A DNA stretch of 64,000 bases, taken from assembly GCA_934183155.1 (NCBI GenBank), contig CAKPSB010000002.1:64834-128833 (forward strand), given 5' to 3'. This document shows positions 1 through 64,000 of this stretch, in pieces. The position numbers and the translations under genes were made by a program. Positions within the stretch are counted from its first letter, which is position 1; every line of letters starts with the position of its first letter. This DNA comes from an uncultured Bacilli bacterium. Its GTDB lineage: Bacteria > Bacillota_I > Bacilli_A > RF39 > UBA660. The notes beneath the pieces are model-generated. The model was not told the DNA's origin and did not search any database. It saw only the letters and a list, made by a program, of their open reading frames with translations.

Positions 1-13
1 AATTGCTTTTTAT

Positions 14-421
14 ATGATAAATGCAGGCACTGAAACACAAGAATTAAAACTTGGCAAAGTATCACCAGACAGTAAAGAAAAATACTATATTATAAATGTT
101 TCCAATTACAATGAAGCTAAAATAAGCGAAGTAGATATGACATATAATTTATCAATTAAAACAACAACCAATATCCCTGTTTCATATAAATTATATTTAA
201 ACGATAATACAGAAAATATCATTGGAACAAAACAGTTAATCACAGATAAAGATAATATGTATTTTTATAAATATAATAGTATCTCATCAGAGTTTAATAA
301 AAACATAAAAAAAACTGACAAATATAAATTAGCTATTAGTTTCGATGAAAAATATTCAGATGAAACATATCAAAGTTTAATCGATAGTGTAGAAATAACA
401 GTTACGGCAAAACAAAAATAA
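14..421 (+). CDS. hypothetical protein; the frame is open to the window start, so this is probably the C-terminal part of a larger secreted protein
   Basis: ORF in the six-frame track; its frame stays open back to nt 2; β-rich composition with no recognisable catalytic motif. Confidence 0.3.
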   Translation: MINAGTETQELKLGKVSPDSKEKYYIINVSNYNEAKISEVDMTYNLSIKTTTNIPVSYKLYLNDNTENIIGTKQLITDKDNMYFYKYNSISSEFNKNIKKTDKYKLAISFDEKYSDETYQSLIDSVEITVTAKQK

Positions 422-514
422 AAAAATTGTAAAGTATACAAATTTTTAAAAGCTTCACTTGCAAGTTTTGTCGAAACATGATAATATCATAATAGAAGAG
501 TAAGGAGAAAAAAT

Positions 515-1528
515 ATGACAAAAAATAATAAAAAGAAAAAGAAACAAAGACGATTATTATTAGCAATATATGCTCTAATAGGAACAGCTGCCCTATTAGG
601 AACAGCAACTTATGCATGGTTTACTGCTAATAAGACTGTTTCTGTTAACCCAATTGACGTTAACGTAACAGCTAAAAGTGGTTTACAAATATCAGCTGAT
701 GGACAAAATTGGAAATCAATTTTAACAAATACTGATATAACAGGAGCAAGCGGAAATTATAAAGCAGCTGTAAACCAAATTCCAAACACATTGGAACCAG
801 TTTCATCAGTTGGAACAATTGATACAACTGGTAAAATGGAAATGTTCTTAGGAACAGTAACTGCAAATGATGAAGGTAACTGGATTCTAAGTTCTACAAA
901 ATCTACTGAAACAAACGCTTCAGGAGATGCCTCAACAGGTGCATTTGTAGCATATGACCTATTCCTTAAATCTGAAACAGCTACTAAAATTTATTTAGGT
1001 GCTGATTCTAAAATCGTATTTGCTGATGCAAAAGATACTGGTATCAAAAATGCTACAAGAGTTGGCTTCGTAACATTAGGACATACTACAAGTGATGATA
1101 CTATTGCTAACATTCAAGGATTAAATACCGGAACATCTTCAACAGTTAAAATTTGGGAACCAAATTATGATGTACATACTTCATTCGGTGTTGCTAATGC
1201 CCGTGACACATATGCTATTAATACATTAACTGCCGCTGCAGGTAACGCAGCAGTAGCTTATGATGGAATTAAAGCTACCTTTGATAAAGCCGCTGGAATT
1301 ACTTTAGGTAATGCTAAACAAGCATCATTTGCTGACTACTTCAAAACTGTAACTCCAGATATTAAAACACCAGAAACTAATACTGATAGTAATGAACTTG
1401 TTGATTTAGAAGCCGGAGTTACAAAAATCAGAGTTTATATGTGGATTGAAGGACAAGATGTCGACTGTGAAAACAATGCATCAGGTGGAAAAATTTCATT
1501 CAGTTTAAAAATGAGCACAGAAGCTTAA
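515..1528 (+). CDS. TasA/camelysin-like secreted protein with a SipW-cognate-type signal peptide
   Basis: N-terminus is K-rich, then a hydrophobic stretch, then 'GTATYAWFTAN', which resembles the TasA 'GTWAAFND' SipW-cognate motif; RBS AAGGAGA upstream; terminator downstream. Confidence 0.5.
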   Translation: MTKNNKKKKKQRRLLLAIYALIGTAALLGTATYAWFTANKTVSVNPIDVNVTAKSGLQISADGQNWKSILTNTDITGASGNYKAAVNQIPNTLEPVSSVGTIDTTGKMEMFLGTVTANDEGNWILSSTKSTETNASGDASTGAFVAYDLFLKSETATKIYLGADSKIVFADAKDTGIKNATRVGFVTLGHTTSDDTIANIQGLNTGTSSTVKIWEPNYDVHTSFGVANARDTYAINTLTAAAGNAAVAYDGIKATFDKAAGITLGNAKQASFADYFKTVTPDIKTPETNTDSNELVDLEAGVTKIRVYMWIEGQDVDCENNASGGKISFSLKMSTEA

Positions 1529-1572
1529 AAATAGTATAATTATTGATATATATTTAATAAATACAAATATTA

Positions 1573-1600
1573 GAGTGATTTTTATCACTCTTTTATAATG
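1573..1600 (+). terminator. rho-independent terminator
   Basis: AGAGTGAT-tttt-ATCACTCT hairpin followed by a T-tract. Confidence 0.6.
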
Positions 1601-1764
1601 CCTTTTATTAAATTATCAATTTAATAAAATAAACACTTGTGCGGTTTAGAATAATCAAGTAAAATGTATATCTTTTTTGAAAAAACGAACGCTTATTAAA
1701 AACAATTGGTTGATAAAAAGATAACAAATTTAGGCAACAATCATACAATATTTTAGGTGATAAA

Positions 1765-2148
1765 ATGAACAATTTAAAAGTCGTAATCGACGCAGGACAT
1801 GGAGGCACAGATAGTGGTGCGGTAAGTGGAAATGTAAAAGAAAAAGATTTAACGTTAATGATTTCAAAATATATGCTTGAACAATTTAAAAATAAAGGAA
1901 TAGATTCTACCTTAATTAGAAATACAGATGAAAGTATTTCACCAGCTGAAAGAACAAAAAGAATATTAGATGCCTATGGTGATAAGTCCAATGTTATAAT
2001 AATTTCTAATCACATTAACGCATCTGGTGCGAATGGTAAGAATGTAGGCAAAGCAAGTAGTGTCTTGTTTGCTTTAAAACAAAAGAATTTTGGCTCAATG
2101 TTGAAATTCTTTTTTTGTATATCGTTAAAAAGTTTGTTTCGTAGTTAA
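1765..2148 (+). pseudogene. 5′ fragment of an N-acetylmuramoyl-L-alanine amidase gene (Amidase_3) interrupted by the integrative element; host-derived sequence ends near 2030, after which the reading frame runs into element DNA
   Basis: 'VVIDAGHGGTDSGA' and 'HINA' Amidase_3 motifs are present; the catalytic Glu region (GAEVY) is missing here and appears at 11731-11740 in the same frame after the GGTGC core. Confidence 0.65.
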
Positions 2149-2212
2149 TATATGAAGAATAATCGTAATAATTTGACATTTTTATAAAAAAATTACTCTG
2201 TATCGTAATAAA

Positions 2213-2241
2213 TTGACAAAAATTAAATATAGTATTATAAT
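2213..2241 (+). promoter_or_regulatory. consensus sigma-A-type promoter (TTGACA-17-TATAAT) driving the cargo genes
   Basis: TTGACA at 2213-2218, 17-nt spacer, TATAAT at 2236-2241; preceded by two direct copies of ATCGTAATAAWTTGACA at 2162-2178 and 2202-2218. Confidence 0.5.
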
Positions 2242-2267
2242 GTATATATAAGAAAGGAAGATGGATT

Positions 2268-3464
2268 ATGGTTATTCGTGAAAGATATTTAAAATTAATA
2301 AGACCATTTTATGATCAAGAGTTAATTAAAGTGTTAATTGGTATTAGACGTTCTGGAAAATCAGTTATTTTAAAACAAATAATAGATGAGCTAAAAGAAA
2401 ATAATGTTGATGATAATCATATTATCTATATTAACTTTGAAGATTACGATTATGAGGAATATACTGATCCTAAAAAGTTAAACAATTATGTTAAAGAAAG
2501 AATAATTGATGATAAAAAATATTATATATTCTTTGATGAAATTCAAAATGTTGATAAATGGGAAAAAGTTGTTAATTCATTAAGAGCAACAAAGAACACA
2601 TCTATTTTTATAACTGGTTCTAATAGTGATTTATTATCTAGTGATTTAGCAACCCATATTGCAGGAAGATATGTTAGTTTTAAAATAACTCCATTTACAT
2701 TTGATGAAGTTTGTAAATTATTAAATATTACAGATAATAGAGATATTGAAGATGCATTTAATGATTATATTAAATGGGGTGGAATGCCACAAAGATTTAT
2801 GCAAAAAGATGACATTTCAAGAAAAACTTATTTAAATGATATTTATGATTCAATAATAATAAAAGATATCGTAAAAAGATTTAATATTAAAGATATTGAT
2901 TTGTTAAATAGAATAGTTACTTATATTTTAACTACTCCATCTCAAGTATTTTCACCTGATAGTTTAAAAAAATATATGCAAAGTGATTCTAGAAATGTAT
3001 CATTAGAAACATTATATAATTATCTTGATTATATAACTCGTGCAAACCTTATTTCAAAAGCAGAAAGATATGATGTTAGAGGTAAAAGAATTCTTACAGG
3101 TAAATATAAATATTATTTAACTGATTTAGGTTTTACTAATATTTTAAGTGAAGGTAAGAAAGAGCAAATAGGTGCTTATTTAGAAAATATTGTTTATAAT
3201 GAACTAATTGCTAGAGGATATAGTGTTAATATTGGTACATTAGAAAATGGTGAAATAGATTTTATAGCAACAAGGTTCAATGAAAAAATATACATTCAAG
3301 TTACTTATATTTTAAGTGATGAAACAGTAATTGAAAGAGAATTTAATGCTTATAAAAAGATTGAAGATAACTATCCAAAATATGTTCTTTCAATGGATAA
3401 ATTTGATTTATCACAAAATGGAATAATTCATAAAAATATAATTGATTGGTTGTTAAAAAAATAA
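2268..3464 (+). CDS. AAA-family ATPase of the DUF4143 (COG1373) type
   Basis: Walker A 'GIRRSGKS', Walker B 'IFFDEIQ'; characteristic C-terminal DUF4143-like region; RBS GAAAGGAAG. Confidence 0.7.
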   Translation: MVIRERYLKLIRPFYDQELIKVLIGIRRSGKSVILKQIIDELKENNVDDNHIIYINFEDYDYEEYTDPKKLNNYVKERIIDDKKYYIFFDEIQNVDKWEKVVNSLRATKNTSIFITGSNSDLLSSDLATHIAGRYVSFKITPFTFDEVCKLLNITDNRDIEDAFNDYIKWGGMPQRFMQKDDISRKTYLNDIYDSIIIKDIVKRFNIKDIDLLNRIVTYILTTPSQVFSPDSLKKYMQSDSRNVSLETLYNYLDYITRANLISKAERYDVRGKRILTGKYKYYLTDLGFTNILSEGKKEQIGAYLENIVYNELIARGYSVNIGTLENGEIDFIATRFNEKIYIQVTYILSDETVIEREFNAYKKIEDNYPKYVLSMDKFDLSQNGIIHKNIIDWLLKK

Positions 3465-3586
3465 TACAAAAACATGGAATTTCAAATAATTAATTTGATT
3501 AAAGATATATTTTAATTATTAATTAAAATGACATCATGTAATTAAAATGACATCATGTATTTATTTCTATAAGGAGTTGGTTAGAA

Positions 3587-5695
3587 ATGGCAAATAAAAA
3601 TACAAATTTACAAAATGCTAAAAATAAAAAAGATGATGAATTTTATACAACATATGAGGATATCGAAAAAGAAATAATAAATTATAAGATACATTTTAAA
3701 AACAAAACAGTATTTTGTAATTGTGATGATCCATTTGAATCTAACTTTTGCAAGTATTTTTTGAAAAACTTTAATGTATTGGAAATAAAAAGATTAATAT
3801 GTACATCATACTATTCTTCTAAAATTATATCAAAAGAATTAAATTTCTTAAAAAAAGGTGAAAAAAAGTCTAGAACTAAAGGATACGTATTAGATATACA
3901 AAAATTTGTAGATACAAAAGAAGTAATATCAGATGATGTAATTTGTAATTTATTAAAAGAATCAGGCAATATAAAAGAATTAAAAGGTACAGGAGACTTT
4001 CAAAGTGATGAATGTTTAAACTACTTGAAAGAATCAGATATAGTCGTAACTAATCCACCATTTTCTTTATTTAGAGAATTTGTCTCTATTATCATGAAAT
4101 ATAAAAAGAAGTTCTTAATTGTTGGTAATCAAAATGCACTAACATATAAAGAAATATTTCCGTTGATAAAGAATGATGAATTATGGACTGGGTATCAGTT
4201 TGGAGAGATGAAATTTAGAGTGCCCAAAACTTCTAAACCTAGAACTACAAGATACTGGGTTGATGATACAGGACAAAAATGGAGAAGTTTAGGAAATGCA
4301 ATGTGGTTAACAAACATAGATAATGAACGAAGGCATAGAGAAATTAATTTAACAAAAAAATACAATTCAAAAGATTACCCAAAATATGATAATTTTGATG
4401 CAATAAATGTAAAAACAATAAATGACATACCATATGATTACTTTGGTATTATGGGAGTACCAATAACTATTATAAATAGGTATAATAGTGAGCAATTTGA
4501 AATTGTTGGAGAAGCTAATCATGGTTCTGATAATGAATATGATTTATTTAAACCAGTTTTAAATGGAAAGGAATTATATAAAAAAATATTGATTAGAAGA
4601 AGGTGTAAAGAAGTGAAAGAAAAAGAATTTGTTATTTTAGACTTATTTAGTGGTGCAGGTGGTTTTTCTTATGGTATGGAAAAAAACAAACATTTTAAGA
4701 CTGCTATTGCGTTAGATATAAATGAATCTGCACTAAAAACATTTAAACACAATATGCCAAATACAACAACAGTTTTAGGTGATATTACTAATGAAGAAAT
4801 AAAACAAAAAATTATTAAATTAAGCAAAGAGAAAAAGGTTAATATGATTATAGGTGGACCACCATGTCAAGGTTTTTCACTAAAAGGGAAAAAATTAGGA
4901 TTAAGTGATCCAAGAAATTTTTTATTTAACGAATATTTGAATATAGTTGAATCAATTAGACCAGAAGTGTTTGTGATAGAAAATGTAAAAGCATTATTGT
5001 CTACATCATCAGGATGGTTTAAGGAACAAATAATAAATAGAGTAAAAAGTATGGGTTATTATGTTGATTGTGGAATTTTGACAGCATCGGATTTTGGCGT
5101 ACCACAATCTAGACAAAGAGCTATATTTATTTGTTCAAAAAACAAAAAAATTGAATTGCCAACTATACAAAAAAGAAAAAAGGTGACAATTAGAGATGCG
5201 ATATTTGATTTGGCATATTTAAATTCTGGCGATGGAGAATTTGAACAAGAATATATAACATCGCCTATAAGTTCATATCAAAAACTTATGAGAAAAGGAA
5301 GTGTTAAATTATATAATCATAAAGCCTCTAATCATTCTGAGGTTGCAATAAAAAAACTTCAAATGATCCCACCAGAATGTGGTAAAGAACATTTGCCAAA
5401 GGAAATGCTTGGAAAACAAAAATTTAGTGGGACATGGGGGAGATTAAAATGGGACGATGTTTCTCCAACAATTGATACAAGATTTGATGCTTCATCGAAT
5501 GGGACAAATAATCATCCGTTTTTAAACAGGGCAATTACACCAAGAGAAGCGGCTAGAATTCAATCTTTTGACGATAAATTCGTTTTTTTAGGTACAAAAG
5601 TTTGTGTAAGAGAACAAATCGGTAATGCTGTGCCACCTTTATTGGCAAAAGCAATTGCTGATAAAATATATAATGAGATAGGAGTGGAATTATGA
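3587..5695 (+). CDS. bifunctional DNA methyltransferase: N-terminal M.EcoRI-family N6-adenine MTase domain fused to a C-terminal C5-cytosine (Dcm-type) MTase domain
   Basis: N-terminal half carries 'DDEFYTTYEDIE', 'CNCDDPFESNFCKYF' and 'DIVVTNPPFSLFREF', the M.EcoRI-family hallmarks. C-terminal half carries C5-MTase motifs I 'LFSGAGGFS', IV 'GGPPCQGFS', VI 'ENV', VIII 'QSRQRAIF' and X 'GNAVPP'. Confidence 0.8.
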   Translation: MANKNTNLQNAKNKKDDEFYTTYEDIEKEIINYKIHFKNKTVFCNCDDPFESNFCKYFLKNFNVLEIKRLICTSYYSSKIISKELNFLKKGEKKSRTKGYVLDIQKFVDTKEVISDDVICNLLKESGNIKELKGTGDFQSDECLNYLKESDIVVTNPPFSLFREFVSIIMKYKKKFLIVGNQNALTYKEIFPLIKNDELWTGYQFGEMKFRVPKTSKPRTTRYWVDDTGQKWRSLGNAMWLTNIDNERRHREINLTKKYNSKDYPKYDNFDAINVKTINDIPYDYFGIMGVPITIINRYNSEQFEIVGEANHGSDNEYDLFKPVLNGKELYKKILIRRRCKEVKEKEFVILDLFSGAGGFSYGMEKNKHFKTAIALDINESALKTFKHNMPNTTTVLGDITNEEIKQKIIKLSKEKKVNMIIGGPPCQGFSLKGKKLGLSDPRNFLFNEYLNIVESIRPEVFVIENVKALLSTSSGWFKEQIINRVKSMGYYVDCGILTASDFGVPQSRQRAIFICSKNKKIELPTIQKRKKVTIRDAIFDLAYLNSGDGEFEQEYITSPISSYQKLMRKGSVKLYNHKASNHSEVAIKKLQMIPPECGKEHLPKEMLGKQKFSGTWGRLKWDDVSPTIDTRFDASSNGTNNHPFLNRAITPREAARIQSFDDKFVFLGTKVCVREQIGNAVPPLLAKAIADKIYNEIGVEL

Positions 5696-6567
5696 ATATA
5701 GAAATGGCATATTTAATTGGAATGATATTAGGCAATGGAGAAATTCAAAAGGGTAATCACGAAACAATTGTAACTATTGATATACCACATAAAAATTTAT
5801 ATACTGACGATTTTAAGGATGTAAAAATATATGTAAAAGCTAGTATTACTGATATACGAGATATTGTTGAACCACTTATTGGAAGCAACTTAAAACTTAC
5901 ACAGGAAGATAGATCAACTATAATTTCTTTTGTTAAACCGAATGAAGAATATGTAATGAGGCAAATACTGAAATTTGTTGGAAATGGTCGTAAACATTCA
6001 ACTATGGAAATGAATCCCGATTTATTTAGTATGACAAGTGATGAAAAAAAATCATTGCTTAGAGGTATTGCGGATGTTACAGGATATATTAGAAAAAGTA
6101 ACATTGCTTTTGGACAAGAGGGAGCTCATAGAGTGTACATTGAAATTCCGTGTAATTGGAAAATGGTTATTGATATTGCAAACATGTTAAAAGACGTTGA
6201 TATTCCAATTCAAACAATAGATTTTGGACATCCTAATTTTAGAGATAGTAATTTAATAAAGTATAATGAAGGTATGCCTAATTATTGGAAAAAAGAGCAT
6301 CAAATTAAAATATATGCAAATGAATTTTTACCAATTGGGTTTAATATAAAACATAAACAAGAGGCTTTAGAAAAATATAGTGATGAACTTTTAAAACATC
6401 TTAATCCAGAAAAGACTCATAAATATTATTGGGAAAAAAACATAAAGAAAGGTAAAGAAAAGTTAAAACATCCAGGTGAAAATGACCCATCCTTACCTAA
6501 GGAAATACGGGGAAAACATTTTAATTCATGGACAGAGTTAGCAAGGGTATTGGGTTATGATAAATAA
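5692..6567 (+). CDS. hypothetical protein translationally coupled to the methyltransferase (ATGA overlap); candidate restriction/effector component
   Basis: Start overlaps the MTase stop. Two weak LAGLIDADG-like segments ('LIGMILGNGE', 'LRGIADVTG'). No secure family assignment from sequence alone. Confidence 0.35.
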   Translation: MNIEMAYLIGMILGNGEIQKGNHETIVTIDIPHKNLYTDDFKDVKIYVKASITDIRDIVEPLIGSNLKLTQEDRSTIISFVKPNEEYVMRQILKFVGNGRKHSTMEMNPDLFSMTSDEKKSLLRGIADVTGYIRKSNIAFGQEGAHRVYIEIPCNWKMVIDIANMLKDVDIPIQTIDFGHPNFRDSNLIKYNEGMPNYWKKEHQIKIYANEFLPIGFNIKHKQEALEKYSDELLKHLNPEKTHKYYWEKNIKKGKEKLKHPGENDPSLPKEIRGKHFNSWTELARVLGYDK

Positions 6568-7054
6568 TGTTTCTAAAGAAATTGAATTGTATGAGCCAAT
6601 GAGAAAATGGTTGCAAAAATATTTAGAGGAAAAGTATAAAAATGCTGAAGTAATAACTATTGATTCACATGCTAGAACTTTAGATTCATATTTGAATCAA
6701 TTTGGCTTGCTTGATCAATATCCTCTAACTGTTGGGCTAGACATTCAGGTAGATGTTTTAGGTATAGTAAAGTACAAGAATAGTACTAATCTTATTTTCA
6801 TTGAGGCAAAAAAGACGCAACTTAATCTTCATGATTTGGGACAATTATGGGCTTATTGTAAGTTGTGTGATCCTCTTGAGGCCTTTCTACTATCATCATA
6901 TGGATTGGGAAGTTTAAACAAATTATTCAATAATTTATTGAGAGATGATTTATTAGATTTTGGTGATGGTAAAAAGATTAAAAAAATGCAAGTTGGGAAG
7001 TGGAATATTATAACTAACAATATAGATTATAATTCGTTAATTCCTAAAATTTAG
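6557..7054 (+). CDS. small PD-(D/E)xK nuclease-fold protein (putative)
   Basis: 'GLDIQVDVLG…IFIEAKK' fits the D…(D/E)xK restriction-endonuclease-like pattern; overlaps the upstream gene by 11 nt. Confidence 0.4.
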   Translation: MINNVSKEIELYEPMRKWLQKYLEEKYKNAEVITIDSHARTLDSYLNQFGLLDQYPLTVGLDIQVDVLGIVKYKNSTNLIFIEAKKTQLNLHDLGQLWAYCKLCDPLEAFLLSSYGLGSLNKLFNNLLRDDLLDFGDGKKIKKMQVGKWNIITNNIDYNSLIPKI

Positions 7055-7092
7055 TAGTTATACTATTACATGGATGAGGTAGGAGATGAAAT

Positions 7093-9234
7093 ATGGAATT
7101 ATTTTTAAAAAAAGTTGAAAACGCATTTGGAATTAAAAGTTTACATTTAAATTTGGAAAATGATAAGAAAATGTATCAAGAATTAATATATTCTAAAAAT
7201 GGTTCTTTTAAAACTTCTTTTTCAAATACTTTATATAATTTAAGTAATGGTACGTTAGAAAATGTATTTGATAGATTAACAGATGAAAAAGCTATTTTAG
7301 ATATATCTATTTTAGAAAATGGTAAAGAAATAAAAAATTTTGACAATCGATTTGTTGTTTTTTCTAGAGAAATATATGAACAGCATTCTAAATTATTGTC
7401 TGATTATAGTTCTGAATTAGAGACACTTACTATCGATAAAAAAAATAGTGAATATATAAATGAATTATTAACTGAGGAAACTATAGAAATCAAATTACAG
7501 ATTGATAATTATTTAAAAGGTACTGGTTTAAACTTTGAAATATTACTTGATATGTTTTCTAATTTAGAAGATGGATACTTAGATAGAATAATTCAATTAC
7601 TGAATACAATTATTAATCATGAAGCTCAAGACATTAGTGAAATAAATATAAAAAAAATATATCAGAAAGCATATGATATTGTTGATCAGAGCGAATTTCA
7701 AAGCAAAATATCAAATTACATTCAGGTATTAGAAAATAAAATTAATGCTCAACTTTTTGACAAAAATTTTAACGAAAATAATTGCTTACAGTTTATAAAT
7801 AATGTTGATAAAGCAAAATATTTATCAGAAACAAAATCTAGGGGCTTATTTTTAAAAGATAAAGTATACTATGATATTGACGAAGTAAAAAAAATATTTG
7901 AAGAAGAAATTAAAAAAATATCAAAAGACCCTGAAATAATTGAACAAAGTAAAGAAATTACTAAATTAATGGGAACTGCTAAAGAATCTGAGTTTTTAAA
8001 AGAATCAATTCAAAAAAACCCTTTGCTTGTTAAACAGTTATCTGCTGGTAGAAAAAATATTCTTTTATCATATTTAAAATCTTCAAGTATAGATTACAAT
8101 TATTGGTTAGAAGTTGTAAAAAAAGCAAAAAAAGAATTAAATAATGTTTTAAAAATTGCGCAGGATAAACAAACGAATTTTGAACGTGCAATTGAAATAT
8201 ACAAAAATAGATTTCATCCAATTTTTGACATCAAAATAGTTAATAAGGCAGAGTCCATGTTAGGCATAAAAACTCCTACTATTACTTTTTATCATAATAG
8301 ATATTGTGAGATTCCTGTCTCAGAAACAAAATTAAGCCAAATTTTATCTTCTGGAGAAAAAACAACGCTTAATATATTAAAATTTATAGTTGAATATGAA
8401 AATTGCAAAAAATATCACCCATTTATAATTTTAGATGATATCGTAGAAACTTTTGATTATTCCAATCGCTATGCTTTTATGGAATACATAAATGATTTAG
8501 TAAATTTGGATGTTCCAACAATTGTTATGACGCATAATTTTGAATTTTATAGAACAGTTAGTAAAAGAATACCAAAATTAAGAAAAAGTGTTGCATCTGC
8601 CAACTCTAACGGCGTTGTAGATATTCAAACTAATAATCGAATTAACAAAAACATGGAAAATGTTTTAAAGTGCTCAAATATTTATGATTTCTTTTGTGCC
8701 ATTCCATATTTAAGAGAAATTAAAACAATTTTATTGGAAGACACCAAAACATTAGATTCGTGCCTTCATTACAAAGAAAACACTTCTAAATTACAAATTA
8801 AAGATATATTATTACAATTTCCAAGTAATGCTATAAAAAGTCTTAAAATAGATGAAAATGATATTTACATGGAAAAGTTGTTTGAAATAGCAGACAATTT
8901 ATCTGGATTTGATGATTTTGATATTGTAAAAAAAACAATTTTATCACTTTCTTGCAGACTTTTAATAGAAAGAAAAATAATTGCAAACAATTTTAATTTA
9001 TTAACTAATATTAATACGAATCAAACTGCACAGCTTCTTGATTTATACGGTGAAAAGTTATTTCCAAATGTAAAAAAATATCTTGAAGCAGTACAGTTAT
9101 CAACACCTGAGTTTATTCATGCTAATGCATTTATGTATGAACCATTAATTGACATAAATGGAAAATACTTGTTTGAATTATATAATCAAATTAAAAAAAT
9201 ACCTGATGAAAAAATATGGAAAAATAAAAATTAA
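7093..9234 (+). CDS. SMC/RecF/ABC-fold ATPase with a long coiled-coil-like insertion, a degenerate Walker A and an uncharacterised ~230-aa C-terminal domain (defence-associated)
   Basis: N-terminal 'SKNGSFKTS' (degenerate GxxxxGKT); signature-like 'LSSGEKTTLNIL'; Walker B/D-loop 'FIILDDIVETFD'; H-loop 'IVMTHNF'. Confidence 0.5.
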   Translation: MELFLKKVENAFGIKSLHLNLENDKKMYQELIYSKNGSFKTSFSNTLYNLSNGTLENVFDRLTDEKAILDISILENGKEIKNFDNRFVVFSREIYEQHSKLLSDYSSELETLTIDKKNSEYINELLTEETIEIKLQIDNYLKGTGLNFEILLDMFSNLEDGYLDRIIQLLNTIINHEAQDISEINIKKIYQKAYDIVDQSEFQSKISNYIQVLENKINAQLFDKNFNENNCLQFINNVDKAKYLSETKSRGLFLKDKVYYDIDEVKKIFEEEIKKISKDPEIIEQSKEITKLMGTAKESEFLKESIQKNPLLVKQLSAGRKNILLSYLKSSSIDYNYWLEVVKKAKKELNNVLKIAQDKQTNFERAIEIYKNRFHPIFDIKIVNKAESMLGIKTPTITFYHNRYCEIPVSETKLSQILSSGEKTTLNILKFIVEYENCKKYHPFIILDDIVETFDYSNRYAFMEYINDLVNLDVPTIVMTHNFEFYRTVSKRIPKLRKSVASANSNGVVDIQTNNRINKNMENVLKCSNIYDFFCAIPYLREIKTILLEDTKTLDSCLHYKENTSKLQIKDILLQFPSNAIKSLKIDENDIYMEKLFEIADNLSGFDDFDIVKKTILSLSCRLLIERKIIANNFNLLTNINTNQTAQLLDLYGEKLFPNVKKYLEAVQLSTPEFIHANAFMYEPLIDINGKYLFELYNQIKKIPDEKIWKNKN

Positions 9235-9642
9235 TGGTTAAAAAACAATGTTTTTTTACATAATTTTGTCATTTTCGTTTACTTAATAACGTTCTCTTTT
9301 TTGACATTGACTTCTAATTTATTTACGATATAATTATTATAATATAGCAATAGTTCTAGGATATGAACTATTAGATGCTAAAATACTATATTCAGTTTAT
9401 GAGTATAGTATTTTTTTGTAAGGAGGAATTGTTATCTAAAATTATATAAACAAAAAGTATGTACCAAGAAATTATAAAAAAATAAATAATTAAGGTACCT
9501 AAAAAAGTTGGTTTATGTGTGAAAAGAGGTTCATAATTAGCAATTTTGTTAATCCAAAAGTATGTCATTTGTATAACCGTTTGTGTGTCTAACTGCTATT
9601 TTTGATACAAAATTTGCTATTTTTAGTTAACCCAATAGTATG

Positions 9643-9746
9643 ACATTTATTTTAATGTATGACAAAGTAGTCTTTCACAATCCCTTTAAAATAGGGCTAA
9701 ACTCCCCACTGGGAAGTTGTTTGTCAGCCATCCTTATCCTGCTAAA
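9643..9746 (+). ncRNA. candidate structured RNA/DNA element inside the island's non-coding region (function unknown)
   Basis: Locally GC-rich. Outer inverted repeat TGACAAA…TTTGTCA encloses two hairpins (CCCT-ttaaaat-AGGG and TCCC-cact-GGGA). No ORF. Confidence 0.25.
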
Positions 9747-9924
9747 AACAAACACGCGGAATATTTAGAAAATTAGAGAATTAAAGTCATAAGTTATGTA
9801 CCCAATTTTATATAAAAACAATAAAAAAATTTATTAAGGAGGAGTGATTTATAAGATGTAAAAGTAATATAAATTTAAGTTTTAGGAATATATTTAAGTA
9901 TGAAACCAAAAGGGGTAGATTGGT

Positions 9925-10110
9925 ATGATAATAACTGAAACTTTTAAAAATGGTGGTAAAGATATTGGGGCTTTATTACAAGAATATGTATGCTTAATAC
10001 TTAAATATAAAGATGAAAATGGTAAAATAGATGACACAAATGATGGTAAGAGAGTTATAATGGAATCGGCAAACAAGATGCTATGCAAAAGAAAGGAGAA
10101 TAATGTATAG
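9925..10110 (+). CDS. small hypothetical protein overlapping the recombinase start; possible accessory or directionality factor
   Basis: 61-aa ORF preceded by GGGG RBS-like sequence; stop overlaps the recombinase ATG. Confidence 0.25.
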   Translation: MIITETFKNGGKDIGALLQEYVCLILKYKDENGKIDDTNDGKRVIMESANKMLCKRKENNV

Positions 10111-11677
10111 CACAGTAAAACCGCCATCATTTTATAATGTAGGAATATATATAAGATTATCGCAAGAAGATGAGGATAAAGCACATAAAAGAGAGTCTGA
10201 AAGCGAAAGTGTATTAAATCAAAGAAGTTTACTTATGAACTTTTTGAGGGATAATGGATTTGTTTTAACTGATGAGTATGTTGATGATGGATATTCAGGT
10301 ACTAACTTTGATAGACCAGCATTTAAAAGATTACTTGAAGACATAGAAAAAGGAAAAATAAATTGTGTCATAACTAAAGACTTATCAAGATTAGGTAGAG
10401 ATTATATCAAATGTGGTTATTATATAGAACAATATTTTCCATTAAAGAAAGTTAGATATATATCTATACTAGATAATGTAGATACTTTTCTAGATTCTGC
10501 AAATAATGATATAGCACCTTTCAAAGCTTTATTTAATGATATGACTAGTAAAGATACATCAAAGAAAATAAAATCAATATTAAGAGATAAAAAAGTGAAA
10601 GGTAAGTTTATAGGTAGTAAACCCAGTTTTGGCTATATGAGAGATCCACTTGATAAAGGACATCTAGTGCCAAACCCAGACACAGCATGGATAGTAAAAA
10701 GAATATTTAATGAAGTATCAAGAGGAGATAAAATATCAGATATAATTGAAAGATTAAATAATGAGAATATTCCAACACCAAGTGCATATAAACAAATAAA
10801 AAAATCAAAAAGACAAATAAATGGATATATTTGGACTTGTAGTACGATTAACAAAATATTAAAAAATAGAATGTATACTGGTGATATGATTCAAAATGTT
10901 CAGACAAAATTAAACTATAAATCACAAAAGAGAATATGTCTTTCTAGTGAATATTGGATAATTGTAGAAAATACTCATGAACCATTAGTAAATAGGGTAA
11001 TATTTAATCAAATACAGACAAGTGCTAATAGAACTAGAACAGTAAAATTAAACCGTCCACAGAGGCTATTAGAGGGCTTACTTTATTGCAAAGAGTGTGG
11101 TAATAAGCTAACGGTTAGTTATAGGGAAAAGCGCAATTACTGGTCTATAAATTGCAATAAATATTCTAGAAGTCCAAGACAAAGATTATGTGAACCACAT
11201 TTTTCAGAATATAATAGTTTTGAAAAAATAATTTTAAATCAAATCAAAAAAACTTGTAAAAAATATATAGAAAAAGTTGACATTGATAGTTTAGTATCTA
11301 ATATAAAAAGTGAGAAGGATAACAAGGAAGATTTGATTATAGAAAAACAAAAATTAGAAAGTAATATCAAAGAACTACAACTAAAAATAGATGCTTTATA
11401 TGAAGATAAATATAATGGGATAATCTCAGTTGATACTTATACAAGATTATCTTCTAATACAGAAAATCTAATAAGAACATACAACTCTAGAATAAAAGAA
11501 TTAGAAAATTCTATTAATGAAGTTCCTAAAAAACATAATGATGAAGAAATAAAACAAAAAATAAAAGAATTAATTAGTATGAAAAAACCTACTAGAGAAT
11601 TATTATTTATACTAGTAGATAAAATAATTGTTGATAAAGATAAAAATGTAGAAATAATATATAATTTTAATAAATAA
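10103..11677 (+). CDS. large serine recombinase (resolvase/invertase N-terminal catalytic domain, recombinase domain, zinc ribbon and coiled-coil)
   Basis: 'VGIYIRLSQED', 'YVDDGYSGTNFDRPAFKRLLEDI', 'ITKDLSRLGRD', Cys-rich 'CKECGNKL…C' zinc ribbon, C-terminal coiled-coil; 524 aa. Confidence 0.85.
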   Translation: MYSTVKPPSFYNVGIYIRLSQEDEDKAHKRESESESVLNQRSLLMNFLRDNGFVLTDEYVDDGYSGTNFDRPAFKRLLEDIEKGKINCVITKDLSRLGRDYIKCGYYIEQYFPLKKVRYISILDNVDTFLDSANNDIAPFKALFNDMTSKDTSKKIKSILRDKKVKGKFIGSKPSFGYMRDPLDKGHLVPNPDTAWIVKRIFNEVSRGDKISDIIERLNNENIPTPSAYKQIKKSKRQINGYIWTCSTINKILKNRMYTGDMIQNVQTKLNYKSQKRICLSSEYWIIVENTHEPLVNRVIFNQIQTSANRTRTVKLNRPQRLLEGLLYCKECGNKLTVSYREKRNYWSINCNKYSRSPRQRLCEPHFSEYNSFEKIILNQIKKTCKKYIEKVDIDSLVSNIKSEKDNKEDLIIEKQKLESNIKELQLKIDALYEDKYNGIISVDTYTRLSSNTENLIRTYNSRIKELENSINEVPKKHNDEEIKQKIKELISMKKPTRELLFILVDKIIVDKDKNVEIIYNFNK

Positions 11678-11730
11678 AAGGTTAGTTAATACCTGCCTAC
11701 ATTCCACGACTTCGGGGGAGGAGAAGGTGC

Positions 11731-12661
11731 TGAAGTAATATACGCTTTAAGAGATAATAGTAATTTAGCAAAAAATATATTAACCTCATTAGGAAATGCT
11801 GGCCAAAAAATGAGAAAATATTTTCAAAGAAGATTACCAAGTAATACATCAAAAGATTATTACTTTATCCACAGAAATACAGGTCAAAATACAAAACCAG
11901 TAATTGTAGAATATGGTTTTATTGATAATCCTAAAGATTTAGCAAAAATTCAAGAAAATTATAAAAAATATGTTGATGCAGTGGTTGATGCAGTCATAAA
12001 AACTTATGAAGGTAAAACAATAGAAAACTTACCATCAAATGGAAAATATTATACAGTAAAAGCAGGCGATAGCCTATGGAAAATCGCTAAAGAAAATAAT
12101 ACAACAGTAGATGAAATTAAAAAATTAAATAACTTAAAATCCAACAATTTAGTAGTCGGTCAAACATTAAAATTAAGTGAAAAAACAAATGACAGCGATA
12201 AATATATTGTAATGAGTGGCGATAGTCTATGGAAAATCGCCAACCAATATGGTCTTACCGTAAATCAGTTAAAACAATTAAATAATTTAACAAGCGATAA
12301 TCTAGAAATTGGCCAAGAATTAAAAATAAAAAACAATATGGCAAAAGATGAGACAAATATATATACAGTAAAAGCAGGCGATAGTCTATGGAAAATTGCA
12401 AGCCAATATGGTCTTACCGTAAATCAGTTAAAGCAATTAAATAATTTAACAAGTGATAATTTAGAAATTGGCCAAAAGTTAAAAATAAAAAACAATATAT
12501 CAAAAGATGAGACAAATATATATACAGTAAAAGCAGGTGATAGTCTTTGGAATATTGCAAACAGATTCAAAACAACTGTTAATGAATTAAAAAAGTTAAA
12601 TAATTTAACTAACAATTATTTAACAATAGGACAAACATTAAAAATTCCAACTACCGATTAA
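11731..12661 (+). pseudogene. 3′ portion of the interrupted amidase gene: remainder of the Amidase_3 domain plus four LysM repeats. The amidase frame is open upstream through element DNA from 11690 (stop codon at 11687-11689); the six-frame-track ORF starts at an internal ATG at 11810
   Basis: 'GGGEGAEVIYALRDN…', 'YYFIHRNTGQNTKPVIVEYGFIDNPKD'; four LysM motifs 'YTVKAGDSLWKIA…'. Confidence 0.65.
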
Positions 12662-12666
12662 ACAAA

Positions 12667-13710
12667 TTATTCAATATTTTTAACAAGGTCAAATTTATAT
12701 CCTTGTTTTTTCATATTATTTATAAAAGAATCCAAAGCAAGATAATTACCTTTATTCTTAGGATGCATCAAATAAATTGCACCTCTGTGAGCTCTTATAG
12801 TAAGCTCATTTAAAGCTTTTTCCTTAGTAACATCATCTTCAAAATCCAAATAATCAGCACTATAAAAATAAGTTTTATACCCCAAATCCTTCATTATTTG
12901 AAGAGTTCTAAAGCTCCATTCACCCCGAGGCTCCCTATAAATTTTTTCCATTTGCTTGCCAGTTGCCTTATTATATGTATCCTCTACGCTAACAATCTCT
13001 TCTAAATATTTATCAAAATTTTCCTTGTTTGCCAAAGAAGGCATAGACAAATGTCGAGAAGTATGATTAGCAATAGTATGTCCCATCTCATCCATTTGCT
13101 TAATCAAAGTAGCATTATCTTCAATAAATTTTCTACATAAGAAAAAAGTAGCCTTGACATTATTTTTGTTTAAAACATCAACTATTTCCTTCAAATACGT
13201 ATCATTACTGCCCTCATCAAAAGTTAAATATAAAGTCTTTTCATCCGGCCCCATAAAAAAGGCATTAAATTTTTTAAGTTCATTAATATCAGCTCCACCA
13301 GAAGGCCTCTCACCATTTTTTTTATTATTACTCCACCAACCCCTTAAAGTATTATCAATATCATCATACTCGTCTTTATAAATAGGCAAATTGTTTGCAA
13401 TAACCTTTATAAATCTATGCGCCTTAGCAATTTCTCCTTCTTTATTTGTAACAAAATATATTAATTCATAAGTTCCTTCTTTACTTAAAACTTTTCCCTT
13501 AATCCTTACCTTATCAGTAAGATCACCATTATCATCATAAGCTTTAAAACCAGCCTCTTCATATTTTTCATTCAAATTAATAGTCACAATATGTTGACCA
13601 TTTAGTATTATTTTAGGAACAGTTGACGTGCTTTTTGTAAATTTTGAGTAAATAAAAAAACTAGCAGAGGCAAAAAAAACAATATAAATAATAAACTTTT
13701 TTTTCACCAA
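12667..13710 (-). CDS. membrane-anchored polysaccharide deacetylase (NodB homology domain; peptidoglycan/chitooligosaccharide deacetylase family)
   Basis: 'LTFDEGSND', 'HTIANHTSRH', N-terminal TM anchor. Confidence 0.75.
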   Translation of the reverse strand: MVKKKFIIYIVFFASASFFIYSKFTKSTSTVPKIILNGQHIVTINLNEKYEEAGFKAYDDNGDLTDKVRIKGKVLSKEGTYELIYFVTNKEGEIAKAHRFIKVIANNLPIYKDEYDDIDNTLRGWWSNNKKNGERPSGGADINELKKFNAFFMGPDEKTLYLTFDEGSNDTYLKEIVDVLNKNNVKATFFLCRKFIEDNATLIKQMDEMGHTIANHTSRHLSMPSLANKENFDKYLEEIVSVEDTYNKATGKQMEKIYREPRGEWSFRTLQIMKDLGYKTYFYSADYLDFEDDVTKEKALNELTIRAHRGAIYLMHPKNKGNYLALDSFINNMKKQGYKFDLVKNIE

Positions 13711-13808
13711 ATCACCCTATAAAAGCATATGTAAACAAGCAAAATATAATACATCATATTGCACTTTATTTTTATTTAATATATAATCAAAGTAGGAGAT
13801 GATGGGGC

Positions 13809-15179
13809 ATGAAAATAACAAAAAAAATAAATCCAGATATTTTCAGAGAATACGATATCAGAGGAATCTACGGTACTGATTTAAATGAAGATGTAGCATA
13901 TACCATAGGAAAAGCCTTTGGCAGCTTTGTTCGTGACCTTGGAGAAAGTAAAGTAGCATTAGGTCATGATAATCGAGCAAGCCATAGCGAGCTTTATCCA
14001 GCTCTAATGCAAGGAATACTAGATAGCGGAATTAATGTGCTAAGCCTAGGACTTATTACAACGCCAATGCACAATTTTGCCAAAATACACTATAACGTTA
14101 ATGCCGGTATAATGGTTACCGCAAGTCATAACCCAAAAGAATATAATGGTTTTAAAATGTCAGTAGAAAAAGAAAAATCACTTTATGCCGATGAATTAAA
14201 ATCATTTAAAAGTTACTTAGAATGTTATGATTTTTATGATGGGGAAGGTTGTGTAATAGAAGAAGACATAATGCCAGCCTATATTCAAAACATAAAAAAG
14301 TCATTAAACTTTGGCAATAAAAAAGTGAAAGCCGTTATTGATTGTGGAAATGGAACCGGCAGCATTTTTATTGAAAATATTTTAAAACAATTTAATATTG
14401 AATATAAACTTTTATACTGCGAAAGTAATTCCGATTTTCCAAATCATATTCCAGATCCAGCCGTTAAAGAAAATATGAAAGATTTAGGAAAAAAAGTCAA
14501 AGAACTTGGATATGACATTGGACTTGCTGTTGATGGAGATGCCGATAGATGTGGCATGGTTTTAGAAGACGGGACATTTATCTCAGCCGACTTAATTATG
14601 CTTATATTTTATCGTAGCTTAGCCAGTACCATGGAAGTGCGCAAAGGCGTATTCGATGTTAAATGTTCTAAAACCTTAATCGATGAAATAGAAAAATTAG
14701 GATTAGAGCCAATAATGAATAGAACCGGCAGTGTCTATTGTCGTGACTTTGTAGCCGAAAATAATTTAAGCTTTGGGGGTGAATACTCCGGACATCTATT
14801 CTTTAGAGATCGTTACCTAGGTTTTGATGATGGAATTTATGGTATATTAAGAATGCTAGAAATAATGTCAAAGACAGAAAAAAAACCGAGTGAACTACTC
14901 GCCAACATTAATAAATATTTTTCAACCGACGAAATAAAAATAAAAGTTACTGATGAAAATAAGTTTGAAATTGTCAAAGGGGTTATAAAATATGCCAAAG
15001 AAAAAAAATATAACTACAGCTTAGTCGATGGAATCAGAGTAACATTTTCCGATGGCTTTGCCTTAGTTAGAGCCAGTAACACAGGCCCTAATTTAACTGT
15101 TAGATATGAAGCAAGCAGCGGTAAAAGACTTAGTGAAATACAAAAAGAGTTTAATTCAGTGATAGAAAAATTAAAATAA
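13809..15179 (+). CDS. phosphomannomutase/phosphoglucomutase (alpha-D-phosphohexomutase family)
   Basis: 'FREYDIRGI', active-site 'TASHNP', 'GDGDADR' metal-binding loop. Confidence 0.85.
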   Translation: MKITKKINPDIFREYDIRGIYGTDLNEDVAYTIGKAFGSFVRDLGESKVALGHDNRASHSELYPALMQGILDSGINVLSLGLITTPMHNFAKIHYNVNAGIMVTASHNPKEYNGFKMSVEKEKSLYADELKSFKSYLECYDFYDGEGCVIEEDIMPAYIQNIKKSLNFGNKKVKAVIDCGNGTGSIFIENILKQFNIEYKLLYCESNSDFPNHIPDPAVKENMKDLGKKVKELGYDIGLAVDGDADRCGMVLEDGTFISADLIMLIFYRSLASTMEVRKGVFDVKCSKTLIDEIEKLGLEPIMNRTGSVYCRDFVAENNLSFGGEYSGHLFFRDRYLGFDDGIYGILRMLEIMSKTEKKPSELLANINKYFSTDEIKIKVTDENKFEIVKGVIKYAKEKKYNYSLVDGIRVTFSDGFALVRASNTGPNLTVRYEASSGKRLSEIQKEFNSVIEKLK

Positions 15180-15227
15180 ATTATATAGTATTGAAATCAA
15201 TAATAAAATATTATATAATTTCTATAT

Positions 15228-15301
15228 GCCGCAATAGTATAAAGGTATTACGAGGCCATGGTAAGGCTTTAATCGGCGTTCAATTCGCCGTTGCGGCACC
15301 A
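15228..15301 (+). tRNA. tRNA-Thr (anticodon GGT)
   Basis: Folded by hand. Acceptor GCCGCAA/TTGCGGC + A + CCA; anticodon stem AGGCC/GGCTT with loop ATGGTAA; T-arm CGGCG-TTCAATT-CGCCG. Confidence 0.75.
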
Positions 15302-15312
15302 TAATGATAAAA

Positions 15313-15338
15313 TCGTCACCAAAAGTGACGTTTTTTTA
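15313..15338 (+). terminator. rho-independent terminator after the tRNA
   Basis: CGTCAC-caaaa-GTGACG followed by TTTTTTT. Confidence 0.6.
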
Positions 15339-15372
15339 AAAAATAAACTATAAAATGGAAGGCGGAAAAAGC

Positions 15373-16050
15373 ATGTATAAACTAATATTAGTAAGGCACG
15401 GACAAAGCGTATGGAATTTAGAAAATAAATTTACAGGATGGACCGATGTAGATTTGTCAAAAAAAGGAATAGAAGAAGCCAAAGAAGCCGGTCAAAAACT
15501 AAAAAAAAATAATCTCCACTTTGATCTAGCCTATACCTCATATTTAAAAAGAGCACAAAACACATTAAAAATAATTCTAAATGAATTAGGTGACAGTCCA
15601 ACTATAAAAAAAAGCTATAAACTAAATGAAAGACATTACGGAGCCTTACAAGGTTTAAATAAAGCAGAAACAGCCAAAAAATATGGCGATGAGCAAGTAA
15701 AATTATGGCGAAGAAGCGCCAAAGTAAGACCACCAAAACTTTCATTAGATGATCCAAGATATCCAGGTAACGATCCACTATATGATGGAATAAAAAATCT
15801 ACCAGTTTGTGAAAATCTACTTGACACCGTAAAAAGAGTAGTAGAATATTATAAAGAAGAAATAAAGCCCAATTTAAAAAATCATCAAATAATTATAGTT
15901 GCCCACGGTAATAGCCTAAGAGGACTTATTAAATATTTAGATAATATTTCTGATGAAGATATTGTTAAACTAGAAATTCCAACAGGAAAGCCACTTTGTT
16001 ATGAACTAGACAACAATCTAAAACCTATAAAACATTATTATATTGATTAA
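15373..16050 (+). CDS. gpmA: 2,3-bisphosphoglycerate-dependent phosphoglycerate mutase
   Basis: '[24 protein letters not shown]' histidine-phosphatase signature; start chosen at MYKLIL after the GGAAGGCGG RBS. Confidence 0.9.
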
Positions 16051-16129
16051 AGATGCATTGACATCTTTTAAATTATAATATAATATGATTATATGAACAA
16101 TAATTCATATAAAAAGAAAGAGGAATATA

Positions 16130-16429
16130 ATGCATAGTAAAGAACTACTTTCCGGCTTAGCCGAATTTTATAAAATTTTTGCCGACGCTACAAGACTTAG
16201 AATATTAGACCTACTTTTAGACAAAGAAAAATGCGTGTCAGAAATTGCCAGTAAATTAGATGTTTCACAATCCGCCATATCACATCAATTAAAAACATTA
16301 AGAGCATCTAATTTAGTAAAAACAAGAAAAAATGGCCAAACAGTAAATTATAGTATAACTGATAAGCATATAGAAATAATAATAAAATACGGACTAGAAC
16401 ATATAAAGGAGACAATTCATGAAAAATAA
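16130..16429 (+). CDS. ArsR/SmtB-family metalloregulator (alpha-5-site CzrA-like)
   Basis: HTH 'CVSEIASKLDVSQSAISHQLKTL'; C-terminal H/E-rich 'DKHIEIIIKYGLEHIKETIHE'; overlaps the downstream ATPase start. Confidence 0.8.
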   Translation: MHSKELLSGLAEFYKIFADATRLRILDLLLDKEKCVSEIASKLDVSQSAISHQLKTLRASNLVKTRKNGQTVNYSITDKHIEIIIKYGLEHIKETIHEK

Positions 16430-18239
16430 AAAAATTATTAAAATCATAATAAGCAGTATTATATATTTAATATCATTTTTATTGCCAAAAGAATCATTAA
16501 TCTATTTTGTCATGTTAATATTAAGTTATGTAATCATATCATATGATATATTCATTGATGCCTTTAAAACTATTCTTAAAGGAGAAATCTTTGATGAAAA
16601 TATGTTAATGATAATAGCCACCATAAGTGCTTTTATAATCAAACAATACCCAGAAGCAGTAATGGTTATGTTATTATTTGAAATAGGAGAATATCTATCA
16701 GATATGGCAATTGACTCCTCAAAAAAATCTATTACAAAACTTATGGATTTAAGAAGTGATTATGCCAATATTTGTCTAAATGATAAAATAAATAAAACAG
16801 ATATATTCAAAGTAAAAATAGGCGATGTTTTTATATGTAAGCCAGGTGAAAAAATTCCATTAGATGGCATAATTATCAGCGGCGAAAGCGACATTGATAC
16901 ATCAAGTTTAACCGGCGAAAGCATTCCAAAAACAGTCCATAAAGGGGATAAAGTCTTAAGCGGATGTATTAACAATAGTAACGTAATAAAAGTAAAAGTT
17001 ACAAGTAAAGCGGAAGATTCAACCGCTAGTAAAGTTATTAAGCTTATTGAAAATTCAAATGAAAGAAAAACAAAAACCGAAAAATTCATTACCAAATTCT
17101 CTAAAATATATACACCAGTAGTAGTAATTTTAGCTTTATTAATAGCCATAATTCCACCTTTAATTAAGGGAAACACCACCACATGGATTTATAGATCATT
17201 AGTATTTCTAGTTACCTCATGTCCATGTGCCCTAGTTATTTCCGTACCATTAGGATTTTTCTGTGGAATTGGTAAAGCCAGCAAAGAAGGTATATTAATA
17301 AAAGGATCAAGTGAACTCGAAAGCCTAACAAAAATAAAAGCCATTGTTTTAGATAAAACAGGCACCCTTACAAAAGGAAATTTTGAAGTAACAAAAATTT
17401 ACAGTAAAATAGGGGAAGAAAACCTATTAAAAATTGCCGCATATGGCGAACATTTTTCCAATCACCCAATAGCAAAATCAATAGAAAAAAAATATAACAA
17501 AGCCATCGATGAAAAAAAAGTAAAAGAATATAAAGAAATTAGTGGTCAAGGAATATCAGCTAAAATCGATGATAAAAACATTTTAATTGGTAACGCCAAA
17601 CTTATGAACGAAAATCATATTTTATTTGAACCAACAAACGAACTAGGAACCATCATTTATGTAGCAGTAGACAGTAACTATGTAGGATATTTAGCCATAT
17701 CCGATGAAATAAAAAAAGAAGCCTACAGCTTAGTAAACGCCCTATCAAAAGAAGGTATCAATAACGTAATAATGCTCTCAGGAGACAATGTAGATATTGC
17801 CAGTAAAGTATCAAATAAGTTAAAAATAAAAGAGTTTTATGGCAACTTACTTCCACAAGATAAAGCAGCAAAACTAGATGAAATAAAGCAAAAAGGATTT
17901 ACCGCTTTTGTTGGTGATGGTATAAACGACGCTCCAGTTATAAAACTTTCAGATATAGGAATAGCTATGGGTGCTCTAGGTAGTGATGCTGCCATTGAAG
18001 CTGCCGACATAGTCTTAATGCATGATGATTTAAATAAAATACCACTTGCTATAAAAATAGCTAAAAAAACCATAAAAACAGTAAAATTTAACATTATCTT
18101 TGCTCTAAGCTTTAAAATTCTAATGTTAACTCTTGCTACAGCCGGTTATGCCACAATCTGGATGGCCGTCTTTGCTGATGTAGGTATTACCTTACTTTCA
18201 ATTTTAAATTCACTAAAAATCATGCGTAAAAACTATTAA
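16419..18239 (+). CDS. heavy-metal-translocating P1B-type ATPase (Zn/Cd/Co exporter) lacking an N-terminal HMA domain
   Basis: 'CPC' in 'SCPCALV', 'DKTGTLT', 'GDGINDAP', 'TGES'. Confidence 0.85.
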   Translation: MKNKKIIKIIISSIIYLISFLLPKESLIYFVMLILSYVIISYDIFIDAFKTILKGEIFDENMLMIIATISAFIIKQYPEAVMVMLLFEIGEYLSDMAIDSSKKSITKLMDLRSDYANICLNDKINKTDIFKVKIGDVFICKPGEKIPLDGIIISGESDIDTSSLTGESIPKTVHKGDKVLSGCINNSNVIKVKVTSKAEDSTASKVIKLIENSNERKTKTEKFITKFSKIYTPVVVILALLIAIIPPLIKGNTTTWIYRSLVFLVTSCPCALVISVPLGFFCGIGKASKEGILIKGSSELESLTKIKAIVLDKTGTLTKGNFEVTKIYSKIGEENLLKIAAYGEHFSNHPIAKSIEKKYNKAIDEKKVKEYKEISGQGISAKIDDKNILIGNAKLMNENHILFEPTNELGTIIYVAVDSNYVGYLAISDEIKKEAYSLVNALSKEGINNVIMLSGDNVDIASKVSNKLKIKEFYGNLLPQDKAAKLDEIKQKGFTAFVGDGINDAPVIKLSDIGIAMGALGSDAAIEAADIVLMHDDLNKIPLAIKIAKKTIKTVKFNIIFALSFKILMLTLATAGYATIWMAVFADVGITLLSILNSLKIMRKNY

Positions 18240-18240
18240 G

Positions 18241-18268
18241 AAGAGTTTGATTTTAAACTCTTTTTTTG
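18241..18268 (+). terminator. rho-independent terminator
   Basis: AAGAGTTT-gatt-TTAAACTCTT followed by a T-tract. Confidence 0.6.
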
Positions 18269-18310
18269 CTATAATTAATAAGGCTTTTAAAAGAAAGAAA
18301 GGAGAAAAAA

Positions 18311-19956
18311 TGAGTAAAATTAAAATATTTGCCCTCGGCGGATTAAATGAAAACGGTAAAAACATGTATGTTGTTGATGTCGACCATGACATATTTATAT
18401 TTGATGCCGGATTAAAATATGCCGATGACAAAATGCTTGGAGTAGATTATATTATTCCTAGCTTTGAATATATTAAGAAAAACAAAAAAAATATCAAAGG
18501 AATTTTTATTACCCACGGGCACTATGATCATATGGGAGCCCTAACAGAAATATTGAAAGAAATTCCTGATTTAAAAATTTATGGTACAACATTTACCATG
18601 GAAATTATTAAAGATGAACTTTTAGCGGATAATTTAAATATTAAAAACTTACATATTATTAAACCACATAGAAAAATCAACTTTGGAAAAAATAGTATTT
18701 TTCCAATATCTCTTACCCATATGTTACCAGATAACGTTGGCTATGTTTTATATACCCCAGATGGTGCAATATTCTACACCGGTAATTTTGTGTTTGATTC
18801 AACCATGCTAGGTGGATATAAAACAGACATTGGAAAATTAGCTTATGTTGGAAAGCAAGGAGTTTTATGCTTACTTTCAGAATCACTATATGCTGATAAA
18901 AAAGGTTTCACATCGCCTAACCATCGAACAGCTAAAGCTATTAGAGAAATATTAAACCGTAATAATGGAAGAATTTTATATAATATCTATCAAGCTCAGC
19001 TTTATCGTATTCAAGAATTATTTAACGAAATAAAAAACACAGATCGTAATGTAGTTATTATGGGTAAAAATTTAGAATCAGTTATTTTAAAAGCTATCGA
19101 TATGCACTATGTCGATTTTGACAAAAAAAGAATTTGTCCAATTACCCACGTTAATGATCCTAAAATAGTTGTTATTGTATCAGATGAAAGAGAAAAACCA
19201 TTTTCAAACTTAAAAAGAATTGTTAGAGGATATGACAAATTCATCACAGTAACCCCAGAAGATACAATTATATTTGCCTCACCAATTGAAGATGGCATGG
19301 AAAGAACAGCCACCAAATTGCTTGATGGACTTGCTAAAATAGGTGCCAATGTCATCGAACTTTCCAAGAAAAAATACTTGTCACATCATGCTTCTTCAGA
19401 AGATTTAATGCTTATGCTAGATTTGATGAAACCAAAATATTACATGCCAGTCATTGGTGAATATCGTCATCAAGTCGCTAATGCCAACGTTGCTAAAGAA
19501 CTTGGAATGGATGAAAAAAACATTCTACTTAAACTTAATGGACAAGTAGCTTATTTTGAAAATGGACAGTTAATTGATAATGGTTGGAAAGAAAACGTTG
19601 ATGATATTTTAATCGATGGTGAAGTAGCAGGAGATGTAGGAGAACTAGTTCTTAAAGATCGTGAACTTTTAAGTGATAGTGGAATTGTTATTATCACCGC
19701 CACATTAGATAAACAAACAAAAAAGCTATTAGCTGGTCCAGAAGTTTTAACTAGAGGATTTATATTTGTTAAAAACAATATTGATCTAATAAAAGAAGCT
19801 AGTAACATAGCTACGAATATAATTAAAGAAAACACAAAAGAAAATTATATAGATTTTTCTAAAGTAAAATATGGAATCAGAGACAAAGTTGGAAAATATT
19901 TTTATGAACAAACAGAATGTAAACCAATGATATTAATTGTTATAGGAGAGGTGTAA
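18311..19956 (+). CDS. rnj: ribonuclease J (metallo-beta-lactamase/beta-CASP RNase)
   Basis: 'MSKIKIFALGGLNENGKNMY', 'HGHYDHMGAL'; start placed at 18311 after the AAGGAGAAAAA RBS; the track ORF start at 18247 is a spurious extension. Confidence 0.85.
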
Positions 19957-20005
19957 TACCTTTCCTTTTCTTTTTAACTGTTATATACTAACTATAGGTG
20001 AGAAT

Positions 20006-21802
20006 ATGAAGAAAAAAGGATTTACATTAATAGAATTACTAGCAGTAATAACTATATTAGGAATTATATTATTAATAATAGTTCCAAACGTTACGGGTAT
20101 GTTAAACCGTTCAAAAGGAAGAATAAATGAAGAACAAAAAAGAGCATTAATAGATAGTGCCAAAAAATGGGGGACAAACAATTTATTACTCAAAAACGGT
20201 AAAGCGTATTATAATAACAATCAAAAAAGATATGTAACCTTAGGTGAATTAAAAAACTATGGATACCTAGAAGATAAAAAAATTAAAAATTTAATCAATA
20301 AATCAGATATTCCTGATGAAACAAAAATATGTATAAATTATAAAAACAATCAATTTGTCTATTCAATTAATGATGATAATATGTGTGAAAACAATTACCC
20401 TATTATGATGAAAAGAGATACGTCTAAAGCATTCTGGCAATCTGATTATAAAAATAAAATATCTACAGTAGCTGTTCTTGATAATAAAAACGTTCCTTCA
20501 ACTGTAGTAGCATCATGGGATGTATCAGAGAAACAAAACAAATCAGTTATGGCTTGGATTATAGATGATCCAAATAATAGCGGTATGTATAAGCTTTATA
20601 TTGGTGGTGATGGAGGAGTTGCTGCACCAGCTGATTCAAGTAATTTATTTGATGGGGGTATCGAAGGCCAAGAAGAAAATTTTGGTAAAACAAAGACAAT
20701 GAATTTAGCAAAATTAGATACATCAAGAGTAACAAATATGGAGGGGATGTTTGCTGGTTGTGGTTCTCTTACGAACTTAGATGTAAGTAACTTTGATACA
20801 AGCAAAGTAACAAATATGAGTTATATGTTTTCTGGCTGTGAGTCTCTTACCAGCTTAGCTTTAAATAGCTTCGATACAAGCAAAGTAACAGATATGAGTG
20901 GTATGTTTAGCTATAATTCTCTTACAAGTTTAGATGTAAGTAACTTTAATACAAGCAATGTAACAAATATGGCTTCTATGTTTAGGTACTGTAGTTCTCT
21001 TACCAACTTAGACATAAGTAACTTTAATACAAGCAAAGTAACAGATATGAGTGGTATGTTTAGCGATAGTTCTTTTACCAGCTTGGATTTAAGCAACTTT
21101 AATACAAGCAAAGTAACAGATATGAGTCGAATGTTTTATAATTATAGGTCTCTTACAAGCTTAGATTTAAGTAATTTTAACACAAGTAATGTAACAAATA
21201 TGAGTTATATGTTTGGCAGTTGTGGTTCTCTTACCAGCTTGGATTTAAGCAACTTTAATACAAGCAAAGTAACAAATATGGAAGCTATGTTTGATAGTTG
21301 TAGGGCTCTTACCAGCTTGGATTTAAGCAACTTTAATACAAGCAAAGTAACAAATATGTATTATATGTTTTATGACTGTAGTTCTCTTACAAACTTAGAC
21401 GTAAGTAACTTTAATACAAGCAAAGTAACAGATATGGGTTATATGTTTTTTCGCTGTAGTACTCTTACCAGCTTAGATTTAAGTAAATTTGATACCAGCA
21501 ATGTAGCAAATATGAGTGGTATGTTTAATTATTGTAGTTCTCTTACCAACTTAGATGTAAGTAACTTTAATACAAGCAAAGTAACAGATATGGGTTATAT
21601 GTTTAGGTATTGTAAATCTCTTACCAACCTAAAATTGTGTTCATTTGATACTTCTAAAGTAACAAATATGTATTCTATGTTTGAGGGTACTTCAAAATTA
21701 ACTAAAGTTTATGTTGGACCTAAATGGACAACGGCAAATGCTACTACAACTAGTATGTTTACTAGGAGTGGAGTATCAGCAGTAACAACAAATCAATGTT
21801 AA
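20006..21802 (+). CDS. prepilin-type N-terminal domain fused to a BspA/DUF285 leucine-rich-repeat surface protein (paralogue 1; ~13 repeats of 26 aa)
   Basis: 'MKKKGFTLIELLAVITIL' class-III signal; repeats 'SLTSLDLSNFNTSKVTNMSYMFxxC'; conserved C-terminus '…VSAVTTNQC'. Confidence 0.75.
   Translation: MKKKGFTLIELLAVITILGIILLIIVPNVTGMLNRSKGRINEEQKRALIDSAKKWGTNNLLLKNGKAYYNNNQKRYVTLGELKNYGYLEDKKIKNLINKSDIPDETKICINYKNNQFVYSINDDNMCENNYPIMMKRDTSKAFWQSDYKNKISTVAVLDNKNVPSTVVASWDVSEKQNKSVMAWIIDDPNNSGMYKLYIGGDGGVAAPADSSNLFDGGIEGQEENFGKTKTMNLAKLDTSRVTNMEGMFAGCGSLTNLDVSNFDTSKVTNMSYMFSGCESLTSLALNSFDTSKVTDMSGMFSYNSLTSLDVSNFNTSNVTNMASMFRYCSSLTNLDISNFNTSKVTDMSGMFSDSSFTSLDLSNFNTSKVTDMSRMFYNYRSLTSLDLSNFNTSNVTNMSYMFGSCGSLTSLDLSNFNTSKVTNMEAMFDSCRALTSLDLSNFNTSKVTNMYYMFYDCSSLTNLDVSNFNTSKVTDMGYMFFRCSTLTSLDLSKFDTSNVANMSGMFNYCSSLTNLDVSNFNTSKVTDMGYMFRYCKSLTNLKLCSFDTSKVTNMYSMFEGTSKLTKVYVGPKWTTANATTTSMFTRSGVSAVTTNQC
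20690..21660 (+). repeat. tandem 78-bp coding repeats (26-aa DUF285/BspA LRR units) in paralogue 1
   Basis: Periodic 'agcttagat(g/t)taagtaactttaatacaagcaaagtaaca(a/g)atatg' units. Confidence 0.8.
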
Positions 21803-21835
21803 ATAATAAAATTAATAAAAAGTTGAGGTTATAAA

Positions 21836-23782
21836 ATGAAGAAAAAAGGATTTACATTAATAGAATTACTAGCAGTAATAACTATATTAGGAATTATATT
21901 ATTAATAGTAGTTCCAAACGTTACGGGTATGTTAAACCGTTCAAAAGGAAGAATAAATGAAGAACAAAAAAGAGCATTAATAGATAGTGCCAAAAAATGG
22001 GGGACAAACAATTTATTACTCAAAAACGGTAAAGCGTATTATAATAACAATCAAAAAAGATATGTAACCTTAGGTGAATTAAAAAACTATGGATACCTAG
22101 AAGATAAAAAAATTAAAAATTTAATCAATAAATCAGATATTCCTGATGAAACAAAAATATGTATAAATTATAAAAACAATCAATTTGTCTATTCAATTAA
22201 TGATGATAATATGTGTGAAAGCAATTACCCTATTATGATGGCAAGAGATAGGTCTAAAGCATTTTGGCAAAGTACATATAAAGATAAAATATCTACAGTA
22301 GATGTTCTCGATAATAAAAACGTTCCTTCAACTGTAGTAGCATCATGGGACGTATCAGAGAAACAAAATAAATCAGTTATGGCTTGGATTATAGATGACC
22401 CAGATAATAGTGGTATGTATAAACTTTATATTGGTGGTGATGGAGGAGTTGCTGCCCCAACTAATTCAAATGGGTTATTTGGTGGATATAATTCTAATTT
22501 TAGTAAAACAAAGACAATGAATTTAACTAATTTAGATACATCAAGAGTAACAAATATGATAATGATGTTTTATGATTGTAGTTCTCTTACCAGCTTAGAT
22601 TTAAGTAATTTTGATACAAGTAATGTAACAGATATGAGTAATATGTTTTATAAATGTAGTTCTCTTACGAACTTAGATATAAGTAATTTTAATACAAGCA
22701 AGGTAACAAATATGGATACTATGTTTTATGGTTGTAGTTCTCTTACTAGCTTAGACGTAAGTAACTTTGATACAAGAAATGTAACAGATATGAGCTGGAT
22801 GTTTAGTGGGTGCAGTAAACTTACCAACTTAGATGTAAGTAATTTTAATACAAGCAAAGTAACATCTATGAGTAGTATGTTTTCTGGTTGTAGTTCTCTT
22901 ACCAGCTTAGACGTAAGTAAATTTGATACAAGCAAAGTAACATCTATGAGAAGTATGTTTTCTGGTTGTAGTTCTCTTACCAGCTTAGACGTAAGTAAAT
23001 TTGATACAAGCAAAGTAACAAATATGAGTTATATGTTTTTCTTTTGTAGTTCTCTTACCAGCTTAAATGTAAGTAATTTTAATACAATCAAAGTAACAGA
23101 TATGAGTTTTATGTTTTCTGATTGTAAATCTCTTACAAACTCAGATGTAAGTAACTTTGATACAAGTAAAGTAAAGAATATGAGTGGTATGTTTAGGTAT
23201 TGTAGTTCTCTTACCAGCTTAGATGTAAGTAACTTTGATACAAGCAAAGTAACAAATATGGACAGTATGTTTCTGGGCTGCAGTAAACTTACCAGCTTAG
23301 ATTTAAACAACTTTAATACAAGCAAAGTAACGGATATGTTCCAAATGTTTACTCATTGTAATTCTCTTAAAAATTTAGATATAAGTAAATTTAATACGAG
23401 CAATGTAACAGATATGGGTTCTATGTTTTATGGCTGCAGTAAACTTACAAATTTAGATGTAAGTAACTTTAATACAAGCAATGTAACAAGTATGTTCCAA
23501 ATGTTTAGTGGGTGTTGGGCTCTTACCAGCTTAAATGTAAGCAACTTTGATACAAGCAAAGTAACAAATATGAGTTATATGTTTATAGCCTGCAGTAAAC
23601 TTACCAGCTTAAAATTGTGCTCATTTGATACATCTAAAGTAACGACAATGAATTCTATGTTTTATGGTACTTCAAAATTAGCTAAAGTTTATGTTGGATC
23701 TAAATGGACAACGGCAAATGCTACTACAACTAATATGTTTACTGGTAGTGGCGTATCAGCAGTAACAACAAATCAATGTTAA
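21836..23782 (+). CDS. prepilin-type N-terminal domain fused to a BspA/DUF285 LRR surface protein (paralogue 2; ~15 repeats)
   Basis: First ~630 nt >95% identical to paralogue 1; identical 33-bp upstream spacer. Confidence 0.75.
   Translation: MKKKGFTLIELLAVITILGIILLIVVPNVTGMLNRSKGRINEEQKRALIDSAKKWGTNNLLLKNGKAYYNNNQKRYVTLGELKNYGYLEDKKIKNLINKSDIPDETKICINYKNNQFVYSINDDNMCESNYPIMMARDRSKAFWQSTYKDKISTVDVLDNKNVPSTVVASWDVSEKQNKSVMAWIIDDPDNSGMYKLYIGGDGGVAAPTNSNGLFGGYNSNFSKTKTMNLTNLDTSRVTNMIMMFYDCSSLTSLDLSNFDTSNVTDMSNMFYKCSSLTNLDISNFNTSKVTNMDTMFYGCSSLTSLDVSNFDTRNVTDMSWMFSGCSKLTNLDVSNFNTSKVTSMSSMFSGCSSLTSLDVSKFDTSKVTSMRSMFSGCSSLTSLDVSKFDTSKVTNMSYMFFFCSSLTSLNVSNFNTIKVTDMSFMFSDCKSLTNSDVSNFDTSKVKNMSGMFRYCSSLTSLDVSNFDTSKVTNMDSMFLGCSKLTSLDLNNFNTSKVTDMFQMFTHCNSLKNLDISKFNTSNVTDMGSMFYGCSKLTNLDVSNFNTSNVTSMFQMFSGCWALTSLNVSNFDTSKVTNMSYMFIACSKLTSLKLCSFDTSKVTTMNSMFYGTSKLAKVYVGSKWTTANATTTNMFTGSGVSAVTTNQC
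22520..23650 (+). repeat. tandem 78-bp coding repeats in paralogue 2
   Basis: Same unit as paralogue 1; it also produces the spurious antisense ORFs listed in the track. Confidence 0.8.
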
Positions 23783-23815
23783 ATAATAAAATTAATAAAA
23801 AGTTGAGGTTATAAA

Positions 23816-25051
23816 ATGAAGAAAAAAGGTTTTACATTAATAGAATTACTAGCAGTAATAACTATATTAGGAATTATATTATTAATAGTAGTTCCAAACG
23901 GTACGGGTATGTTAAACCGTTCAAAAGAAAGAATAAATGAAGAACAAAAAAGAACATTAATGGATAGTGTTAAAAAGTGGGGGACAAGTAACTTAACGCT
24001 TAAAAATGACAGAGTATATTATAATAATAGTCCCAAATCGTATGTTACTATAGGTGAGTTAAAAAACTATGGATATTTAGAAGATAAAAAAATTAAAAAT
24101 CTAACTAATAAATCAGACATTTCGGATGAGACAAAAATATGTATAAATTACAAAAACAATCAATTTGTCTATTCAATTAATGATGATAATAAGTGCAAAA
24201 ACAATTACCCTATGATGATGGAAAGAGATGTGTCTAAAGCTTTTTGGACTTATGAGTCAAGAATATCTACTATAGATGTTCTTGACAATAAAAGCGTACC
24301 CAATAATGCAGTAGCATCATGGGACGTATCAGAGAAACAAAATAAATCAGTTATGGCTTGGATTATAGATGATCCAAATAATAGTTATATGTATAAACTT
24401 TATATTGGTGGTGATGGTGGTGTTGCCGCCCCAGCTGATTCATATTCATTATTTGGTGGGTATGAAAGTAGTTTTGATAGAACAAAGACAATGAATTTAG
24501 CAAAATTAGATACATCTAAAGTAGCAAATATGAGCGAAATGTTTGCCTATTGTAATTCTCTTACCAGCTTAGATGTAAGTAACTTTGATACAAGTAATGT
24601 ACTAAATATGCGTGCTATGTTTGCCGGTTGTAATAATCTTACTGATTTAAATATAAGTGGCTTTGATACAAACAATGTAAAGAACATGGCATATATGTTT
24701 TATAATTGTAATTCCCTTAAAACTTTAAATTTAAGTTCATTTGATACATCTAAAGTAATATATATGGATAACATGTTTTACAATTGTAATTCCCTTACAA
24801 GCTTAGATTTAAACAACTTTAATACAAGTAGTGTAACAATTATGGATTCAATGTTTGCCGAGTGTAGTTCTCTTACAAGCCTAAAATTATGTTCATTCGA
24901 CACATCAAAAACAACCATAATGAGTTATATATTCAGTGGCACTTCAAAATTAACTAATGTTTACGTTGGAAGCAAATGGAAAACTGTAGCTACAGCAACT
25001 AATATGTTTACTGGTAGTGGCGTATCAGCAGTAACAGAGGGTCAATGTTAA
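23816..25051 (+). CDS. prepilin-type N-terminal domain fused to a BspA/DUF285 LRR surface protein (paralogue 3; ~6 repeats)
   Basis: Same N-terminal module and same upstream spacer; shorter repeat array; ends '…VSAVTEGQC'. Confidence 0.75.
   Translation: MKKKGFTLIELLAVITILGIILLIVVPNGTGMLNRSKERINEEQKRTLMDSVKKWGTSNLTLKNDRVYYNNSPKSYVTIGELKNYGYLEDKKIKNLTNKSDISDETKICINYKNNQFVYSINDDNKCKNNYPMMMERDVSKAFWTYESRISTIDVLDNKSVPNNAVASWDVSEKQNKSVMAWIIDDPNNSYMYKLYIGGDGGVAAPADSYSLFGGYESSFDRTKTMNLAKLDTSKVANMSEMFAYCNSLTSLDVSNFDTSNVLNMRAMFAGCNNLTDLNISGFDTNNVKNMAYMFYNCNSLKTLNLSSFDTSKVIYMDNMFYNCNSLTSLDLNNFNTSSVTIMDSMFAECSSLTSLKLCSFDTSKTTIMSYIFSGTSKLTNVYVGSKWKTVATATNMFTGSGVSAVTEGQC
24500..24930 (+). repeat. tandem 78-bp coding repeats in paralogue 3
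   Basis: Same unit as paralogue 1, more divergent. Confidence 0.7.
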
Positions 25052-25065
25052 ATAATTAATGATTC

Positions 25066-25092
25066 AAAGCTAGATATACCCTAGCTTTTTTT
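25066..25092 (+). terminator. rho-independent terminator
   Basis: AAGCTAG-atatacc-CTAGCTT followed by TTTTTT. Confidence 0.6.
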
Positions 25093-25129
25093 CAGCAAAT
25101 ATGATATTATCTTTGAGGAAGTGATTTAC

Positions 25130-26539
25130 ATGTTAAAACCAGAATTAAAAGAAGCAAAAAAAAGAACAAAGAACAAAGTTGATATAAAAAAATATACAAT
25201 AGATAATAATTTAAAAAATTTAGGCGAAGGCAAAACTTATTTTGTAAAAACATATGGCTGTCAAATGAATGTTCATGATTCTGAAAATATAAAAGCTATA
25301 TTAGAACAAATGAAATTTAAAGAAGCCAGCAGCATGGAAACAGCAGATCTAATTTTACTTAATACATGCGCTATTAGAGAAAACGCTCATAATAAAGTAT
25401 TTGGTATGATTGGAAGAATTAAACACATGAAAGAGGAAAGACCAAATATAATTGCTGGAGTGTGTGGTTGTATGGCTCAAGAAGAAGTGGTTGTTAATGA
25501 AATATTAGACAAATATAAATGGCTTGACTTTGTATTTGGTACGCACAACATTCATGAACTTCCTAAAGTTTTAGAAAATGCTATGAATAATAAAAAAATA
25601 GATATAGAAGTCTACAGCTGCGAAGGAGACATCATCGAAGACATGCCAGCCAAAAGAGACAGCAAATATAAAGCTTGGGTAAATATTATGTATGGATGTG
25701 ATAAGTTTTGTACATATTGTATAGTACCATACACTAGAGGCAAACAAAGAAGCAGAAGATTTGGAGATATTATAAGAGAAGTTAAATCATTAAAAGATGA
25801 AGGCTATAAAGAAGTAACCTTACTTGGCCAAAATGTTAATGCTTATGGTAAAGATTTAAACTTAGAATATGACATGGGTGATCTATTAAAAGCTGTTGCT
25901 GAAACAAATATCGAAAGAGTTAGATTTATTACATCTCATCCTTGGGATTTTACAGATAAAATGATTGATATAATTGGAAAATATCCTAATATAATGCCTT
26001 ATATTCATCTTCCTCTGCAATCTGGAAGTGACAAAATATTAAAATTAATGGGAAGAAGATATACCAAGGATTCTTATTTAAAATTATTTAAAAAAATAAA
26101 AGAAACAGTACCTAATGCCGCAATCACTACAGATATTATTGTTGGCTTTCCAGGTGAAACAGAAGAAGATTTTAATGATACCTTAGAAGTCGTAAACGAA
26201 TGTAAATATGATTCAGCCTTTACCTTTATTTTTTCTCCTAGAGAAGGCACACCAGCCGCAAAAATGAAAGATGATGTACCATTAAAACAAAAAGAACAAC
26301 GATTATACAAATTAAATGAAGTTGTCAATAAATACGCTAAAGAGGCTAATGAAAAATATAAAGATAAAGTAGTAAAAGTATTACTTGAAAATGAAAGTGA
26401 AAAAGAAGGAAAACTTGCAGGATATACAGAAACAATGAAGTTAGTTAATGTTAAAGCACCAAAGAGTATGCTTGGACAAATTGTTGATGTGAAAATAACC
26501 GACGTTAAAACATGGAGTATGGATGGCAAGATAGCTTAA
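25130..26539 (+). CDS. miaB: tRNA (i6A37) methylthiotransferase MiaB (radical-SAM MTTase with TRAM domain)
   Basis: 'YFVKTYGCQMNVHDSE', radical-SAM 'CDKFCTYC', C-terminal TRAM; ATG at 25130 after GAGGAA. Confidence 0.85.
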   Translation: MLKPELKEAKKRTKNKVDIKKYTIDNNLKNLGEGKTYFVKTYGCQMNVHDSENIKAILEQMKFKEASSMETADLILLNTCAIRENAHNKVFGMIGRIKHMKEERPNIIAGVCGCMAQEEVVVNEILDKYKWLDFVFGTHNIHELPKVLENAMNNKKIDIEVYSCEGDIIEDMPAKRDSKYKAWVNIMYGCDKFCTYCIVPYTRGKQRSRRFGDIIREVKSLKDEGYKEVTLLGQNVNAYGKDLNLEYDMGDLLKAVAETNIERVRFITSHPWDFTDKMIDIIGKYPNIMPYIHLPLQSGSDKILKLMGRRYTKDSYLKLFKKIKETVPNAAITTDIIVGFPGETEEDFNDTLEVVNECKYDSAFTFIFSPREGTPAAKMKDDVPLKQKEQRLYKLNEVVNKYAKEANEKYKDKVVKVLLENESEKEGKLAGYTETMKLVNVKAPKSMLGQIVDVKITDVKTWSMDGKIA

Positions 26540-26548
26540 TTAATAAAA

Positions 26549-26585
26549 CCCCGTTTCTTGAGAACATAGAAACGAGGTTTTTATA
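26549..26585 (+). terminator. rho-independent terminator
   Basis: CCCCGTTTCT…AGAAACGAGG followed by TTTTT. Confidence 0.6.
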
Positions 26586-26813
26586 TGTCAAAATTAAATT
26601 GTTCAGTTAACAGATTCATTAATGATTCTTCCACAAGTATCCATTTTAACAAATATTATTATACTTTATCAAAAACTGATAAAGATGATAAATAAAAGCG
26701 TAAACGAAAATATTAAGCGTCCTCACATTTTATTATTGTTTAAAAGTAATTAATGATATTGAAATTTATTTAATATTTTGGTATTATCTATATAAAGAGT
26801 AGGAGATAAATTT

Positions 26814-28145
26814 ATGGAAAATTCTAATAAAAAGAATAAAATTTTAGATTTTGTTCAAAAAGTTGAAGACAGAGCCAATGATACTTTAAATGACTCTTTA
26901 TTGGACGAAGATGCAAAAGGAGAAAATTTTAATGTCAGCAGTAGTGATATAGTCAAAAATTCAACCAGAGCCAAATTATCAAAAATACCATGGCTAATAG
27001 CTATATTCTTAATCTTAATTATATCATTAATGATTGGAACTATGTTTTTCAAAAATAACCCTAAAACCTTGTTTACTCAAACAATTGACGGGATGTTTTC
27101 CTATTTAGAAAACAATTTCAATGATAGTGCCTATGACATTACTGACGGTAATATAAGTTTAAATTATAATTTAATAACAGATAAAGAAAACAATCAATTA
27201 AATGAAGATTTAAATCATATAAAATGGAACATTGATTATGTATTAGATAGTGCCTCAAACAAGGCCTATATCGATTTAAAAACAAAATATGATGATGATA
27301 ATTTGCTTAATTTAAATGTGTATTCCGATGATATAAACACTTATATATATATACCAAGTTTATATAACAAATATATCAAAACAAAAACCGAAAAAAAAGT
27401 TGGCTTTGCAACTAGTCATGATATAAGAGTTATTCTCGACGGCTTCAATCAAGCCATTGATAAAGTTATCAATAACGAAAAAATTTATAACGCCAAAGAA
27501 GACATTCAAATAGATAATAAAAATATCAAAGCATACAAAACTAAACTTATTGTTAGTAAACAAAACAGAGATAGAGTTAGTGCAACTTTTATAAACACCT
27601 TAAAAGCAAATGATGAATTTGTAGAATCACTAGCCAAACTCAAAAGACAAACAACTAGTGAAATTACTGAAAAATTAGATAAATATTCAACCAAGTTAAA
27701 CAAAAAACTAAAAACCCTAGGTACATTAGATGTTTCACTTTATACAAACAGAAAAACAAAAGACTTTTTAAAAGTTACCTTTGCAGCTAAAAATAAAAAT
27801 GCTAGTTTAATAAGACTAGCTCAAGATAAATTTTCTTATGAACTAAATAAAGAAGACCAACAAGAAAGCGGCGAATTTTCTTTAAAGGTAAATGATAATA
27901 AAACAAAATACATAATCAATACTACATATAAAAAAGTAGAAAATGGTAATACCGTTTTTGAAGATAATTGTAATTTAAAACTAACTAATAAAAAAGCAAA
28001 TTCATTTAAAAAAATAGATACTACAAGTAGTGTCACTCAAGATCAAATAAGTGATTTAGAGAAAGCTCAAATATATATGAATGTTGTAAATAATCAAAAA
28101 TTGAATAGTATAATAAGTAAATACATAAAAACTTTTGAAAACTGA
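26814..28145 (+). CDS. hypothetical membrane-anchored protein (single TM, large extracytoplasmic domain)
   Basis: TM 'IPWLIAIFLILIISLMIGTMFF'; no recognisable catalytic motif. Confidence 0.5.
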   Translation: MENSNKKNKILDFVQKVEDRANDTLNDSLLDEDAKGENFNVSSSDIVKNSTRAKLSKIPWLIAIFLILIISLMIGTMFFKNNPKTLFTQTIDGMFSYLENNFNDSAYDITDGNISLNYNLITDKENNQLNEDLNHIKWNIDYVLDSASNKAYIDLKTKYDDDNLLNLNVYSDDINTYIYIPSLYNKYIKTKTEKKVGFATSHDIRVILDGFNQAIDKVINNEKIYNAKEDIQIDNKNIKAYKTKLIVSKQNRDRVSATFINTLKANDEFVESLAKLKRQTTSEITEKLDKYSTKLNKKLKTLGTLDVSLYTNRKTKDFLKVTFAAKNKNASLIRLAQDKFSYELNKEDQQESGEFSLKVNDNKTKYIINTTYKKVENGNTVFEDNCNLKLTNKKANSFKKIDTTSSVTQDQISDLEKAQIYMNVVNNQKLNSIISKYIKTFEN

Positions 28146-28212
28146 TATAAAATTATCAGTTTTTTATCATTTTTAGACCATAAAAGCATATCTTAAAATG
28201 AGGGGTGATAAT

Positions 28213-28746
28213 ATGGCATCATATAAAGAAATAGTAACTAAAGCAATTATTGGAAAAGGAAAAAAACACTTTAAAAATAATTATTCATTAAAAGTAGAAA
28301 ATAAGCCAACTACTGTCTTAGGTTGCTGGGTAATAAACCATAAATTTAAGGGATATAAATCAGGTGATAAAATAGGAGTAGATGGTTCCTTTGATATAAA
28401 CATCTGGTACTCATATAACAGTGACAGTCAAACAGCCGTTATCAATAAAAAAATAGAATATAATGAGCTATTCAATGTTAAATTAAAAGAAAACACCGAC
28501 TCCACCAATGCCGATATTATTGTAAGATCTTTAAAACAACCAACTTGCTCCGGCGTTAATATCAAAGATGATGAAACAATATCATTTAACATTGAAAAAG
28601 AATTAGGCGTTGAAATAGTAGGAGAAGCCAAAGTTAAAATAGCAGTTGAAGAAGATGAAGAGCCATGGGAAGAAATAACAGATGATGTAGATGAAGACAC
28701 ATTAAAAGAAATAGACGAAAAAGTAGACGAAGATTATCTAAAATAG
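28213..28746 (+). CDS. cotE: spore coat morphogenetic protein CotE homologue
   Basis: 'SYKEIVTKAIIGKGKKHF…VLGCWVINHKF…DINIWYSY…LKQPTCSGVNI…EIVGEAKVKIAVEEDEEPWEE' is collinear with B. subtilis CotE, including the acidic tail. Confidence 0.7.
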   Translation: MASYKEIVTKAIIGKGKKHFKNNYSLKVENKPTTVLGCWVINHKFKGYKSGDKIGVDGSFDINIWYSYNSDSQTAVINKKIEYNELFNVKLKENTDSTNADIIVRSLKQPTCSGVNIKDDETISFNIEKELGVEIVGEAKVKIAVEEDEEPWEEITDDVDEDTLKEIDEKVDEDYLK

Positions 28747-28817
28747 TGCGAAAAAACGCACTTTTTTTAACTTGTCAAAAATAGTTATAAAAGTGTATAA
28801 TTATTTAGGTGATTAAA

Positions 28818-30626
28818 ATGGCAATAATAAAAGTAATGGATGAACTACTTGCAAATAAGATAGCCGCTGGTGAAGTTGTTGAAAGATGCGCATCAGTTGT
28901 TAAAGAACTCGTAGAAAATAGTATAGATGCTGGCAGTAGTGAAATAAAAGTTGAACTAGAAGATGCTGGAACAAAGCAAATAAAAGTAATTGACAACGGT
29001 AAAGGAATGGATAAAGACGACGCCGTATTAGCTTTCTCACGTCATGCCACCAGCAAAATAATAGACGAAGATGATTTATATCGTCTAACAACGTTAGGCT
29101 TTAGAGGAGAAGCCTTAGCGTCAATTGCCGCCGTAAGTAAAGTTGACTTAAAAACATGTCAAAAGGATATCGGAACCCATGTCATCATAAATGGTGGAAA
29201 AATATTAGAAACAGGTTTGGGAGATGCTAGAAAAGGTACAACAATAAGTGTATCTGAACTTTTTTACAATACCCCAGCAAGACTAAAACACATGAAAAGC
29301 TTATATACTGAACTAGCTAGTATAACTGATTATATAAATAAATTAGCATTATCAAGACCCGACATAAGATTCACCTTAAAAAACAATGACAATACCATAT
29401 TAAAAACAGATGGATCCAATAATATTTTAAAAGTAATAAGCAGTATCTATGGAACAGCCGTAGCTCGTAAAATGGTCCCAATTAAAGGAGAAAATAGTGA
29501 TTATGAAATATCTGGCTATATATCCCTTCCAGAAGTACATAGATCAAGCAGAAATAACATGGTCACAATTGTAAATGGTAGAGTAGTTAGAAACGCCGAT
29601 ATAAATAGAATAATTAACGATGCCTATCACTCATATAAACCAGATAACAGATACCCAATAACTGTTATTAACATATTAGTAGACCCAAGTGTTATAGACG
29701 TAAATATCCATCCAACCAAAATGGATATTAAATTTAGTAAAATGGACACCTTATTAGACCTTATTAAAGCAACTGTAATAGCAGGTATAACGGATAGAAA
29801 TTTAATACCAGAAGTATCAATCAGAAAAGAAAAGCCAAAAAGAGAAATGCTATTTTTTGATCTAGAAAGGCATTCCAACAAACCATCAATAACCCCAAAG
29901 CCAATAGAAGAAATTATTCCCGTAAATGATACAATATATGAAGACGAAACAAATGGTGATATCGTTCATGAGGTAGTCATGGGAAACGACAATTATGAAA
30001 TAAAATTAGATGAAGAAGAAAAAGAATTTATGCCAGAAATGTACCCCGTTGGATTAGTACATGGAACATACATAATATGCCAAAACGAAAAAGGAATGTA
30101 CATCATAGACCAGCACGCTGCCAAAGAAAGATGTAATTATGAAAAATATAAAGAAGCTATGGGCAAACCAAACATAGCCTCTACAAGCTTGCTTTTCCCA
30201 ATAACCATAGAGCTATCAAACGAGGAATATATAATTTTAAAAGAAAACATGCATATATTAGAAAGCTTAAAATTTAAAATAGAAGATTTTGGCATAAATT
30301 CAATTATAGTAAAGCAACATCCCGCTTGGCTTCCCAAAGACAATGAAGAACAAGCAATCAGAAAAATAATTGAAATAGTAATTCAAACAAAAAAAGATTT
30401 TAGTATTGAAAAATTTAATGAGAAAGTAGCAACCATGATGAGCTGCAAACACGCTATAAAAGCTAACACAAATTTAACCATGAACGAAATGGAAGCCCTA
30501 ATAACTGATTTAAGAAATTGCAAAAATCCATTTAATTGTCCCCACGGAAGACCAACAATGATATATTACTCAAATTATGATTTAGAAAAATTATTTAAAC
30601 GTAGTGGATTTGATAATATAAAATAA
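28818..30626 (+). CDS. mutL: DNA mismatch repair protein MutL
   Basis: GHKL ATPase 'LANKIAAGEVVERCASVVKELVENSIDAG', 'DNGKGM', C-terminal dimerisation domain; ATG at 28818 after AGGTGA. Confidence 0.9.
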   Translation: MAIIKVMDELLANKIAAGEVVERCASVVKELVENSIDAGSSEIKVELEDAGTKQIKVIDNGKGMDKDDAVLAFSRHATSKIIDEDDLYRLTTLGFRGEALASIAAVSKVDLKTCQKDIGTHVIINGGKILETGLGDARKGTTISVSELFYNTPARLKHMKSLYTELASITDYINKLALSRPDIRFTLKNNDNTILKTDGSNNILKVISSIYGTAVARKMVPIKGENSDYEISGYISLPEVHRSSRNNMVTIVNGRVVRNADINRIINDAYHSYKPDNRYPITVINILVDPSVIDVNIHPTKMDIKFSKMDTLLDLIKATVIAGITDRNLIPEVSIRKEKPKREMLFFDLERHSNKPSITPKPIEEIIPVNDTIYEDETNGDIVHEVVMGNDNYEIKLDEEEKEFMPEMYPVGLVHGTYIICQNEKGMYIIDQHAAKERCNYEKYKEAMGKPNIASTSLLFPITIELSNEEYIILKENMHILESLKFKIEDFGINSIIVKQHPAWLPKDNEEQAIRKIIEIVIQTKKDFSIEKFNEKVATMMSCKHAIKANTNLTMNEMEALITDLRNCKNPFNCPHGRPTMIYYSNYDLEKLFKRSGFDNIK

Positions 30627-30694
30627 GAAAAATTAATCTAGCATTTAGCTAGATTTTCTTTATAAAATAAGTTATAATCAAAAAGGTGATAAAA

Positions 30695-31804
30695 ATGACA
30701 TATTTAGATTACAGCGCAACAACTTATCCAGATGAAAAAGTGCTAGAAAGTTTTATAAAAGCCAGTAAATATATTGGAAATCCTAATTCACTACATAAAC
30801 TAGGAGTTAAAACAAAAAAATTAATAGAGGCATCTACTAATCAAATAGCAGGACTATTAAACGTTAAGCCAAATGAAATAATATATACCTCTGGAGCTAG
30901 TGAAAGTAACAACACAATAATAAAAGCCATGGAAAAATTTAAAAATAGGGGAATGAAAATAATAACAACCCCTTTAGAACATTCATCCATTTACGCTCCA
31001 TTAAAGCAATTAGAAGAAAAAGGTTTTAAAATAGAATATACTCCACTTAAAGATGGAGTCGTTGATATAAATGCCTTAAAAAACATGCTAACAGATGACA
31101 CTGTTTTAGTAACTATAGGCATGGTAAACAGCGAAACCGGCATTCGTCAGCCTATAGAACAAATTGGCAAAATATTAAAAGATTATCCTAAAATAATTTT
31201 TCATAGTGACATTACCCAAGCTGCAGGTAAAATAAAATTTGACCTAACTGATGTTGATGCAGCCAGTTTTTCTGCTCATAAATTTTTTGGAATAAAAGGT
31301 ATAGGCGTTTTATATAAAAAAGAAAATTTAATTATTGAACCACTAATTGCTGGGGGAAAATCAACCACATCATTCAGAAGTGGAACCCCACCAACTGAAC
31401 TAATCGTATCAATGGCCAAAGCCTTAAGATTAAGTTATGAAAATTTAAATGAAGAGAAAATTTTAAAATTAAATAAAACATTAAAAGAAAATTTAAAAAA
31501 ATATAAAGATGTCTCTTTAAATAGTAATGAATACTCCATACCTCATATATTAAATATAAGTGTTAAAAACATAAAACCCGAAACATTATTGCACGCTTTA
31601 GAGCAAGAAGAAGTTTATATATCAACTCAAAGTGCTTGTTCTACTGCCGAAGCCTCAAAAGCCATATTAACATTAACCGGTAGCAAAGAAAAAGCAACTA
31701 CCAGTATAAGAATAAGCATATCAAGAAAAACAACAGATGCTGATATTGAAAATTTCTTAAAAGCCTTTGATAAATCGTATAAATCTTTAGGAGGAACTTT
31801 ATGA
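30695..31804 (+). CDS. cysteine desulfurase / class-V aminotransferase (NifS/IscS family)
   Basis: 'LDYSATT' N-terminus, PLP-lysine region 'SFSAHKFFGIKGIGVLY'. Confidence 0.8.
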   Translation: MTYLDYSATTYPDEKVLESFIKASKYIGNPNSLHKLGVKTKKLIEASTNQIAGLLNVKPNEIIYTSGASESNNTIIKAMEKFKNRGMKIITTPLEHSSIYAPLKQLEEKGFKIEYTPLKDGVVDINALKNMLTDDTVLVTIGMVNSETGIRQPIEQIGKILKDYPKIIFHSDITQAAGKIKFDLTDVDAASFSAHKFFGIKGIGVLYKKENLIIEPLIAGGKSTTSFRSGTPPTELIVSMAKALRLSYENLNEEKILKLNKTLKENLKKYKDVSLNSNEYSIPHILNISVKNIKPETLLHALEQEEVYISTQSACSTAEASKAILTLTGSKEKATTSIRISISRKTTDADIENFLKAFDKSYKSLGGTL

Positions 31805-32880
31805 AAAAAGTAGTCTTATTAATACTTTTACTACTTCCCTTTAATGTAAAAGCTCAAACCAATATAAATTTATTTTATGGTAAAGAATGTCCTTATTGCC
31901 AAAAAGAAGAAAAAAATTTAAAAATATTAAAATACCAATTAGGCGATAATATAAACATAAAAAAATATGAAGTATGGCATAATAAAAAAAGCAATGACCT
32001 ACTTACAAAAGTAAAAAACGAATTTAACAGCGACAAGCAAGGTGTTCCCTTTACTACAGTAGGTGATAAATATTTTACAGGCTACAATGATGAAATATTT
32101 AAAAATATTAAATCAACCATTTTAGAAAATATAAAAAACCCAAACACTGATATAGTTGAAAAAATAAAAACAGATAAAGAGACAAAATCAGCCCCTTCAA
32201 TTAATTTTCCATTAATAGGAAATGTAGATATAAAAACAAAAAAAACAAAATTAGTTGCTTTTATATCAGGTATATCTGATGGCATCAATTTAAATAACCT
32301 TTGGCTAATGCTATTTTTATCGTCAATTCTTTTGTGCATATATAATAATAAAAAAAGAATAATTTTAGGTGGCACATTTGTTTTAACATCATTTATAACT
32401 TATATATTTTTTATATTAAATAATGTAAGTTTAAGTATAACCGCATGTACAATAATTCGCTCAGTTATAAGCATAATTTTCATTATAATAGGAGCTATTA
32501 GCTTTGATGCTTATATCAAAATAGAAAAACCTCAAAAAAGCCTCTTGCAAATAATAAGCGAAAAGCTAGGAAAAAGACAAATGATGTTTTATATCATAAG
32601 TATAATAATTGTAAGTATTTTAGCCTCATTTGCCTTAATAAACTCAGCTCAAAGCACTCCAGTTTTATTAAGCCTCATGAAAGGAAATTATAAAACACTA
32701 TTTTATGCCATAGGCTACCTTCTTTCAAATATAATTATATTTATAACCATTAGTATCATAATTAAAGAGTTAATTATGGAAAACACTATAGGAACGTATA
32801 GTAGATTAATCAGCCTAATAGTAACATTAATATGTGCTTTTAGCATCTTATATATTCCAAGCATCTTTATGATGGTGTAA
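31801..32880 (+). CDS. secreted thioredoxin-like (CPYC) domain fused to a polytopic membrane domain; putative thiol-disulfide oxidoreductase
   Basis: Signal peptide then 'GKECPYCQ'; about six C-terminal TM helices; ATGA overlap with the nifS-like stop. Confidence 0.4.
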   Translation: MKKVVLLILLLLPFNVKAQTNINLFYGKECPYCQKEEKNLKILKYQLGDNINIKKYEVWHNKKSNDLLTKVKNEFNSDKQGVPFTTVGDKYFTGYNDEIFKNIKSTILENIKNPNTDIVEKIKTDKETKSAPSINFPLIGNVDIKTKKTKLVAFISGISDGINLNNLWLMLFLSSILLCIYNNKKRIILGGTFVLTSFITYIFFILNNVSLSITACTIIRSVISIIFIIIGAISFDAYIKIEKPQKSLLQIISEKLGKRQMMFYIISIIIVSILASFALINSAQSTPVLLSLMKGNYKTLFYAIGYLLSNIIIFITISIIIKELIMENTIGTYSRLISLIVTLICAFSILYIPSIFMMV

Positions 32881-33020
32881 CTTAAAAATTATAAAATTTG
32901 CCATTTTCCTTGCATTTTTAATTAAACTCCTGTATATTATTAATGTACTTATTTCTAAGTTCAAAAGAACTCCATCTTTTCTACTTGGAATTAAGCGAAT
33001 ATAAATAAAGGAGGATTAAA

Positions 33021-33290
33021 ATGGCTTTAAGTAAAGAAGAAAAAGCTAAGTTAGTTAAAAAGTACGCTAAAAAAGATGGCGACACAGGTTCAGCCGAAGT
33101 TCAAATAGCAATTTTAACTGAAGAAATTAAAGAATTAACTGAGCACTTAAAAACACATATTCATGATTTCCATTCACGTCGTGGTCTTCTTAAAAAAGTT
33201 GGTAAACGTAGAAGTCTACTTAAATATTTAATGAAGAAAGATGTAACTAGATATCGTGAAGTTGTTAAAAGTTTAGGACTTAGAAAATAA
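33021..33290 (+). CDS. rpsO: 30S ribosomal protein S15
   Basis: '[39 protein letters not shown]'. Confidence 0.95.
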
Positions 33291-33295
33291 TTGAT

Positions 33296-33322
33296 AGACA
33301 CTCTTTTAGAGTGTCCTTTTTA
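33296..33322 (+). terminator. rpsO terminator / pnp leader hairpin
   Basis: GACACTCT-ttta-GAGTGTC followed by a T-tract. Confidence 0.6.
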
Positions 33323-33333
33323 TGGGAGGATAT

Positions 33334-35472
33334 ATGAAAAAAACATTTGAAACAGAATTTTATGGAAGAAAACTAACTGTAGAAATAGGAGAAGTAGCTA
33401 AACAAGCCGATGGAGCAGTTATAGTTAGATATGGAGATACCGTCGTTTTATCAACCGTAGTAGTTGGTAAAGAAGCAAAATTACTTTCTGATTTTTTTCC
33501 ATTAATGGTTTTATACCAAGAAAAATTATATTCAGTAGGCAAAATACCAGGTGGATTTATTAAAAGAGAAGGTAGACCAAGTGAAGCCGCTACATTAGCA
33601 GCCAGAATGATTGATAGACCAATGCGACCATTATTCCCAGAAGACTTTAGAAACGAAGTTCAAATTGTCAACACAATACTATCAGTCGATCCAGACAATT
33701 CACCAGAACTTGCTGCCTTATTTGCCTCATCATTAGCTACATCCATAAGTAAAATTCCATTTAACGGACCAGTAGCAGGTGTCAAAGTAGGAAAAGTAGA
33801 AGGTAAATTAATAATCAACCCAACCACTGCTCAAACCGAAAAATCTGACATAGATCTAACCGTAGCAGGTACATCAGATGCTATAAACATGGTTGAATCA
33901 TCAGCTAAAGAAGTTAAAGAAGAAGATATGTTAGAAGCCTTAATGTTTGGCCATGAAGCTGTAAAAGAATTAGTAAAATTTGAAAATAAAATAATCAAAG
34001 AAATTGGCCAAGAAAAAATGGAATATGAAAAATTAGAAATAACTGATAATTTGAAAGAAGAAGTAACAAAGCTAATAAAAGATGATGTAGATAAAGCATT
34101 AAGAATAAAAGATAAATTAGAAAAAAACGCACGCTTAGATGAAATAAAAGAAAACATTATTAATAAATACAAAAGTGAAAATGAAAATTTAAATCCCGAA
34201 CAATTAGCCCAGCTAATTGCCAAAATAAATATAATTTATGGCAATGTAGAATATGAACTATTTAGAAATATAGTTGTTAAAGAAAAAGTAAGAGCTGATG
34301 GAAGAAAAATGGATGAAATTAGGCCACTTTCAGCCTCAGTTGATTTCTTGCCTAGAACTCATGGCTCAGCCTTATTTACAAGAGGTCAGACCCAAAGCCT
34401 ATCCGTAACAACTCTAGGAGCCTTAGGTGAGCATCAAATATTAGATGGACTTGGATTAGAAGATTCCAAAAGATTCATGCTTCACTATAATTTCCCACAA
34501 TTTTCAGTAGGAGAAACAGGAAGATATGGAGCTCCAGGTAGAAGAGAAATCGGTCATGGAGCCTTAGGTGAAAAAGCCTTATTACAAGTAATACCATCAG
34601 AAGAACAATTTCCATATACCATTAGAGTTGTTTCCGAAATATTAGAAAGTAATGGTTCATCATCACAAGCAAGTATTTGTGCTGGTTGTATGAGCTTAAT
34701 GGCCGCAGGTGTTCCTATTAAAGCACCTGTTGCTGGAATAGCAATGGGGTTAATTACAAAAGGCGATGATTATACTATATTAACCGATATTCAAGGCATG
34801 GAAGATCACCTAGGAGACATGGACTTTAAAGTTGCCGGCACTAAAGATGGCGTTTGTGCTTTACAAATGGATATAAAAATCAAAGGCATAACTAAAAATA
34901 TATTAAAAGAAGCTTTAATCCAAGCTAAAAAAGCCAGATTGCAAATACTAGATGTTATGCACACCGCCATCAGCAAGCCACGTGATGAAGTAAGTAAATA
35001 TGCCCCTAAAGTAATGACCTTTATGATAAACCCAGATAAAATAAAAGACGTTATTGGTAAAGGTGGCGACACAATAACAAAAATAATATTAGAATCTAGT
35101 CACGTTAATAGTGTTAATGATATAAATGCTGTTAAAGTAGATTTAGAAGACGATGGAAAAGTAGTTATATATCATACCGACAAAGAAATAATTGAAAAAA
35201 CAGCAAACATGATTAAAAATGTCGTAAGAGAAGTTGAAGAAGATAAAATATATACAGGTAAAATTACTAAAGTAGAAGACTTTGGCTGCTTTGTTGAACT
35301 ATGGCCAGGCTGTGAAGGATTAGTTCATGTATCACAGCTAGATGTAAAAAGAGTAGAAAAACCATCAGATATAGTTAAAATAGGTGATGAAATACTAGTA
35401 AAATCATTAGGCTATGACAAAAAAGGTAGACTAAATTTATCAAGAAAAGCTGTCTTAACTTCAAAAAAATAG
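33334..35472 (+). CDS. pnp: polyribonucleotide nucleotidyltransferase (PNPase)
   Basis: Two RNase PH domains, KH and S1 domains; '[25 protein letters not shown]'; ATG at 33334 after GGGAGGA. Confidence 0.95.
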
Positions 35473-35484
35473 AAAGGAAAACCA

Positions 35485-35847
35485 ATGGATAGAGTAACTC
35501 AAAAGAAAATAAATGATATCAATTTCATGATTCAAACAGAAAACGGATGGAAAAATAAATATCAACTACAAAAAAACAAAATAGAAAGCCATCCAGTTAA
35601 TTTTGCCCATCAAATGATAATAGGAACAGCATTTGAACTATCTGCATTAGCCTACACTAGTAGTCATGGAAGTAGACTAGATACCGCTTTATTAGCAAGC
35701 CTCGGAGCATTTGCCATAGGCACATGCGTTCCAATCGTTATAAAAAAAATAAGAATAGCTGATAAAGACTATCAAATACATATAATAAATTCCATACTTG
35801 ACGATTTAGACAAAAAAGCAGATAAAATAAAAACTTTACATAAATAA
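35485..35847 (+). CDS. hypothetical small protein with one hydrophobic segment
   Basis: ORF with RBS; no recognisable motifs. Confidence 0.35.
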   Translation: MDRVTQKKINDINFMIQTENGWKNKYQLQKNKIESHPVNFAHQMIIGTAFELSALAYTSSHGSRLDTALLASLGAFAIGTCVPIVIKKIRIADKDYQIHIINSILDDLDKKADKIKTLHK

Positions 35848-35950
35848 ATAATTTTATTTATGTTTTTTTGTGCATTAAAAGGCAAGAATATTGTAAAATA
35901 AAGAAAGAAATGCTATATTTAAAGTGTAATTTTAATTATGGGGGAAAAAT

Positions 35951-37763
35951 TATGATAGAAAATTTAAAAGTAAGCAGTAAAATATTTGATATTGAAAAAT
36001 CAAAACTAGATAAAGAAACCAGTAAAAAATTAACAGGTTATCCTCAAGCTGATAAACCGTGGCTTAAATACTATTCTGAAAAATCACAAAACACACCTGT
36101 TCCACAAAAAACAATTTATCAAAATATAAAAGATGTATGTGAAAAATTTAAAGACAATTGTGCAATTGAATTTTTTTATAAAAAAATAACATATGGCAAA
36201 TTTTTAAAAAAAATCGATAGCATTGCTAATTCTTTTACTAAATTAGGTGTAAAGCAAGGCGATTTAGTAACTCTAATGATGGCAAACACACCAGAATATA
36301 TTGTGTCAATTTATGCTCTAAATAAAATAGGAGCAGTTATCAATTCAGTAGATTTAAGAACTTCTGAAGAAGAATTAGTAGAAAACTTAACCAATGCCAA
36401 TTCTGAGACAGTTGTAGCTACAGATATGTTTTTGCCAAATTTAACAAAAATCATCGAAAAAACACCAGCAAAAAAAGTTATAGTAACATCTGCAATTGAA
36501 GGCCTAGCCCTACCTATAAGAAAACTTTTTAATCTAAAAAACAAAATAGCAAAAATTCCAAAAGAATACATGACTTGGAAACAATTTGAAAAAATTGGGA
36601 AAAACATGGAAAATGTTCCAGAAGTTCCATTTCTGCCAAATCAAGCAGCATGTATAACGTATACAAGTGGAACAACCGGAAAACCAAAAGGCGTAGTTTT
36701 AACAAATGAAAACTTCTTAGCACAAGTTGTTCAGTATCAACAAAGTGGAATAAAATTTAAACAAGGAGAAAAGTTCTATGACCAAGTTCCGCCTTTCTTA
36801 GCATTTAACTGTATAATGACTACCAATTTACCTTTATCACTTGGTCTACGTTTAGTGGTAAGTCCTGCATATGAACCAGAAAAATTTGCCGAAAACATCA
36901 TTAAACACCAAATAGATCACGCCGTGGCTGGACCGGCTGATTGGACAAGTTTTTTAAATAGTCAAACAGCTAAAAATGCCGACTTAAGTTTCTTAAAAAC
37001 ATTAGCTAGTGGTAGTTCTCATATTGATGTTACTAAAAAAGAAAAAATCGATAATTTTTTAGCATCAAGAGGATGCCAAAATAAAATTATAGAAGGTTAT
37101 GGAATGAGTGAAGCTGCCACCGCCGTTTGTACTAATTTACCACAATGTAATATTAATGGAAGTGCAGGTATACCACTACCTAAAACAACAATGGCTGTCT
37201 GCAATCCAGAAACAGGTGAATTTTTAAAATATAATGAAGAAGGCGAACTATGCATCACAGGGCCAGAAGTCATGAAAGAATACTTTAACAATGCTGAAGC
37301 CACCGACAAAGTTTTGAAAAAACATAGTGACGGAAAAATTTATCTTCACAGCGGAGATTTGGGCTACATAACAGAAGATGGCGTTGTTTATGTTAGTGGC
37401 CGAATAAAAAGAGTAATCGTTAGTTGTTATGGCTTTAAAATATCACCATTAGAAATAGAAACCATAATAATGGAAAACCCAAATGTCAGCGACTGCTGTG
37501 TTGTTGGTGTCTTCGATGATGTACATGAATTTGGACAAATTCCAGTTGCTAATGTTGTTTTGAAAGACGGTATAATCAATGAAGATGCAGTTGCCGAAGA
37601 AATAAAACAATTATGTAGAGAAAAAATCATTGAAATACATCTACCAAAAAAAATAAAACTAGTTAAAGAACTACCTTTAACCAAAAACGGTAAAGTTGAC
37701 TATAGAACACTAACCAAAGAATGCGAAAGCAACAAAGCCAAACAAAAAATATATTCATTATAA
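35951..37763 (+). CDS. AMP-dependent synthetase/ligase (acyl-CoA or fatty-acid ligase family)
   Basis: 'YTSGTTGKPKGV', 'GYGMSEA'; start at MIENLK after the GGGGGA RBS; the longer track ORF start is spurious. Confidence 0.8.
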
Positions 37764-37778
37764 AAAAGGGGGAATAAT

Positions 37779-39575
37779 ATGAATCCTAACATGATTTTTT
37801 CACTTTGCAGTTTTATCTATGCAAGTTTAATAGCCATAATGTATTTTTCAAAAGAACGCATTAAGTCAGTAGAAAATAAGATGTACTCAATAATTTTAAT
37901 GTCAACAATTATTGGCCTAGCAGTTGAATTATTAGGAGCTATATCAAATTTAATTTTATCATCAACATCTATAGTTACCAATATACTATTCAAATTAATA
38001 ATGTTATACTTTTTTAGCTGGATATTTGAACTTTTTATATACGTTTATGTTGTGTCAAAAAATAAAAAGAAAATAAATTCTCGCTTAATCTTGTCAGTTT
38101 ATCTACCACTTGCCATAATTACTTTACTACTGCCATTGTATAGTAAAGAAGTAAATGGACTTGCCCAATATACATATGGTCCAAGTGTCAACTTTGTATA
38201 TGGCATATCAGGAATACTAATTTTAACACTTATAGTTATAATGATTATTAATATAAAACATATTATTTCCAAAAAATATGCCCCATTATTTGCCTTTATG
38301 ATCCTTGGCATTTTAATGGCTATCATCCAACACATCTATCCACAACTACTTTTGATGTCATCTGTTGAAGCTTTTGTTACAATCTTAATGTATTTTACAA
38401 TTGAAAATCCAGATACACAAATGATGAGAGAGCTTTACAAAAATAGAAAATTAATTGAAAAATCAAACGAAGATACATCAAACTTTTTATTTAAAATGAC
38501 CCAAGATATTAAAAAACCAGTAAAAGACATTATTGAAGTTAGTAAAAATATGGAATCATTAAACAAATTAGAAGAATTAAAACAACAAGCAAAATATATA
38601 AACAACGTTGGTAGTGATATAGACTATTTAATTAACGATGCCCTAGATGTATCAGCTATGAATACAAAACAATTAAAAATATACGATAGTAGATATAATC
38701 CTACAAATTTATTTAAAGAAGTAGAATATCGCTTTGAAAACGAACTCGATGAAAATATTAAGTTTCATTTTGAAATCAGTAAAGTCGTTCCAAATTACCT
38801 ATATGGCGATTCTATAAAACTAAAACAAGCAATTAATTCCTTACTTGCAAACAGTAAAAAGCATACCACATCAGGAGAAATAAATATGACCGTAAGTGGT
38901 ATTGTTAAATACGGAATATGTAGATTAATTATTGATATAAATGATACTGGTAAAGGCATGAGTATAGAAGAAGTCAATGACGTATTAAGCCTAAATAGTA
39001 AACAACTTTCTGAAATTGATCTTCATAATCGCGATGGCGAAATTTTAAAACTGAAAGAAGTAAAAAAATTGATTACCATATTAGGTGGTAATTTAATGGT
39101 AAAAAGTGAAGAAAATAAAGGAACAACAGTTAATATTGTTTTAGACCAAAAAGTAGTTGAAACAAAAGAAACAGAAATATCAAAAAAACTAGAAACCTAC
39201 GAGCAAACATTATATAAAAACAAAAAAGTAATGGTTGTTGATGACGATGCTAAAGAGCTAGCCAAAATAACTTCATATCTAGAAAATCATGAAGCTGAGG
39301 TAAGCGGTTCATTATTTGGAAGAGACTGCATTGAAAAAATCGAGAATAATATCAAGTATGATTTAATATTATTAGATGATGAAACCTCTACCTATAGCGC
39401 CCTTGAAGTATTAAAAGAGTTAAAAACAAATAAAAAATTCAACATTCCAGTTGTTGTCATGATAAATGATAGCAAAGAATTTATAAAGCTTCATTATCTT
39501 CAAGATGGTTTTGCTGACGTTATTTTAAAATCAAAATTAGAAAGTGAAGTAAATAGAATAATGAAAAGGTTTTAA
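37779..39575 (+). CDS. membrane sensor histidine-kinase-like protein with C-terminal receiver domain (hybrid); the H-box His appears replaced by Gln
   Basis: Six or seven N-terminal TMs; 'TQDIKKPV' where 'HELRTPL' is expected; N-box 'LLANSKKH'; G1 'DTGKGMS'; receiver 'KVMVVDDD…DLILLDD'. Confidence 0.55.
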   Translation: MNPNMIFSLCSFIYASLIAIMYFSKERIKSVENKMYSIILMSTIIGLAVELLGAISNLILSSTSIVTNILFKLIMLYFFSWIFELFIYVYVVSKNKKKINSRLILSVYLPLAIITLLLPLYSKEVNGLAQYTYGPSVNFVYGISGILILTLIVIMIINIKHIISKKYAPLFAFMILGILMAIIQHIYPQLLLMSSVEAFVTILMYFTIENPDTQMMRELYKNRKLIEKSNEDTSNFLFKMTQDIKKPVKDIIEVSKNMESLNKLEELKQQAKYINNVGSDIDYLINDALDVSAMNTKQLKIYDSRYNPTNLFKEVEYRFENELDENIKFHFEISKVVPNYLYGDSIKLKQAINSLLANSKKHTTSGEINMTVSGIVKYGICRLIIDINDTGKGMSIEEVNDVLSLNSKQLSEIDLHNRDGEILKLKEVKKLITILGGNLMVKSEENKGTTVNIVLDQKVVETKETEISKKLETYEQTLYKNKKVMVVDDDAKELAKITSYLENHEAEVSGSLFGRDCIEKIENNIKYDLILLDDETSTYSALEVLKELKTNKKFNIPVVVMINDSKEFIKLHYLQDGFADVILKSKLESEVNRIMKRF

Positions 39576-39604
39576 AAACCTTTTTTTGGAAAGGAAGTAA
39601 TACA

Positions 39605-40927
39605 ATGTTTAAAAACAAAAAAATATTTATTTTAGGAATGGGTAAAAGTGGTGTAAGTGTTGCCAAATTACTAGCAAAAGATAATCACGTTTTACTCACA
39701 GATATTAAATGTGAAGATGAAAGTCAAATAAAAGAATTAGAAAAATTAAATATAAACGTTATTATCACAAAAAATCAAGAAGAACTATTTGATGAAACAT
39801 TTGATATACTTGTTAAAAATCCAGGTGTTAGACTAGACCATCCAGTAGTACTAAAAGCAAATAAATTAAACATTCCAGTTATAACAGAACTAGAAGTTGC
39901 TTATAGATATTTGCCAGAAGTTAAAATAGTTGGAATAACAGGTTCAAATGGTAAAACAACTACTACGACAATTATCTATGAAATGTTAAAAATGGCCAAT
40001 CTGCCAGTTCATTTAGCGGGTAATATAGGTTATCCACTATGTGACCAAATTAAAGATATAAAAAAAGATGATATTCTAGTTATCGAAATATCATCACATC
40101 AACTCGCAAACATGGACAAATTCAAAGTCGACATTGCTGTTTTAACCAATCTATGCCCAGTTCACTTAGATCATTTTGGTACTTACGAAAATTATAAAAA
40201 TACCAAATTACGTATATTTAATAATCAAACAAATAAAGATGTTGCCATATTAAATAAAGGTGATGCAGAAGTTTATAAAAGAACTTTAAACTTACCAGCA
40301 AAAAAACTATATTTTTCATCTAATCTAGATGCCGACATATGTATAAAAAATGAGGCTATTAAGTTAAAAGACGAAAAAATAGTAGATTTATCCGACATAA
40401 GAGTAAAAGGAATGCATAATTATGAAAACATTATGGCAGCTATATTAGTAGCAAAAGAATTCAATATTTCAAATGAAGTAATTAAAGAAGTTTTAGATAA
40501 TTTCGCCGGAGTTGAACATCGCTTGGAATTTGTTATCAAAAAAAATGATCGTGAATTTTACAACGATTCAAAAGCTACAAACGTTGATTCAACCATCATT
40601 GCCCTAAAATCATTTAATAATCCAGTAGTACTTTTGTTAGGCGGTCTAGACAGAGGACATTCATTTGAACCACTTGTTCCTTATTTAACAAATGTAAAAC
40701 ACATTGTATGTTTTGGACAAACAAAAAAACGAATAGAAGAGTTTGCAAATAAACACAATATTGATGTAACCGTAACCGATAATTTAGAAGAAGCTACCAA
40801 AGCCGCATATAACATTTCTGACCAAGGTGATACTATCTTACTTTCACCAGCGTGTGCAAGTTGGGATCAATACAATCACTTCGAAGAAAGAGGAAAAGAA
40901 TTTAAAAAAATCGTCTTCAACCTATAG
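39605..40927 (+). CDS. murD: UDP-N-acetylmuramoylalanine--D-glutamate ligase
   Basis: 'KKIFILGMGKSGVSVAKLL', 'GITGSNGKTTTTT'. Confidence 0.9.
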   Translation: MFKNKKIFILGMGKSGVSVAKLLAKDNHVLLTDIKCEDESQIKELEKLNINVIITKNQEELFDETFDILVKNPGVRLDHPVVLKANKLNIPVITELEVAYRYLPEVKIVGITGSNGKTTTTTIIYEMLKMANLPVHLAGNIGYPLCDQIKDIKKDDILVIEISSHQLANMDKFKVDIAVLTNLCPVHLDHFGTYENYKNTKLRIFNNQTNKDVAILNKGDAEVYKRTLNLPAKKLYFSSNLDADICIKNEAIKLKDEKIVDLSDIRVKGMHNYENIMAAILVAKEFNISNEVIKEVLDNFAGVEHRLEFVIKKNDREFYNDSKATNVDSTIIALKSFNNPVVLLLGGLDRGHSFEPLVPYLTNVKHIVCFGQTKKRIEEFANKHNIDVTVTDNLEEATKAAYNISDQGDTILLSPACASWDQYNHFEERGKEFKKIVFNL

Positions 40928-40997
40928 ACGGTTTTTTAATTTCTTGAAAATCAAAGCTTTAAATGTTATAATATAACAAAAAAATGGAAGTGATAAA

Positions 40998-43529
40998 ATG
41001 GATAGAAAAACTGTTGATATGACGAAAATAACCCCAATGATGAAACAATATTTAGAAATCAAAAATCAAAATGAAGACCTAATTATATTTTTTAGATTAG
41101 GTGATTTTTATGAGATGTTTTTTGATGACGCCATTAAAGTAAGTCATGAATTAGAACTTACACTAACTGGTAAATCAGCAGGCCTAGAAGAAAGAATTCC
41201 AATGTGTGGTATTCCATTTCACGCCGCCAACAGTTATATAGAAAAATTAATTGAAAATGGCCATAAAATAGGTATTGTTGAACAATTAGAAGATCCAAAA
41301 ACAGCCAAAGGAATAGTAAAAAGGGGAATCGTTCAAATAGTATCATCTGGTACTAATATGGATAGCGAAACAATCAAAGCAAACGATTTTAACTACATAG
41401 CTTCAATTACCGAAACAGCATACAACTACGTAATAAGTTACGCCGATGTATCAACGGGCGAGCTATATGCCTTTGCCATAGAACATAATCAAGCCAAAGT
41501 GATCTCTGAAATTATTAACCTAAATGCCAAAGAAGTAATTATGGATAGTAAAACTGACAAAAATATTTATTCAATTTTAAAAAATCAATTTCATCTAACC
41601 TTAACAATTACTGATGAATTAACAGATGACTATTCATACACTTACAAAGATATTATTGACCCAAGATATATATTGTCAGTTAAACACTTGCTCGCATACA
41701 TTATTCACAATCAAAAAAGAGATCTCAATCATTTACAAAAACTTCAAATAAAAGAATCTAAAGATTATTTAAAAATGGATGTACATACCAAAAGGAACTT
41801 AGAATTAACCGAAACATTGAGATTAAAGCAAAGAAATTATTCCTTAATATGGCTTTTAGATAAAACAAAAACTGCCATGGGTGCTAGAACATTAAAAAAC
41901 TATGTATTAAACCCCTTAGTAGATAAAAAAGAAATAGAAAAAAGATATGATATGGTTGATATCCTTCTTAAAGAATTTATCCTAAAAAGTGATTTAGAAA
42001 AATATTTAACCGAAGTCTATGATTTAGAAAGATTGAGTGGTAAAATTGCCTTCGGCAATGTAAATGGTAAAGATTTACTACAATTAAAAACATCCTTAAA
42101 AGTATTTCCATATATAAATGAAATATTAAAAAAATTAAATTTTTCTAAGTCATTAGATGATTTGACAGAACTATATAATCTTTTAGAAAATAGTATATAT
42201 GAAAACCCACCAGCAACCATCAAAGAAGGTTATTTAATTAAAGCCGGTTATAATAGTCAACTTGATGAGTTAAAAAAACTTCGGAAAGGTGGCAAAGATT
42301 TCATTGCCAAATTTGAACAAGAAGAAAGAGAAAAAACAGGCATAAAAAATTTAAAAGTAGCCTACAATAGAATCTTTGGCTATTATATAGAAATTAGTAA
42401 AGGTAATTTAGACTTAGTTCAAGAAAAATGGGGTTATCAACGAAAACAAACTCTTGCGAACGCCGAAAGATACATCTCACCAGTGTTAAAAGAAAAAGAA
42501 TCTTTAATATTAAATGCTGAAGAAAAAATAATTAATTTAGAATATGAATTATTTATACAAATTAAAGATGAAGTAAAAAAATATATTCCAAACTTACAAA
42601 AGTGTGCCAAAGTAATTAGTGAAATAGACGTTTTAGCGTCTTTCGCAACCGTATCGGAAGCAAATAATTACATAAGACCAGAAATAACAAAAAATGAACT
42701 TTATATTAAAGAAGCTAGACATCCAGTTGTCGAAAAAGTAATATCATCCGAATTTGTAAGTAATGATATCATCATGGATAAAAACACCAACATTTTATTG
42801 ATAACTGGACCAAATATGGCCGGAAAATCAACATATATGAGACAAATGGCTATAATTGCCATCATGGCACAAATAGGTTGCTTTGTTCCCGCAAGTGAAG
42901 CAAAATTACCAATATTTGATGCCATTTACACGAGAATAGGAGCATCTGATGACCTAGTATCTGGTCAATCAACCTTTATGGTTGAAATGAAAGAAGCCGC
43001 CGAAGCCATAACACAAGCCACAGATAAAAGTCTACTTCTGTTTGATGAATTAGGTAGAGGAACTGCCACTTTCGACGGAATGGCTTTAGCCCAAGGAATA
43101 TTAGAATATATTCATCAAAACATTAAAGGAAAAACATTCTTTTCAACCCATTACCACGAACTTACAGATCTAGATAAAACATTAAAACATTTAAAAAATA
43201 TTCACGTAAGTGCCTATGAAGAAGATGGTAAAATCACATTTTTACATAAAATAAAACAGGGAAGTGTAGATAAAAGTTATGGTATACATGTAGCTAAATT
43301 AGCAAACTTGCCATCATCAGTTATAAAAAGAGCAGACGAAATATTAAAAGTTTATGAAGCAAACGAAAACAAACGAGATTTAAAAATTCAAGAAGCCTTA
43401 CCAATAGACGACCTAATGCCAAAAAAATCAAAGATAGAAGAAAAACTAGATAAAATAGACCCACTTTCTATTACACCAATGGAAGCCTTAAACATCTTAT
43501 ATGAATTAAAAAAAAATAAACAAAATTAA
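40998..43529 (+). CDS. mutS: DNA mismatch repair protein MutS
   Basis: 'TPMMKQYLEIK', 'GPNMAGKSTYMRQ', 'FDELGRGT', 'THYHEL'. Confidence 0.95.
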   Translation: MDRKTVDMTKITPMMKQYLEIKNQNEDLIIFFRLGDFYEMFFDDAIKVSHELELTLTGKSAGLEERIPMCGIPFHAANSYIEKLIENGHKIGIVEQLEDPKTAKGIVKRGIVQIVSSGTNMDSETIKANDFNYIASITETAYNYVISYADVSTGELYAFAIEHNQAKVISEIINLNAKEVIMDSKTDKNIYSILKNQFHLTLTITDELTDDYSYTYKDIIDPRYILSVKHLLAYIIHNQKRDLNHLQKLQIKESKDYLKMDVHTKRNLELTETLRLKQRNYSLIWLLDKTKTAMGARTLKNYVLNPLVDKKEIEKRYDMVDILLKEFILKSDLEKYLTEVYDLERLSGKIAFGNVNGKDLLQLKTSLKVFPYINEILKKLNFSKSLDDLTELYNLLENSIYENPPATIKEGYLIKAGYNSQLDELKKLRKGGKDFIAKFEQEEREKTGIKNLKVAYNRIFGYYIEISKGNLDLVQEKWGYQRKQTLANAERYISPVLKEKESLILNAEEKIINLEYELFIQIKDEVKKYIPNLQKCAKVISEIDVLASFATVSEANNYIRPEITKNELYIKEARHPVVEKVISSEFVSNDIIMDKNTNILLITGPNMAGKSTYMRQMAIIAIMAQIGCFVPASEAKLPIFDAIYTRIGASDDLVSGQSTFMVEMKEAAEAITQATDKSLLLFDELGRGTATFDGMALAQGILEYIHQNIKGKTFFSTHYHELTDLDKTLKHLKNIHVSAYEEDGKITFLHKIKQGSVDKSYGIHVAKLANLPSSVIKRADEILKVYEANENKRDLKIQEALPIDDLMPKKSKIEEKLDKIDPLSITPMEALNILYELKKNKQN

Positions 43530-43531
43530 AA

Positions 43532-43562
43532 AACATGTTCAATATCAAACATGTTTTTATTA
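43532..43562. terminator. bidirectional rho-independent terminator between mutS and the convergent sortase gene
   Basis: Palindrome AACATGTT-caatatca-AACATGTT with flanking A/T tracts. Confidence 0.55.
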
Positions 43563-44429
43563 TAATGTTTTACCAACTTCCAAGTCTTTATATTTTTCAA
43601 GTTGTCTTGCCCTTGCAAATACTAAAACTCGATTATTACCCTTGTGATCAGAAGAATTACGATATGGACACGTCCAAAGACAAACAATTTTATCACCAAA
43701 ATGAGGCACAACATCTGTTTTAATATCAGACTCACTCATTATTTCATTCATTTTTTGCTGAAAATCATTCTCATCAGCAAAATCTCCAACCCAATTGTAA
43801 GCATCACTAGCGTCATAAACACCAGAAGCAAAAATATCAAGTGAATAATGACCATATTCATCGTAATAATCAATTCCTTTAGTTTTATCAAGCATTTGTT
43901 GTGGCGTTTTAGTAGCTTTGTAACTATCACTATCCGCAAACTGACTTAATTTACTAAATAAAAATCTATCACCACTAGGAGCAACAATATTATGACCATA
44001 TATAAGAGTAAAGTCATCACTTAAGCCTTCTGAATTACGACTATCTTTGAAAATACAACCATGATTATTTTCCGCACCTTCTATGTCATGTGAAAGACCA
44101 TAATTGTTATCATCAAATTGTCCAACTGGCAGCGTACCACCATCAGAGCTAAATAAATCATCACTTTTTAAATAAGCCTCAGTATTTTCATCATAAATAT
44201 AAGGACTAATAGCATAATCATCATCTGCGTCATAAATAGTTTCAATGCTATGTTCTTCTACATAATCACTAGTTTTATTACTCTCCAAAAAATAAGGAAT
44301 ATTAAGAGCCTCTAAAACAATAGTTCCAATAATTAGTGCTTTAAACGTAACCCTAGTTATACATTTAAATTTTTCCTTTATATTACCAACTTTTCTAACG
44401 TTATATTTTTCAAATATATCAGATTCCAT
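43560..44429 (-). CDS. srtB: class B sortase (membrane-anchored transpeptidase)
   Basis: N-terminal TM; 'TLIYGHN', catalytic 'IVCLWTCPY' (TLxTC-like) and downstream 'NNRVLVFARA' Arg, collinear with S. aureus SrtB. Confidence 0.65.
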   Translation of the reverse strand: MESDIFEKYNVRKVGNIKEKFKCITRVTFKALIIGTIVLEALNIPYFLESNKTSDYVEEHSIETIYDADDDYAISPYIYDENTEAYLKSDDLFSSDGGTLPVGQFDDNNYGLSHDIEGAENNHGCIFKDSRNSEGLSDDFTLIYGHNIVAPSGDRFLFSKLSQFADSDSYKATKTPQQMLDKTKGIDYYDEYGHYSLDIFASGVYDASDAYNWVGDFADENDFQQKMNEIMSESDIKTDVVPHFGDKIVCLWTCPYRNSSDHKGNNRVLVFARARQLEKYKDLEVGKTL

Positions 44430-44541
44430 AAAATCACCAAATAAATTGTATCACAATTATAAAGAAAGTACAATTTCAAAAAATTTATTGTTATTAGCCT
44501 TAATTTTTGATATAATTTATATGATAGGGAAACGTGATAAT

Positions 44542-44898
44542 ATGAATAAAAAAGGGCAAGCATTAATTGAATTCGTACTAATACTACCAGTTTTACTATT
44601 AATAATTATGACGATGATAGATGTTGGTAATATTTTTATAAAAAAGTATGAATTAAATAAAGACTTAGAAACAATAAGCGATTTGTACCAAAACAATGAA
44701 AACAAACAACTTGCCGCATATATTGCCAGTGAGGAAATAAAATTTGAAGAAAAACCAGTAGGTGATATGGTAAAATTAACTATAACAAAAGATATAAATA
44801 TAGCGGCACCTATTTTGTCAAATGTCCTTGGAAAAGAATATAAAATAAGCTTGTCAAAAATGGTATATGCCAGCTACGAGGGAATAAATGGACAATAA
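44542..44898 (+). CDS. TadE-like pseudopilin / Flp-pilus assembly protein
   Basis: 'MNKKGQALIEFVLILPVLLLIIMTMIDVGN' TadE N-terminal motif; ATG at 44542 after the GGGAAACGTGA RBS. Confidence 0.7.
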   Translation: MNKKGQALIEFVLILPVLLLIIMTMIDVGNIFIKKYELNKDLETISDLYQNNENKQLAAYIASEEIKFEEKPVGDMVKLTITKDINIAAPILSNVLGKEYKISLSKMVYASYEGINGQ

Positions 44899-45256
44899 AG
44901 GACAAAGCTTAGTAATATTCGTTTTGCTGCTTCCTATAATATTCATAATACTTTCTATTATCTGGGAACTTGGTAATATGCAACTTCAAATTAGTCAGTA
45001 TGAAAATGCCATAAAAGACAATATTAAATATGGACTTAACCATCAAAATTTAGAAAATCTAAAAGAAAAACTAGATAATTTAATGTCCAAAAATACTGAC
45101 GGAAACTATCAAATAGAAATAAAAAACGAAATAATAAAAATAAATTTAAAAACAAACTACCAAAGCATTTATTCAGAAATATTACATTTTTCTAATATAG
45201 ATATAACATATATAGGATACAAAGAAAACAATAAAATAATTATAAAAAAAGAATAG
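44888..45256 (+). CDS. TadE-like pseudopilin (second copy)
   Basis: 'MDNKGQSLVIFVLLLPIIFIILSIIWELGN'. Confidence 0.65.
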   Translation: MDNKGQSLVIFVLLLPIIFIILSIIWELGNMQLQISQYENAIKDNIKYGLNHQNLENLKEKLDNLMSKNTDGNYQIEIKNEIIKINLKTNYQSIYSEILHFSNIDITYIGYKENNKIIIKKE

Positions 45257-45265
45257 AGGGATATC

Positions 45266-46000
45266 ATGGCTATAAAGCAAGCAAAAGTTATCACCATAAC
45301 ATCAGTTAAAGGTGGTACCGGAAAAACAACATTAACCTTAGCACTAGCGGGATTATTATCACAAAAAAACAAAAAAACAATCATCGTTGATATGGATCTT
45401 CATACAGGGGTAATTGCTCCATCTTTAAACTTAAAATACGACAAAGACTTCTATACACTAACCAGCGATATTATGAATCATCAATTTAAAACATTAGAAA
45501 ACTATACACTTCATTACAATGAATATATTGATGTTCTACCAGCGCCTAAAGATCCTAGAAACGTTGCTAAAATAGCCACTTCATACATTGATATTATTTT
45601 AAAAAAACTAAAATACCTTTACGATGTAATTTTAATCGATACAAATCACATTATTGACAACATCAATCTTGTAACGTATGACAACAGTGATAATATAATA
45701 TATGTTTTAAACCATGACTTAATGGCCTTAAAAAACATGAAAACAATGTTAGCCATATATGATGATATGAAATTATCAAAATACACCCTAGTTCTAAACA
45801 GTATATTTAACGATACCAATATACAAAAAAAAGATATAACCGATTATCTAGGAGTTCATATAAACTATGTTATTTCAAAAAACTTTTATGAAAAAAAGTT
45901 AACAAGTTGCCTAATGAAAGGGAAAATATTTAATTTAGAAAAACAATATCAAAAAGAAAATAGCATTTTAAATAAATTATTAGACGACATTTTAAAGTAA
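45266..46000 (+). CDS. CpaE/TadZ-like ParA/MinD-family ATPase of the Tad locus
   Basis: Deviant Walker A 'ITSVKGGTGKTT'. Confidence 0.7.
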   Translation: MAIKQAKVITITSVKGGTGKTTLTLALAGLLSQKNKKTIIVDMDLHTGVIAPSLNLKYDKDFYTLTSDIMNHQFKTLENYTLHYNEYIDVLPAPKDPRNVAKIATSYIDIILKKLKYLYDVILIDTNHIIDNINLVTYDNSDNIIYVLNHDLMALKNMKTMLAIYDDMKLSKYTLVLNSIFNDTNIQKKDITDYLGVHINYVISKNFYEKKLTSCLMKGKIFNLEKQYQKENSILNKLLDDILK

Positions 46001-46011
46001 AGGAGGATACC

Positions 46012-47334
46012 ATGGAAAAAAAATTTGTAGATGAATTTTCATTGTCAACAGACCAAAATATTCCAAAAGAGATAGATGATTATGATGAATTTCCAAATAA
46101 AATTTTACTAGACAAATTAAGAGGAAAAATAATCCAAAGCCTTATAGACAGCAAAAAAATGGAAAATGAAAATATGCAAGATTTCATCAAAGATAAAATT
46201 AACAAAGCAACTGAAGGATACGATCTTTCAAATGATGAAAGAAGCTACATATATAATTTAATTGATAACGAAATAAATGGGTATGGTCCTTTAACCGAAC
46301 TTTTAAAAGACAAAGAATTAACAGAAATAATGGTAAATGCCCCAGATGAAATATACATAGAGCTAGATGGTAAAATAATAAAAGATGACAGTGTCAGCTT
46401 TATAAATGATGAGCACATTGTAAGAGTCGTTCAAAGACTAATTCAACCAATCGGTAAAACTGTAGATTTAGCTCATCCAATGGTAGACGCCAGATTAGAC
46501 GATGGGTCAAGATTAAATGCCATATTGCCACCGCTTTCATTAAATGGACCAGTTGTAACTATCCGTAAATTCAAAAGTGAACTTGCAAATGTTGAAGATT
46601 TTTTAAGAACTGGAACACTAACGCCATATATGGCTAGATTTCTAGAAGCCTGTGTTCACGCTAAGTTAAACATTTTAGTAGTAGGGGGAACAGGTAGTGG
46701 TAAAACCACTTTATTAAATGTTCTATCTTCATTTTGCGATCCAAACGATCGTATAATAACCATAGAAGATGCCGCTGAACTAAAGTTAAAACAAAAACAT
46801 GTAATTTCACTTGAAACAAGAACCACAAATTATGAAGGACAAGGAGCAGTAACTATAAGAGATTTAGTTAGAAACTCTCTAAGAATGAGACCGGATAGAA
46901 TAATTGTTGGAGAAGTTAGAGGAAAAGAAGCCTTTGACATGCTGCAAGCCATGAACACTGGCCATGAAGGAAGTATGACAACCATGCATGCCAATAGTCC
47001 ACAAGACGCCCTAAATAGATTAGAAACTATGGTTTTAATGAATGGAGTAGAAATACCAGTTGGAGCTATTCGAGAATACATTGAAAGCGCTATTCAAATA
47101 GTTGTTCAAGTTACCAGATTATCCGACGGTCGAAGGAGAGTCTGCAGCATAAATGAAATTACCGGAATAGAAAACGGAGAAATAAAACAAAAAGAAATAT
47201 TTAAATTCAAACAAACAGGCGTTTTGCCAAATGGCGATGTTGATGGAGAATTTTTACTTCATAAATATGTGCCAAAAGTTTATAGTAAAATAAAATCAAA
47301 AGGTATTGATGACTTAAAAGATATATTTGGATAA
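46012..47334 (+). CDS. cpaF: CpaF/TadA secretion ATPase (type II/IV secretion NTPase family)
   Basis: '[14 protein letters not shown]', '[11 protein letters not shown]', 'TMHANS'. Confidence 0.85.
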
Positions 47335-47344
47335 GGAGGATAAA

Positions 47345-48808
47345 ATGGACGGAAAATTCGATATAAAAAGTAATAAAAAACCAGTAAATAAAGACATTAC
47401 TATCGTCTTTTCCCCATCTAGTAATGTCCAAAAATATACTTATAAAATATACAAAGATGATATATTACAAAATAGTTTTGATGTGAATTTTTCAACTCCA
47501 TCTAATATCTATTTAAATAAAACTGGAAAATATAAAATAAAAGTTGTACTTTTTTTAAAAAATGGTCAAATAGAAAGCCTTGAAAGTGGCTATTACAATA
47601 TTGATAAAGAAAAACCTATAATAAATATTGTAACAGGTAGTAATAATAAAGTTACCTGTACAGCACATGACAATATAGACGGCGATATAACAAAAAAAAT
47701 TCAAGAAAGTAAACTTGACTTAAAAAAATCAGGGGCACAAAAATTCACCTGTACAGTTCAAGATGAAGCCGGAAACATTGCCACCAACTTTACCGATATA
47801 AATGTTGTAAAGCCTGATGCTACAATATATATAATTCAAATGATATGCTTTATAACAGCACTTATTTTTATCAAAAGAATTATTCATTTATTTAAAGTTG
47901 TAAAACTAGAAGAAAGATTAGATAGTTATACCATAAAGCCATTAGACAAAAAACAAATATCAACCTTTGAAAAAATTTCAAAAATTTATCAAAAAATTAT
48001 ATCTAGTTTCAGCAAAAAACTTGAAAAATCAGTTATAGCAAAAAAACAAGCCCAAAAATTAGATAAATATACTATTGTCAGTCCCATATATAAAAATGGT
48101 TTTGATATAATTAGCGGCAAAATAATTATCGCCTTTGCAGTAACACTACTAGCTTTATTTTCGAAAGCTTTGCAATTCAAATTATTAATTCCATCTGAAG
48201 CTTTATTCTCATTTGTCTTAGGATTTTTTATCCTAGATATTTATCTATTTACTAAATATAAGTTTTTTCGCTGGCGATTAGAAAGCGATTTCATTGCGGC
48301 CATCACCATTATGAATAACGCTTTTAAATCAGGAAGAAGCATTACCCAAGCAATTGACATTGTATCTACCGAAGTACAAGGAGTAATTGGTTCCGAATTT
48401 AAAAGAATGAGCATGGAACTTCTTTATGGATTAAGTGTTGATACCGTTTTTAAAAGATTTGCCAAAAGAGTAGATTTAGAAGAAGCCAGCTATCTAACAG
48501 CCTCACTTACAATTTTAAATAAAACTGGTGGCGACATCATAAAAGTTTTTTCTTCCATTGAAAGAAGCATGTTTGATAAAAGAAAATTAAGATTAGAATT
48601 AAAATCCTTAACAAGCGGTAGTAAAATAGTGGTTTATGTTTTACTTGGAATACCATTTTTCTTTAGTTTAGTTATATCAATAATAAATAAAGATTATTTA
48701 TTGCCATTTATAAATACTAATATTGGTAGATGTCTCTTGATATTTATGATAATTTACTATATAATTTTTGTGGTAGTAGTTAAAAAGATAATGAAGGTGG
48801 TGATTTGA
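47345..48808 (+). CDS. TadB-like inner-membrane platform protein (T2SSF domain) with an extra ~150-aa N-terminal domain
   Basis: T2SSF-like TM/loop organisation after aa ~160; ATG at 47345 after AAGGAGGA; the track start at 47327 is a TTG. Confidence 0.6.
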   Translation: MDGKFDIKSNKKPVNKDITIVFSPSSNVQKYTYKIYKDDILQNSFDVNFSTPSNIYLNKTGKYKIKVVLFLKNGQIESLESGYYNIDKEKPIINIVTGSNNKVTCTAHDNIDGDITKKIQESKLDLKKSGAQKFTCTVQDEAGNIATNFTDINVVKPDATIYIIQMICFITALIFIKRIIHLFKVVKLEERLDSYTIKPLDKKQISTFEKISKIYQKIISSFSKKLEKSVIAKKQAQKLDKYTIVSPIYKNGFDIISGKIIIAFAVTLLALFSKALQFKLLIPSEALFSFVLGFFILDIYLFTKYKFFRWRLESDFIAAITIMNNAFKSGRSITQAIDIVSTEVQGVIGSEFKRMSMELLYGLSVDTVFKRFAKRVDLEEASYLTASLTILNKTGGDIIKVFSSIERSMFDKRKLRLELKSLTSGSKIVVYVLLGIPFFFSLVISIINKDYLLPFINTNIGRCLLIFMIIYYIIFVVVVKKIMKVVI

Positions 48809-49509
48809 TGGAAGATGAAAAAAAAATCGTCCAAAGAATTTACCGAAAAGAAGAATTAGATAAAATAGATAATCAACTTAAGAGTTTAAGCAAGAATACT
48901 AAATACAACGTTTATACATTTTGCTTTACTCGTTTAGTATCAACCACAATAATCTTCTTAATTACCTTATTTACTTTAAAATTAGGCTATATTATTGCTC
49001 CATTCGTAGCTATAATATTTTACCAACTTTTCTATTACTTAAATATTACTAAAAAATTAACGGCGCGTAATCGTAAATTAGAACACGAAGCTTTATATTT
49101 TTTTGAAATATTAACATTAACATTAGAATCAGGAAGAAATTTGGAAAACGCTTTAGTTGTTACCTGTGATAATGTTGATTCGGAAATTTCAAATGAATTT
49201 AAAGAAGCATTAGAAGAAATGAAATTTGGAAAATCATTAATTGAAACATTGAGCGATTTAAAAAGTCACATTTCATCAGATATTATAAATAACATAATAT
49301 TAAATATAATTCAAACAAGCCAGTTTGGTAATAGTATATTAGAAACGTTATACAACGAAGTTGATTTTTTAAGACAAAAAGAACTTTTATCAGTTAAAGA
49401 GCAAATAAACAAAATACCAAATAAAGTAAGTATTATCTCTGTTTTGTTTATCGTACCATTAATAATTATTCTAATATTAGGCCCATATTTGATAAAAGTT
49501 ATTGGTTAG
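48808..49509 (+). CDS. TadC-like inner-membrane platform protein (T2SSF domain)
   Basis: TGATG overlap with tadB; T2SSF-like membrane topology. Confidence 0.6.
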   Translation: MEDEKKIVQRIYRKEELDKIDNQLKSLSKNTKYNVYTFCFTRLVSTTIIFLITLFTLKLGYIIAPFVAIIFYQLFYYLNITKKLTARNRKLEHEALYFFEILTLTLESGRNLENALVVTCDNVDSEISNEFKEALEEMKFGKSLIETLSDLKSHISSDIINNIILNIIQTSQFGNSILETLYNEVDFLRQKELLSVKEQINKIPNKVSIISVLFIVPLIIILILGPYLIKVIG

Positions 49510-49520
49510 GGGGAAAAAAT

Positions 49521-50822
49521 ATGTATTATTTTATAGGAATAAAAGGAACTGGTATGAGTGCACTCGCATGTTTTCTATGTGATTTAGGCTATGAGGTTAA
49601 AGGAAGTGACGTTGAAAGACACTTCTTCACTGAAAAAGGCTTAAATGAAAGAGGCATTGAAATATTACCATACGATGAAAATAACATAAAAAAAGACATG
49701 GTTATTATTAAAGGAAATGTTATCAAAGAAGATCATCCAGAATATATGAAAGCTAAAGAACTTGATTTAAAAATTTACACATACCAAGAAATGATTTCAA
49801 AGCTAACTAAAATGTTTATGACCGTCACAGTAGCTGGCTGCCATGGTAAAACAACGACATCAACAATGGCTTACCAAGTTTTAAATAAATTAAAAGGAGC
49901 AAATTGTTTAATTGGTGATGGTACAGGAATAGCAAATAGAGAAAACAAATATTTTATATTAGAAGCCTGTGAATACCAAAGACATTTTTTAAACTACACT
50001 CCGTATTATGCCATTATCACAAACATCGAGTTAGATCATGTTGACTATTATAAGGATATCGATGACGTTATTGACGCTTTTACTCAGTATGCTAATAACG
50101 CTGAAAAAATGGTTATTGCCTGTGGTGATGATCCATATACTCATAGCCTAGAAGTAAATAAACCAATATTTTATTATGGCTTAGATGAAGACAATGATAT
50201 AATTGCTAAAAATGTTGATTTCAACGAAAACGGTGTTAACTTTGATGTATTTGTTGAAGACAATTACTATGGCCATTTTGATTTACCAATATATGGAAAA
50301 CACATGCTTTTAGATGCTCTAGCCGTAATCAGTTTGTGTTACTACGAAAGGTTAGATGCCAAAGAAGTATCTAAAGAACTTAAACATTTTCATACAGCAC
50401 GCCGAAGATTTAATGAAACCATAGTTGGAGATAATGTTGTTATTGATGATTATGCTCACCATCCAACTGAACTAAAATGTACAATTAAATCAGCTAAACA
50501 AAAATATCCAAACAAAAAACTAGTAGTAATATGGGGACCACACACTTACTCTAGAACAAAAGCATTTAAAGATGAATACATTGAAATATTAAAAACAGTA
50601 GATAAAGCTTACATTATGGATATATATGCTGCCAGAGAAAAACAAGGAGATATTGACATAAATATAAATGATATAATTGAAGCCATACCTAACGCTGAAC
50701 ATATTACCACAAATGAAGCTGATAAATTATTAAAATATAAAAACACAGTATTATTATTTATGAGTCCAAACGATTTAATTAACTTCGAACAGGATTATAT
50801 AAATAAAGCTCAAAGATTTTAA
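49521..50822 (+). CDS. murC: UDP-N-acetylmuramate--L-alanine ligase
   Basis: 'MYYFIGIKGTGMSALACFL', 'VAGCHGKTTTSTM'. Confidence 0.9.
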   Translation: MYYFIGIKGTGMSALACFLCDLGYEVKGSDVERHFFTEKGLNERGIEILPYDENNIKKDMVIIKGNVIKEDHPEYMKAKELDLKIYTYQEMISKLTKMFMTVTVAGCHGKTTTSTMAYQVLNKLKGANCLIGDGTGIANRENKYFILEACEYQRHFLNYTPYYAIITNIELDHVDYYKDIDDVIDAFTQYANNAEKMVIACGDDPYTHSLEVNKPIFYYGLDEDNDIIAKNVDFNENGVNFDVFVEDNYYGHFDLPIYGKHMLLDALAVISLCYYERLDAKEVSKELKHFHTARRRFNETIVGDNVVIDDYAHHPTELKCTIKSAKQKYPNKKLVVIWGPHTYSRTKAFKDEYIEILKTVDKAYIMDIYAAREKQGDIDININDIIEAIPNAEHITTNEADKLLKYKNTVLLFMSPNDLINFEQDYINKAQRF

Positions 50823-50893
50823 GAATAAGCCTTAAAGTCTTTTTATTAAAACAAAAATATGATAAACTAATTGTTAGAAATGAAGGTGAGAAA

Positions 50894-52165
50894 ATGAATG
50901 GTTTACTTCCAGCAGACACATATATAGTTAAAAATAATACCATTTTAAATAATGAATCTCGTCTCATTTTAGTTAAACTTTATCAACCAATTATTGGCAC
51001 AGTAGCAGTTAACCTATACTTCTCTCTATGGAGTAATTTAGATGTAAGTCAAATCATTTCCGTAGCTTATACTCATCATAATTTAATGGCAATGATGAGA
51101 ATTAAATTAGATGACATATTAGAAGCAAGAGAAAAATTAGAAGCCATAGGACTATTAAAAACATACGTAAAAAAGGGGAGTGTTAATAATTATATTTATG
51201 AACTATATTCTCCTCTTGAGCCTTATGAATTTTTTGACAATCCAATATTAGCGACAACTTTAGAAAGCAATATTGGCAAAAACGAATATAACAAAATTTT
51301 AAACTTTTTTACCATTCCTCAAATAAATTTAAAAGAATATGAAAATATCAGTAAAACATTTTCTGAAACATTTGAAACAACTAATTCACTAAATGTTGAA
51401 GCCACTGACGATCTTCGTAGAGTTAAACAAGTAGATCTAATTGTAGATGAAAAAATATCATTGAATAATCTATTAGAGCTAATACCTAATGAAATATTAA
51501 ATCATCGAACAGTAACCAAAGAAATAAAAAAATTAATCTATAATTTAGCCTATATCTACGATTTTAAAGAAGACGAACTCGCTGAATTAATTAGTAATTC
51601 AATAAATGATAAAAAAATGATTGATAAAAATCTATTAAGAGAACATTGTCGTAACTACTATACCTTTGAACATAATGACAAACCAACTCTAATATATAAA
51701 AACCAGCCAGAATTCTTAAGACAACATCTCAGCGACACATCAAAAAAATCAAAGCAAATACATGTTTTTGAAACAACCTCACCATATGATTTTCTAACAG
51801 GCAAAAATAAAGGAGCAACCCCCGAAAAATCAGACTTACTATTAATTGAAAACTTAATGCTAGATTATGAACTAAATCCAGGCGTTGTAAACGTACTAAT
51901 AGATTATGTTTTACGAATTAACAACAATAAATTAACTAGAAATTTTGTGTTAAAAATAGCCTCACAATGGAAAAGAAGCAATATAAAAACCGCCTCTGAA
52001 GCTATGAACATATGTAAAAAAGAAATTCAAACAAAAAAACAAACTAATGTTAAAAAAATAAAAAGTGAAACAAAACCAGAATGGTTTAACAAAAACATTG
52101 CTGAAACAAACGCCTCTGAAGATGATATAAAAGCTTTAGAAGAAAAAATGAAAAGTATTGTATAA
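50894..52165 (+). CDS. dnaB: replication initiation / membrane attachment protein DnaB (Bacillus nomenclature, DnaD/DnaB family helicase-loader component; not the replicative helicase)
   Basis: N-terminus resembles B. subtilis DnaB; C-terminal DDBH2-like '…IASQWKRSNIKTASEAM'; followed by dnaI. Confidence 0.65.
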   Translation: MNGLLPADTYIVKNNTILNNESRLILVKLYQPIIGTVAVNLYFSLWSNLDVSQIISVAYTHHNLMAMMRIKLDDILEAREKLEAIGLLKTYVKKGSVNNYIYELYSPLEPYEFFDNPILATTLESNIGKNEYNKILNFFTIPQINLKEYENISKTFSETFETTNSLNVEATDDLRRVKQVDLIVDEKISLNNLLELIPNEILNHRTVTKEIKKLIYNLAYIYDFKEDELAELISNSINDKKMIDKNLLREHCRNYYTFEHNDKPTLIYKNQPEFLRQHLSDTSKKSKQIHVFETTSPYDFLTGKNKGATPEKSDLLLIENLMLDYELNPGVVNVLIDYVLRINNNKLTRNFVLKIASQWKRSNIKTASEAMNICKKEIQTKKQTNVKKIKSETKPEWFNKNIAETNASEDDIKALEEKMKSIV

Positions 52166-52174
52166 GGAGGACAT

Positions 52175-53095
52175 ATGCAAAAATTATCAGATAACTTTCA
52201 TAAAAAAAATTTAGACTATCTATTAGATGAAGCCTATGATGAGGCTTTAGAAAATGATGATTTTAAAAACTTTGTATGTAAATTAAAAATGAAAAGAGAA
52301 AATTTAAAAAAATATACCTCTCTTTTAGAAGAAAGTTCTAAAGAATATAACAATTGTTTAAATTGTAAAGGTATTTTAGAGTGCAAAAACAAAATAGAAG
52401 GATACGCTAAATTACCCAAAATAAATGAAAATGCTTTAGAATTTATTTACAAACCATGTAAATATAAAAGAAAATTAGATAAAGAAGAAATGAAACATCA
52501 AAACATAAAATTATTTAATATTCCTAAAGAAATAAAAGAAGCTTCTTTTAAAAAAATATATAAGACAGATAAAAATAGATATAACACCATCTTATGGCTA
52601 ACTGAATTTATAAAGAAATACAAAGAAGATAAACATCAAAAAGGACTTTATTTATGCGGTAATTTTGGAAGCGGTAAAACATACTTGACAGCTGCTATGT
52701 TTAATGAACTCTCCAAAGACAAAGTTAAAAGCGCTATTGTCTTTTGGCCAGAATTTTTAAACAACTTAAAATCATCATTTAATTCAGAAAACAAAAACGA
52801 ATTTAAAAATAAATACAACTACGTAAAAAAAGTAGATTTGCTTTTAATTGATGATATAGGAGCCGAAAGCGTTACTCCATGGTCACGCGATGAAATTTTG
52901 TGTCCACTTCTACAATATCGAATGGATGAAAAATTACCAACATTTTTCACCTCAAACTTAAATTTAGAAGCCTTAGAAAATCATCTAGCAATTACTTCTA
53001 GAGGCGATGAAATAATAAAAGCAGGTAGAATTATATCAAGAATAAAACAATTAACTGAATATCAAGAACTTATCTCTAAAAATTTAAGAAAATAA
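52175..53095 (+). CDS. dnaI: primosomal helicase loader DnaI
   Basis: AAA+ 'GLYLCGNFGSGKTYL', Walker B 'LLLIDDIGAE', N-terminal Cys-rich zinc module. Confidence 0.85.
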   Translation: MQKLSDNFHKKNLDYLLDEAYDEALENDDFKNFVCKLKMKRENLKKYTSLLEESSKEYNNCLNCKGILECKNKIEGYAKLPKINENALEFIYKPCKYKRKLDKEEMKHQNIKLFNIPKEIKEASFKKIYKTDKNRYNTILWLTEFIKKYKEDKHQKGLYLCGNFGSGKTYLTAAMFNELSKDKVKSAIVFWPEFLNNLKSSFNSENKNEFKNKYNYVKKVDLLLIDDIGAESVTPWSRDEILCPLLQYRMDEKLPTFFTSNLNLEALENHLAITSRGDEIIKAGRIISRIKQLTEYQELISKNLRK

Positions 53096-53199
53096 TTATA
53101 AAAACAGTGGCGTATAATTTATCATTTCAAACAATTTTCATGATTGACAAATTTTCCTAGACAATAGAATCAAAATATGATATTATTAAATAGTCATAT

Positions 53200-53274
53200 G
53201 GTCTATTGGTCAAGTGGTTAAGACGCCACCCTCTCAAGGTGGAAGCATGAGTTCAATTCTCATATAGACTACCA
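53200..53274 (+). tRNA. tRNA-Glu (anticodon CTC as folded)
   Basis: Strong similarity to Bacillus tRNA-Glu: GGTC-AAGTGGTTAA-GAC D-arm; anticodon stem CCACC/GGTGG with loop CTCTCAA; T-arm ATGAG-TTCAATT-CTCAT; 3′ CCA. Confidence 0.7.
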
Positions 53275-53355
53275 AGAGCAAAGCTGTTCGAATACATCGA
53301 ACTTCAATATAGAAAATATTTGCCATGAAATAGTGATGGTGAAAATGATAAAAGA

Positions 53356-53392
53356 CCCGTTTTTTAAGACAGAAAAACGAGTTTTTTTATGA
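53356..53392 (+). terminator. rho-independent terminator
   Basis: CCCGTTTTT…AAAAACGAG hairpin followed by TTTTTTT. Confidence 0.5.
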
Positions 53393-53590
53393 CAAAATCA
53401 ACTTATGAAGATATAATCTTTTATAATCTAAGCAAAATTGAAAAAAATTATTGTAAATTTATTATAAAAAGCTTGCTTTTTAATTTGAATAAATAATAGT
53501 TTTGGATTATACTTTAATAAAGTAGTATTAAAAAATTAGATAAACAATGGATAATAAGCAGTTTATTATCTAAAAACCGGGGGGGATTTT

Positions 53591-55450
53591 ATGAAAAAAC
53601 AAGACTATGAAGCACAAATAGAAAACGTAATTAATAATGGCTATTTTATGGTAGCACAAAAAAGACAACAGGAAATAGGTCCCAAATTAAAAGCCTTAGT
53701 TCAAGATTATATGCAAATTGTAGAAAAAAATAAACATATATTCGAAAACTATCACAAATCCTTTATCAATGATGACATAGTAACCAATTTATCAGATAAT
53801 ATTCTGTTTTTAAGTGATGGCATAAATAAACTAGAAATAACCGAATATGATTTAGATTTACTAATTGATGAAGATAAACAAATGACCTTGTTAGATTTTA
53901 TTTTAGCCTATAAGCCACACCTTTCTTTGAAAAATTTTAGTTTAGGCGGTTCATATACCAAAATTGGTATTAAATTTTTAGAAAAAATTTTTACAAATAA
54001 TGATAAAGAGTATATAAAATATTTGAACGAAATTGGTTTTTATGGTAGCCCAGATTTATTTTTAATAACAATAAATAGCAAAAAAGTAATTGATCATTTA
54101 ATAGAAAACTATGAGGAATATAGTAATTTTTGTGGTATAAAATTTAATTTATTAATAAAAGATAACGATACAAAAAAATATGTTTTAGACCAAATACAAA
54201 AAGGCTCTTACAATATTATAAAAATAGATGGAACGATTAATTATGATAAACTGCTTTTGATATTAGATCACATGGACTTAACTACCAAAGATTTATTTAA
54301 TCAAATAACGCTAAATAATAATAGCTTTAACATTTTACAAATATATTTAAACAACAACATTTTAAAAAATGAAGAAAAATTAAGAAATGTGATTTTACCA
54401 TATGAGGTTGTGGAGCCTTTGATAAATAAATATTTTACAGCAGGTGATGAAGAACTAAAAAATAAAATAAAAAAATGCCTTGAAAATTCATATATTGATA
54501 ACAATTGTTTAGAAAAATTAGACGAAAATACAATAAATAAATTAAAAAATAGTATAACATTAAAAATAAAAGATGCATCACCAAAAGATATAACCTTTGA
54601 AGATAGACTAATAGAACTAGCAAATGTTTTAAAAACCGGTATATCAACCTCAGATACTATAATTAAATATATTTTGAATAATTATATTAATATGTATAAT
54701 ACAAATATTAGTTTTGCCGCAAATGAAGTTGAGACCCTAATTTTAATTAAAAAAAATAACCCAGAGTTTCATATAGTAGATTCTAATAAAGGACCCAATT
54801 TTGATAATCAAATTCTCCATTTAATTTTAAGCGATAAGACTTCGCTTGGTTATCATGGTGAAGATAATTATGCAGCTTTGAATCATGAAATAACTCATGC
54901 CTTGCAATATTACTGTTATAACGACAATACCCCAACAAATTTTTATAAAACTTTACCAAACAAGTTAAATATTACAAATGATGTCGCAAGTTTTTGTGCA
55001 AATATTATATTAAAAATGGATACATTTATGTCCACTCTTGAAATTCCCAAAAATAATGATGATTTAAAAAAATTAATTTTCCATATTTCCTTAAATCAAT
55101 TTAGTTATGAAAGAGAAGTTATTGACATATTTGATACATTTTTATGTTTTACAGAGCATCTAGCAAAGCTTGGATTTGATAAAGCAAGCTACATAGAAGG
55201 TCATCCATATGATTATATGAAATATGCTGGCTACGATTTTTCTGAATTGCTTGCTGACTATAAATCTATTATGTGTTCAAATAGGGAAGATTTAAAACTA
55301 TTTGTTCAAAAAAATTTATCAAATGATTGCATTACATTTATTGAATCTTTCTACAATAATATGTTAGAAAATTATATTTCTCTATATAAACATAATAATG
55401 TTGAAAAGATTACTTATGAAAATGAAGCTCACAATACAAAAACAAAATAA
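53591..55450 (+). CDS. hypothetical 619-aa protein with an HExxH motif (possible zinc-metallopeptidase-like domain)
   Basis: 'ALNHEITHALQYY'; otherwise no recognisable family. Confidence 0.4.
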   Translation: MKKQDYEAQIENVINNGYFMVAQKRQQEIGPKLKALVQDYMQIVEKNKHIFENYHKSFINDDIVTNLSDNILFLSDGINKLEITEYDLDLLIDEDKQMTLLDFILAYKPHLSLKNFSLGGSYTKIGIKFLEKIFTNNDKEYIKYLNEIGFYGSPDLFLITINSKKVIDHLIENYEEYSNFCGIKFNLLIKDNDTKKYVLDQIQKGSYNIIKIDGTINYDKLLLILDHMDLTTKDLFNQITLNNNSFNILQIYLNNNILKNEEKLRNVILPYEVVEPLINKYFTAGDEELKNKIKKCLENSYIDNNCLEKLDENTINKLKNSITLKIKDASPKDITFEDRLIELANVLKTGISTSDTIIKYILNNYINMYNTNISFAANEVETLILIKKNNPEFHIVDSNKGPNFDNQILHLILSDKTSLGYHGEDNYAALNHEITHALQYYCYNDNTPTNFYKTLPNKLNITNDVASFCANIILKMDTFMSTLEIPKNNDDLKKLIFHISLNQFSYEREVIDIFDTFLCFTEHLAKLGFDKASYIEGHPYDYMKYAGYDFSELLADYKSIMCSNREDLKLFVQKNLSNDCITFIESFYNNMLENYISLYKHNNVEKITYENEAHNTKTK

Positions 55451-55490
55451 TAGTACCATTTATACATATTAAAAAGCCATACACGGCTTT

Positions 55491-56783
55491 TTAATTTAAA
55501 ATTTTTTTAATACATATATATTGATGAATAGTAACATAGATAATATTAATAGCAGTTGCCCATATTAAAGCCCACATTCCTACACGGCAAAATGATAATA
55601 CAAAAAGAAGACAAGTTCTTATAATCGTTGCTTGAATAGTTCCATTCATAGCTTCTCTAGCTTTTCCCATCGCCTGAAGAGATGCTGTTAAAGGTGATTG
55701 AATATAATGAAATAATGCAATAGGCGCAAGTATTCTTAAATAGTTCAAACCAATTACATTATTATATACAAATTTCATTGGTAAACTTGGTACAAATTCA
55801 AAAATTAAAGTTGCCGGAATACCTATTAATAAAGATAAAAAAATAGCTAGTTTTATTCTGCTCCATATATATTTATAATTTTTTTTACTATGAGCTTTAC
55901 TTATACTAGGAATTAAAGCCTGTGATATAGCCAAAGTAAAAAAAGAAGGTAAAAGAATTAAAGGCATAATATAACCATTGATTATACCATATTCATTCAC
56001 AATATAACTATTATCATATCCACACTTAATTAATCCATACGTTAAAATAATCGGCTCAAAAAAATATCCAATTGAACCAATTATCTTACTCATCGTAGTA
56101 GGAATTCCTATGCCAAAGATCTGTTTAATATTATTTTTATCCGGTTTTAAATCATTTATAGAAATTTTAAAGTTTTTTGGAATAAAGAAAAATAAAATTA
56201 AAATAGATGTTAATTCACTTATAATATTAACAAGAATTATATAAGCAACCGCATATTCTATACCTTTTTTAATTAAAAAAGGAAGCCCAATCATTAAACA
56301 AAGAAGTCTTACAATATCCTCTGTTATATTTGAAACAACATGTGGCAGCATCTTTTGCTTGCCAAAAAAATATCCTCTTAGAATACTAGAAATACTAATA
56401 AAAGGTAAAACAAATCCTATACAAACAATAGCCCAGTAGCATCTATCTTCATTAAGCAAATTATGACTAATATAAGGTGCAAAAAGAATTAAAAACACAA
56501 TAATTATCATATTTAAAAATAAAGCAATAGGGATAACCGAAAATACCAAATTTTTATTATTCCTATTTCCCTCAGCCACCAATTTACTAATAGCCACAGG
56601 CATTCCCAGTTGAGCCAAGGAAATTAGTAAAATAAAAGTAGGGCTTGTAAGCATATAAATTCCCATACCTTCGCTGCCAATTGATCTAGCTAAGACTATT
56701 TTTATAATCATACTTATAATTTTAGTGATAAACCCACCAATTAAAAGTAATGTAACCGTTTTAAAAAAAGTGTTATTTTTCAT
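55491..56783 (-). CDS. spoVB: stage V sporulation protein B-like MOP/MurJ-family flippase
   Basis: 'VTLLLIGGFITKIISMIIKIVLARSIGSEGMGIYMLTSPTFILLISLAQLGMPVAISKLVAE' is collinear with the SpoVB N-terminus; 12-14 TMs. Confidence 0.7.
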   Translation of the reverse strand: MKNNTFFKTVTLLLIGGFITKIISMIIKIVLARSIGSEGMGIYMLTSPTFILLISLAQLGMPVAISKLVAEGNRNNKNLVFSVIPIALFLNMIIIVFLILFAPYISHNLLNEDRCYWAIVCIGFVLPFISISSILRGYFFGKQKMLPHVVSNITEDIVRLLCLMIGLPFLIKKGIEYAVAYIILVNIISELTSILILFFFIPKNFKISINDLKPDKNNIKQIFGIGIPTTMSKIIGSIGYFFEPIILTYGLIKCGYDNSYIVNEYGIINGYIMPLILLPSFFTLAISQALIPSISKAHSKKNYKYIWSRIKLAIFLSLLIGIPATLIFEFVPSLPMKFVYNNVIGLNYLRILAPIALFHYIQSPLTASLQAMGKAREAMNGTIQATIIRTCLLFVLSFCRVGMWALIWATAINIIYVTIHQYICIKKILN

Positions 56784-56826
56784 ATTAAATTTTATTATAT
56801 ATAAAAAAAATAATTACGCTTAATAA

Positions 56827-57198
56827 TTATTTTTTCAAAGTTTTTACATATTTAATATCATCTTTAATTTGATCTATCTCTTTATATTCCTCGTTATCTT
56901 TTTTCTGCTCTAAAAATAAATCATATAGGCTGCTATAAGTATCTACATCAATATTTAAACCAAATTTGAAGTCAACTTGCCCAGTACGCTTATCAGCTTT
57001 ATACATATCATTGATTGGAATTATTACAGGTTCATTATTAGTTATTTCAATAGTGTTCCCACAAACATCGCAATCATAATAGTTTGGCATAGGTAAAAGG
57101 CACGAATCATTTACCTTAAGAATTAAATGATACTCATATTCACCAAACACAGCATAAGAATTTTCCTCGCCATTATTTTTAATTTTAACACTAAACAT
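56827..57198 (-). CDS. hypothetical protein
   Basis: ORF with RBS; Cys pair 'CDVCGN'. Confidence 0.4.
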   Translation of the reverse strand: MFSVKIKNNGEENSYAVFGEYEYHLILKVNDSCLLPMPNYYDCDVCGNTIEITNNEPVIIPINDMYKADKRTGQVDFKFGLNIDVDTYSSLYDLFLEQKKDNEEYKEIDQIKDDIKYVKTLKK

Positions 57199-57315
57199 TA
57201 TTTGTCCTCCTTTTAAATTGCTTTCCTATAATACAATATATTAAAACAAAATTCAAGTAAATATCTTTAAAATTAAATAAAATTAATATATAATATCTAT
57301 ATGGGAGGGCAAAAA

Positions 57316-57588
57316 ATGGAAATTGAATTCAAATCACAAGAAGAACTTTATAAAAGATTGAAACCAGCCTTAAACACAAAAAAAGATGAACTAAATGTTA
57401 ATGGCTATGGTTATTTAAAAATAGAAGATATTTGGAATTATTTAAAAGAAAACAAATGGAAAACTAGTCATGACCTTTCTTTAAATGAAATGGTCAGCGA
57501 CATACTTAATGCCGATAACGAACTTATCGATGCATATTTTAAAACTAAAATAAATGAAAAAAATCGTAAAATTTATTTTGATATTTAA
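57316..57588 (+). CDS. small YrzD/ComN-like post-transcriptional regulator family protein (tentative)
   Basis: ~90 aa with 'GYGYLKIEDIWNYLKENKWK'; sits before relA as in Bacillus. Confidence 0.35.
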   Translation: MEIEFKSQEELYKRLKPALNTKKDELNVNGYGYLKIEDIWNYLKENKWKTSHDLSLNEMVSDILNADNELIDAYFKTKINEKNRKIYFDI

Positions 57589-57603
57589 GTGAGAGTGATA
57601 AAA

Positions 57604-59769
57604 ATGAGTAAACATCTAAAAGATTTAACAATAGAAAAATTAAAAGACAAAGTAAAAAATTATATAACGGATGAAAAGAAAATAGAAATAATTGATAAAG
57701 CTTATAAATTTGCCTACAAGTCTCATTATGGTCAAAAAAGATTGACTGGGGAAGAATACATTATTCACCCCTTAAATGTAGCCTATATTTTAACAAGAAT
57801 AAACGCTGATTATGAAACTATATCAGCTGCGCTTTTGCACGATGTAGTTGAAGATTGCAATGTTTCTATAGATGAAATTGAAAGCAAGTTTGGATACAAT
57901 ATTTCTATACTAGTTGATGGTGTAACCAAAATTAACAAGTTAAACTTCTCCGCTGCCACCGAAAGCGTTATAAACAATCAAAGAAAAATATTAGTCGGTT
58001 TATCTGAAGACGTAAGAGTTATTATTATTAAATTAGCCGACAGATTAAATAACATGCAAACACTTTTTGTTCATAGTGAAGCTAAACAAAAATCAATTTC
58101 AAAAGAAACGCTAGATATCTTAACGCCAATTGCTGATAGACTTGGTATAAACAGTATTAAACAAGACTTAGAAGAGCTATGTTTAAGATACTTAAAACCA
58201 GAAGAGTATTATGACATAGTTGAAAAGCTAAATGCCACCAAAGCCGAAAGAGATAACAGCGTAGCAAAAATGATTGAAAGTGTTGATGAACTTTTATACA
58301 AGCATGACATCAAACACGAGATAAAAGGTCGTTCAAAAAGCATCTACAGTATTTATAAAAAGCTAGAAAAAGGAAAAAGATTCAGCGATATATACGATTT
58401 ATTAGCTTTAAGAATTTATGTCGATACCGAGCAAGATTGCTATCAAGCCCTAGGTATAATTCACTCTAAATTTAGACCAAAGCCCAAAAGATTTAAAGAT
58501 TATATTGCTATGCCTAAAACCAACATGTATCAATCACTTCATACAACTGTTTTTGGCGTTGATGGTCAATTATATGAAATTCAAATAAGAACATATGAAA
58601 TGGATAGAGTAGCCGAATATGGTATTGCATCGCATTGGTCATACAAAGAAAAAGGTTCAGTAAAAGCAGTCATGCAAAATGAAATGGAACAAAAACTGCA
58701 GTTCTTCAGAGCCATAATGGACTTAAAAAAAGAACAAGACAATCCAGAAGATTTCGTCAATACCGTTAAACAAGAAGTTTTTCAAAATACAATATATGTC
58801 TTTACCCCAATGGGAGACGTCATAGAGCTTCCAAATGGCTCAACCCCTATAGACTTTGCCTACCGAGTTCATTCAAACGTTGGTGATAAAGCCGTTGGAG
58901 CAATAGTTAATTCTAATATGGTTCCTCTTGATTATCAATTAAAAAATGAAGATATAGTTAAGATAATTACAAACAATAATTCTTTAGGTCCTAGTAGAGA
59001 ATGGTTAAATATTGTTAAAACAACAGGCGCAAAAAATAAAATAAGAGCCTTTTTCAATAAAGCCAATAAGGAAGAAAACATAAAAAAAGGCGAAGAAATT
59101 TTAATAAAAGAATTACGAAAAAATAAAATAAATAATGAAGAGTTTATGCAAGAAGATAGACTAAACAAACTATTAAATGAACTTAAAATAGGCTCATTAA
59201 CTGAACTTTATAGTAGTATTGGTAGTGGCAAATTATCTATTAAAACCGTATTTGATAATTACCTAAAAAAAGAAGCAACAAAAGAAGAAAAATTGTTAGA
59301 AAAAGTTTCTAAAGGTAGTCAAAAAGAAAGCGAAAGTAATAGTTTAATTTCCATTGCTGGAATTGATGATATAAAAGTTAATTTAGCCTCATGCTGTAAT
59401 CCCGTACCAGGAGATAGAATAGTTGGTTATATTACCAAAGGCTATGGTATTAATATTCATAGAATGGTATGTCCAAATATTGCCAATATTGAAGAAAGAT
59501 TAATTGAAGTAACATGGAATAAAGAAGAAAGTAAACTTCCAACAAATATATTAATAAGATCAGCCCATTCATCTACCATTTTGTTAAATATTATCTCCAA
59601 AGCCGCCGATAAAGACGTTCCCGTTAGAAACTTTTTTACACATCATGGTAAAGAAGATGAATCAATTGAAATGACAATACTAGTTAAAAATAAAGAACAG
59701 CTTGTTAAATTCATGAATGATATCAAGATGATTCCAGAAGTTACAGATGTAGAAAGACTTATAAAATGA
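57604..59769 (+). CDS. relA: bifunctional (p)ppGpp synthetase/hydrolase RelA/SpoT
   Basis: HD 'HPLNVAYIL…LLHDVVED', synthetase 'YQSLHTTV', TGS and ACT domains. Confidence 0.9.
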   Translation: MSKHLKDLTIEKLKDKVKNYITDEKKIEIIDKAYKFAYKSHYGQKRLTGEEYIIHPLNVAYILTRINADYETISAALLHDVVEDCNVSIDEIESKFGYNISILVDGVTKINKLNFSAATESVINNQRKILVGLSEDVRVIIIKLADRLNNMQTLFVHSEAKQKSISKETLDILTPIADRLGINSIKQDLEELCLRYLKPEEYYDIVEKLNATKAERDNSVAKMIESVDELLYKHDIKHEIKGRSKSIYSIYKKLEKGKRFSDIYDLLALRIYVDTEQDCYQALGIIHSKFRPKPKRFKDYIAMPKTNMYQSLHTTVFGVDGQLYEIQIRTYEMDRVAEYGIASHWSYKEKGSVKAVMQNEMEQKLQFFRAIMDLKKEQDNPEDFVNTVKQEVFQNTIYVFTPMGDVIELPNGSTPIDFAYRVHSNVGDKAVGAIVNSNMVPLDYQLKNEDIVKIITNNNSLGPSREWLNIVKTTGAKNKIRAFFNKANKEENIKKGEEILIKELRKNKINNEEFMQEDRLNKLLNELKIGSLTELYSSIGSGKLSIKTVFDNYLKKEATKEEKLLEKVSKGSQKESESNSLISIAGIDDIKVNLASCCNPVPGDRIVGYITKGYGINIHRMVCPNIANIEERLIEVTWNKEESKLPTNILIRSAHSSTILLNIISKAADKDVPVRNFFTHHGKEDESIEMTILVKNKEQLVKFMNDIKMIPEVTDVERLIK

Positions 59770-60215
59770 GAATTTTAGTTCAAAGAAGCAAAAAATCATC
59801 AGTAACAGTAGATAATAAAGTAATTGGTCAAATAAATAAAGGATTAGTGTTATTTGTATCTTTTACCCAAAATGATAGTATTAATGAGATTGATTATTTA
59901 GTAAACAAAGTTTTAAACCTCCGTATTTTTGATGACGAAAACGGAATAATGAACAAGTCTATTTTAGAGGTAGGGGGTTCTATTTTAAGCATATCACAGT
60001 TTACATTATATGCAGATAGTACTAAAGGAAATAGACCAAGTTATAAAAACGCTTTAAACGGTATAAAGGCCGAGGAATTATATAAAATATTTAATGAACA
60101 CTTGCAAAAGAAAATAGAAGTTCAAACCGGTAAATTTGGTGCCAATATGCTTGTAAAAATAGAAAATGATGGACCAATTACCATCGCTTTAGAAAGAAGG
60201 GGTAAATGTGAGTAA
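59766..60215 (+). CDS. dtd: D-aminoacyl-tRNA deacylase
   Basis: 'MRILVQRS', 'SQFTLYAD…GNRPS'. Confidence 0.9.
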   Translation: MRILVQRSKKSSVTVDNKVIGQINKGLVLFVSFTQNDSINEIDYLVNKVLNLRIFDDENGIMNKSILEVGGSILSISQFTLYADSTKGNRPSYKNALNGIKAEELYKIFNEHLQKKIEVQTGKFGANMLVKIENDGPITIALERRGKCE

Positions 60216-61266
60216 AAACAAAATAGATTTTAAACTAGTCAATATTGTCTTATTTTTCTTAGCCGTATATTTAGTATATCAAACAAAAGACTTTTGGCTT
60301 GGAGTTACTAATTTAATTTTAAAAATAACCATTCCATTTTTAATAGCTTTTACACTAGCTTATGCCATATATCCATTAGTTAGAAAACTCATGAATAAAA
60401 ATATATCAAAGTCAATTTCCATATTAATTGTTCTTGGCAGTATTTGTTTAATATTTGGTATAATTTTAGTTTTAATCGTTCCAACTATAGCCGGACAAAT
60501 GGGTGGACTATTCAACGGTATTATTTCATTCTTAAAAGAATTATCAATAAACTATAATATCAATTTTAAGGACATTCAAAATACTTTATCATCCAGTTTT
60601 AATAATGTTTTAGCAAAAGTTGGGACATACATATCAAATGGAGCAATAAGCGTTATAAGCATATCAATTGATTACATGTCAAAACTATTTATTATTTTAA
60701 CTGCGTTTATCTACTTTTTAATCGATATGGATAAAATAAGAGCATCTATAAAAAAATACTTAAAAACTAAATCACAAAAATTATATAATTATGTCTTAGC
60801 TTTAGATGATGAGATGGGCAAATACTTATCTGGATTTGTTAAAATCGTGATGATCTCATTTGTAGAGTACACAATAACTTATTCAATTATTGGACACCCA
60901 GATGCACTAATGCTTGGTACTTTAGCCGCTTTAGGAAACTTAATTCCATATTTTGGTGGTATACTTGTAAATATAATTGCTGCCATTACCGCTTTTGTTA
61001 TAAGTCCGGCATTATTTGTCAAAACTTGTTTAGTATTCTTTATCTTCTCAGGAATTGATGGAAATATCATAAATCCACTAGTTTATGGTAAAACTAATCA
61101 AATTCACCCATTAGTCGTTATTATTTCAGTTTTTGTTGGAGGTATTTTATGGGGCGTTTCAGGTATAATAATTTCCTTACCATTAGCGATTATTTTACTT
61201 GCTACCTATAAATATTTTAAAAAAGACATTACAGAAATAACTAAACATAAATTTAAAAAAGCCTAA
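60208..61266 (+). CDS. AI-2E family transporter (UPF0118/PerM-like membrane protein)
   Basis: Eight-TM topology; 'ALGNLIPYFGG' region typical of the AI-2E family. Confidence 0.7.
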   Translation: MSKNKIDFKLVNIVLFFLAVYLVYQTKDFWLGVTNLILKITIPFLIAFTLAYAIYPLVRKLMNKNISKSISILIVLGSICLIFGIILVLIVPTIAGQMGGLFNGIISFLKELSINYNINFKDIQNTLSSSFNNVLAKVGTYISNGAISVISISIDYMSKLFIILTAFIYFLIDMDKIRASIKKYLKTKSQKLYNYVLALDDEMGKYLSGFVKIVMISFVEYTITYSIIGHPDALMLGTLAALGNLIPYFGGILVNIIAAITAFVISPALFVKTCLVFFIFSGIDGNIINPLVYGKTNQIHPLVVIISVFVGGILWGVSGIIISLPLAIILLATYKYFKKDITEITKHKFKKA

Positions 61267-61270
61267 ATAA

Positions 61271-61297
61271 AAAAATCCTAAAAAGGATTTGTTTTTC
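61271..61297. terminator. bidirectional terminator
   Basis: AAATCCT-aaaa-AGGATTT followed by a T-tract. Confidence 0.55.
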
Positions 61298-61301
61298 TAA
61301 G

Positions 61302-61378
61302 TGGCGTCCTTGGGCAGATTCGAACTGCCGACCTACCGCTTAGGAGGCGGTTGCTCTATCCGACTGAGCTACAAAGAC
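61302..61378 (-). tRNA. tRNA-Arg (anticodon CCT)
   Basis: Reverse complement folds as a tRNA: acceptor GTCTTTG/CAAGGAC; D-arm GCTC-AGTCGGATA-GAGC; anticodon stem ACCGC/GCGGT with loop CTCCTAA; T-arm GGCAG-TTCGAAT-CTGCC; 3′ GCCA. Confidence 0.75.
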
Positions 61379-61476
61379 ACAATACAATTGTACCATGGAT
61401 ATTTTAAAATGTAAATTATAAAAAAAACAAAGATTTTTAAATTTAAATTTGTTACAATAATAGGGGAGGAAATTAT

Positions 61477-61764
61477 ATGGATATATATACAATAGTAGAA
61501 TTTGGGGACAATGACAAATGGTTTGTTATGGCTTGCGATACAATTAAGGGAAATAAATATAGTTACTTAATAAAAGTAAACGAAAAAGAAGACGACTTTA
61601 TTGATGAATATCAAGTTGTTAAAAGCTATTTTGACGCTTCAGATGAATATATGGATGTCGTATCAGGTGATGAGTTAAAAGAAGCCTTAAAAATATTAGC
61701 GCCAGAAGCCAAGGAACTAATAGATAACCCAGAAAAACTAAAAAAAATCTTAAACAATAATTAA
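61477..61764 (+). CDS. small acidic hypothetical protein
   Basis: ORF with GGGGAGGA RBS. Confidence 0.45.
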   Translation: MDIYTIVEFGDNDKWFVMACDTIKGNKYSYLIKVNEKEDDFIDEYQVVKSYFDASDEYMDVVSGDELKEALKILAPEAKELIDNPEKLKKILNNN

Positions 61765-61786
61765 AATAACTCTACGAAATGTAGAG

Positions 61787-62653
61787 TTATTTATATAATT
61801 CATTTTTTAAAAGTTCAAGATTATTATTCATAATACTAAAATAATCTTTTTTTTCTGATCTTTCAATTTCAGATAAATTAGAAAGAGTATGCCAGCTTTG
61901 AACAATTACATTAGTTTGCTTTTGTAAACTTTGAACATAACGATTGGTTTTATCATTAGATTTTATGAAAATATATTTAATATCACCTTTATTAATTAAT
62001 TTTAAAACTTCTTTATAAGTAACATTAACATCTGAATTTTTCTCATCCAAAGAATAAACCTTTAAACCATATTTTTCCAAATATTTGAAAGTATTACTAG
62101 ATACTACAATACTTTTACTACTCGCACTCGTTACAATTTCTTTCATTTTAGCATCTAAATTAGATGCCTCTATTTTTAATTTTTCATAATTTTCATTAAT
62201 TTTATTTCTTAAATAATAACTATCAATATATTCATTAAGACCTGTTTTAACATTTTGCGCCATCATTAGAAAATTTGAAGGATCAAGCCATAATTGTTCA
62301 ATACTATTATCATATTCCATAGATAATGTTGTATCAATAATTTTTAAATTTTTATTATTTTTTCGCATTTTAGTAACATAATTCTTTTCATTATTTAACC
62401 CATTAAATATAAATAAATCCGAATTACTATAATCAGCCAATTGCTTATCAGTCAACTTGTAATTATTAATATTAACCCCATCTGGATAAATACTTTTTAC
62501 CTTACTAAAAGAACCATATAACCTCTTAGTAATATACTCACTAGGATAATTAGTTGTATATATAGTTATTCCTTCCATATTATCCCTTTTTATACATCCT
62601 GTTAAACATATTGTTATAAATAAAATTAAAATTACATTAGTTATTTTTCTCAT
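61787..62653 (-). CDS. lipoprotein; possible metal ABC-transporter substrate-binding (TroA/ZnuA-like) family
   Basis: Lipobox 'LTGC'; weak 'EQLWLDP' similarity to ZnuA 'HIWLDP'. Confidence 0.35.
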
Positions 62654-62870
62654 ACGTCTCCTCCTTAATCACCGGATCATACCCGCCTTTGTGCCATGGA
62701 TTACATCTCAAAATTCTTTTAATACCCATAAAACTACCTTTAAAAGCCCCGTACGTTTCAATAGCTTCAATAGTATACTGTGAACACGTAGGAACGTATC
62801 TGCACGCTCCATGCCAAGGACCAGGTAATTTTTGATATACTTTTATTAATTTAATTAAAATGTTCTTCAT
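62637..62870 (-). CDS. yidD: membrane protein insertion efficiency factor YidD
   Basis: '[15 protein letters not shown]…GGYDPV'. Confidence 0.85.
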
Positions 62871-62984
62871 ACGCTCTCATAACTATTATACTAGAATTTA
62901 AAACAAATTAAAAGTCAAAAAAATTATATTGACAAATAAAGATTAAGTAATATAATATTATTACCAACTTGAAAGGAAATAAAA

Positions 62985-63776
62985 ATGAACGATGATATAC
63001 AGAAATTAGATAAAAACAGTCTTTTAGAAATAAAAGAACATTATCGACTTTATAAATTTTATAAAAAAAGAGTAGATGAATTAGAAAATTGCTTAGCCGA
63101 TTGTCAAGCAAAAAAAAATAAGCAACTTGAGCTTAATTACGAAGGATGCAGTTTAAGCCGAAACATTGATCAATTAGACTATACATACGATAAAAGATTA
63201 CATCAAGTTAAAGGAAAATTTGATGATAATAAAAAAATATTATATCTTGCTATTGATAATAATGTTTTTGAAACAGCTCATTTAAATGATTATAAATATT
63301 ATGATATTTTGTTTAAAAGAACTTCAAAAAATTTGAAAAAGGGTATTTTTTCTTTATCCTTACTACTTTCATCAATAATTTTAGAATCATTTTTGAAACA
63401 GCCTTTGATCTACATTATGACCATAATTACAGCCGGTCTATCAATAAAAAACTTTTGTAGATATGTTGATGAAAAACCACAAGGTAACCAATTTTGCGGG
63501 AAATTATCTCAAAATCGTCTTAATAGATTTTCAAAACAATTAGAAAAAGATCTAGAAAAAGCCAAACAAGAAAGTTTAGAATTACATGAATGTAATACTA
63601 GTTTTCTTAATAAAAAAGAAGAAATTATATTTTCAATGATGGATTCTTATAAAAAGGGTATGAAAAGAGAACTTAAAATAATTGATGAAATTTTACCAAT
63701 TGATAACGTTGCTGAGGAAATTAATTCAAATGTTAAGAATAACCAATTTGTTAAAAAAAATAGCCTTTATAAATAA
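62985..63776 (+). CDS. hypothetical membrane protein (two TMs)
   Basis: ORF with AAAGGAAA RBS; followed by a terminator hairpin at 63790-63822. Confidence 0.45.
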   Translation: MNDDIQKLDKNSLLEIKEHYRLYKFYKKRVDELENCLADCQAKKNKQLELNYEGCSLSRNIDQLDYTYDKRLHQVKGKFDDNKKILYLAIDNNVFETAHLNDYKYYDILFKRTSKNLKKGIFSLSLLLSSIILESFLKQPLIYIMTIITAGLSIKNFCRYVDEKPQGNQFCGKLSQNRLNRFSKQLEKDLEKAKQESLELHECNTSFLNKKEEIIFSMMDSYKKGMKRELKIIDEILPIDNVAEEINSNVKNNQFVKKNSLYK

Positions 63777-63789
63777 TAAGGATAAACTA

Positions 63790-63822
63790 AAAACCTCGTT
63801 TTTTTTAAAACGGGGTTTTCAT
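63790..63822 (+). terminator. rho-independent terminator
   Basis: AAAACCTCGTTTT-ttttaaa-ACGGGGTTTT. Confidence 0.55.
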
Positions 63823-64000
63823 ATATTAAAAACAATAAAGAAAAAACCATTATTTATACTCATTAATAAAAAGGATTGCCTTATTTCAATCACAATCCTT
63901 AATACCTAACTTTTTTTAAACATATTAGAAAAACCAGATGAATTTTTATAAACAAAATATAAAGGAGAATTAGTTATCAATTCAAAATCGCCTATATATT

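Follow-up and report, generated by a model that had tools for sequence, protein, structure and literature searches.

A locus of three predicted modular type IV pilins with leucine-rich repeats, apparently diversified by recombination, in an uncultured gut Bacilli bacterium

Proteins that begin like a type IV pilin and continue as a long array of leucine-rich repeats (LRR) raise the question of where such an array is presented and how its length comes to vary. Three such genes lie in tandem in a stretch of 64,000 nucleotides (the window) of an uncultured Bacilli bacterium of the human gut. On balance we consider it probable that their products are paralogous type IV pilins of bimodular build, whose LRR part is displayed on a filament and which are diversified by recombination.

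The original prediction had described three tandem prepilin-LRR genes, and three co-oriented open reading frames (ORFs) which pass the respective domain models are located exactly at the predicted positions (Table 1). A motif count gave the expected numbers of 13, 15 and 6 repeats in gene order. Likewise, the two 33-bp spacers, which had been described as identical, match at 33 of 33 positions, and the identity of genes 1 and 2 over their first 630 nt, claimed to exceed 95 %, amounts to 96.3 % (99.7 % over the first 300 nt). Gene 3 has clearly diverged further, with an identity of 87 % in the first 300 nt. A common tail of about 60 amino acids (aa) was found in part, since the last 180 nt of genes 1 and 2 share about 91 % nucleotide identity and the tail of gene 3 has an indel of one aa. 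Furthermore, the conserved module of about 190 aa turned out to extend over about 225-230 aa and to comprise two modules, of which the pilin part accounts for about 130 aa and the LRR N-cap for about 95 aa. A start codon and a ribosome-binding site are present at each of the three genes. In a promoter scan, shuffled controls gave more matches than the actual sequence, and no convincing promoter was seen ahead of gene 1. The hairpin behind gene 3 is probably the end of the three-gene unit.

Table 1 Features of the pilin-LRR locus and of the Tad-like cluster in the window
Feature	Position	Strand	Details
Terminator-like hairpin and T-run	19944-19966	+	-12.4 kcal/mol; closes the RNase J gene; distance to gene 1, 40 nt
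Gene 1, predicted modular pilin, 598 aa	20006-21802	+	13 PARCEL units at 20696-21703; leader MKKKG/F; pilin module aa 1-~130; LRR N-cap aa ~131-230; C-cap to Cys598
A5 run in gene 1, equivalent to that of gene 3	20323-20327	+	
Spacer, 33 bp	21803-21835	+	with ribosome-binding site (GAGG)
Gene 2, predicted modular pilin, 648 aa	21836-23782	+	15 PARCEL units at 22514-23683
A5 run in gene 2, equivalent to that of gene 3	22153-22157	+	
Exact direct repeat of 69 nt in the gene 2 array	22874-22942 and 22952-23020	+	
Spacer, 33 bp	23783-23815	+	identical copy
Gene 3, predicted modular pilin, 411 aa	23816-25051	+	6 PARCEL units at 24488-24955
A5 run in gene 3	24133-24137	+	codons 106-108
Hairpin and T7 run after gene 3	25066-25092	+	-10.3 kcal/mol; unscored by the consensus scan
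Tad-like cluster	44539-49509	+	two TadE-like genes, TadZ/ParA, CpaF/TadA ATPase, TadB, TadC

The pilin-type N-terminus that had been proposed is backed by sequence and predicted fold and agrees with the published concept of modular pilins. A class III signal peptide of type IV pilins is defined by a brief basic leader with a final Gly, followed by about 20 hydrophobic residues with a Glu at +5, and this is what the leader and hydrophobic stretch MKKKG/FTLIELLAVITILGIILLI display (MKKKG/FTLIE, the slash marking the cleavage site). All three proteins match the Pfam model N_methyl (PF07963) with 29-31 bits (cut-off 21.2) and the NCBIfam model TIGR02532 with 30-31 bits (cut-off 16.3). The pilin module ends at Cys127, and Cys109 and Cys127 are located on either side of the last beta-hairpin of the pilin head. 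In the AlphaFold2 (AF2) model of gene 3 (pLDDT 85, LRR part above 90) a helix at 8-59 is followed by strands at 60-121, which corresponds to the lollipop fold of a long N-terminal alpha-1 helix on an antiparallel beta-sheet. In addition, the sequence profile of the module matches PilE1 of Streptococcus sanguinis and other pilins with values of 1e-10 to 1e-5. Between the paralogues its pN/pS is 0.21 and therefore the module is maintained by purifying selection. Two other pilin classes were rejected: a ComGC competence pilin, as the NCBIfam equivalog NF040999 reaches just 33-36 bits at a cut-off of 75, and a Flp/TadE-type (type IVc) pilin, which would be a Flp pilin of 50-80 aa with G/xxxxEY or carry a TadE domain, whereas the proteins of 411-648 aa are of the N_methyl type and match neither TadE (PF07811) nor Flp.

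Behind a short linker follows an LRR solenoid composed of the N-cap, 6-15 units and a C-cap with one cysteine in the last unit and another at the very terminus. Tandem Repeats Finder reports 78-bp arrays with scores of 936-1060, corresponding to units of 26 aa, except for two units of 25 aa in gene 1. These tandem units match both models of the PARCEL/DUF285 family, namely DUF285 (PF03382) with 296, 417 and 117 bits (cut-off 25) and the 26-residue PARCEL repeat TIGR02167 with 458, 524 and 158 bits (cut-off 30) for genes 1, 2 and 3, the latter in 12, 14 and 5 matched stretches, respectively. The BspA-type LRR model LRR_5 (PF13306) is matched by gene 3 (47.5 bits versus 27.7), while genes 1 and 2 are reported as DUF285 and not as LRR_5. 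The predicted fold is an LRR solenoid as well: the best PDB matches of the gene 3 LRR part are TpLRR of Treponema pallidum (6mlx, probability 1.0) and pneumococcal PcpA (4cp6), although with weak Foldseek E-values of 0.004-0.02 and a sequence identity of 9-20 %. Within the unit a hydrophobic skeleton (T9, M15, F19, L25) is unvarying and the variability is concentrated at positions 16, 17, 20 and 21, which sit away from the predicted beta-strand at unit positions 1-3. Between strains the arrays have a pN/pS of 0.45-0.55, whereas RNase J and MiaB on the flanks have values of 0-0.09.

Both modules reside in one ORF and each occurs also separately. A stand-alone pilin (P0006) with 53 % identity to the pilin module terminates right after the second Cys, and another protein (P0005) has the LRR N-cap/LRR module behind a non-pilin N-terminus. 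Moreover, in related metagenome-assembled genomes (MAGs) the same pilin module bears dockerin, Ig-like, Flg_new and Fib_succ_major cargo. As judged from these comparisons and the structural model, the proteins are modular pilins in the sense of Raynaud et al. (2021), of the kind of S. sanguinis PilB. The architecture itself is already catalogued: Dataset S1 of that study includes at least nine proteins with one copy of N_methyl (IPR012902) plus DUF285 (IPR005046) and at least four with three copies, as well as 18 with N_methyl plus BspA LRR (IPR026906) (PMC8179133). When the literature was searched for work on BspA and pilins combined, no paper treating both was retrieved. Pilin-LRR fusions are a catalogued but unstudied architecture. 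It recurs in gut Bacilli which are known from metagenomes alone, including Hadza, Nepali and other cohorts.

If such a protein is a pilin, a prepilin peptidase encoded elsewhere would cleave it after Gly5, and the pilin module would become a subunit of a type 4 filament, either at low abundance or at the tip. The filament would hold the LRR part away from the cell towards a ligand on the host, a glycan or another microbe, and the LRR proteins may function as adhesins. Filament display is plausible, but a rigid solenoid of 280-520 aa is a bulky filament subunit, which counts against it. It is conceivable, though on the whole unlikely, that the class III signal peptide serves for export and anchoring only, with the alpha-1 helix remaining in the membrane or forming a short stub and the LRR at the cell surface. 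In agreement with such a simple handle, assembly machinery is missing from the neighbourhood of these orphan genes, and long proteins with a pilin leader look like a general surface-display signal in related gut Bacilli: 63 of 108 pilin-like ORFs at 80 loci, among the matches listed, comprise at least 250 aa, with several per MAG and unrelated cargo. An archaeal precedent exists in the bindosome of Sulfolobus (PMC3047682). However, selection acts beyond leader and helix on a whole globular pilin head including Cys109 and Cys127, the module is homologous to stand-alone pilins, and those bacterial modular pilins that have been studied are incorporated in filaments (PMC8179133). We therefore prefer the display of the LRR on a filament.

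The machinery for such a filament was searched for in the surroundings. Neither a prepilin peptidase (Peptidase_A24) nor PilB/ComGA or PilC/ComGB is encoded in the window or in the 10 kb beyond either end, and hence the PilD/TadV peptidase, for which a search had been suggested, did not come to light in this range. The 10 kb beyond either window end contain no type 4 filament genes, and a six-frame search of the window yielded neither other GFxxxE pilins nor Flp pilins. Within the window, machinery of type 4 filaments is confined to the Tad-like cluster 20 kb downstream, with TadE-like genes at 44539 and 44888 and the Tad-type ATPase and platform at 46012-49509. It is no more than a candidate assembly system because the N-terminus of the three proteins belongs to the N_methyl (T4a/Com) type and not to the Flp/TadE type. 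The majority of similar pilin genes in related MAGs are orphans far from machinery. A T2SSE ATPase is near eight of the 80 related loci and a PilD-like peptidase near one, in a distant gut MAG (L039); therefore, co-location cannot identify the system.

Pilins of this type were found near Tad clusters at three of about 20 loci, a frequency which is indistinguishable from chance, as each genome has many pilin genes. In one relative (L064) two such genes are inserted between tadA and tadB, and in two others (L100 and L124) tadC is followed by one at a distance of about 1 kb. The leaders of Flp (KG/QALVEY), TadE-like proteins (KKG/QALIEF) and modular pilins (KKG/FTLIEL) are near-identical around the cleavage site. 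Furthermore, the Tad cluster of the window lacks an adjacent Flp gene, although Flp genes occur in relatives. Gene placement, leader likeness and the missing Flp neighbour may be taken as hints of a hybrid type 4 filament. That the N_methyl pilin module of the clade is a general handle for dozens of cargo domains, assembled by a CpaF/Tad-type machine and not by PilB/PilC/Com, seems rather improbable to us.

How the three genes came to differ was addressed with contigs of the same species from gut metagenomes, whose flanking genes are 98.7-99.5 % identical. All of them are consensus assemblies of short-read metagenomes, and the differences were seen between samples. Gene number, repeat number and on/off state differ, as was to be shown by the strain comparison proposed along with the original prediction. 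Alleles with 5, 6, 13, 14, 15 and 16 units were found. The one-unit (78-nt) indels coincide with exact intragenic repeats of 69 nt and 48 nt; for instance, a one-unit deletion in contig L010 maps to the 69-nt repeat of gene 2. In addition, the array of gene 2 is 97.3 % identical to that of gene 1 in contig L092, with the cassette (B) at position 2 here and at position 1 there. In a one-gene variant (L003), a deletion from three genes to one, the upstream sequence and first codons of gene 1 are joined to the body of gene 3. The first 330 nt of gene 3 type are present in all three genes of one strain, and in two samples (L094 and L096) they occupy gene position 1 including a frameshift. This frameshift, A5 to A4, splits the gene into an ORF of 109 aa and a downstream ORF. 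A contig in which the second gene is a near-perfect copy of the first (L011) was rejected as evidence of conversion, since the contig terminates 47 nt later and an assembly loop explains it equally well.

These 78-nt indels, cassette moves, the hybrid deletion and the 330-nt conversion between strains agree with the unequal crossing-over or gene conversion that had been suspected, and recombination and size variation at the locus are supported as far as the compared contigs reach. As judged from the strains compared, near-identical units recombine homologously, with gain or loss of 78 nt. The paralogues recombine as well, through 5′ and 3′ ends that are near-identical, whereby cassettes are replaced, genes are deleted and the 330-nt pilin part is converted. 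A one-base deletion in the A5 run turns copies off. Of the predicted size or antigenic variation, the size variation stood, in the form of differences between strains. They give no sign of a programmed or high-frequency switch. Of the devices for programmed phase or antigenic variation, the locus has neither a long simple-sequence tract such as a long homopolymer, nor an invertase, nor silent cassettes feeding one expression site, and the one tract scanned for inverted repeats (22500-23600) yielded none. For classical phase switching by slipped strands the A5 run is not long enough, and the only recombinase in the window (10103-11677) is part of a separate island.

The three genes might instead be ordinary duplicated surface-protein genes forming a static family, with the strain variation being mostly an artefact of metagenome assembly. 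Indeed, the unit indels lie exactly where an assembler could collapse repeats, at exact repeats of 48-69 nt, and both shortened arrays stem from MEGAHIT contigs; the gene copy of L011 near its contig end is as expected of an assembly loop. The exact proteins of genes 1, 2 and 3 recur on 10, 5 and 20 contigs, respectively, with gene 3 as the most conserved copy. However, replacement and repositioning of cassettes in arrays that are 82-85 % identical are impossible by repeat collapse, and the junction of L003 is a clean hybrid. The frameshift allele of gene 3 was recovered on eight contigs from several samples and assemblers and is found at gene position 1 in two samples, a diverged single-gene allele (L006) is situated on a 76-kb contig, and one MEGAHIT contig (L009) retains all 15 units. 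We consider such a static family very improbable. It is scarcely credible that the genes are dispensable remnants on the way to pseudogenes without current function, as the eight frameshifted contigs, one strain with all three copies frameshifted and a related organism in which RNase J and MiaB are not separated by the locus might suggest, for most contigs carry intact ORFs of 411-674 aa, the pilin module is under purifying selection, ribosome-binding sites and spacers are conserved and the fold is predicted with high confidence.

With recombination among modular pilins as the preferred reading, the locus would represent a compact natural case of adhesin diversification by unit gain and loss, cassette swap, handle conversion and on/off frameshift. 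If the LRR is indeed borne on a pilus, the genes probably serve colonisation or adhesion in a strain-specific manner and are targeted by host immunity, and the unit-number alleles form a set for testing solenoid length versus filament display.

The closest known counterparts are the modular pilins PilB (pilin plus vWA) and PilC (pilin plus lectin) of S. sanguinis (Raynaud et al. 2021, PMC8179133; Shahin et al. 2023, PMC9934059), which according to the former account are pilus-borne adhesins. Like those, the present proteins come from a monoderm host and have a canonical class III signal peptide as well as a small pilin module, which a short linker connects to a bulky binding domain of a kind not restricted to pili. 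In contrast, the cargo here is an LRR solenoid of variable length, the three tandem paralogues are located outside any pilus operon whereas pilB and pilC belong to the pil locus, and copy number, unit number and cassette vary among strains. The repeats resemble the PARCEL/DUF285 lipoproteins on the surface of Mollicutes, such as LppQ of Mycoplasma mycoides, described by Roske et al. (2010, PMC2996958) in a paper which does not mention pilins. Common to both are tandem amphipathic units of 25-26 residues matching TIGR02167 and PF03382, a conserved hydrophobic skeleton with variable hydrophilic positions, and multi-copy families with sequence differences between close strains. However, the export signal here is a prepilin leader and not a lipobox. 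As to the 'palindromic' dyad symmetry of PARCEL coding DNA, the one tract scanned (22500-23600) contains no inverted repeats measuring 14 nt or more within 80 nt; long antisense ORFs with repeated peptides are present and a weaker symmetry is possible. TpLRR and PcpA are likewise anchored by other means than a prepilin leader, namely by signal-peptide, lipoprotein or choline-binding means.

Variable pilus adhesins generated by DNA rearrangement are the PilV tip adhesin of the R64 shufflon and the products of pilE/pilS gene conversion in Neisseria. They share with the present locus a constant pilin N-terminus, exchangeable C-terminal binding parts and conversion between tandem or silent copies, but here neither a site-specific recombinase nor inverted repeats (scan of 22500-23600) nor promoterless silent cassettes were found, and the variation is seen between strains only. 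The bindosome of Sulfolobus, made up of sugar-binding proteins with class III signals (PMC3047682), likewise joins a pilin-type signal peptide to a large cargo unrelated to pilins, and a genome encodes many of these proteins; in contrast to that archaeal structure with its dedicated Bas assembly system, the proteins described here have kept a complete globular pilin head.

The three co-oriented open reading frames (ORFs) between the genes of RNase J and MiaB code for 598, 648 and 411 amino acids (aa), and judging from sequence and structural model their products are modular type IV pilins, i.e. a pilin module with a grafted non-pilin domain. All of them score above the Pfam thresholds for N_methyl (PF07963) and DUF285 (PF03382) and above the NCBIfam thresholds for TIGR02532 and the 26-residue 'PARCEL' repeat TIGR02167. 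Tandem Repeats Finder reported 78-bp arrays with scores near 1000, and 13, 15 and 6 units were counted by motif in genes 1, 2 and 3, respectively. Both copies of the 33-bp intergenic spacer are identical. Genes 1 and 2 agree in 99.7 % of the first 300 nt and in 96.3 % of the first 630 nt; the identity of gene 3 to both is about 87 %. Thus the original prediction of three tandem genes with 6, 13 or 15 repeats, identical spacers and more than 95 % identity over about 630 nt in genes 1 and 2 was borne out. Because a hairpin with a T-run is present at the end of the RNase J gene and a second one after gene 3, the three genes look like one unit, for which a promoter scan identified no promoter. Long antisense ORFs inside the arrays encode repeated peptides (LLTSKLVRELQP...); most probably they arise from the composition of the repeats and are not genes. 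The window is AT-rich (G+C about 29 %) and 99.99 % identical to a 150-kb Hadza human-gut metagenome contig over the comparable 21.2 kb, and one of its proteins shares a 90 %-identity cluster with an NCBI protein of a 'Bacilli bacterium'. The presence of CotE in the window, together with SpoVA genes close by, points to a spore-forming host.

Coordinates of features in the window
Feature	Position	Remark
Probable mobile or defence island	2268-11677	AAA_14 ATPase and two unknown ORFs among its genes
Fused EcoRI-like N6-adenine + C5-cytosine methyltransferase	3587-5695	in island
SMC-like ATPase	7093-9234	in island
Large serine recombinase	10103-11677	in island
tRNA-Thr (GGT), called by ARAGORN	15228-15301	
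RNase J gene	18247-19956	5' neighbour of the three genes
Genes 1, 2, 3	20006-21802, 21836-23782, 23816-25051 (+)	
Sites equivalent to the A5-to-A4 deletion	20323-20327, 22153-22157, 24133-24137	
Antisense ORFs in the arrays	20596-20805, 20911-21111, 22726-23013, 23029-23325 (-)	
miaB	25121-26539	3' neighbour of the three genes
443-aa protein and adjoining CotE	26814-28145 and 28198-28746	no Pfam match for the 443-aa protein
289-aa ORF	43560-44429 (-)	between mutS and Tad-like cluster
Tad-like cluster	44446-49509	two TadE-like genes, TadZ, CpaF/TadA, TadB, TadC
TadB	47327-48808	in Tad-like cluster

The pilin-type N-terminus that had been proposed is supported at the level of sequence and predicted fold. 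After the leader MKKKG come FTLIE, with Glu5, and a hydrophobic helix, and the sequence profile of the pilin module matches S. sanguinis PilE1 and other pilins. In an AF2 model of the gene 3 product (pLDDT 85), a long alpha-1 helix leads into a small beta-sheet that extends to residue 121, and a solenoid of high confidence follows. Cys109 and Cys127 lie on either side of the last hairpin of the module, whose boundary could be fixed because P0006, a stand-alone pilin of a related organism with 53 % identity to the module, stops directly after the second Cys. Tandem pilins of ordinary size (143 and 131 aa) were seen in the related organism L180-L184, after rpsP and a KH-domain gene and far from any machinery; among stand-alone pilins, the first of this pair is most closely related to the pilin module. 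According to a homologue search, the same module carries dockerin, Ig-like, Flg_new, Fib_succ_major and other cargo elsewhere.

The LRR module starts with an N-cap (residues ~131-230), which is also found behind a non-pilin N-terminus in the protein P0005. In structure, the module is matched best by the BspA-type LRR proteins TpLRR and PcpA. T9, M15, F19 and L25 are invariant in the 26-aa unit; positions 16, 17, 20 and 21 show an entropy of about 3 bits. Since the beta-strand is predicted at unit positions 1-3 (AF2 model of gene 3), the most variable residues would be placed away from the classical concave face. A Cys is present in the last unit and every one of the proteins ends with a Cys; by analogy with other LRR proteins we infer that these two form a C-terminal cap disulfide.

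The comparison contigs belong to the same species (nucleotide identity 99.5 % for RNase J and 98.7 % for MiaB), and all strain comparisons rest on short-read assemblies. Within this scope the expected variation in repeat number was found: gene 2 has 15 units in the window and in contig L009 and 14 in L010, and the 78-nt gap of L010 is located at a 69-nt exact repeat. Between the second genes of L092 and L097 there is a one-unit difference, which coincides with a 48-nt exact repeat; both shortened arrays come from MEGAHIT contigs. Cassettes vary as well, the order being A-B-C in the window and B'-D-C in L092. The first gene of L092 (16 units) has an array 97.3 % identical to that of window gene 2, and array D reaches no more than 82-85 % identity to any array of the window. 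As to copy number, L003 contains a single gene with the upstream region and first codons of gene 1 type and the body of gene 3, as would result, judging from sequence, from a crossover between the 5' ends. L006 has one diverged gene with 5 units, RNase J and miaB are adjacent without a pilin–LRR gene between them in L180-L184, and a 75 % homologue in another genome is located after a phosphoglucomutase gene. The arrays of L094 equal those of L092 (100 % and 99.4 % identity), and its first 330 nt are gene 3-type in all three genes; L096, from a second sample, has this segment at gene position 1. These 5' ends can be read as conversion of the pilin handle. Contig L011, which resembles an assembly loop, was left out. 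The proposed recombination is therefore supported between strains (unit number, cassettes, copy number and 5' conversion), but by these comparisons neither within a population nor as a programmed switch. No dedicated switching device is present.

Strains differ, furthermore, in the on/off state of the genes. The gene 3-type 330-nt segment carries an A5-to-A4 deletion, by which the ORF ends at residue 109 and the gene is split into a 109-aa ORF and a leaderless LRR ORF. This allele occurs in gene 3 in 8 contigs (within the same-species contigs L092-L099), and in one strain in all three genes together with the gene 3-type 5' end. Between strains, pN/pS is 0.45-0.55 for the pilin–LRR genes versus 0-0.09 for flanking genes. 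The pilin module is maintained, because its pN/pS between paralogues is 0.21.

No other GFxxxE pilin was found in the window, and no prepilin peptidase or PilB/PilC-type gene in the window or 10 kb beyond each end. The Tad-like cluster is conserved across the clade, and its TadB is extended N-terminally by about 300 aa ahead of the T2SSF domain. Several relatives possess a Flp pilin gene (63-74 aa, KG|QALVEY) just upstream of this cluster; the window has none, and no TadV peptidase adjoins its cluster. In the relative L064, the interval from tadA to tadB contains a pair of modular N_methyl pilin genes (one is broken), and L100 and L124 have one each about 1 kb after tadC; with 3 of some 20 loci, such proximity does not clearly exceed chance. 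In L039, a more distant gut MAG, PilC-like, PilD-like and T2SSE genes are located 5-9 kb from a similar pilin. For the 289-aa ORF beside the Tad-like cluster, Pfam gave no match even with the cut-off at E 1e-3; putative sortase-like motifs (GHN..., LWTCPY) were recognized by eye.

Elsewhere in the window, a probable mobile or defence island was identified, whose part from the methyltransferase onward is absent in strain L187, with SpoVA genes in its place. The segment of L186/L187 that precedes the window (by about 0.1-10 kb) codes for a protein of 2,362 aa or more without Pfam match, followed by four small genes including a Peptidase_S24-like signal peptidase; they may represent another surface-protein export cluster. 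The tRNA-Thr was called by ARAGORN and is absent from an Rfam gathering-threshold scan, which gave only the window's other two tRNAs. The 443-aa protein next to CotE, conserved in every strain as well as in the related organism L180, may be sporulation-related.

Pilins of modular design are exemplified by S. sanguinis PilB, in which a vWA adhesin module is grafted onto a pilin module, and more than 1,200 have been catalogued (Raynaud et al. 2021; PMC8179133). The pilin–LRR architecture is already known, because N_methyl–DUF285 and N_methyl–BspA-LRR are included in Dataset S1 of that work, but as far as this source goes only as a database entry. PF07963 and PF03382 were combined in at least 17 clusters of the homologue search, one of which bears the NCBI name 'BspA family leucine-rich repeat surface protein [Bacilli bacterium]'. 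Among the matches listed, 63 of 108 pilin-leader ORFs in 80 related-MAG loci have at least 250 aa, and several related MAGs contribute many such loci each. Multi-copy pilin–DUF285 families recur, since several of these genes also exist in other gut MAGs. MAG CAKPHO01 has two of about 538 aa, 4 kb apart (L015), and a third in L017; the further loci behind this observation are L012 and L072. The three genes are a new, unusually variable example of the pilin–DUF285 modular pilins, a class which is catalogued but unstudied.

Follow-up and report, generated by a model that had tools for sequence, protein, structure and literature searches.

Core operon of a probable monoderm Tad pilus in an uncultured gut bacterium of the Bacilli, with the main pilin and peptidase genes most likely located elsewhere

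Results

Overall organization of the locus

The six genes preceding murC in the 64-kb stretch of DNA analyzed here (the window) most likely form the core operon for a pilus of the Tad type (tight-adherence, type IVc); the genes of its main pilin and of the processing peptidase are probably located elsewhere. We assign a probability of about 0.55 to this statement as a whole, i.e. a monoderm Tad pilus that has a vertically inherited core operon and relies on trans-acting flp and peptidase genes. That the operon is functional Tad pilus assembly machinery and unrelated to the adjacent sortase gene is, taken by itself, very probable. The features of the window that are relevant to this assignment are listed below.

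20006-25051, plus strand: three tandem LRR modular pilins (N_methyl plus DUF285/PARCEL)
40998-43529: mutS, flank of the srtB-like/tad region
43529-43558, no strand: AT-rich inverted repeat in the gap between mutS and the srtB-like gene (folding energy and z-score)
43560-44429, minus strand: SrtB-like sortase gene (TIGR03064, 82 bits; His/Cys/Arg alignment to 1NG5)
44488-44516, plus strand: sigma-70-like promoter ahead of tadE1 (TTGTTA-17-TG-TATAAT, consensus match only)
44542-44898, plus strand: TadE1, TadE-type minor pilin (PF07811, 37.7 bits)
44888-45256, plus strand: TadE2, TadE/TadF-like minor pilin (weak PF07811 match, E = 0.02)
45266-46000, plus strand: short TadZ-like ParA/MinD ATPase, 244 aa (AAA_31, CbiA and MinD-family matches)
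46012-47334, plus strand: CpaF/TadA hexameric motor ATPase (PF00437, 217 bits; TIGR03819, 332 bits)
47327-48808, plus strand: TadB platform protein with N-terminal extension (single T2SSF domain, residues 326-450)
48805-49509, plus strand: TadC platform protein (single T2SSF domain, PF00482)
49521-50822: murC, flank beyond tadC

An initial annotation had described this region as a compact, monoderm Tad-type locus with the gene order sortase, two tadE-like genes, tadZ, cpaF, tadB and tadC, placed between mutS and murC. All seven genes lie at the coordinates listed above, and the family matches of the operon genes support the assignment. This part of its interpretation stands, together with the lack of a visible flp or tadV gene nearby and the additional domain of TadB; membership of the sortase and a fundamental lack of Flp are not supported, as detailed below. 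The murC gene follows the end of tadC after a gap of 11 nt with no terminator in between. CotE, MurC and MurD are encoded in the window. Among the operon and flank proteins scanned, no Pfam match to a secretin was obtained. The secretin RcpA as well as RcpB, RcpC and TadD are specific to diderms, and none of them is expected in a monoderm.

We compared 80 related tad loci (L numbers in the following), comprising 62 from lineage relatives as well as outgroups such as L069-L079. All 62 sampled genomes of related gut Bacilli contain the six-gene operon, usually with murC behind it. The sequence identity of CpaF equals or exceeds that of MutS and MurC, for example 73% versus 60% in L015 and 64% versus 42% in L054. 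Horizontal acquisition of a "widespread colonisation island" was rejected, because the operon has kept its place next to murC and has diverged in step with the housekeeping genes. A pseudogenised relic was rejected as well, since the operon is conserved and its motifs are intact. As judged by these comparisons, the operon is vertically inherited in the lineage.

Motor ATPase and TadZ-like protein

Among solved structures, the best matches of the motor ATPase are those of Caulobacter CpaF (355 bits, E = 1e-105); the archaeal GspE-type ATPase 2OAP, FlaI and VirB11 match far less well. The Walker A motif, the Asp box, the Walker B motif and the His box are all readable in the sequence. Identities to the relatives range from 59 to 91% and are above those of MurC. 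Directly upstream of cpaF lies the gene for the TadZ-like protein, which has a deviant Walker A motif (KGGTGKT). The ATPase domain makes up the whole protein; the receiver-like domain found at the N-terminus of canonical TadZ/CpaE is missing. Its orthologues in the lineage are 238-275 aa long, compared to 376-415 aa at the outgroup tad loci.

Membrane platform

TadB and TadC contain one PF00482 domain each and are encoded by adjacent genes, which corresponds to a split platform; the pair is kept in the relatives. Five transmembrane helices are predicted for TadB. The extra β-rich domain that had been claimed for its N-terminus is indeed present as an extension of ~165 aa (about residues 10-160, DNA 47327-47821), for which an AF2 model (pLDDT 76) contains two β-sandwiches followed by a transmembrane helix (residues 165-197). 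The best fold matches of the extension are Fn3/Ig tandems, and there is a weak match to PF16403. According to the model, the extension is a tandem Ig-like domain, and the positive-inside rule predicts that it is extracytoplasmic. More than 1000 homologues of TadB are extended in this way, many of them combining PF16403 with PF00482; an exact-match look-up of the TadB from the window returned no record. Met7 is invariant, and the true start of tadB is probably the ATG at position 47345.

TadE-like proteins

TadE1 exceeds the PF07811 cutoff of 22.9 bits and carries the prepilin motif MNKKG/QALIEF (the slash denotes the processing site). Each of the 62 relatives has an orthologue that shares this motif; a sequence search of the PDB with TadE1 gave no meaningful match. 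The gene probably starts at the ATG at position 44542 and not at the TTG at position 44446. The promoter-like site is located 26 nt upstream of this ATG and shows 10 out of 12 matches together with an extended -10 element, all of this being a consensus match only. A motif of the G/QALIEF type had been ascribed to both TadE-like proteins. This is correct for TadE1, but the motif of TadE2 reads MDNKG/QSLVIF, with an isoleucine at position +5 and no glutamate. Orthologues of TadE2 are conserved, and the glutamate at +5 is missing in every one inspected. By analogy with GspK-type minor pilins, TadE2 is a candidate for the tip or initiator subunit.

Flp pilin and prepilin peptidase

Neither an Flp-type ORF nor a secretin was found in the 64-kb window or in the 10 kb beyond each of its ends in the same species. 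In the window and the 14 closest relatives (L001-L014), a motif scan, tblastn (E ≤ 10) and an Flp HMM revealed neither Flp nor a remnant of it and matched only the TadE genes. The GxGDxK motif of A24 peptidases is likewise absent from the window and the 10 kb past each end, as judged by this one motif and by Pfam scans of selected ORFs. These results agree with the initial statement that flp, a prepilin peptidase and a secretin are not seen nearby. A scan of all loci for this single motif, which a divergent peptidase could escape, returned only two false positives and the outgroups L069-L079, where the motif lies next to tad; it gave no peptidase within 10 kb of the tad or flp genes of the lineage. 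Altogether, ~105 kb of this species (the window, both flanks and L169) contain neither flp nor an A24 peptidase gene, and there is no T2SSF gene within 10 kb beyond either end of the window in the same species.

The relatives contradict the notion of a fundamentally Flp-less locus. In 25 of them a canonical Flp gene (63-73 aa, G/QALVEY) immediately precedes tadE, at a distance of 4-435 bp from tadE1 in 24 cases; in the remaining one (L054) a gene for a 1074-aa pilin is located in between. The Flp motif G-Q-x-L-x-E-Y is invariant in these relatives, and the Flp of the lineage has a conserved pair of cysteines at the C-terminus. Flp is missing at the tad locus in 37 out of 62 relatives; if only loci with sufficiently long upstream sequence are counted, roughly half lack it within 10 kb. 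Among 60 classifiable metagenomic flp loci of the same family, 34 have no downstream tad gene, and these occupy several different housekeeping contexts. Since the Flp genes of this family are so often unlinked to tad, we consider flp acting in trans the likeliest arrangement.

Sortase gene and putative terminator

The product of the srtB-like gene, a divergent class-B-like sortase, misses the threshold of its curated family (82 bits, cutoff 154), and a Pfam scan gave no match to Sortase (PF04203). Its catalytic His, Cys and Arg residues (in YGH, WTC and NR, respectively) align with those of S. aureus SrtB (1NG5, E = 2e-11), and the protein has an N-terminal membrane anchor. Its homologues form only 11 clusters. 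The gene had been listed with the tad locus. Because there is no sortase gene at any of the 80 related tad loci, because homologues with 42-48% identity adjoin lspA/thioredoxin or U32-peptidase/greA genes and thus occupy unrelated housekeeping contexts, and because no substrate with a sorting signal is encoded within the 64-kb window, it is a mere neighbor outside the Tad system. The same observations bear on a sortase-linked fiber, i.e. on the SrtB-like enzyme anchoring or polymerizing a Tad-related product. The sole support for such a fiber is the head-to-head placement with tadE1 in one genome, and neither the TadE nor the Flp proteins carry a sorting signal at the C-terminus. Its probability is negligible, and with neither linkage in the relatives nor a substrate in the window it is effectively refuted.

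Where mutS and the srtB-like gene converge, the inverted repeat can form a hairpin with an AT-rich stem of 11-12 bp and U-tracts on both strands (-9.8/-12.9 kcal/mol, z-scores -2.8/-3.6). A GC-based terminator scan found nothing in this region of 28% GC and missed the hairpin at 43529-43558. With these sequence features, a bidirectional intrinsic terminator common to mutS and the sortase gene, as suggested initially, is plausible.

N-methyl modular pilins and a second ATPase

The three LRR pilins encoded 20 kb upstream of the operon had been reported to carry a G/FTLIEL motif, and the sequence MKKKG/FTLIEL is indeed found in all three. They combine an N_methyl module with DUF285/PARCEL repeats. 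The N-terminus matches PF07963 and TIGR02532 (29.9 bits, cutoff 16.3), there are 12 PARCEL/DUF285 repeats, and the pilin module resembles ComGC. A GspE/PilB/ComGA-like ATPase (P0174) with two adjacent N_methyl pilin genes is present in what we infer to be the same species. The LRR pilins are possibly cargo of the Tad system or of a second type IV filament system.

In 9 out of 62 relatives N_methyl pilin genes abut or interrupt the tad operon. Such a gene is located between cpaF and tadB in L033, between flp and tadE in L054 (the 1074-aa DUF285 pilin), in the position of flp in L027 and L062, and directly after tadC in L017, L049 and L056. Pilin modules related to those of the LRR pilins are embedded in or abut the operons of L023, L027, L033 and L054. 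In total, N_methyl pilin genes occupy 8 of 106 tad-adjacent slots compared to 10 of 501 other flank genes, a ~4-fold enrichment (Fisher p = 0.006) in a set of loci that are not phylogenetically independent. The gene of the GspE-like ATPase is close to tad in L004, L005 and L013 (5-7 kb) and close to flp in L149 and L155 (2 kb). In six contexts there is no PilC/ComGB gene beside it. In 2.2 Mb of lineage DNA, which cover only tad, flp and pilB neighborhoods, no ORF for a second platform protein (PilC/ComGB, T2SSF) and no gene for a PilD/ComC-type peptidase was found.

Discussion

Alternative readings

A truly Flp-less Tad machine, in which the 118-aa TadE1 (G/QALIEF) would be polymerized as the fiber subunit and primed by TadE2, seems unlikely to us. 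It is favored by the intact operon in the face of the missing Flp (window, 14 closest relatives, 37 of 62 relatives), by the prepilin motif of TadE1, which is perfect everywhere, and by the strong promoter-like site directly upstream of this gene. Such a machine has also been proposed for Gram-positive bacteria whose tad operons contain TadE-like genes and no flp (Imam, Chen, Roos & Pohlschroder, PLoS One 2011, PMC3244431). The local absence of flp carries little weight, however, because in the lineage Flp genes often lie apart from tad (34 of 60). Furthermore, TadE1 is equally conserved in flp-bearing genomes, presumably serving there as a minor pilin.

Quite unlikely is a hybrid in which the Tad platform assembles or displays ComGC-like N-methyl pilins, including the three LRR/PARCEL ones, perhaps with the help of the orphan GspE/ComGA-like ATPase. 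The pilin genes within or next to tad operons, their enrichment in the adjacent slots, the proximity of the ATPase gene to tad or flp with neither a PilC/ComGB neighbor nor a second T2SSF ORF in the 2.2 Mb, and the similar leader peptides (MxKKG/) all point in this direction. In the window, however, the LRR pilins are encoded 20 kb away and outside the operon, and their ComGC-like module is the substrate type of PilB/ComGA machines, while an ATPase of this type with two adjacent pilin genes of its own exists in the inferred same species. The non-independence of the related loci weakens the enrichment, a ComGB/PilC gene outside the tad, flp and pilB neighborhoods is quite possible, and we found no precedent for Tad machines polymerizing GFxxxE pilins. 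We regard as similarly improbable a single composite type IV filament apparatus, in which TadB/TadC, with the Ig-like ectodomain, would be served by both CpaF and the GspE/ComGA-like ATPase, polymerize Flp/TadE and display N-methyl modular adhesin pilins, the LRR/PARCEL ones among them; if true, a Tad machine would be handling pilins of another class. With respect to function, DNA uptake (competence) instead of adhesion is very unlikely. Tad-like pili of Micrococcus luteus reportedly serve this purpose, and the very strong conservation in reduced genomes of 1.2-1.5 Mb fits a housekeeping-like need, for instance to scavenge nucleotides or DNA. On the other hand, no comEA, comEC or dprA gene was seen in the window or in the annotated tad flanks, and the two functions are indistinguishable by sequence alone.

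Proposed working of the machine

For the preferred reading, a Tad pilus whose flp and peptidase genes act in trans, we propose the following division of labor. CpaF would be the cytoplasmic hexameric motor, and TadB and TadC would form the split membrane platform, with the tandem Ig-like domain of TadB on the extracytoplasmic side. The short ParA/MinD-type TadZ would position or dock the motor. The two minor pilins, of which TadE1 has Glu5 and TadE2 does not, would prime the fiber, the subunit of which would be the 63-73 aa Flp pilin encoded directly upstream of tadE in sister lineages. A rearrangement in the clade may have put mutS, and in this genome the stray sortase gene as well, at the former position of flp; Flp and the prepilin peptidase would therefore come from genes at other chromosomal sites. 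The pilus would likely serve adhesion and colonization in the gut.

Comparison with known systems

The locus shares with the Cpa system of Caulobacter crescentus and the Tad system of Aggregatibacter a CpaF-type motor (355 bits to the CpaF structures), the split TadB/TadC pair, a ParA-like TadZ/CpaE and TadE/TadF-type minor pilins with a G/xxxxEF motif, as well as, in the relatives, Flp with G/xxxxEY. In contrast to these systems it belongs to a monoderm, has no RcpA, RcpB, RcpC or TadD and no linked TadV, and combines a short TadZ with predicted extracellular tandem Ig domains on TadB and, in the lineage, an Flp with a C-terminal Cys pair. The Tad pilus of Bifidobacterium breve UCC2003 is a gut colonization factor of another Gram-positive commensal, with a tadZABC-flp-tadE-tadF set and a prepilin peptidase encoded off-locus; this organism belongs to the Actinomycetota, however, and its flp lies inside the locus. 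We know of no Ig-extended TadB in the B. breve system.

Tad operons of Gram-positive bacteria with TadE-like genes but without flp have been known since 2011, and the TadE-like proteins were suggested as possible subunits at that time (PMC3244431). The locus resembles those operons in its monoderm tadZ-tadA-tadB-tadC core, the TadE-like genes and the absence of a secretin and of an in-operon flp. It differs from them by a canonical flp upstream in sister lineages and unlinked flp elsewhere, by a TadZ without the N-terminal domain and by the Ig-like ectodomain of TadB. A tadV gene is also missing from the operon and its vicinity; in contrast, TadV is encoded at the majority of Gram-positive tad loci (Imam et al. 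2011). Bulleidia extructa PP_925 (Erysipelotrichales, 1.38-Mb genome, PMC12786226) is likewise a member of the Bacillota that, in a reduced genome, has kept a Com-type filament system in addition to its tad locus. Its operon comprises 13 genes, starting with tadV and two major pilin genes and including TadG, and is reported to be horizontally acquired, whereas the operon described here has six genes, contains no pilin or peptidase gene and is inherited vertically next to murC. The LRR pilins finally resemble the modular pilins PilB and PilC of S. sanguinis (Raynaud et al. 2021, PMC8179133), in having an N-terminal IPR012902/N_methyl module joined to a bulky binding module, and a position at the pilus tip would be expected. 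Here the binding module is a PARCEL/DUF285 LRR array, and in relatives the genes are embedded in tad and not in pil operons.

Significance

If the main reading is true, the operon represents one more Gram-positive Tad pilus, an ordinary system, and its main use lies in the annotation of an uncultured lineage that is abundant in the gut (Ca. Coprosoma / CAG-822-like Bacilli, genomes of 1.2-1.5 Mb). The tad machine is under stronger constraint than MurC, which suggests that pili are central to a host- or partner-associated lifestyle. The tandem Ig domain of TadB may show how a pilus is guided through the Gram-positive wall without Rcp or TadD parts, and the repeated occurrence of N-methyl adhesin pilin genes inside tad operons hints at cross-talk between filament classes.

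Gene content of the tad locus

The open reading frames claimed in the initial annotation for 43560–49509 were all found at their places.

Genes of the tad operon and its upstream neighbour
43560–44429, minus strand: sortase-B-like protein; TIGR03064 at 82 bits against a threshold of 154, no Pfam match; His, Cys and Arg align to S. aureus SrtB
44542–44898, plus strand: TadE-like protein (TadE1); MNKKG|QALIEF; PF07811 at 37.7 bits
44888–45256, plus strand: weaker TadE/F-like protein (TadE2); G|QSLVIF
45266–46000, plus strand: MinD/ParA-type ATPase of 244 aa (TadZ-like)
46012–47334, plus strand: CpaF; top solved relatives are Caulobacter CpaF structures (E = 1e-105)
47327–48808, plus strand: TadB, single T2SSF domain
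48805–49509, plus strand: TadC, single T2SSF domain

The assignment as a Tad-type secretion locus is borne out by an ATPase of the CpaF clade, split TadB and TadC, a ParA-like TadZ and TadE-type minor pilins. The only Tad hallmarks that it lacks are a local Flp, a local TadV and the N-terminal domain of TadZ. The G|QALIEF-type processing motif ascribed to both TadE-like proteins is present in TadE1 but not in TadE2, which carries Ile at position +5; Glu is missing at this position from TadE2 in every orthologue inspected.

The GC content of the window is ~28%. To judge from its genes, the host is a Gram-positive spore-former, because the window encodes CotE, MurC, MurD, DnaD and DnaI. Its nearest relatives are MAGs that carry the labels Candidatus Coprosoma, Firmicutes bacterium CAG:822 or 'uncultured Bacilli'; the complete genomes among them have 1.2–1.34 Mb. 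CotE is encoded at 28198–28746, and SpoVAC, SpoVAD and SpoVAEB just outside the window (14379–16157 of L174, a flank from a sister strain). The lineage appears to keep sporulation genes although its complete genomes and largest contigs comprise only 1.2–1.5 Mb.

Positions 2268–9234 and 10103–11677 look like a variable defence/mobile island with genes for an AAA_14/DUF4143 ATPase, a 713-aa SMC-like ATPase, a large serine recombinase and a fused EcoRI-type N6-adenine and C5-cytosine DNA methyltransferase (702 aa), the last followed by two unannotated ORFs; L174 has the spoVA genes in place of the methylase block. In the 10 kb that precede the window (L173, 1–9907), a gene for a protein of 2362 aa or more, which gave no Pfam match, is followed by a group of four small ORFs; the product of one is weakly S24/signal-peptidase-like. 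Another surface-fibre cluster may be encoded here.

Conservation of the operon

A CpaF scan with one genome per species yielded 62 loci of the lineage and 18 outgroup loci. The order tadE1-tadE2-tadZ-cpaF-tadB-tadC is kept in 62 of 62 lineage loci. Directly upstream, mutS is found in the closest clade; directly downstream, murC is found in about half of the 62 loci (almost all loci with the long, Ig-extended TadB). CpaF identity ranges from 59 to 91% and is at least as high as for MutS and MurC within the same genomes, which argues that the operon is ancestral, vertically inherited and strongly constrained. The same comparison rules out a relic or a recent island.

Tad operons are widespread among Gram-positive bacteria, and a subset has no flp but contains TadE-like genes, whose products were proposed as possible subunits (Imam et al. 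2011, PMC3244431). A reduced-genome Erysipelotrichales species with both tad and comG loci was described in 2025 (PMC12786226). In contrast to the operon analyzed here, its tad operon, of 13 genes with tadV and a pair of major pilin genes at its start, was reported to be horizontally acquired.

The neighbouring sortase gene had been listed with the Tad locus, to which it does not belong. No sortase homologue occurs at any of the 80 related tad loci. The family of the SrtB-like protein is tiny (11 clusters), and homologues with 47–48% identity are flanked by thioredoxin and lspA genes or by U32 peptidase genes and greA. Moreover, no protein encoded in the window has a C-terminal sorting signal. 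On this evidence, the gene is a neighbour specific to the species and not a component of the Tad system.

TadB and TadZ

An AlphaFold2 model of TadB (34 homologues, pLDDT 76) agrees with the predicted extra N-terminal β-rich domain. The model shows two β-sandwiches (residues ~10–160), and after them a long transmembrane helix (165–197) and the helical TadB body. The best PDB matches in Foldseek are tandem Fn3/Ig modules. Hydropathy and the positive-inside rule predict five transmembrane segments and an extracellular position of the Ig domains. More than 1000 TadB homologues have about 490–510 aa, and in many of them PF16403 (bacterial surface Ig-like/DUF5011) precedes T2SSF; the usual form of ~335 aa is found in a sister clade. 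The TadZ-like protein consists of the ATPase domain alone, compared with 376–415 aa for TadZ in the outgroups.

Expression signals

A sigma-70-like promoter with a good match (TTGTTA-17-TG-TATAAT) ends 26 nt upstream of the ATG at 44542, which supports this codon as the tadE1 start over an upstream TTG. The intergenic hairpin proposed as a shared bidirectional terminator of mutS and the sortase gene folds well on both strands. The gap between tadC and murC (49509–49521) is 11 nt long and contains a ribosome-binding site, GGGGG. Since no hairpin was found in this gap and murC follows tadC in so many relatives, the transcript of the pilus operon may extend into murC, an essential cell-wall gene.

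A gene 5 kb upstream of the operon (37779–39575) encodes a hybrid histidine kinase/response-regulator whose N-terminus is multi-TM. Homologues with 30–41% identity recur upstream of flp/tad in L017, L024, L025, L032, L038, L039 and many metagenomic loci (L121–L139), at about 2–9 kb where measured. The protein may be a conserved regulator.

LRR pilins and a second ATPase

About 20 kb upstream of the operon (20006–25051) lie three tandem paralogues of 598, 648 and 411 aa in which an N_methyl/GFxxxE prepilin motif and a ComGC-like pilin module are joined to 12 PARCEL (DUF285) repeats. These LRR pilins fit the term modular pilin as used by Raynaud et al. 2021 (PMC8179133). The pilin module, which spans the first ~130 residues, is nearly identical in all three paralogues, and the PARCEL/DUF285 arrays vary in length; the paralogues look like a recombining adhesin cassette family.

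We consider it improbable that the Tad machine displays the LRR pilins or that a hybrid machine is formed. The idea draws on the neighbourhood of N_methyl pilin genes, which occupy 8 of 106 tad-adjacent slots versus 10 of 501 other flank positions (odds ratio 4, Fisher p = 0.006, for loci that are non-independent). Such a gene abuts or interrupts the operon in 9 of the 62 relatives. It takes the flp position in L027 and L062, lies immediately 3' of tadC in L017, L049 and L056, and is likewise adjacent in L023 and L051; in L054 a 1074-aa DUF285 pilin is located between flp and tadE1. In L033 it is placed between cpaF and tadB, within a 2.1-kb insertion (2840–4962). Besides this N_methyl pilin gene for 341 aa, the insertion contains two small ORFs and a truncated copy that repeats the first 71 codons of the gene; this arrangement suggests that recombination occurred at the conserved 5' end of the pilin gene.

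Against a link to Tad, however, the lineage possesses a GspE/PilB/ComGA-like ATPase. Its gene precedes tad by 5–7 kb in three loci (L004, L005 and L013), and in L149 and L155 it is located at a distance of 2 kb from flp. In L169 (6662–11338), inferred to be from the same species as the window, the ATPase (P0174, 445 aa, without N-terminal GspE domains) is encoded divergently from a pilin-like protein of 919 aa that contains glycine-rich and ricin-lectin modules; the gene after the latter encodes a minor pilin of 156 aa. Neither a platform nor a peptidase gene was found within 10 kb of the L169 ATPase locus, and no PilC/ComGB-type platform gene in six contexts of the ATPase or in 2.2 Mb of fetched lineage DNA, a small and biased sample.

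Location of flp

In the window and in the 14 relatives nearest to it, a motif scan, tblastn to E = 10 and a Flp HMM matched only TadE genes. The initial annotation of a Tad locus lacking flp thus holds locally, but not for the lineage: 25 of the 62 relatives contain an ORF of 63–73 aa directly upstream of tadE1, with a gap of 4–435 bp in 24 and the intervening pilin gene in L054. Its N-terminus, M..KG|QALVEY(L/V)LII, is the canonical Flp motif. These pilins match the archaeal Class_IIIsignal model of Pfam (23.3 bits), and no match to Flp_Fap was returned. Two invariant C-terminal cysteines, about 18 residues apart in the conserved tail ..TKSSC...GEKPGEG.C (alignment A2, L015–L058), suggest a disulfide-bonded loop.

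Scanning metagenomes with the Flp alignment gave 80 loci, 60 of them classifiable. The tad operon follows flp in 26 of these and does not in 34, where flp is found after ruvB, rpoZ or an ATPase operon, between xseB and alaS, or between a DUF192 gene and gmk. Unlinked flp is therefore common in the Flp family. Of 95 flp loci, 20 have a small, divergent DUF192 (COG1430) gene within the 400 bp that precede flp, whether flp is attached to the operon or alone (among them L015, L017, L019, L022, L023, L029, L031, L042, L051, L054 and L158, the last with a confirmed PF02643 match). DUF192 and obg would be the neighbours that flp had ancestrally.

In ~105 kb of the species (window, 10 kb past each end and the 21-kb L169 locus), no flp and no gene for an A24-type peptidase was found. 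A24 motifs adjoin tad in the outgroups; none occurs within 10 kb of tad or flp anywhere in the lineage. Like the short TadZ and the Ig-extended TadB, unlinked flp and peptidase genes would be lineage-specific traits. The simplest reading is that a rearrangement split the operon from flp in the genome of the window, and the lack of flp most likely reflects gene location rather than mechanism.
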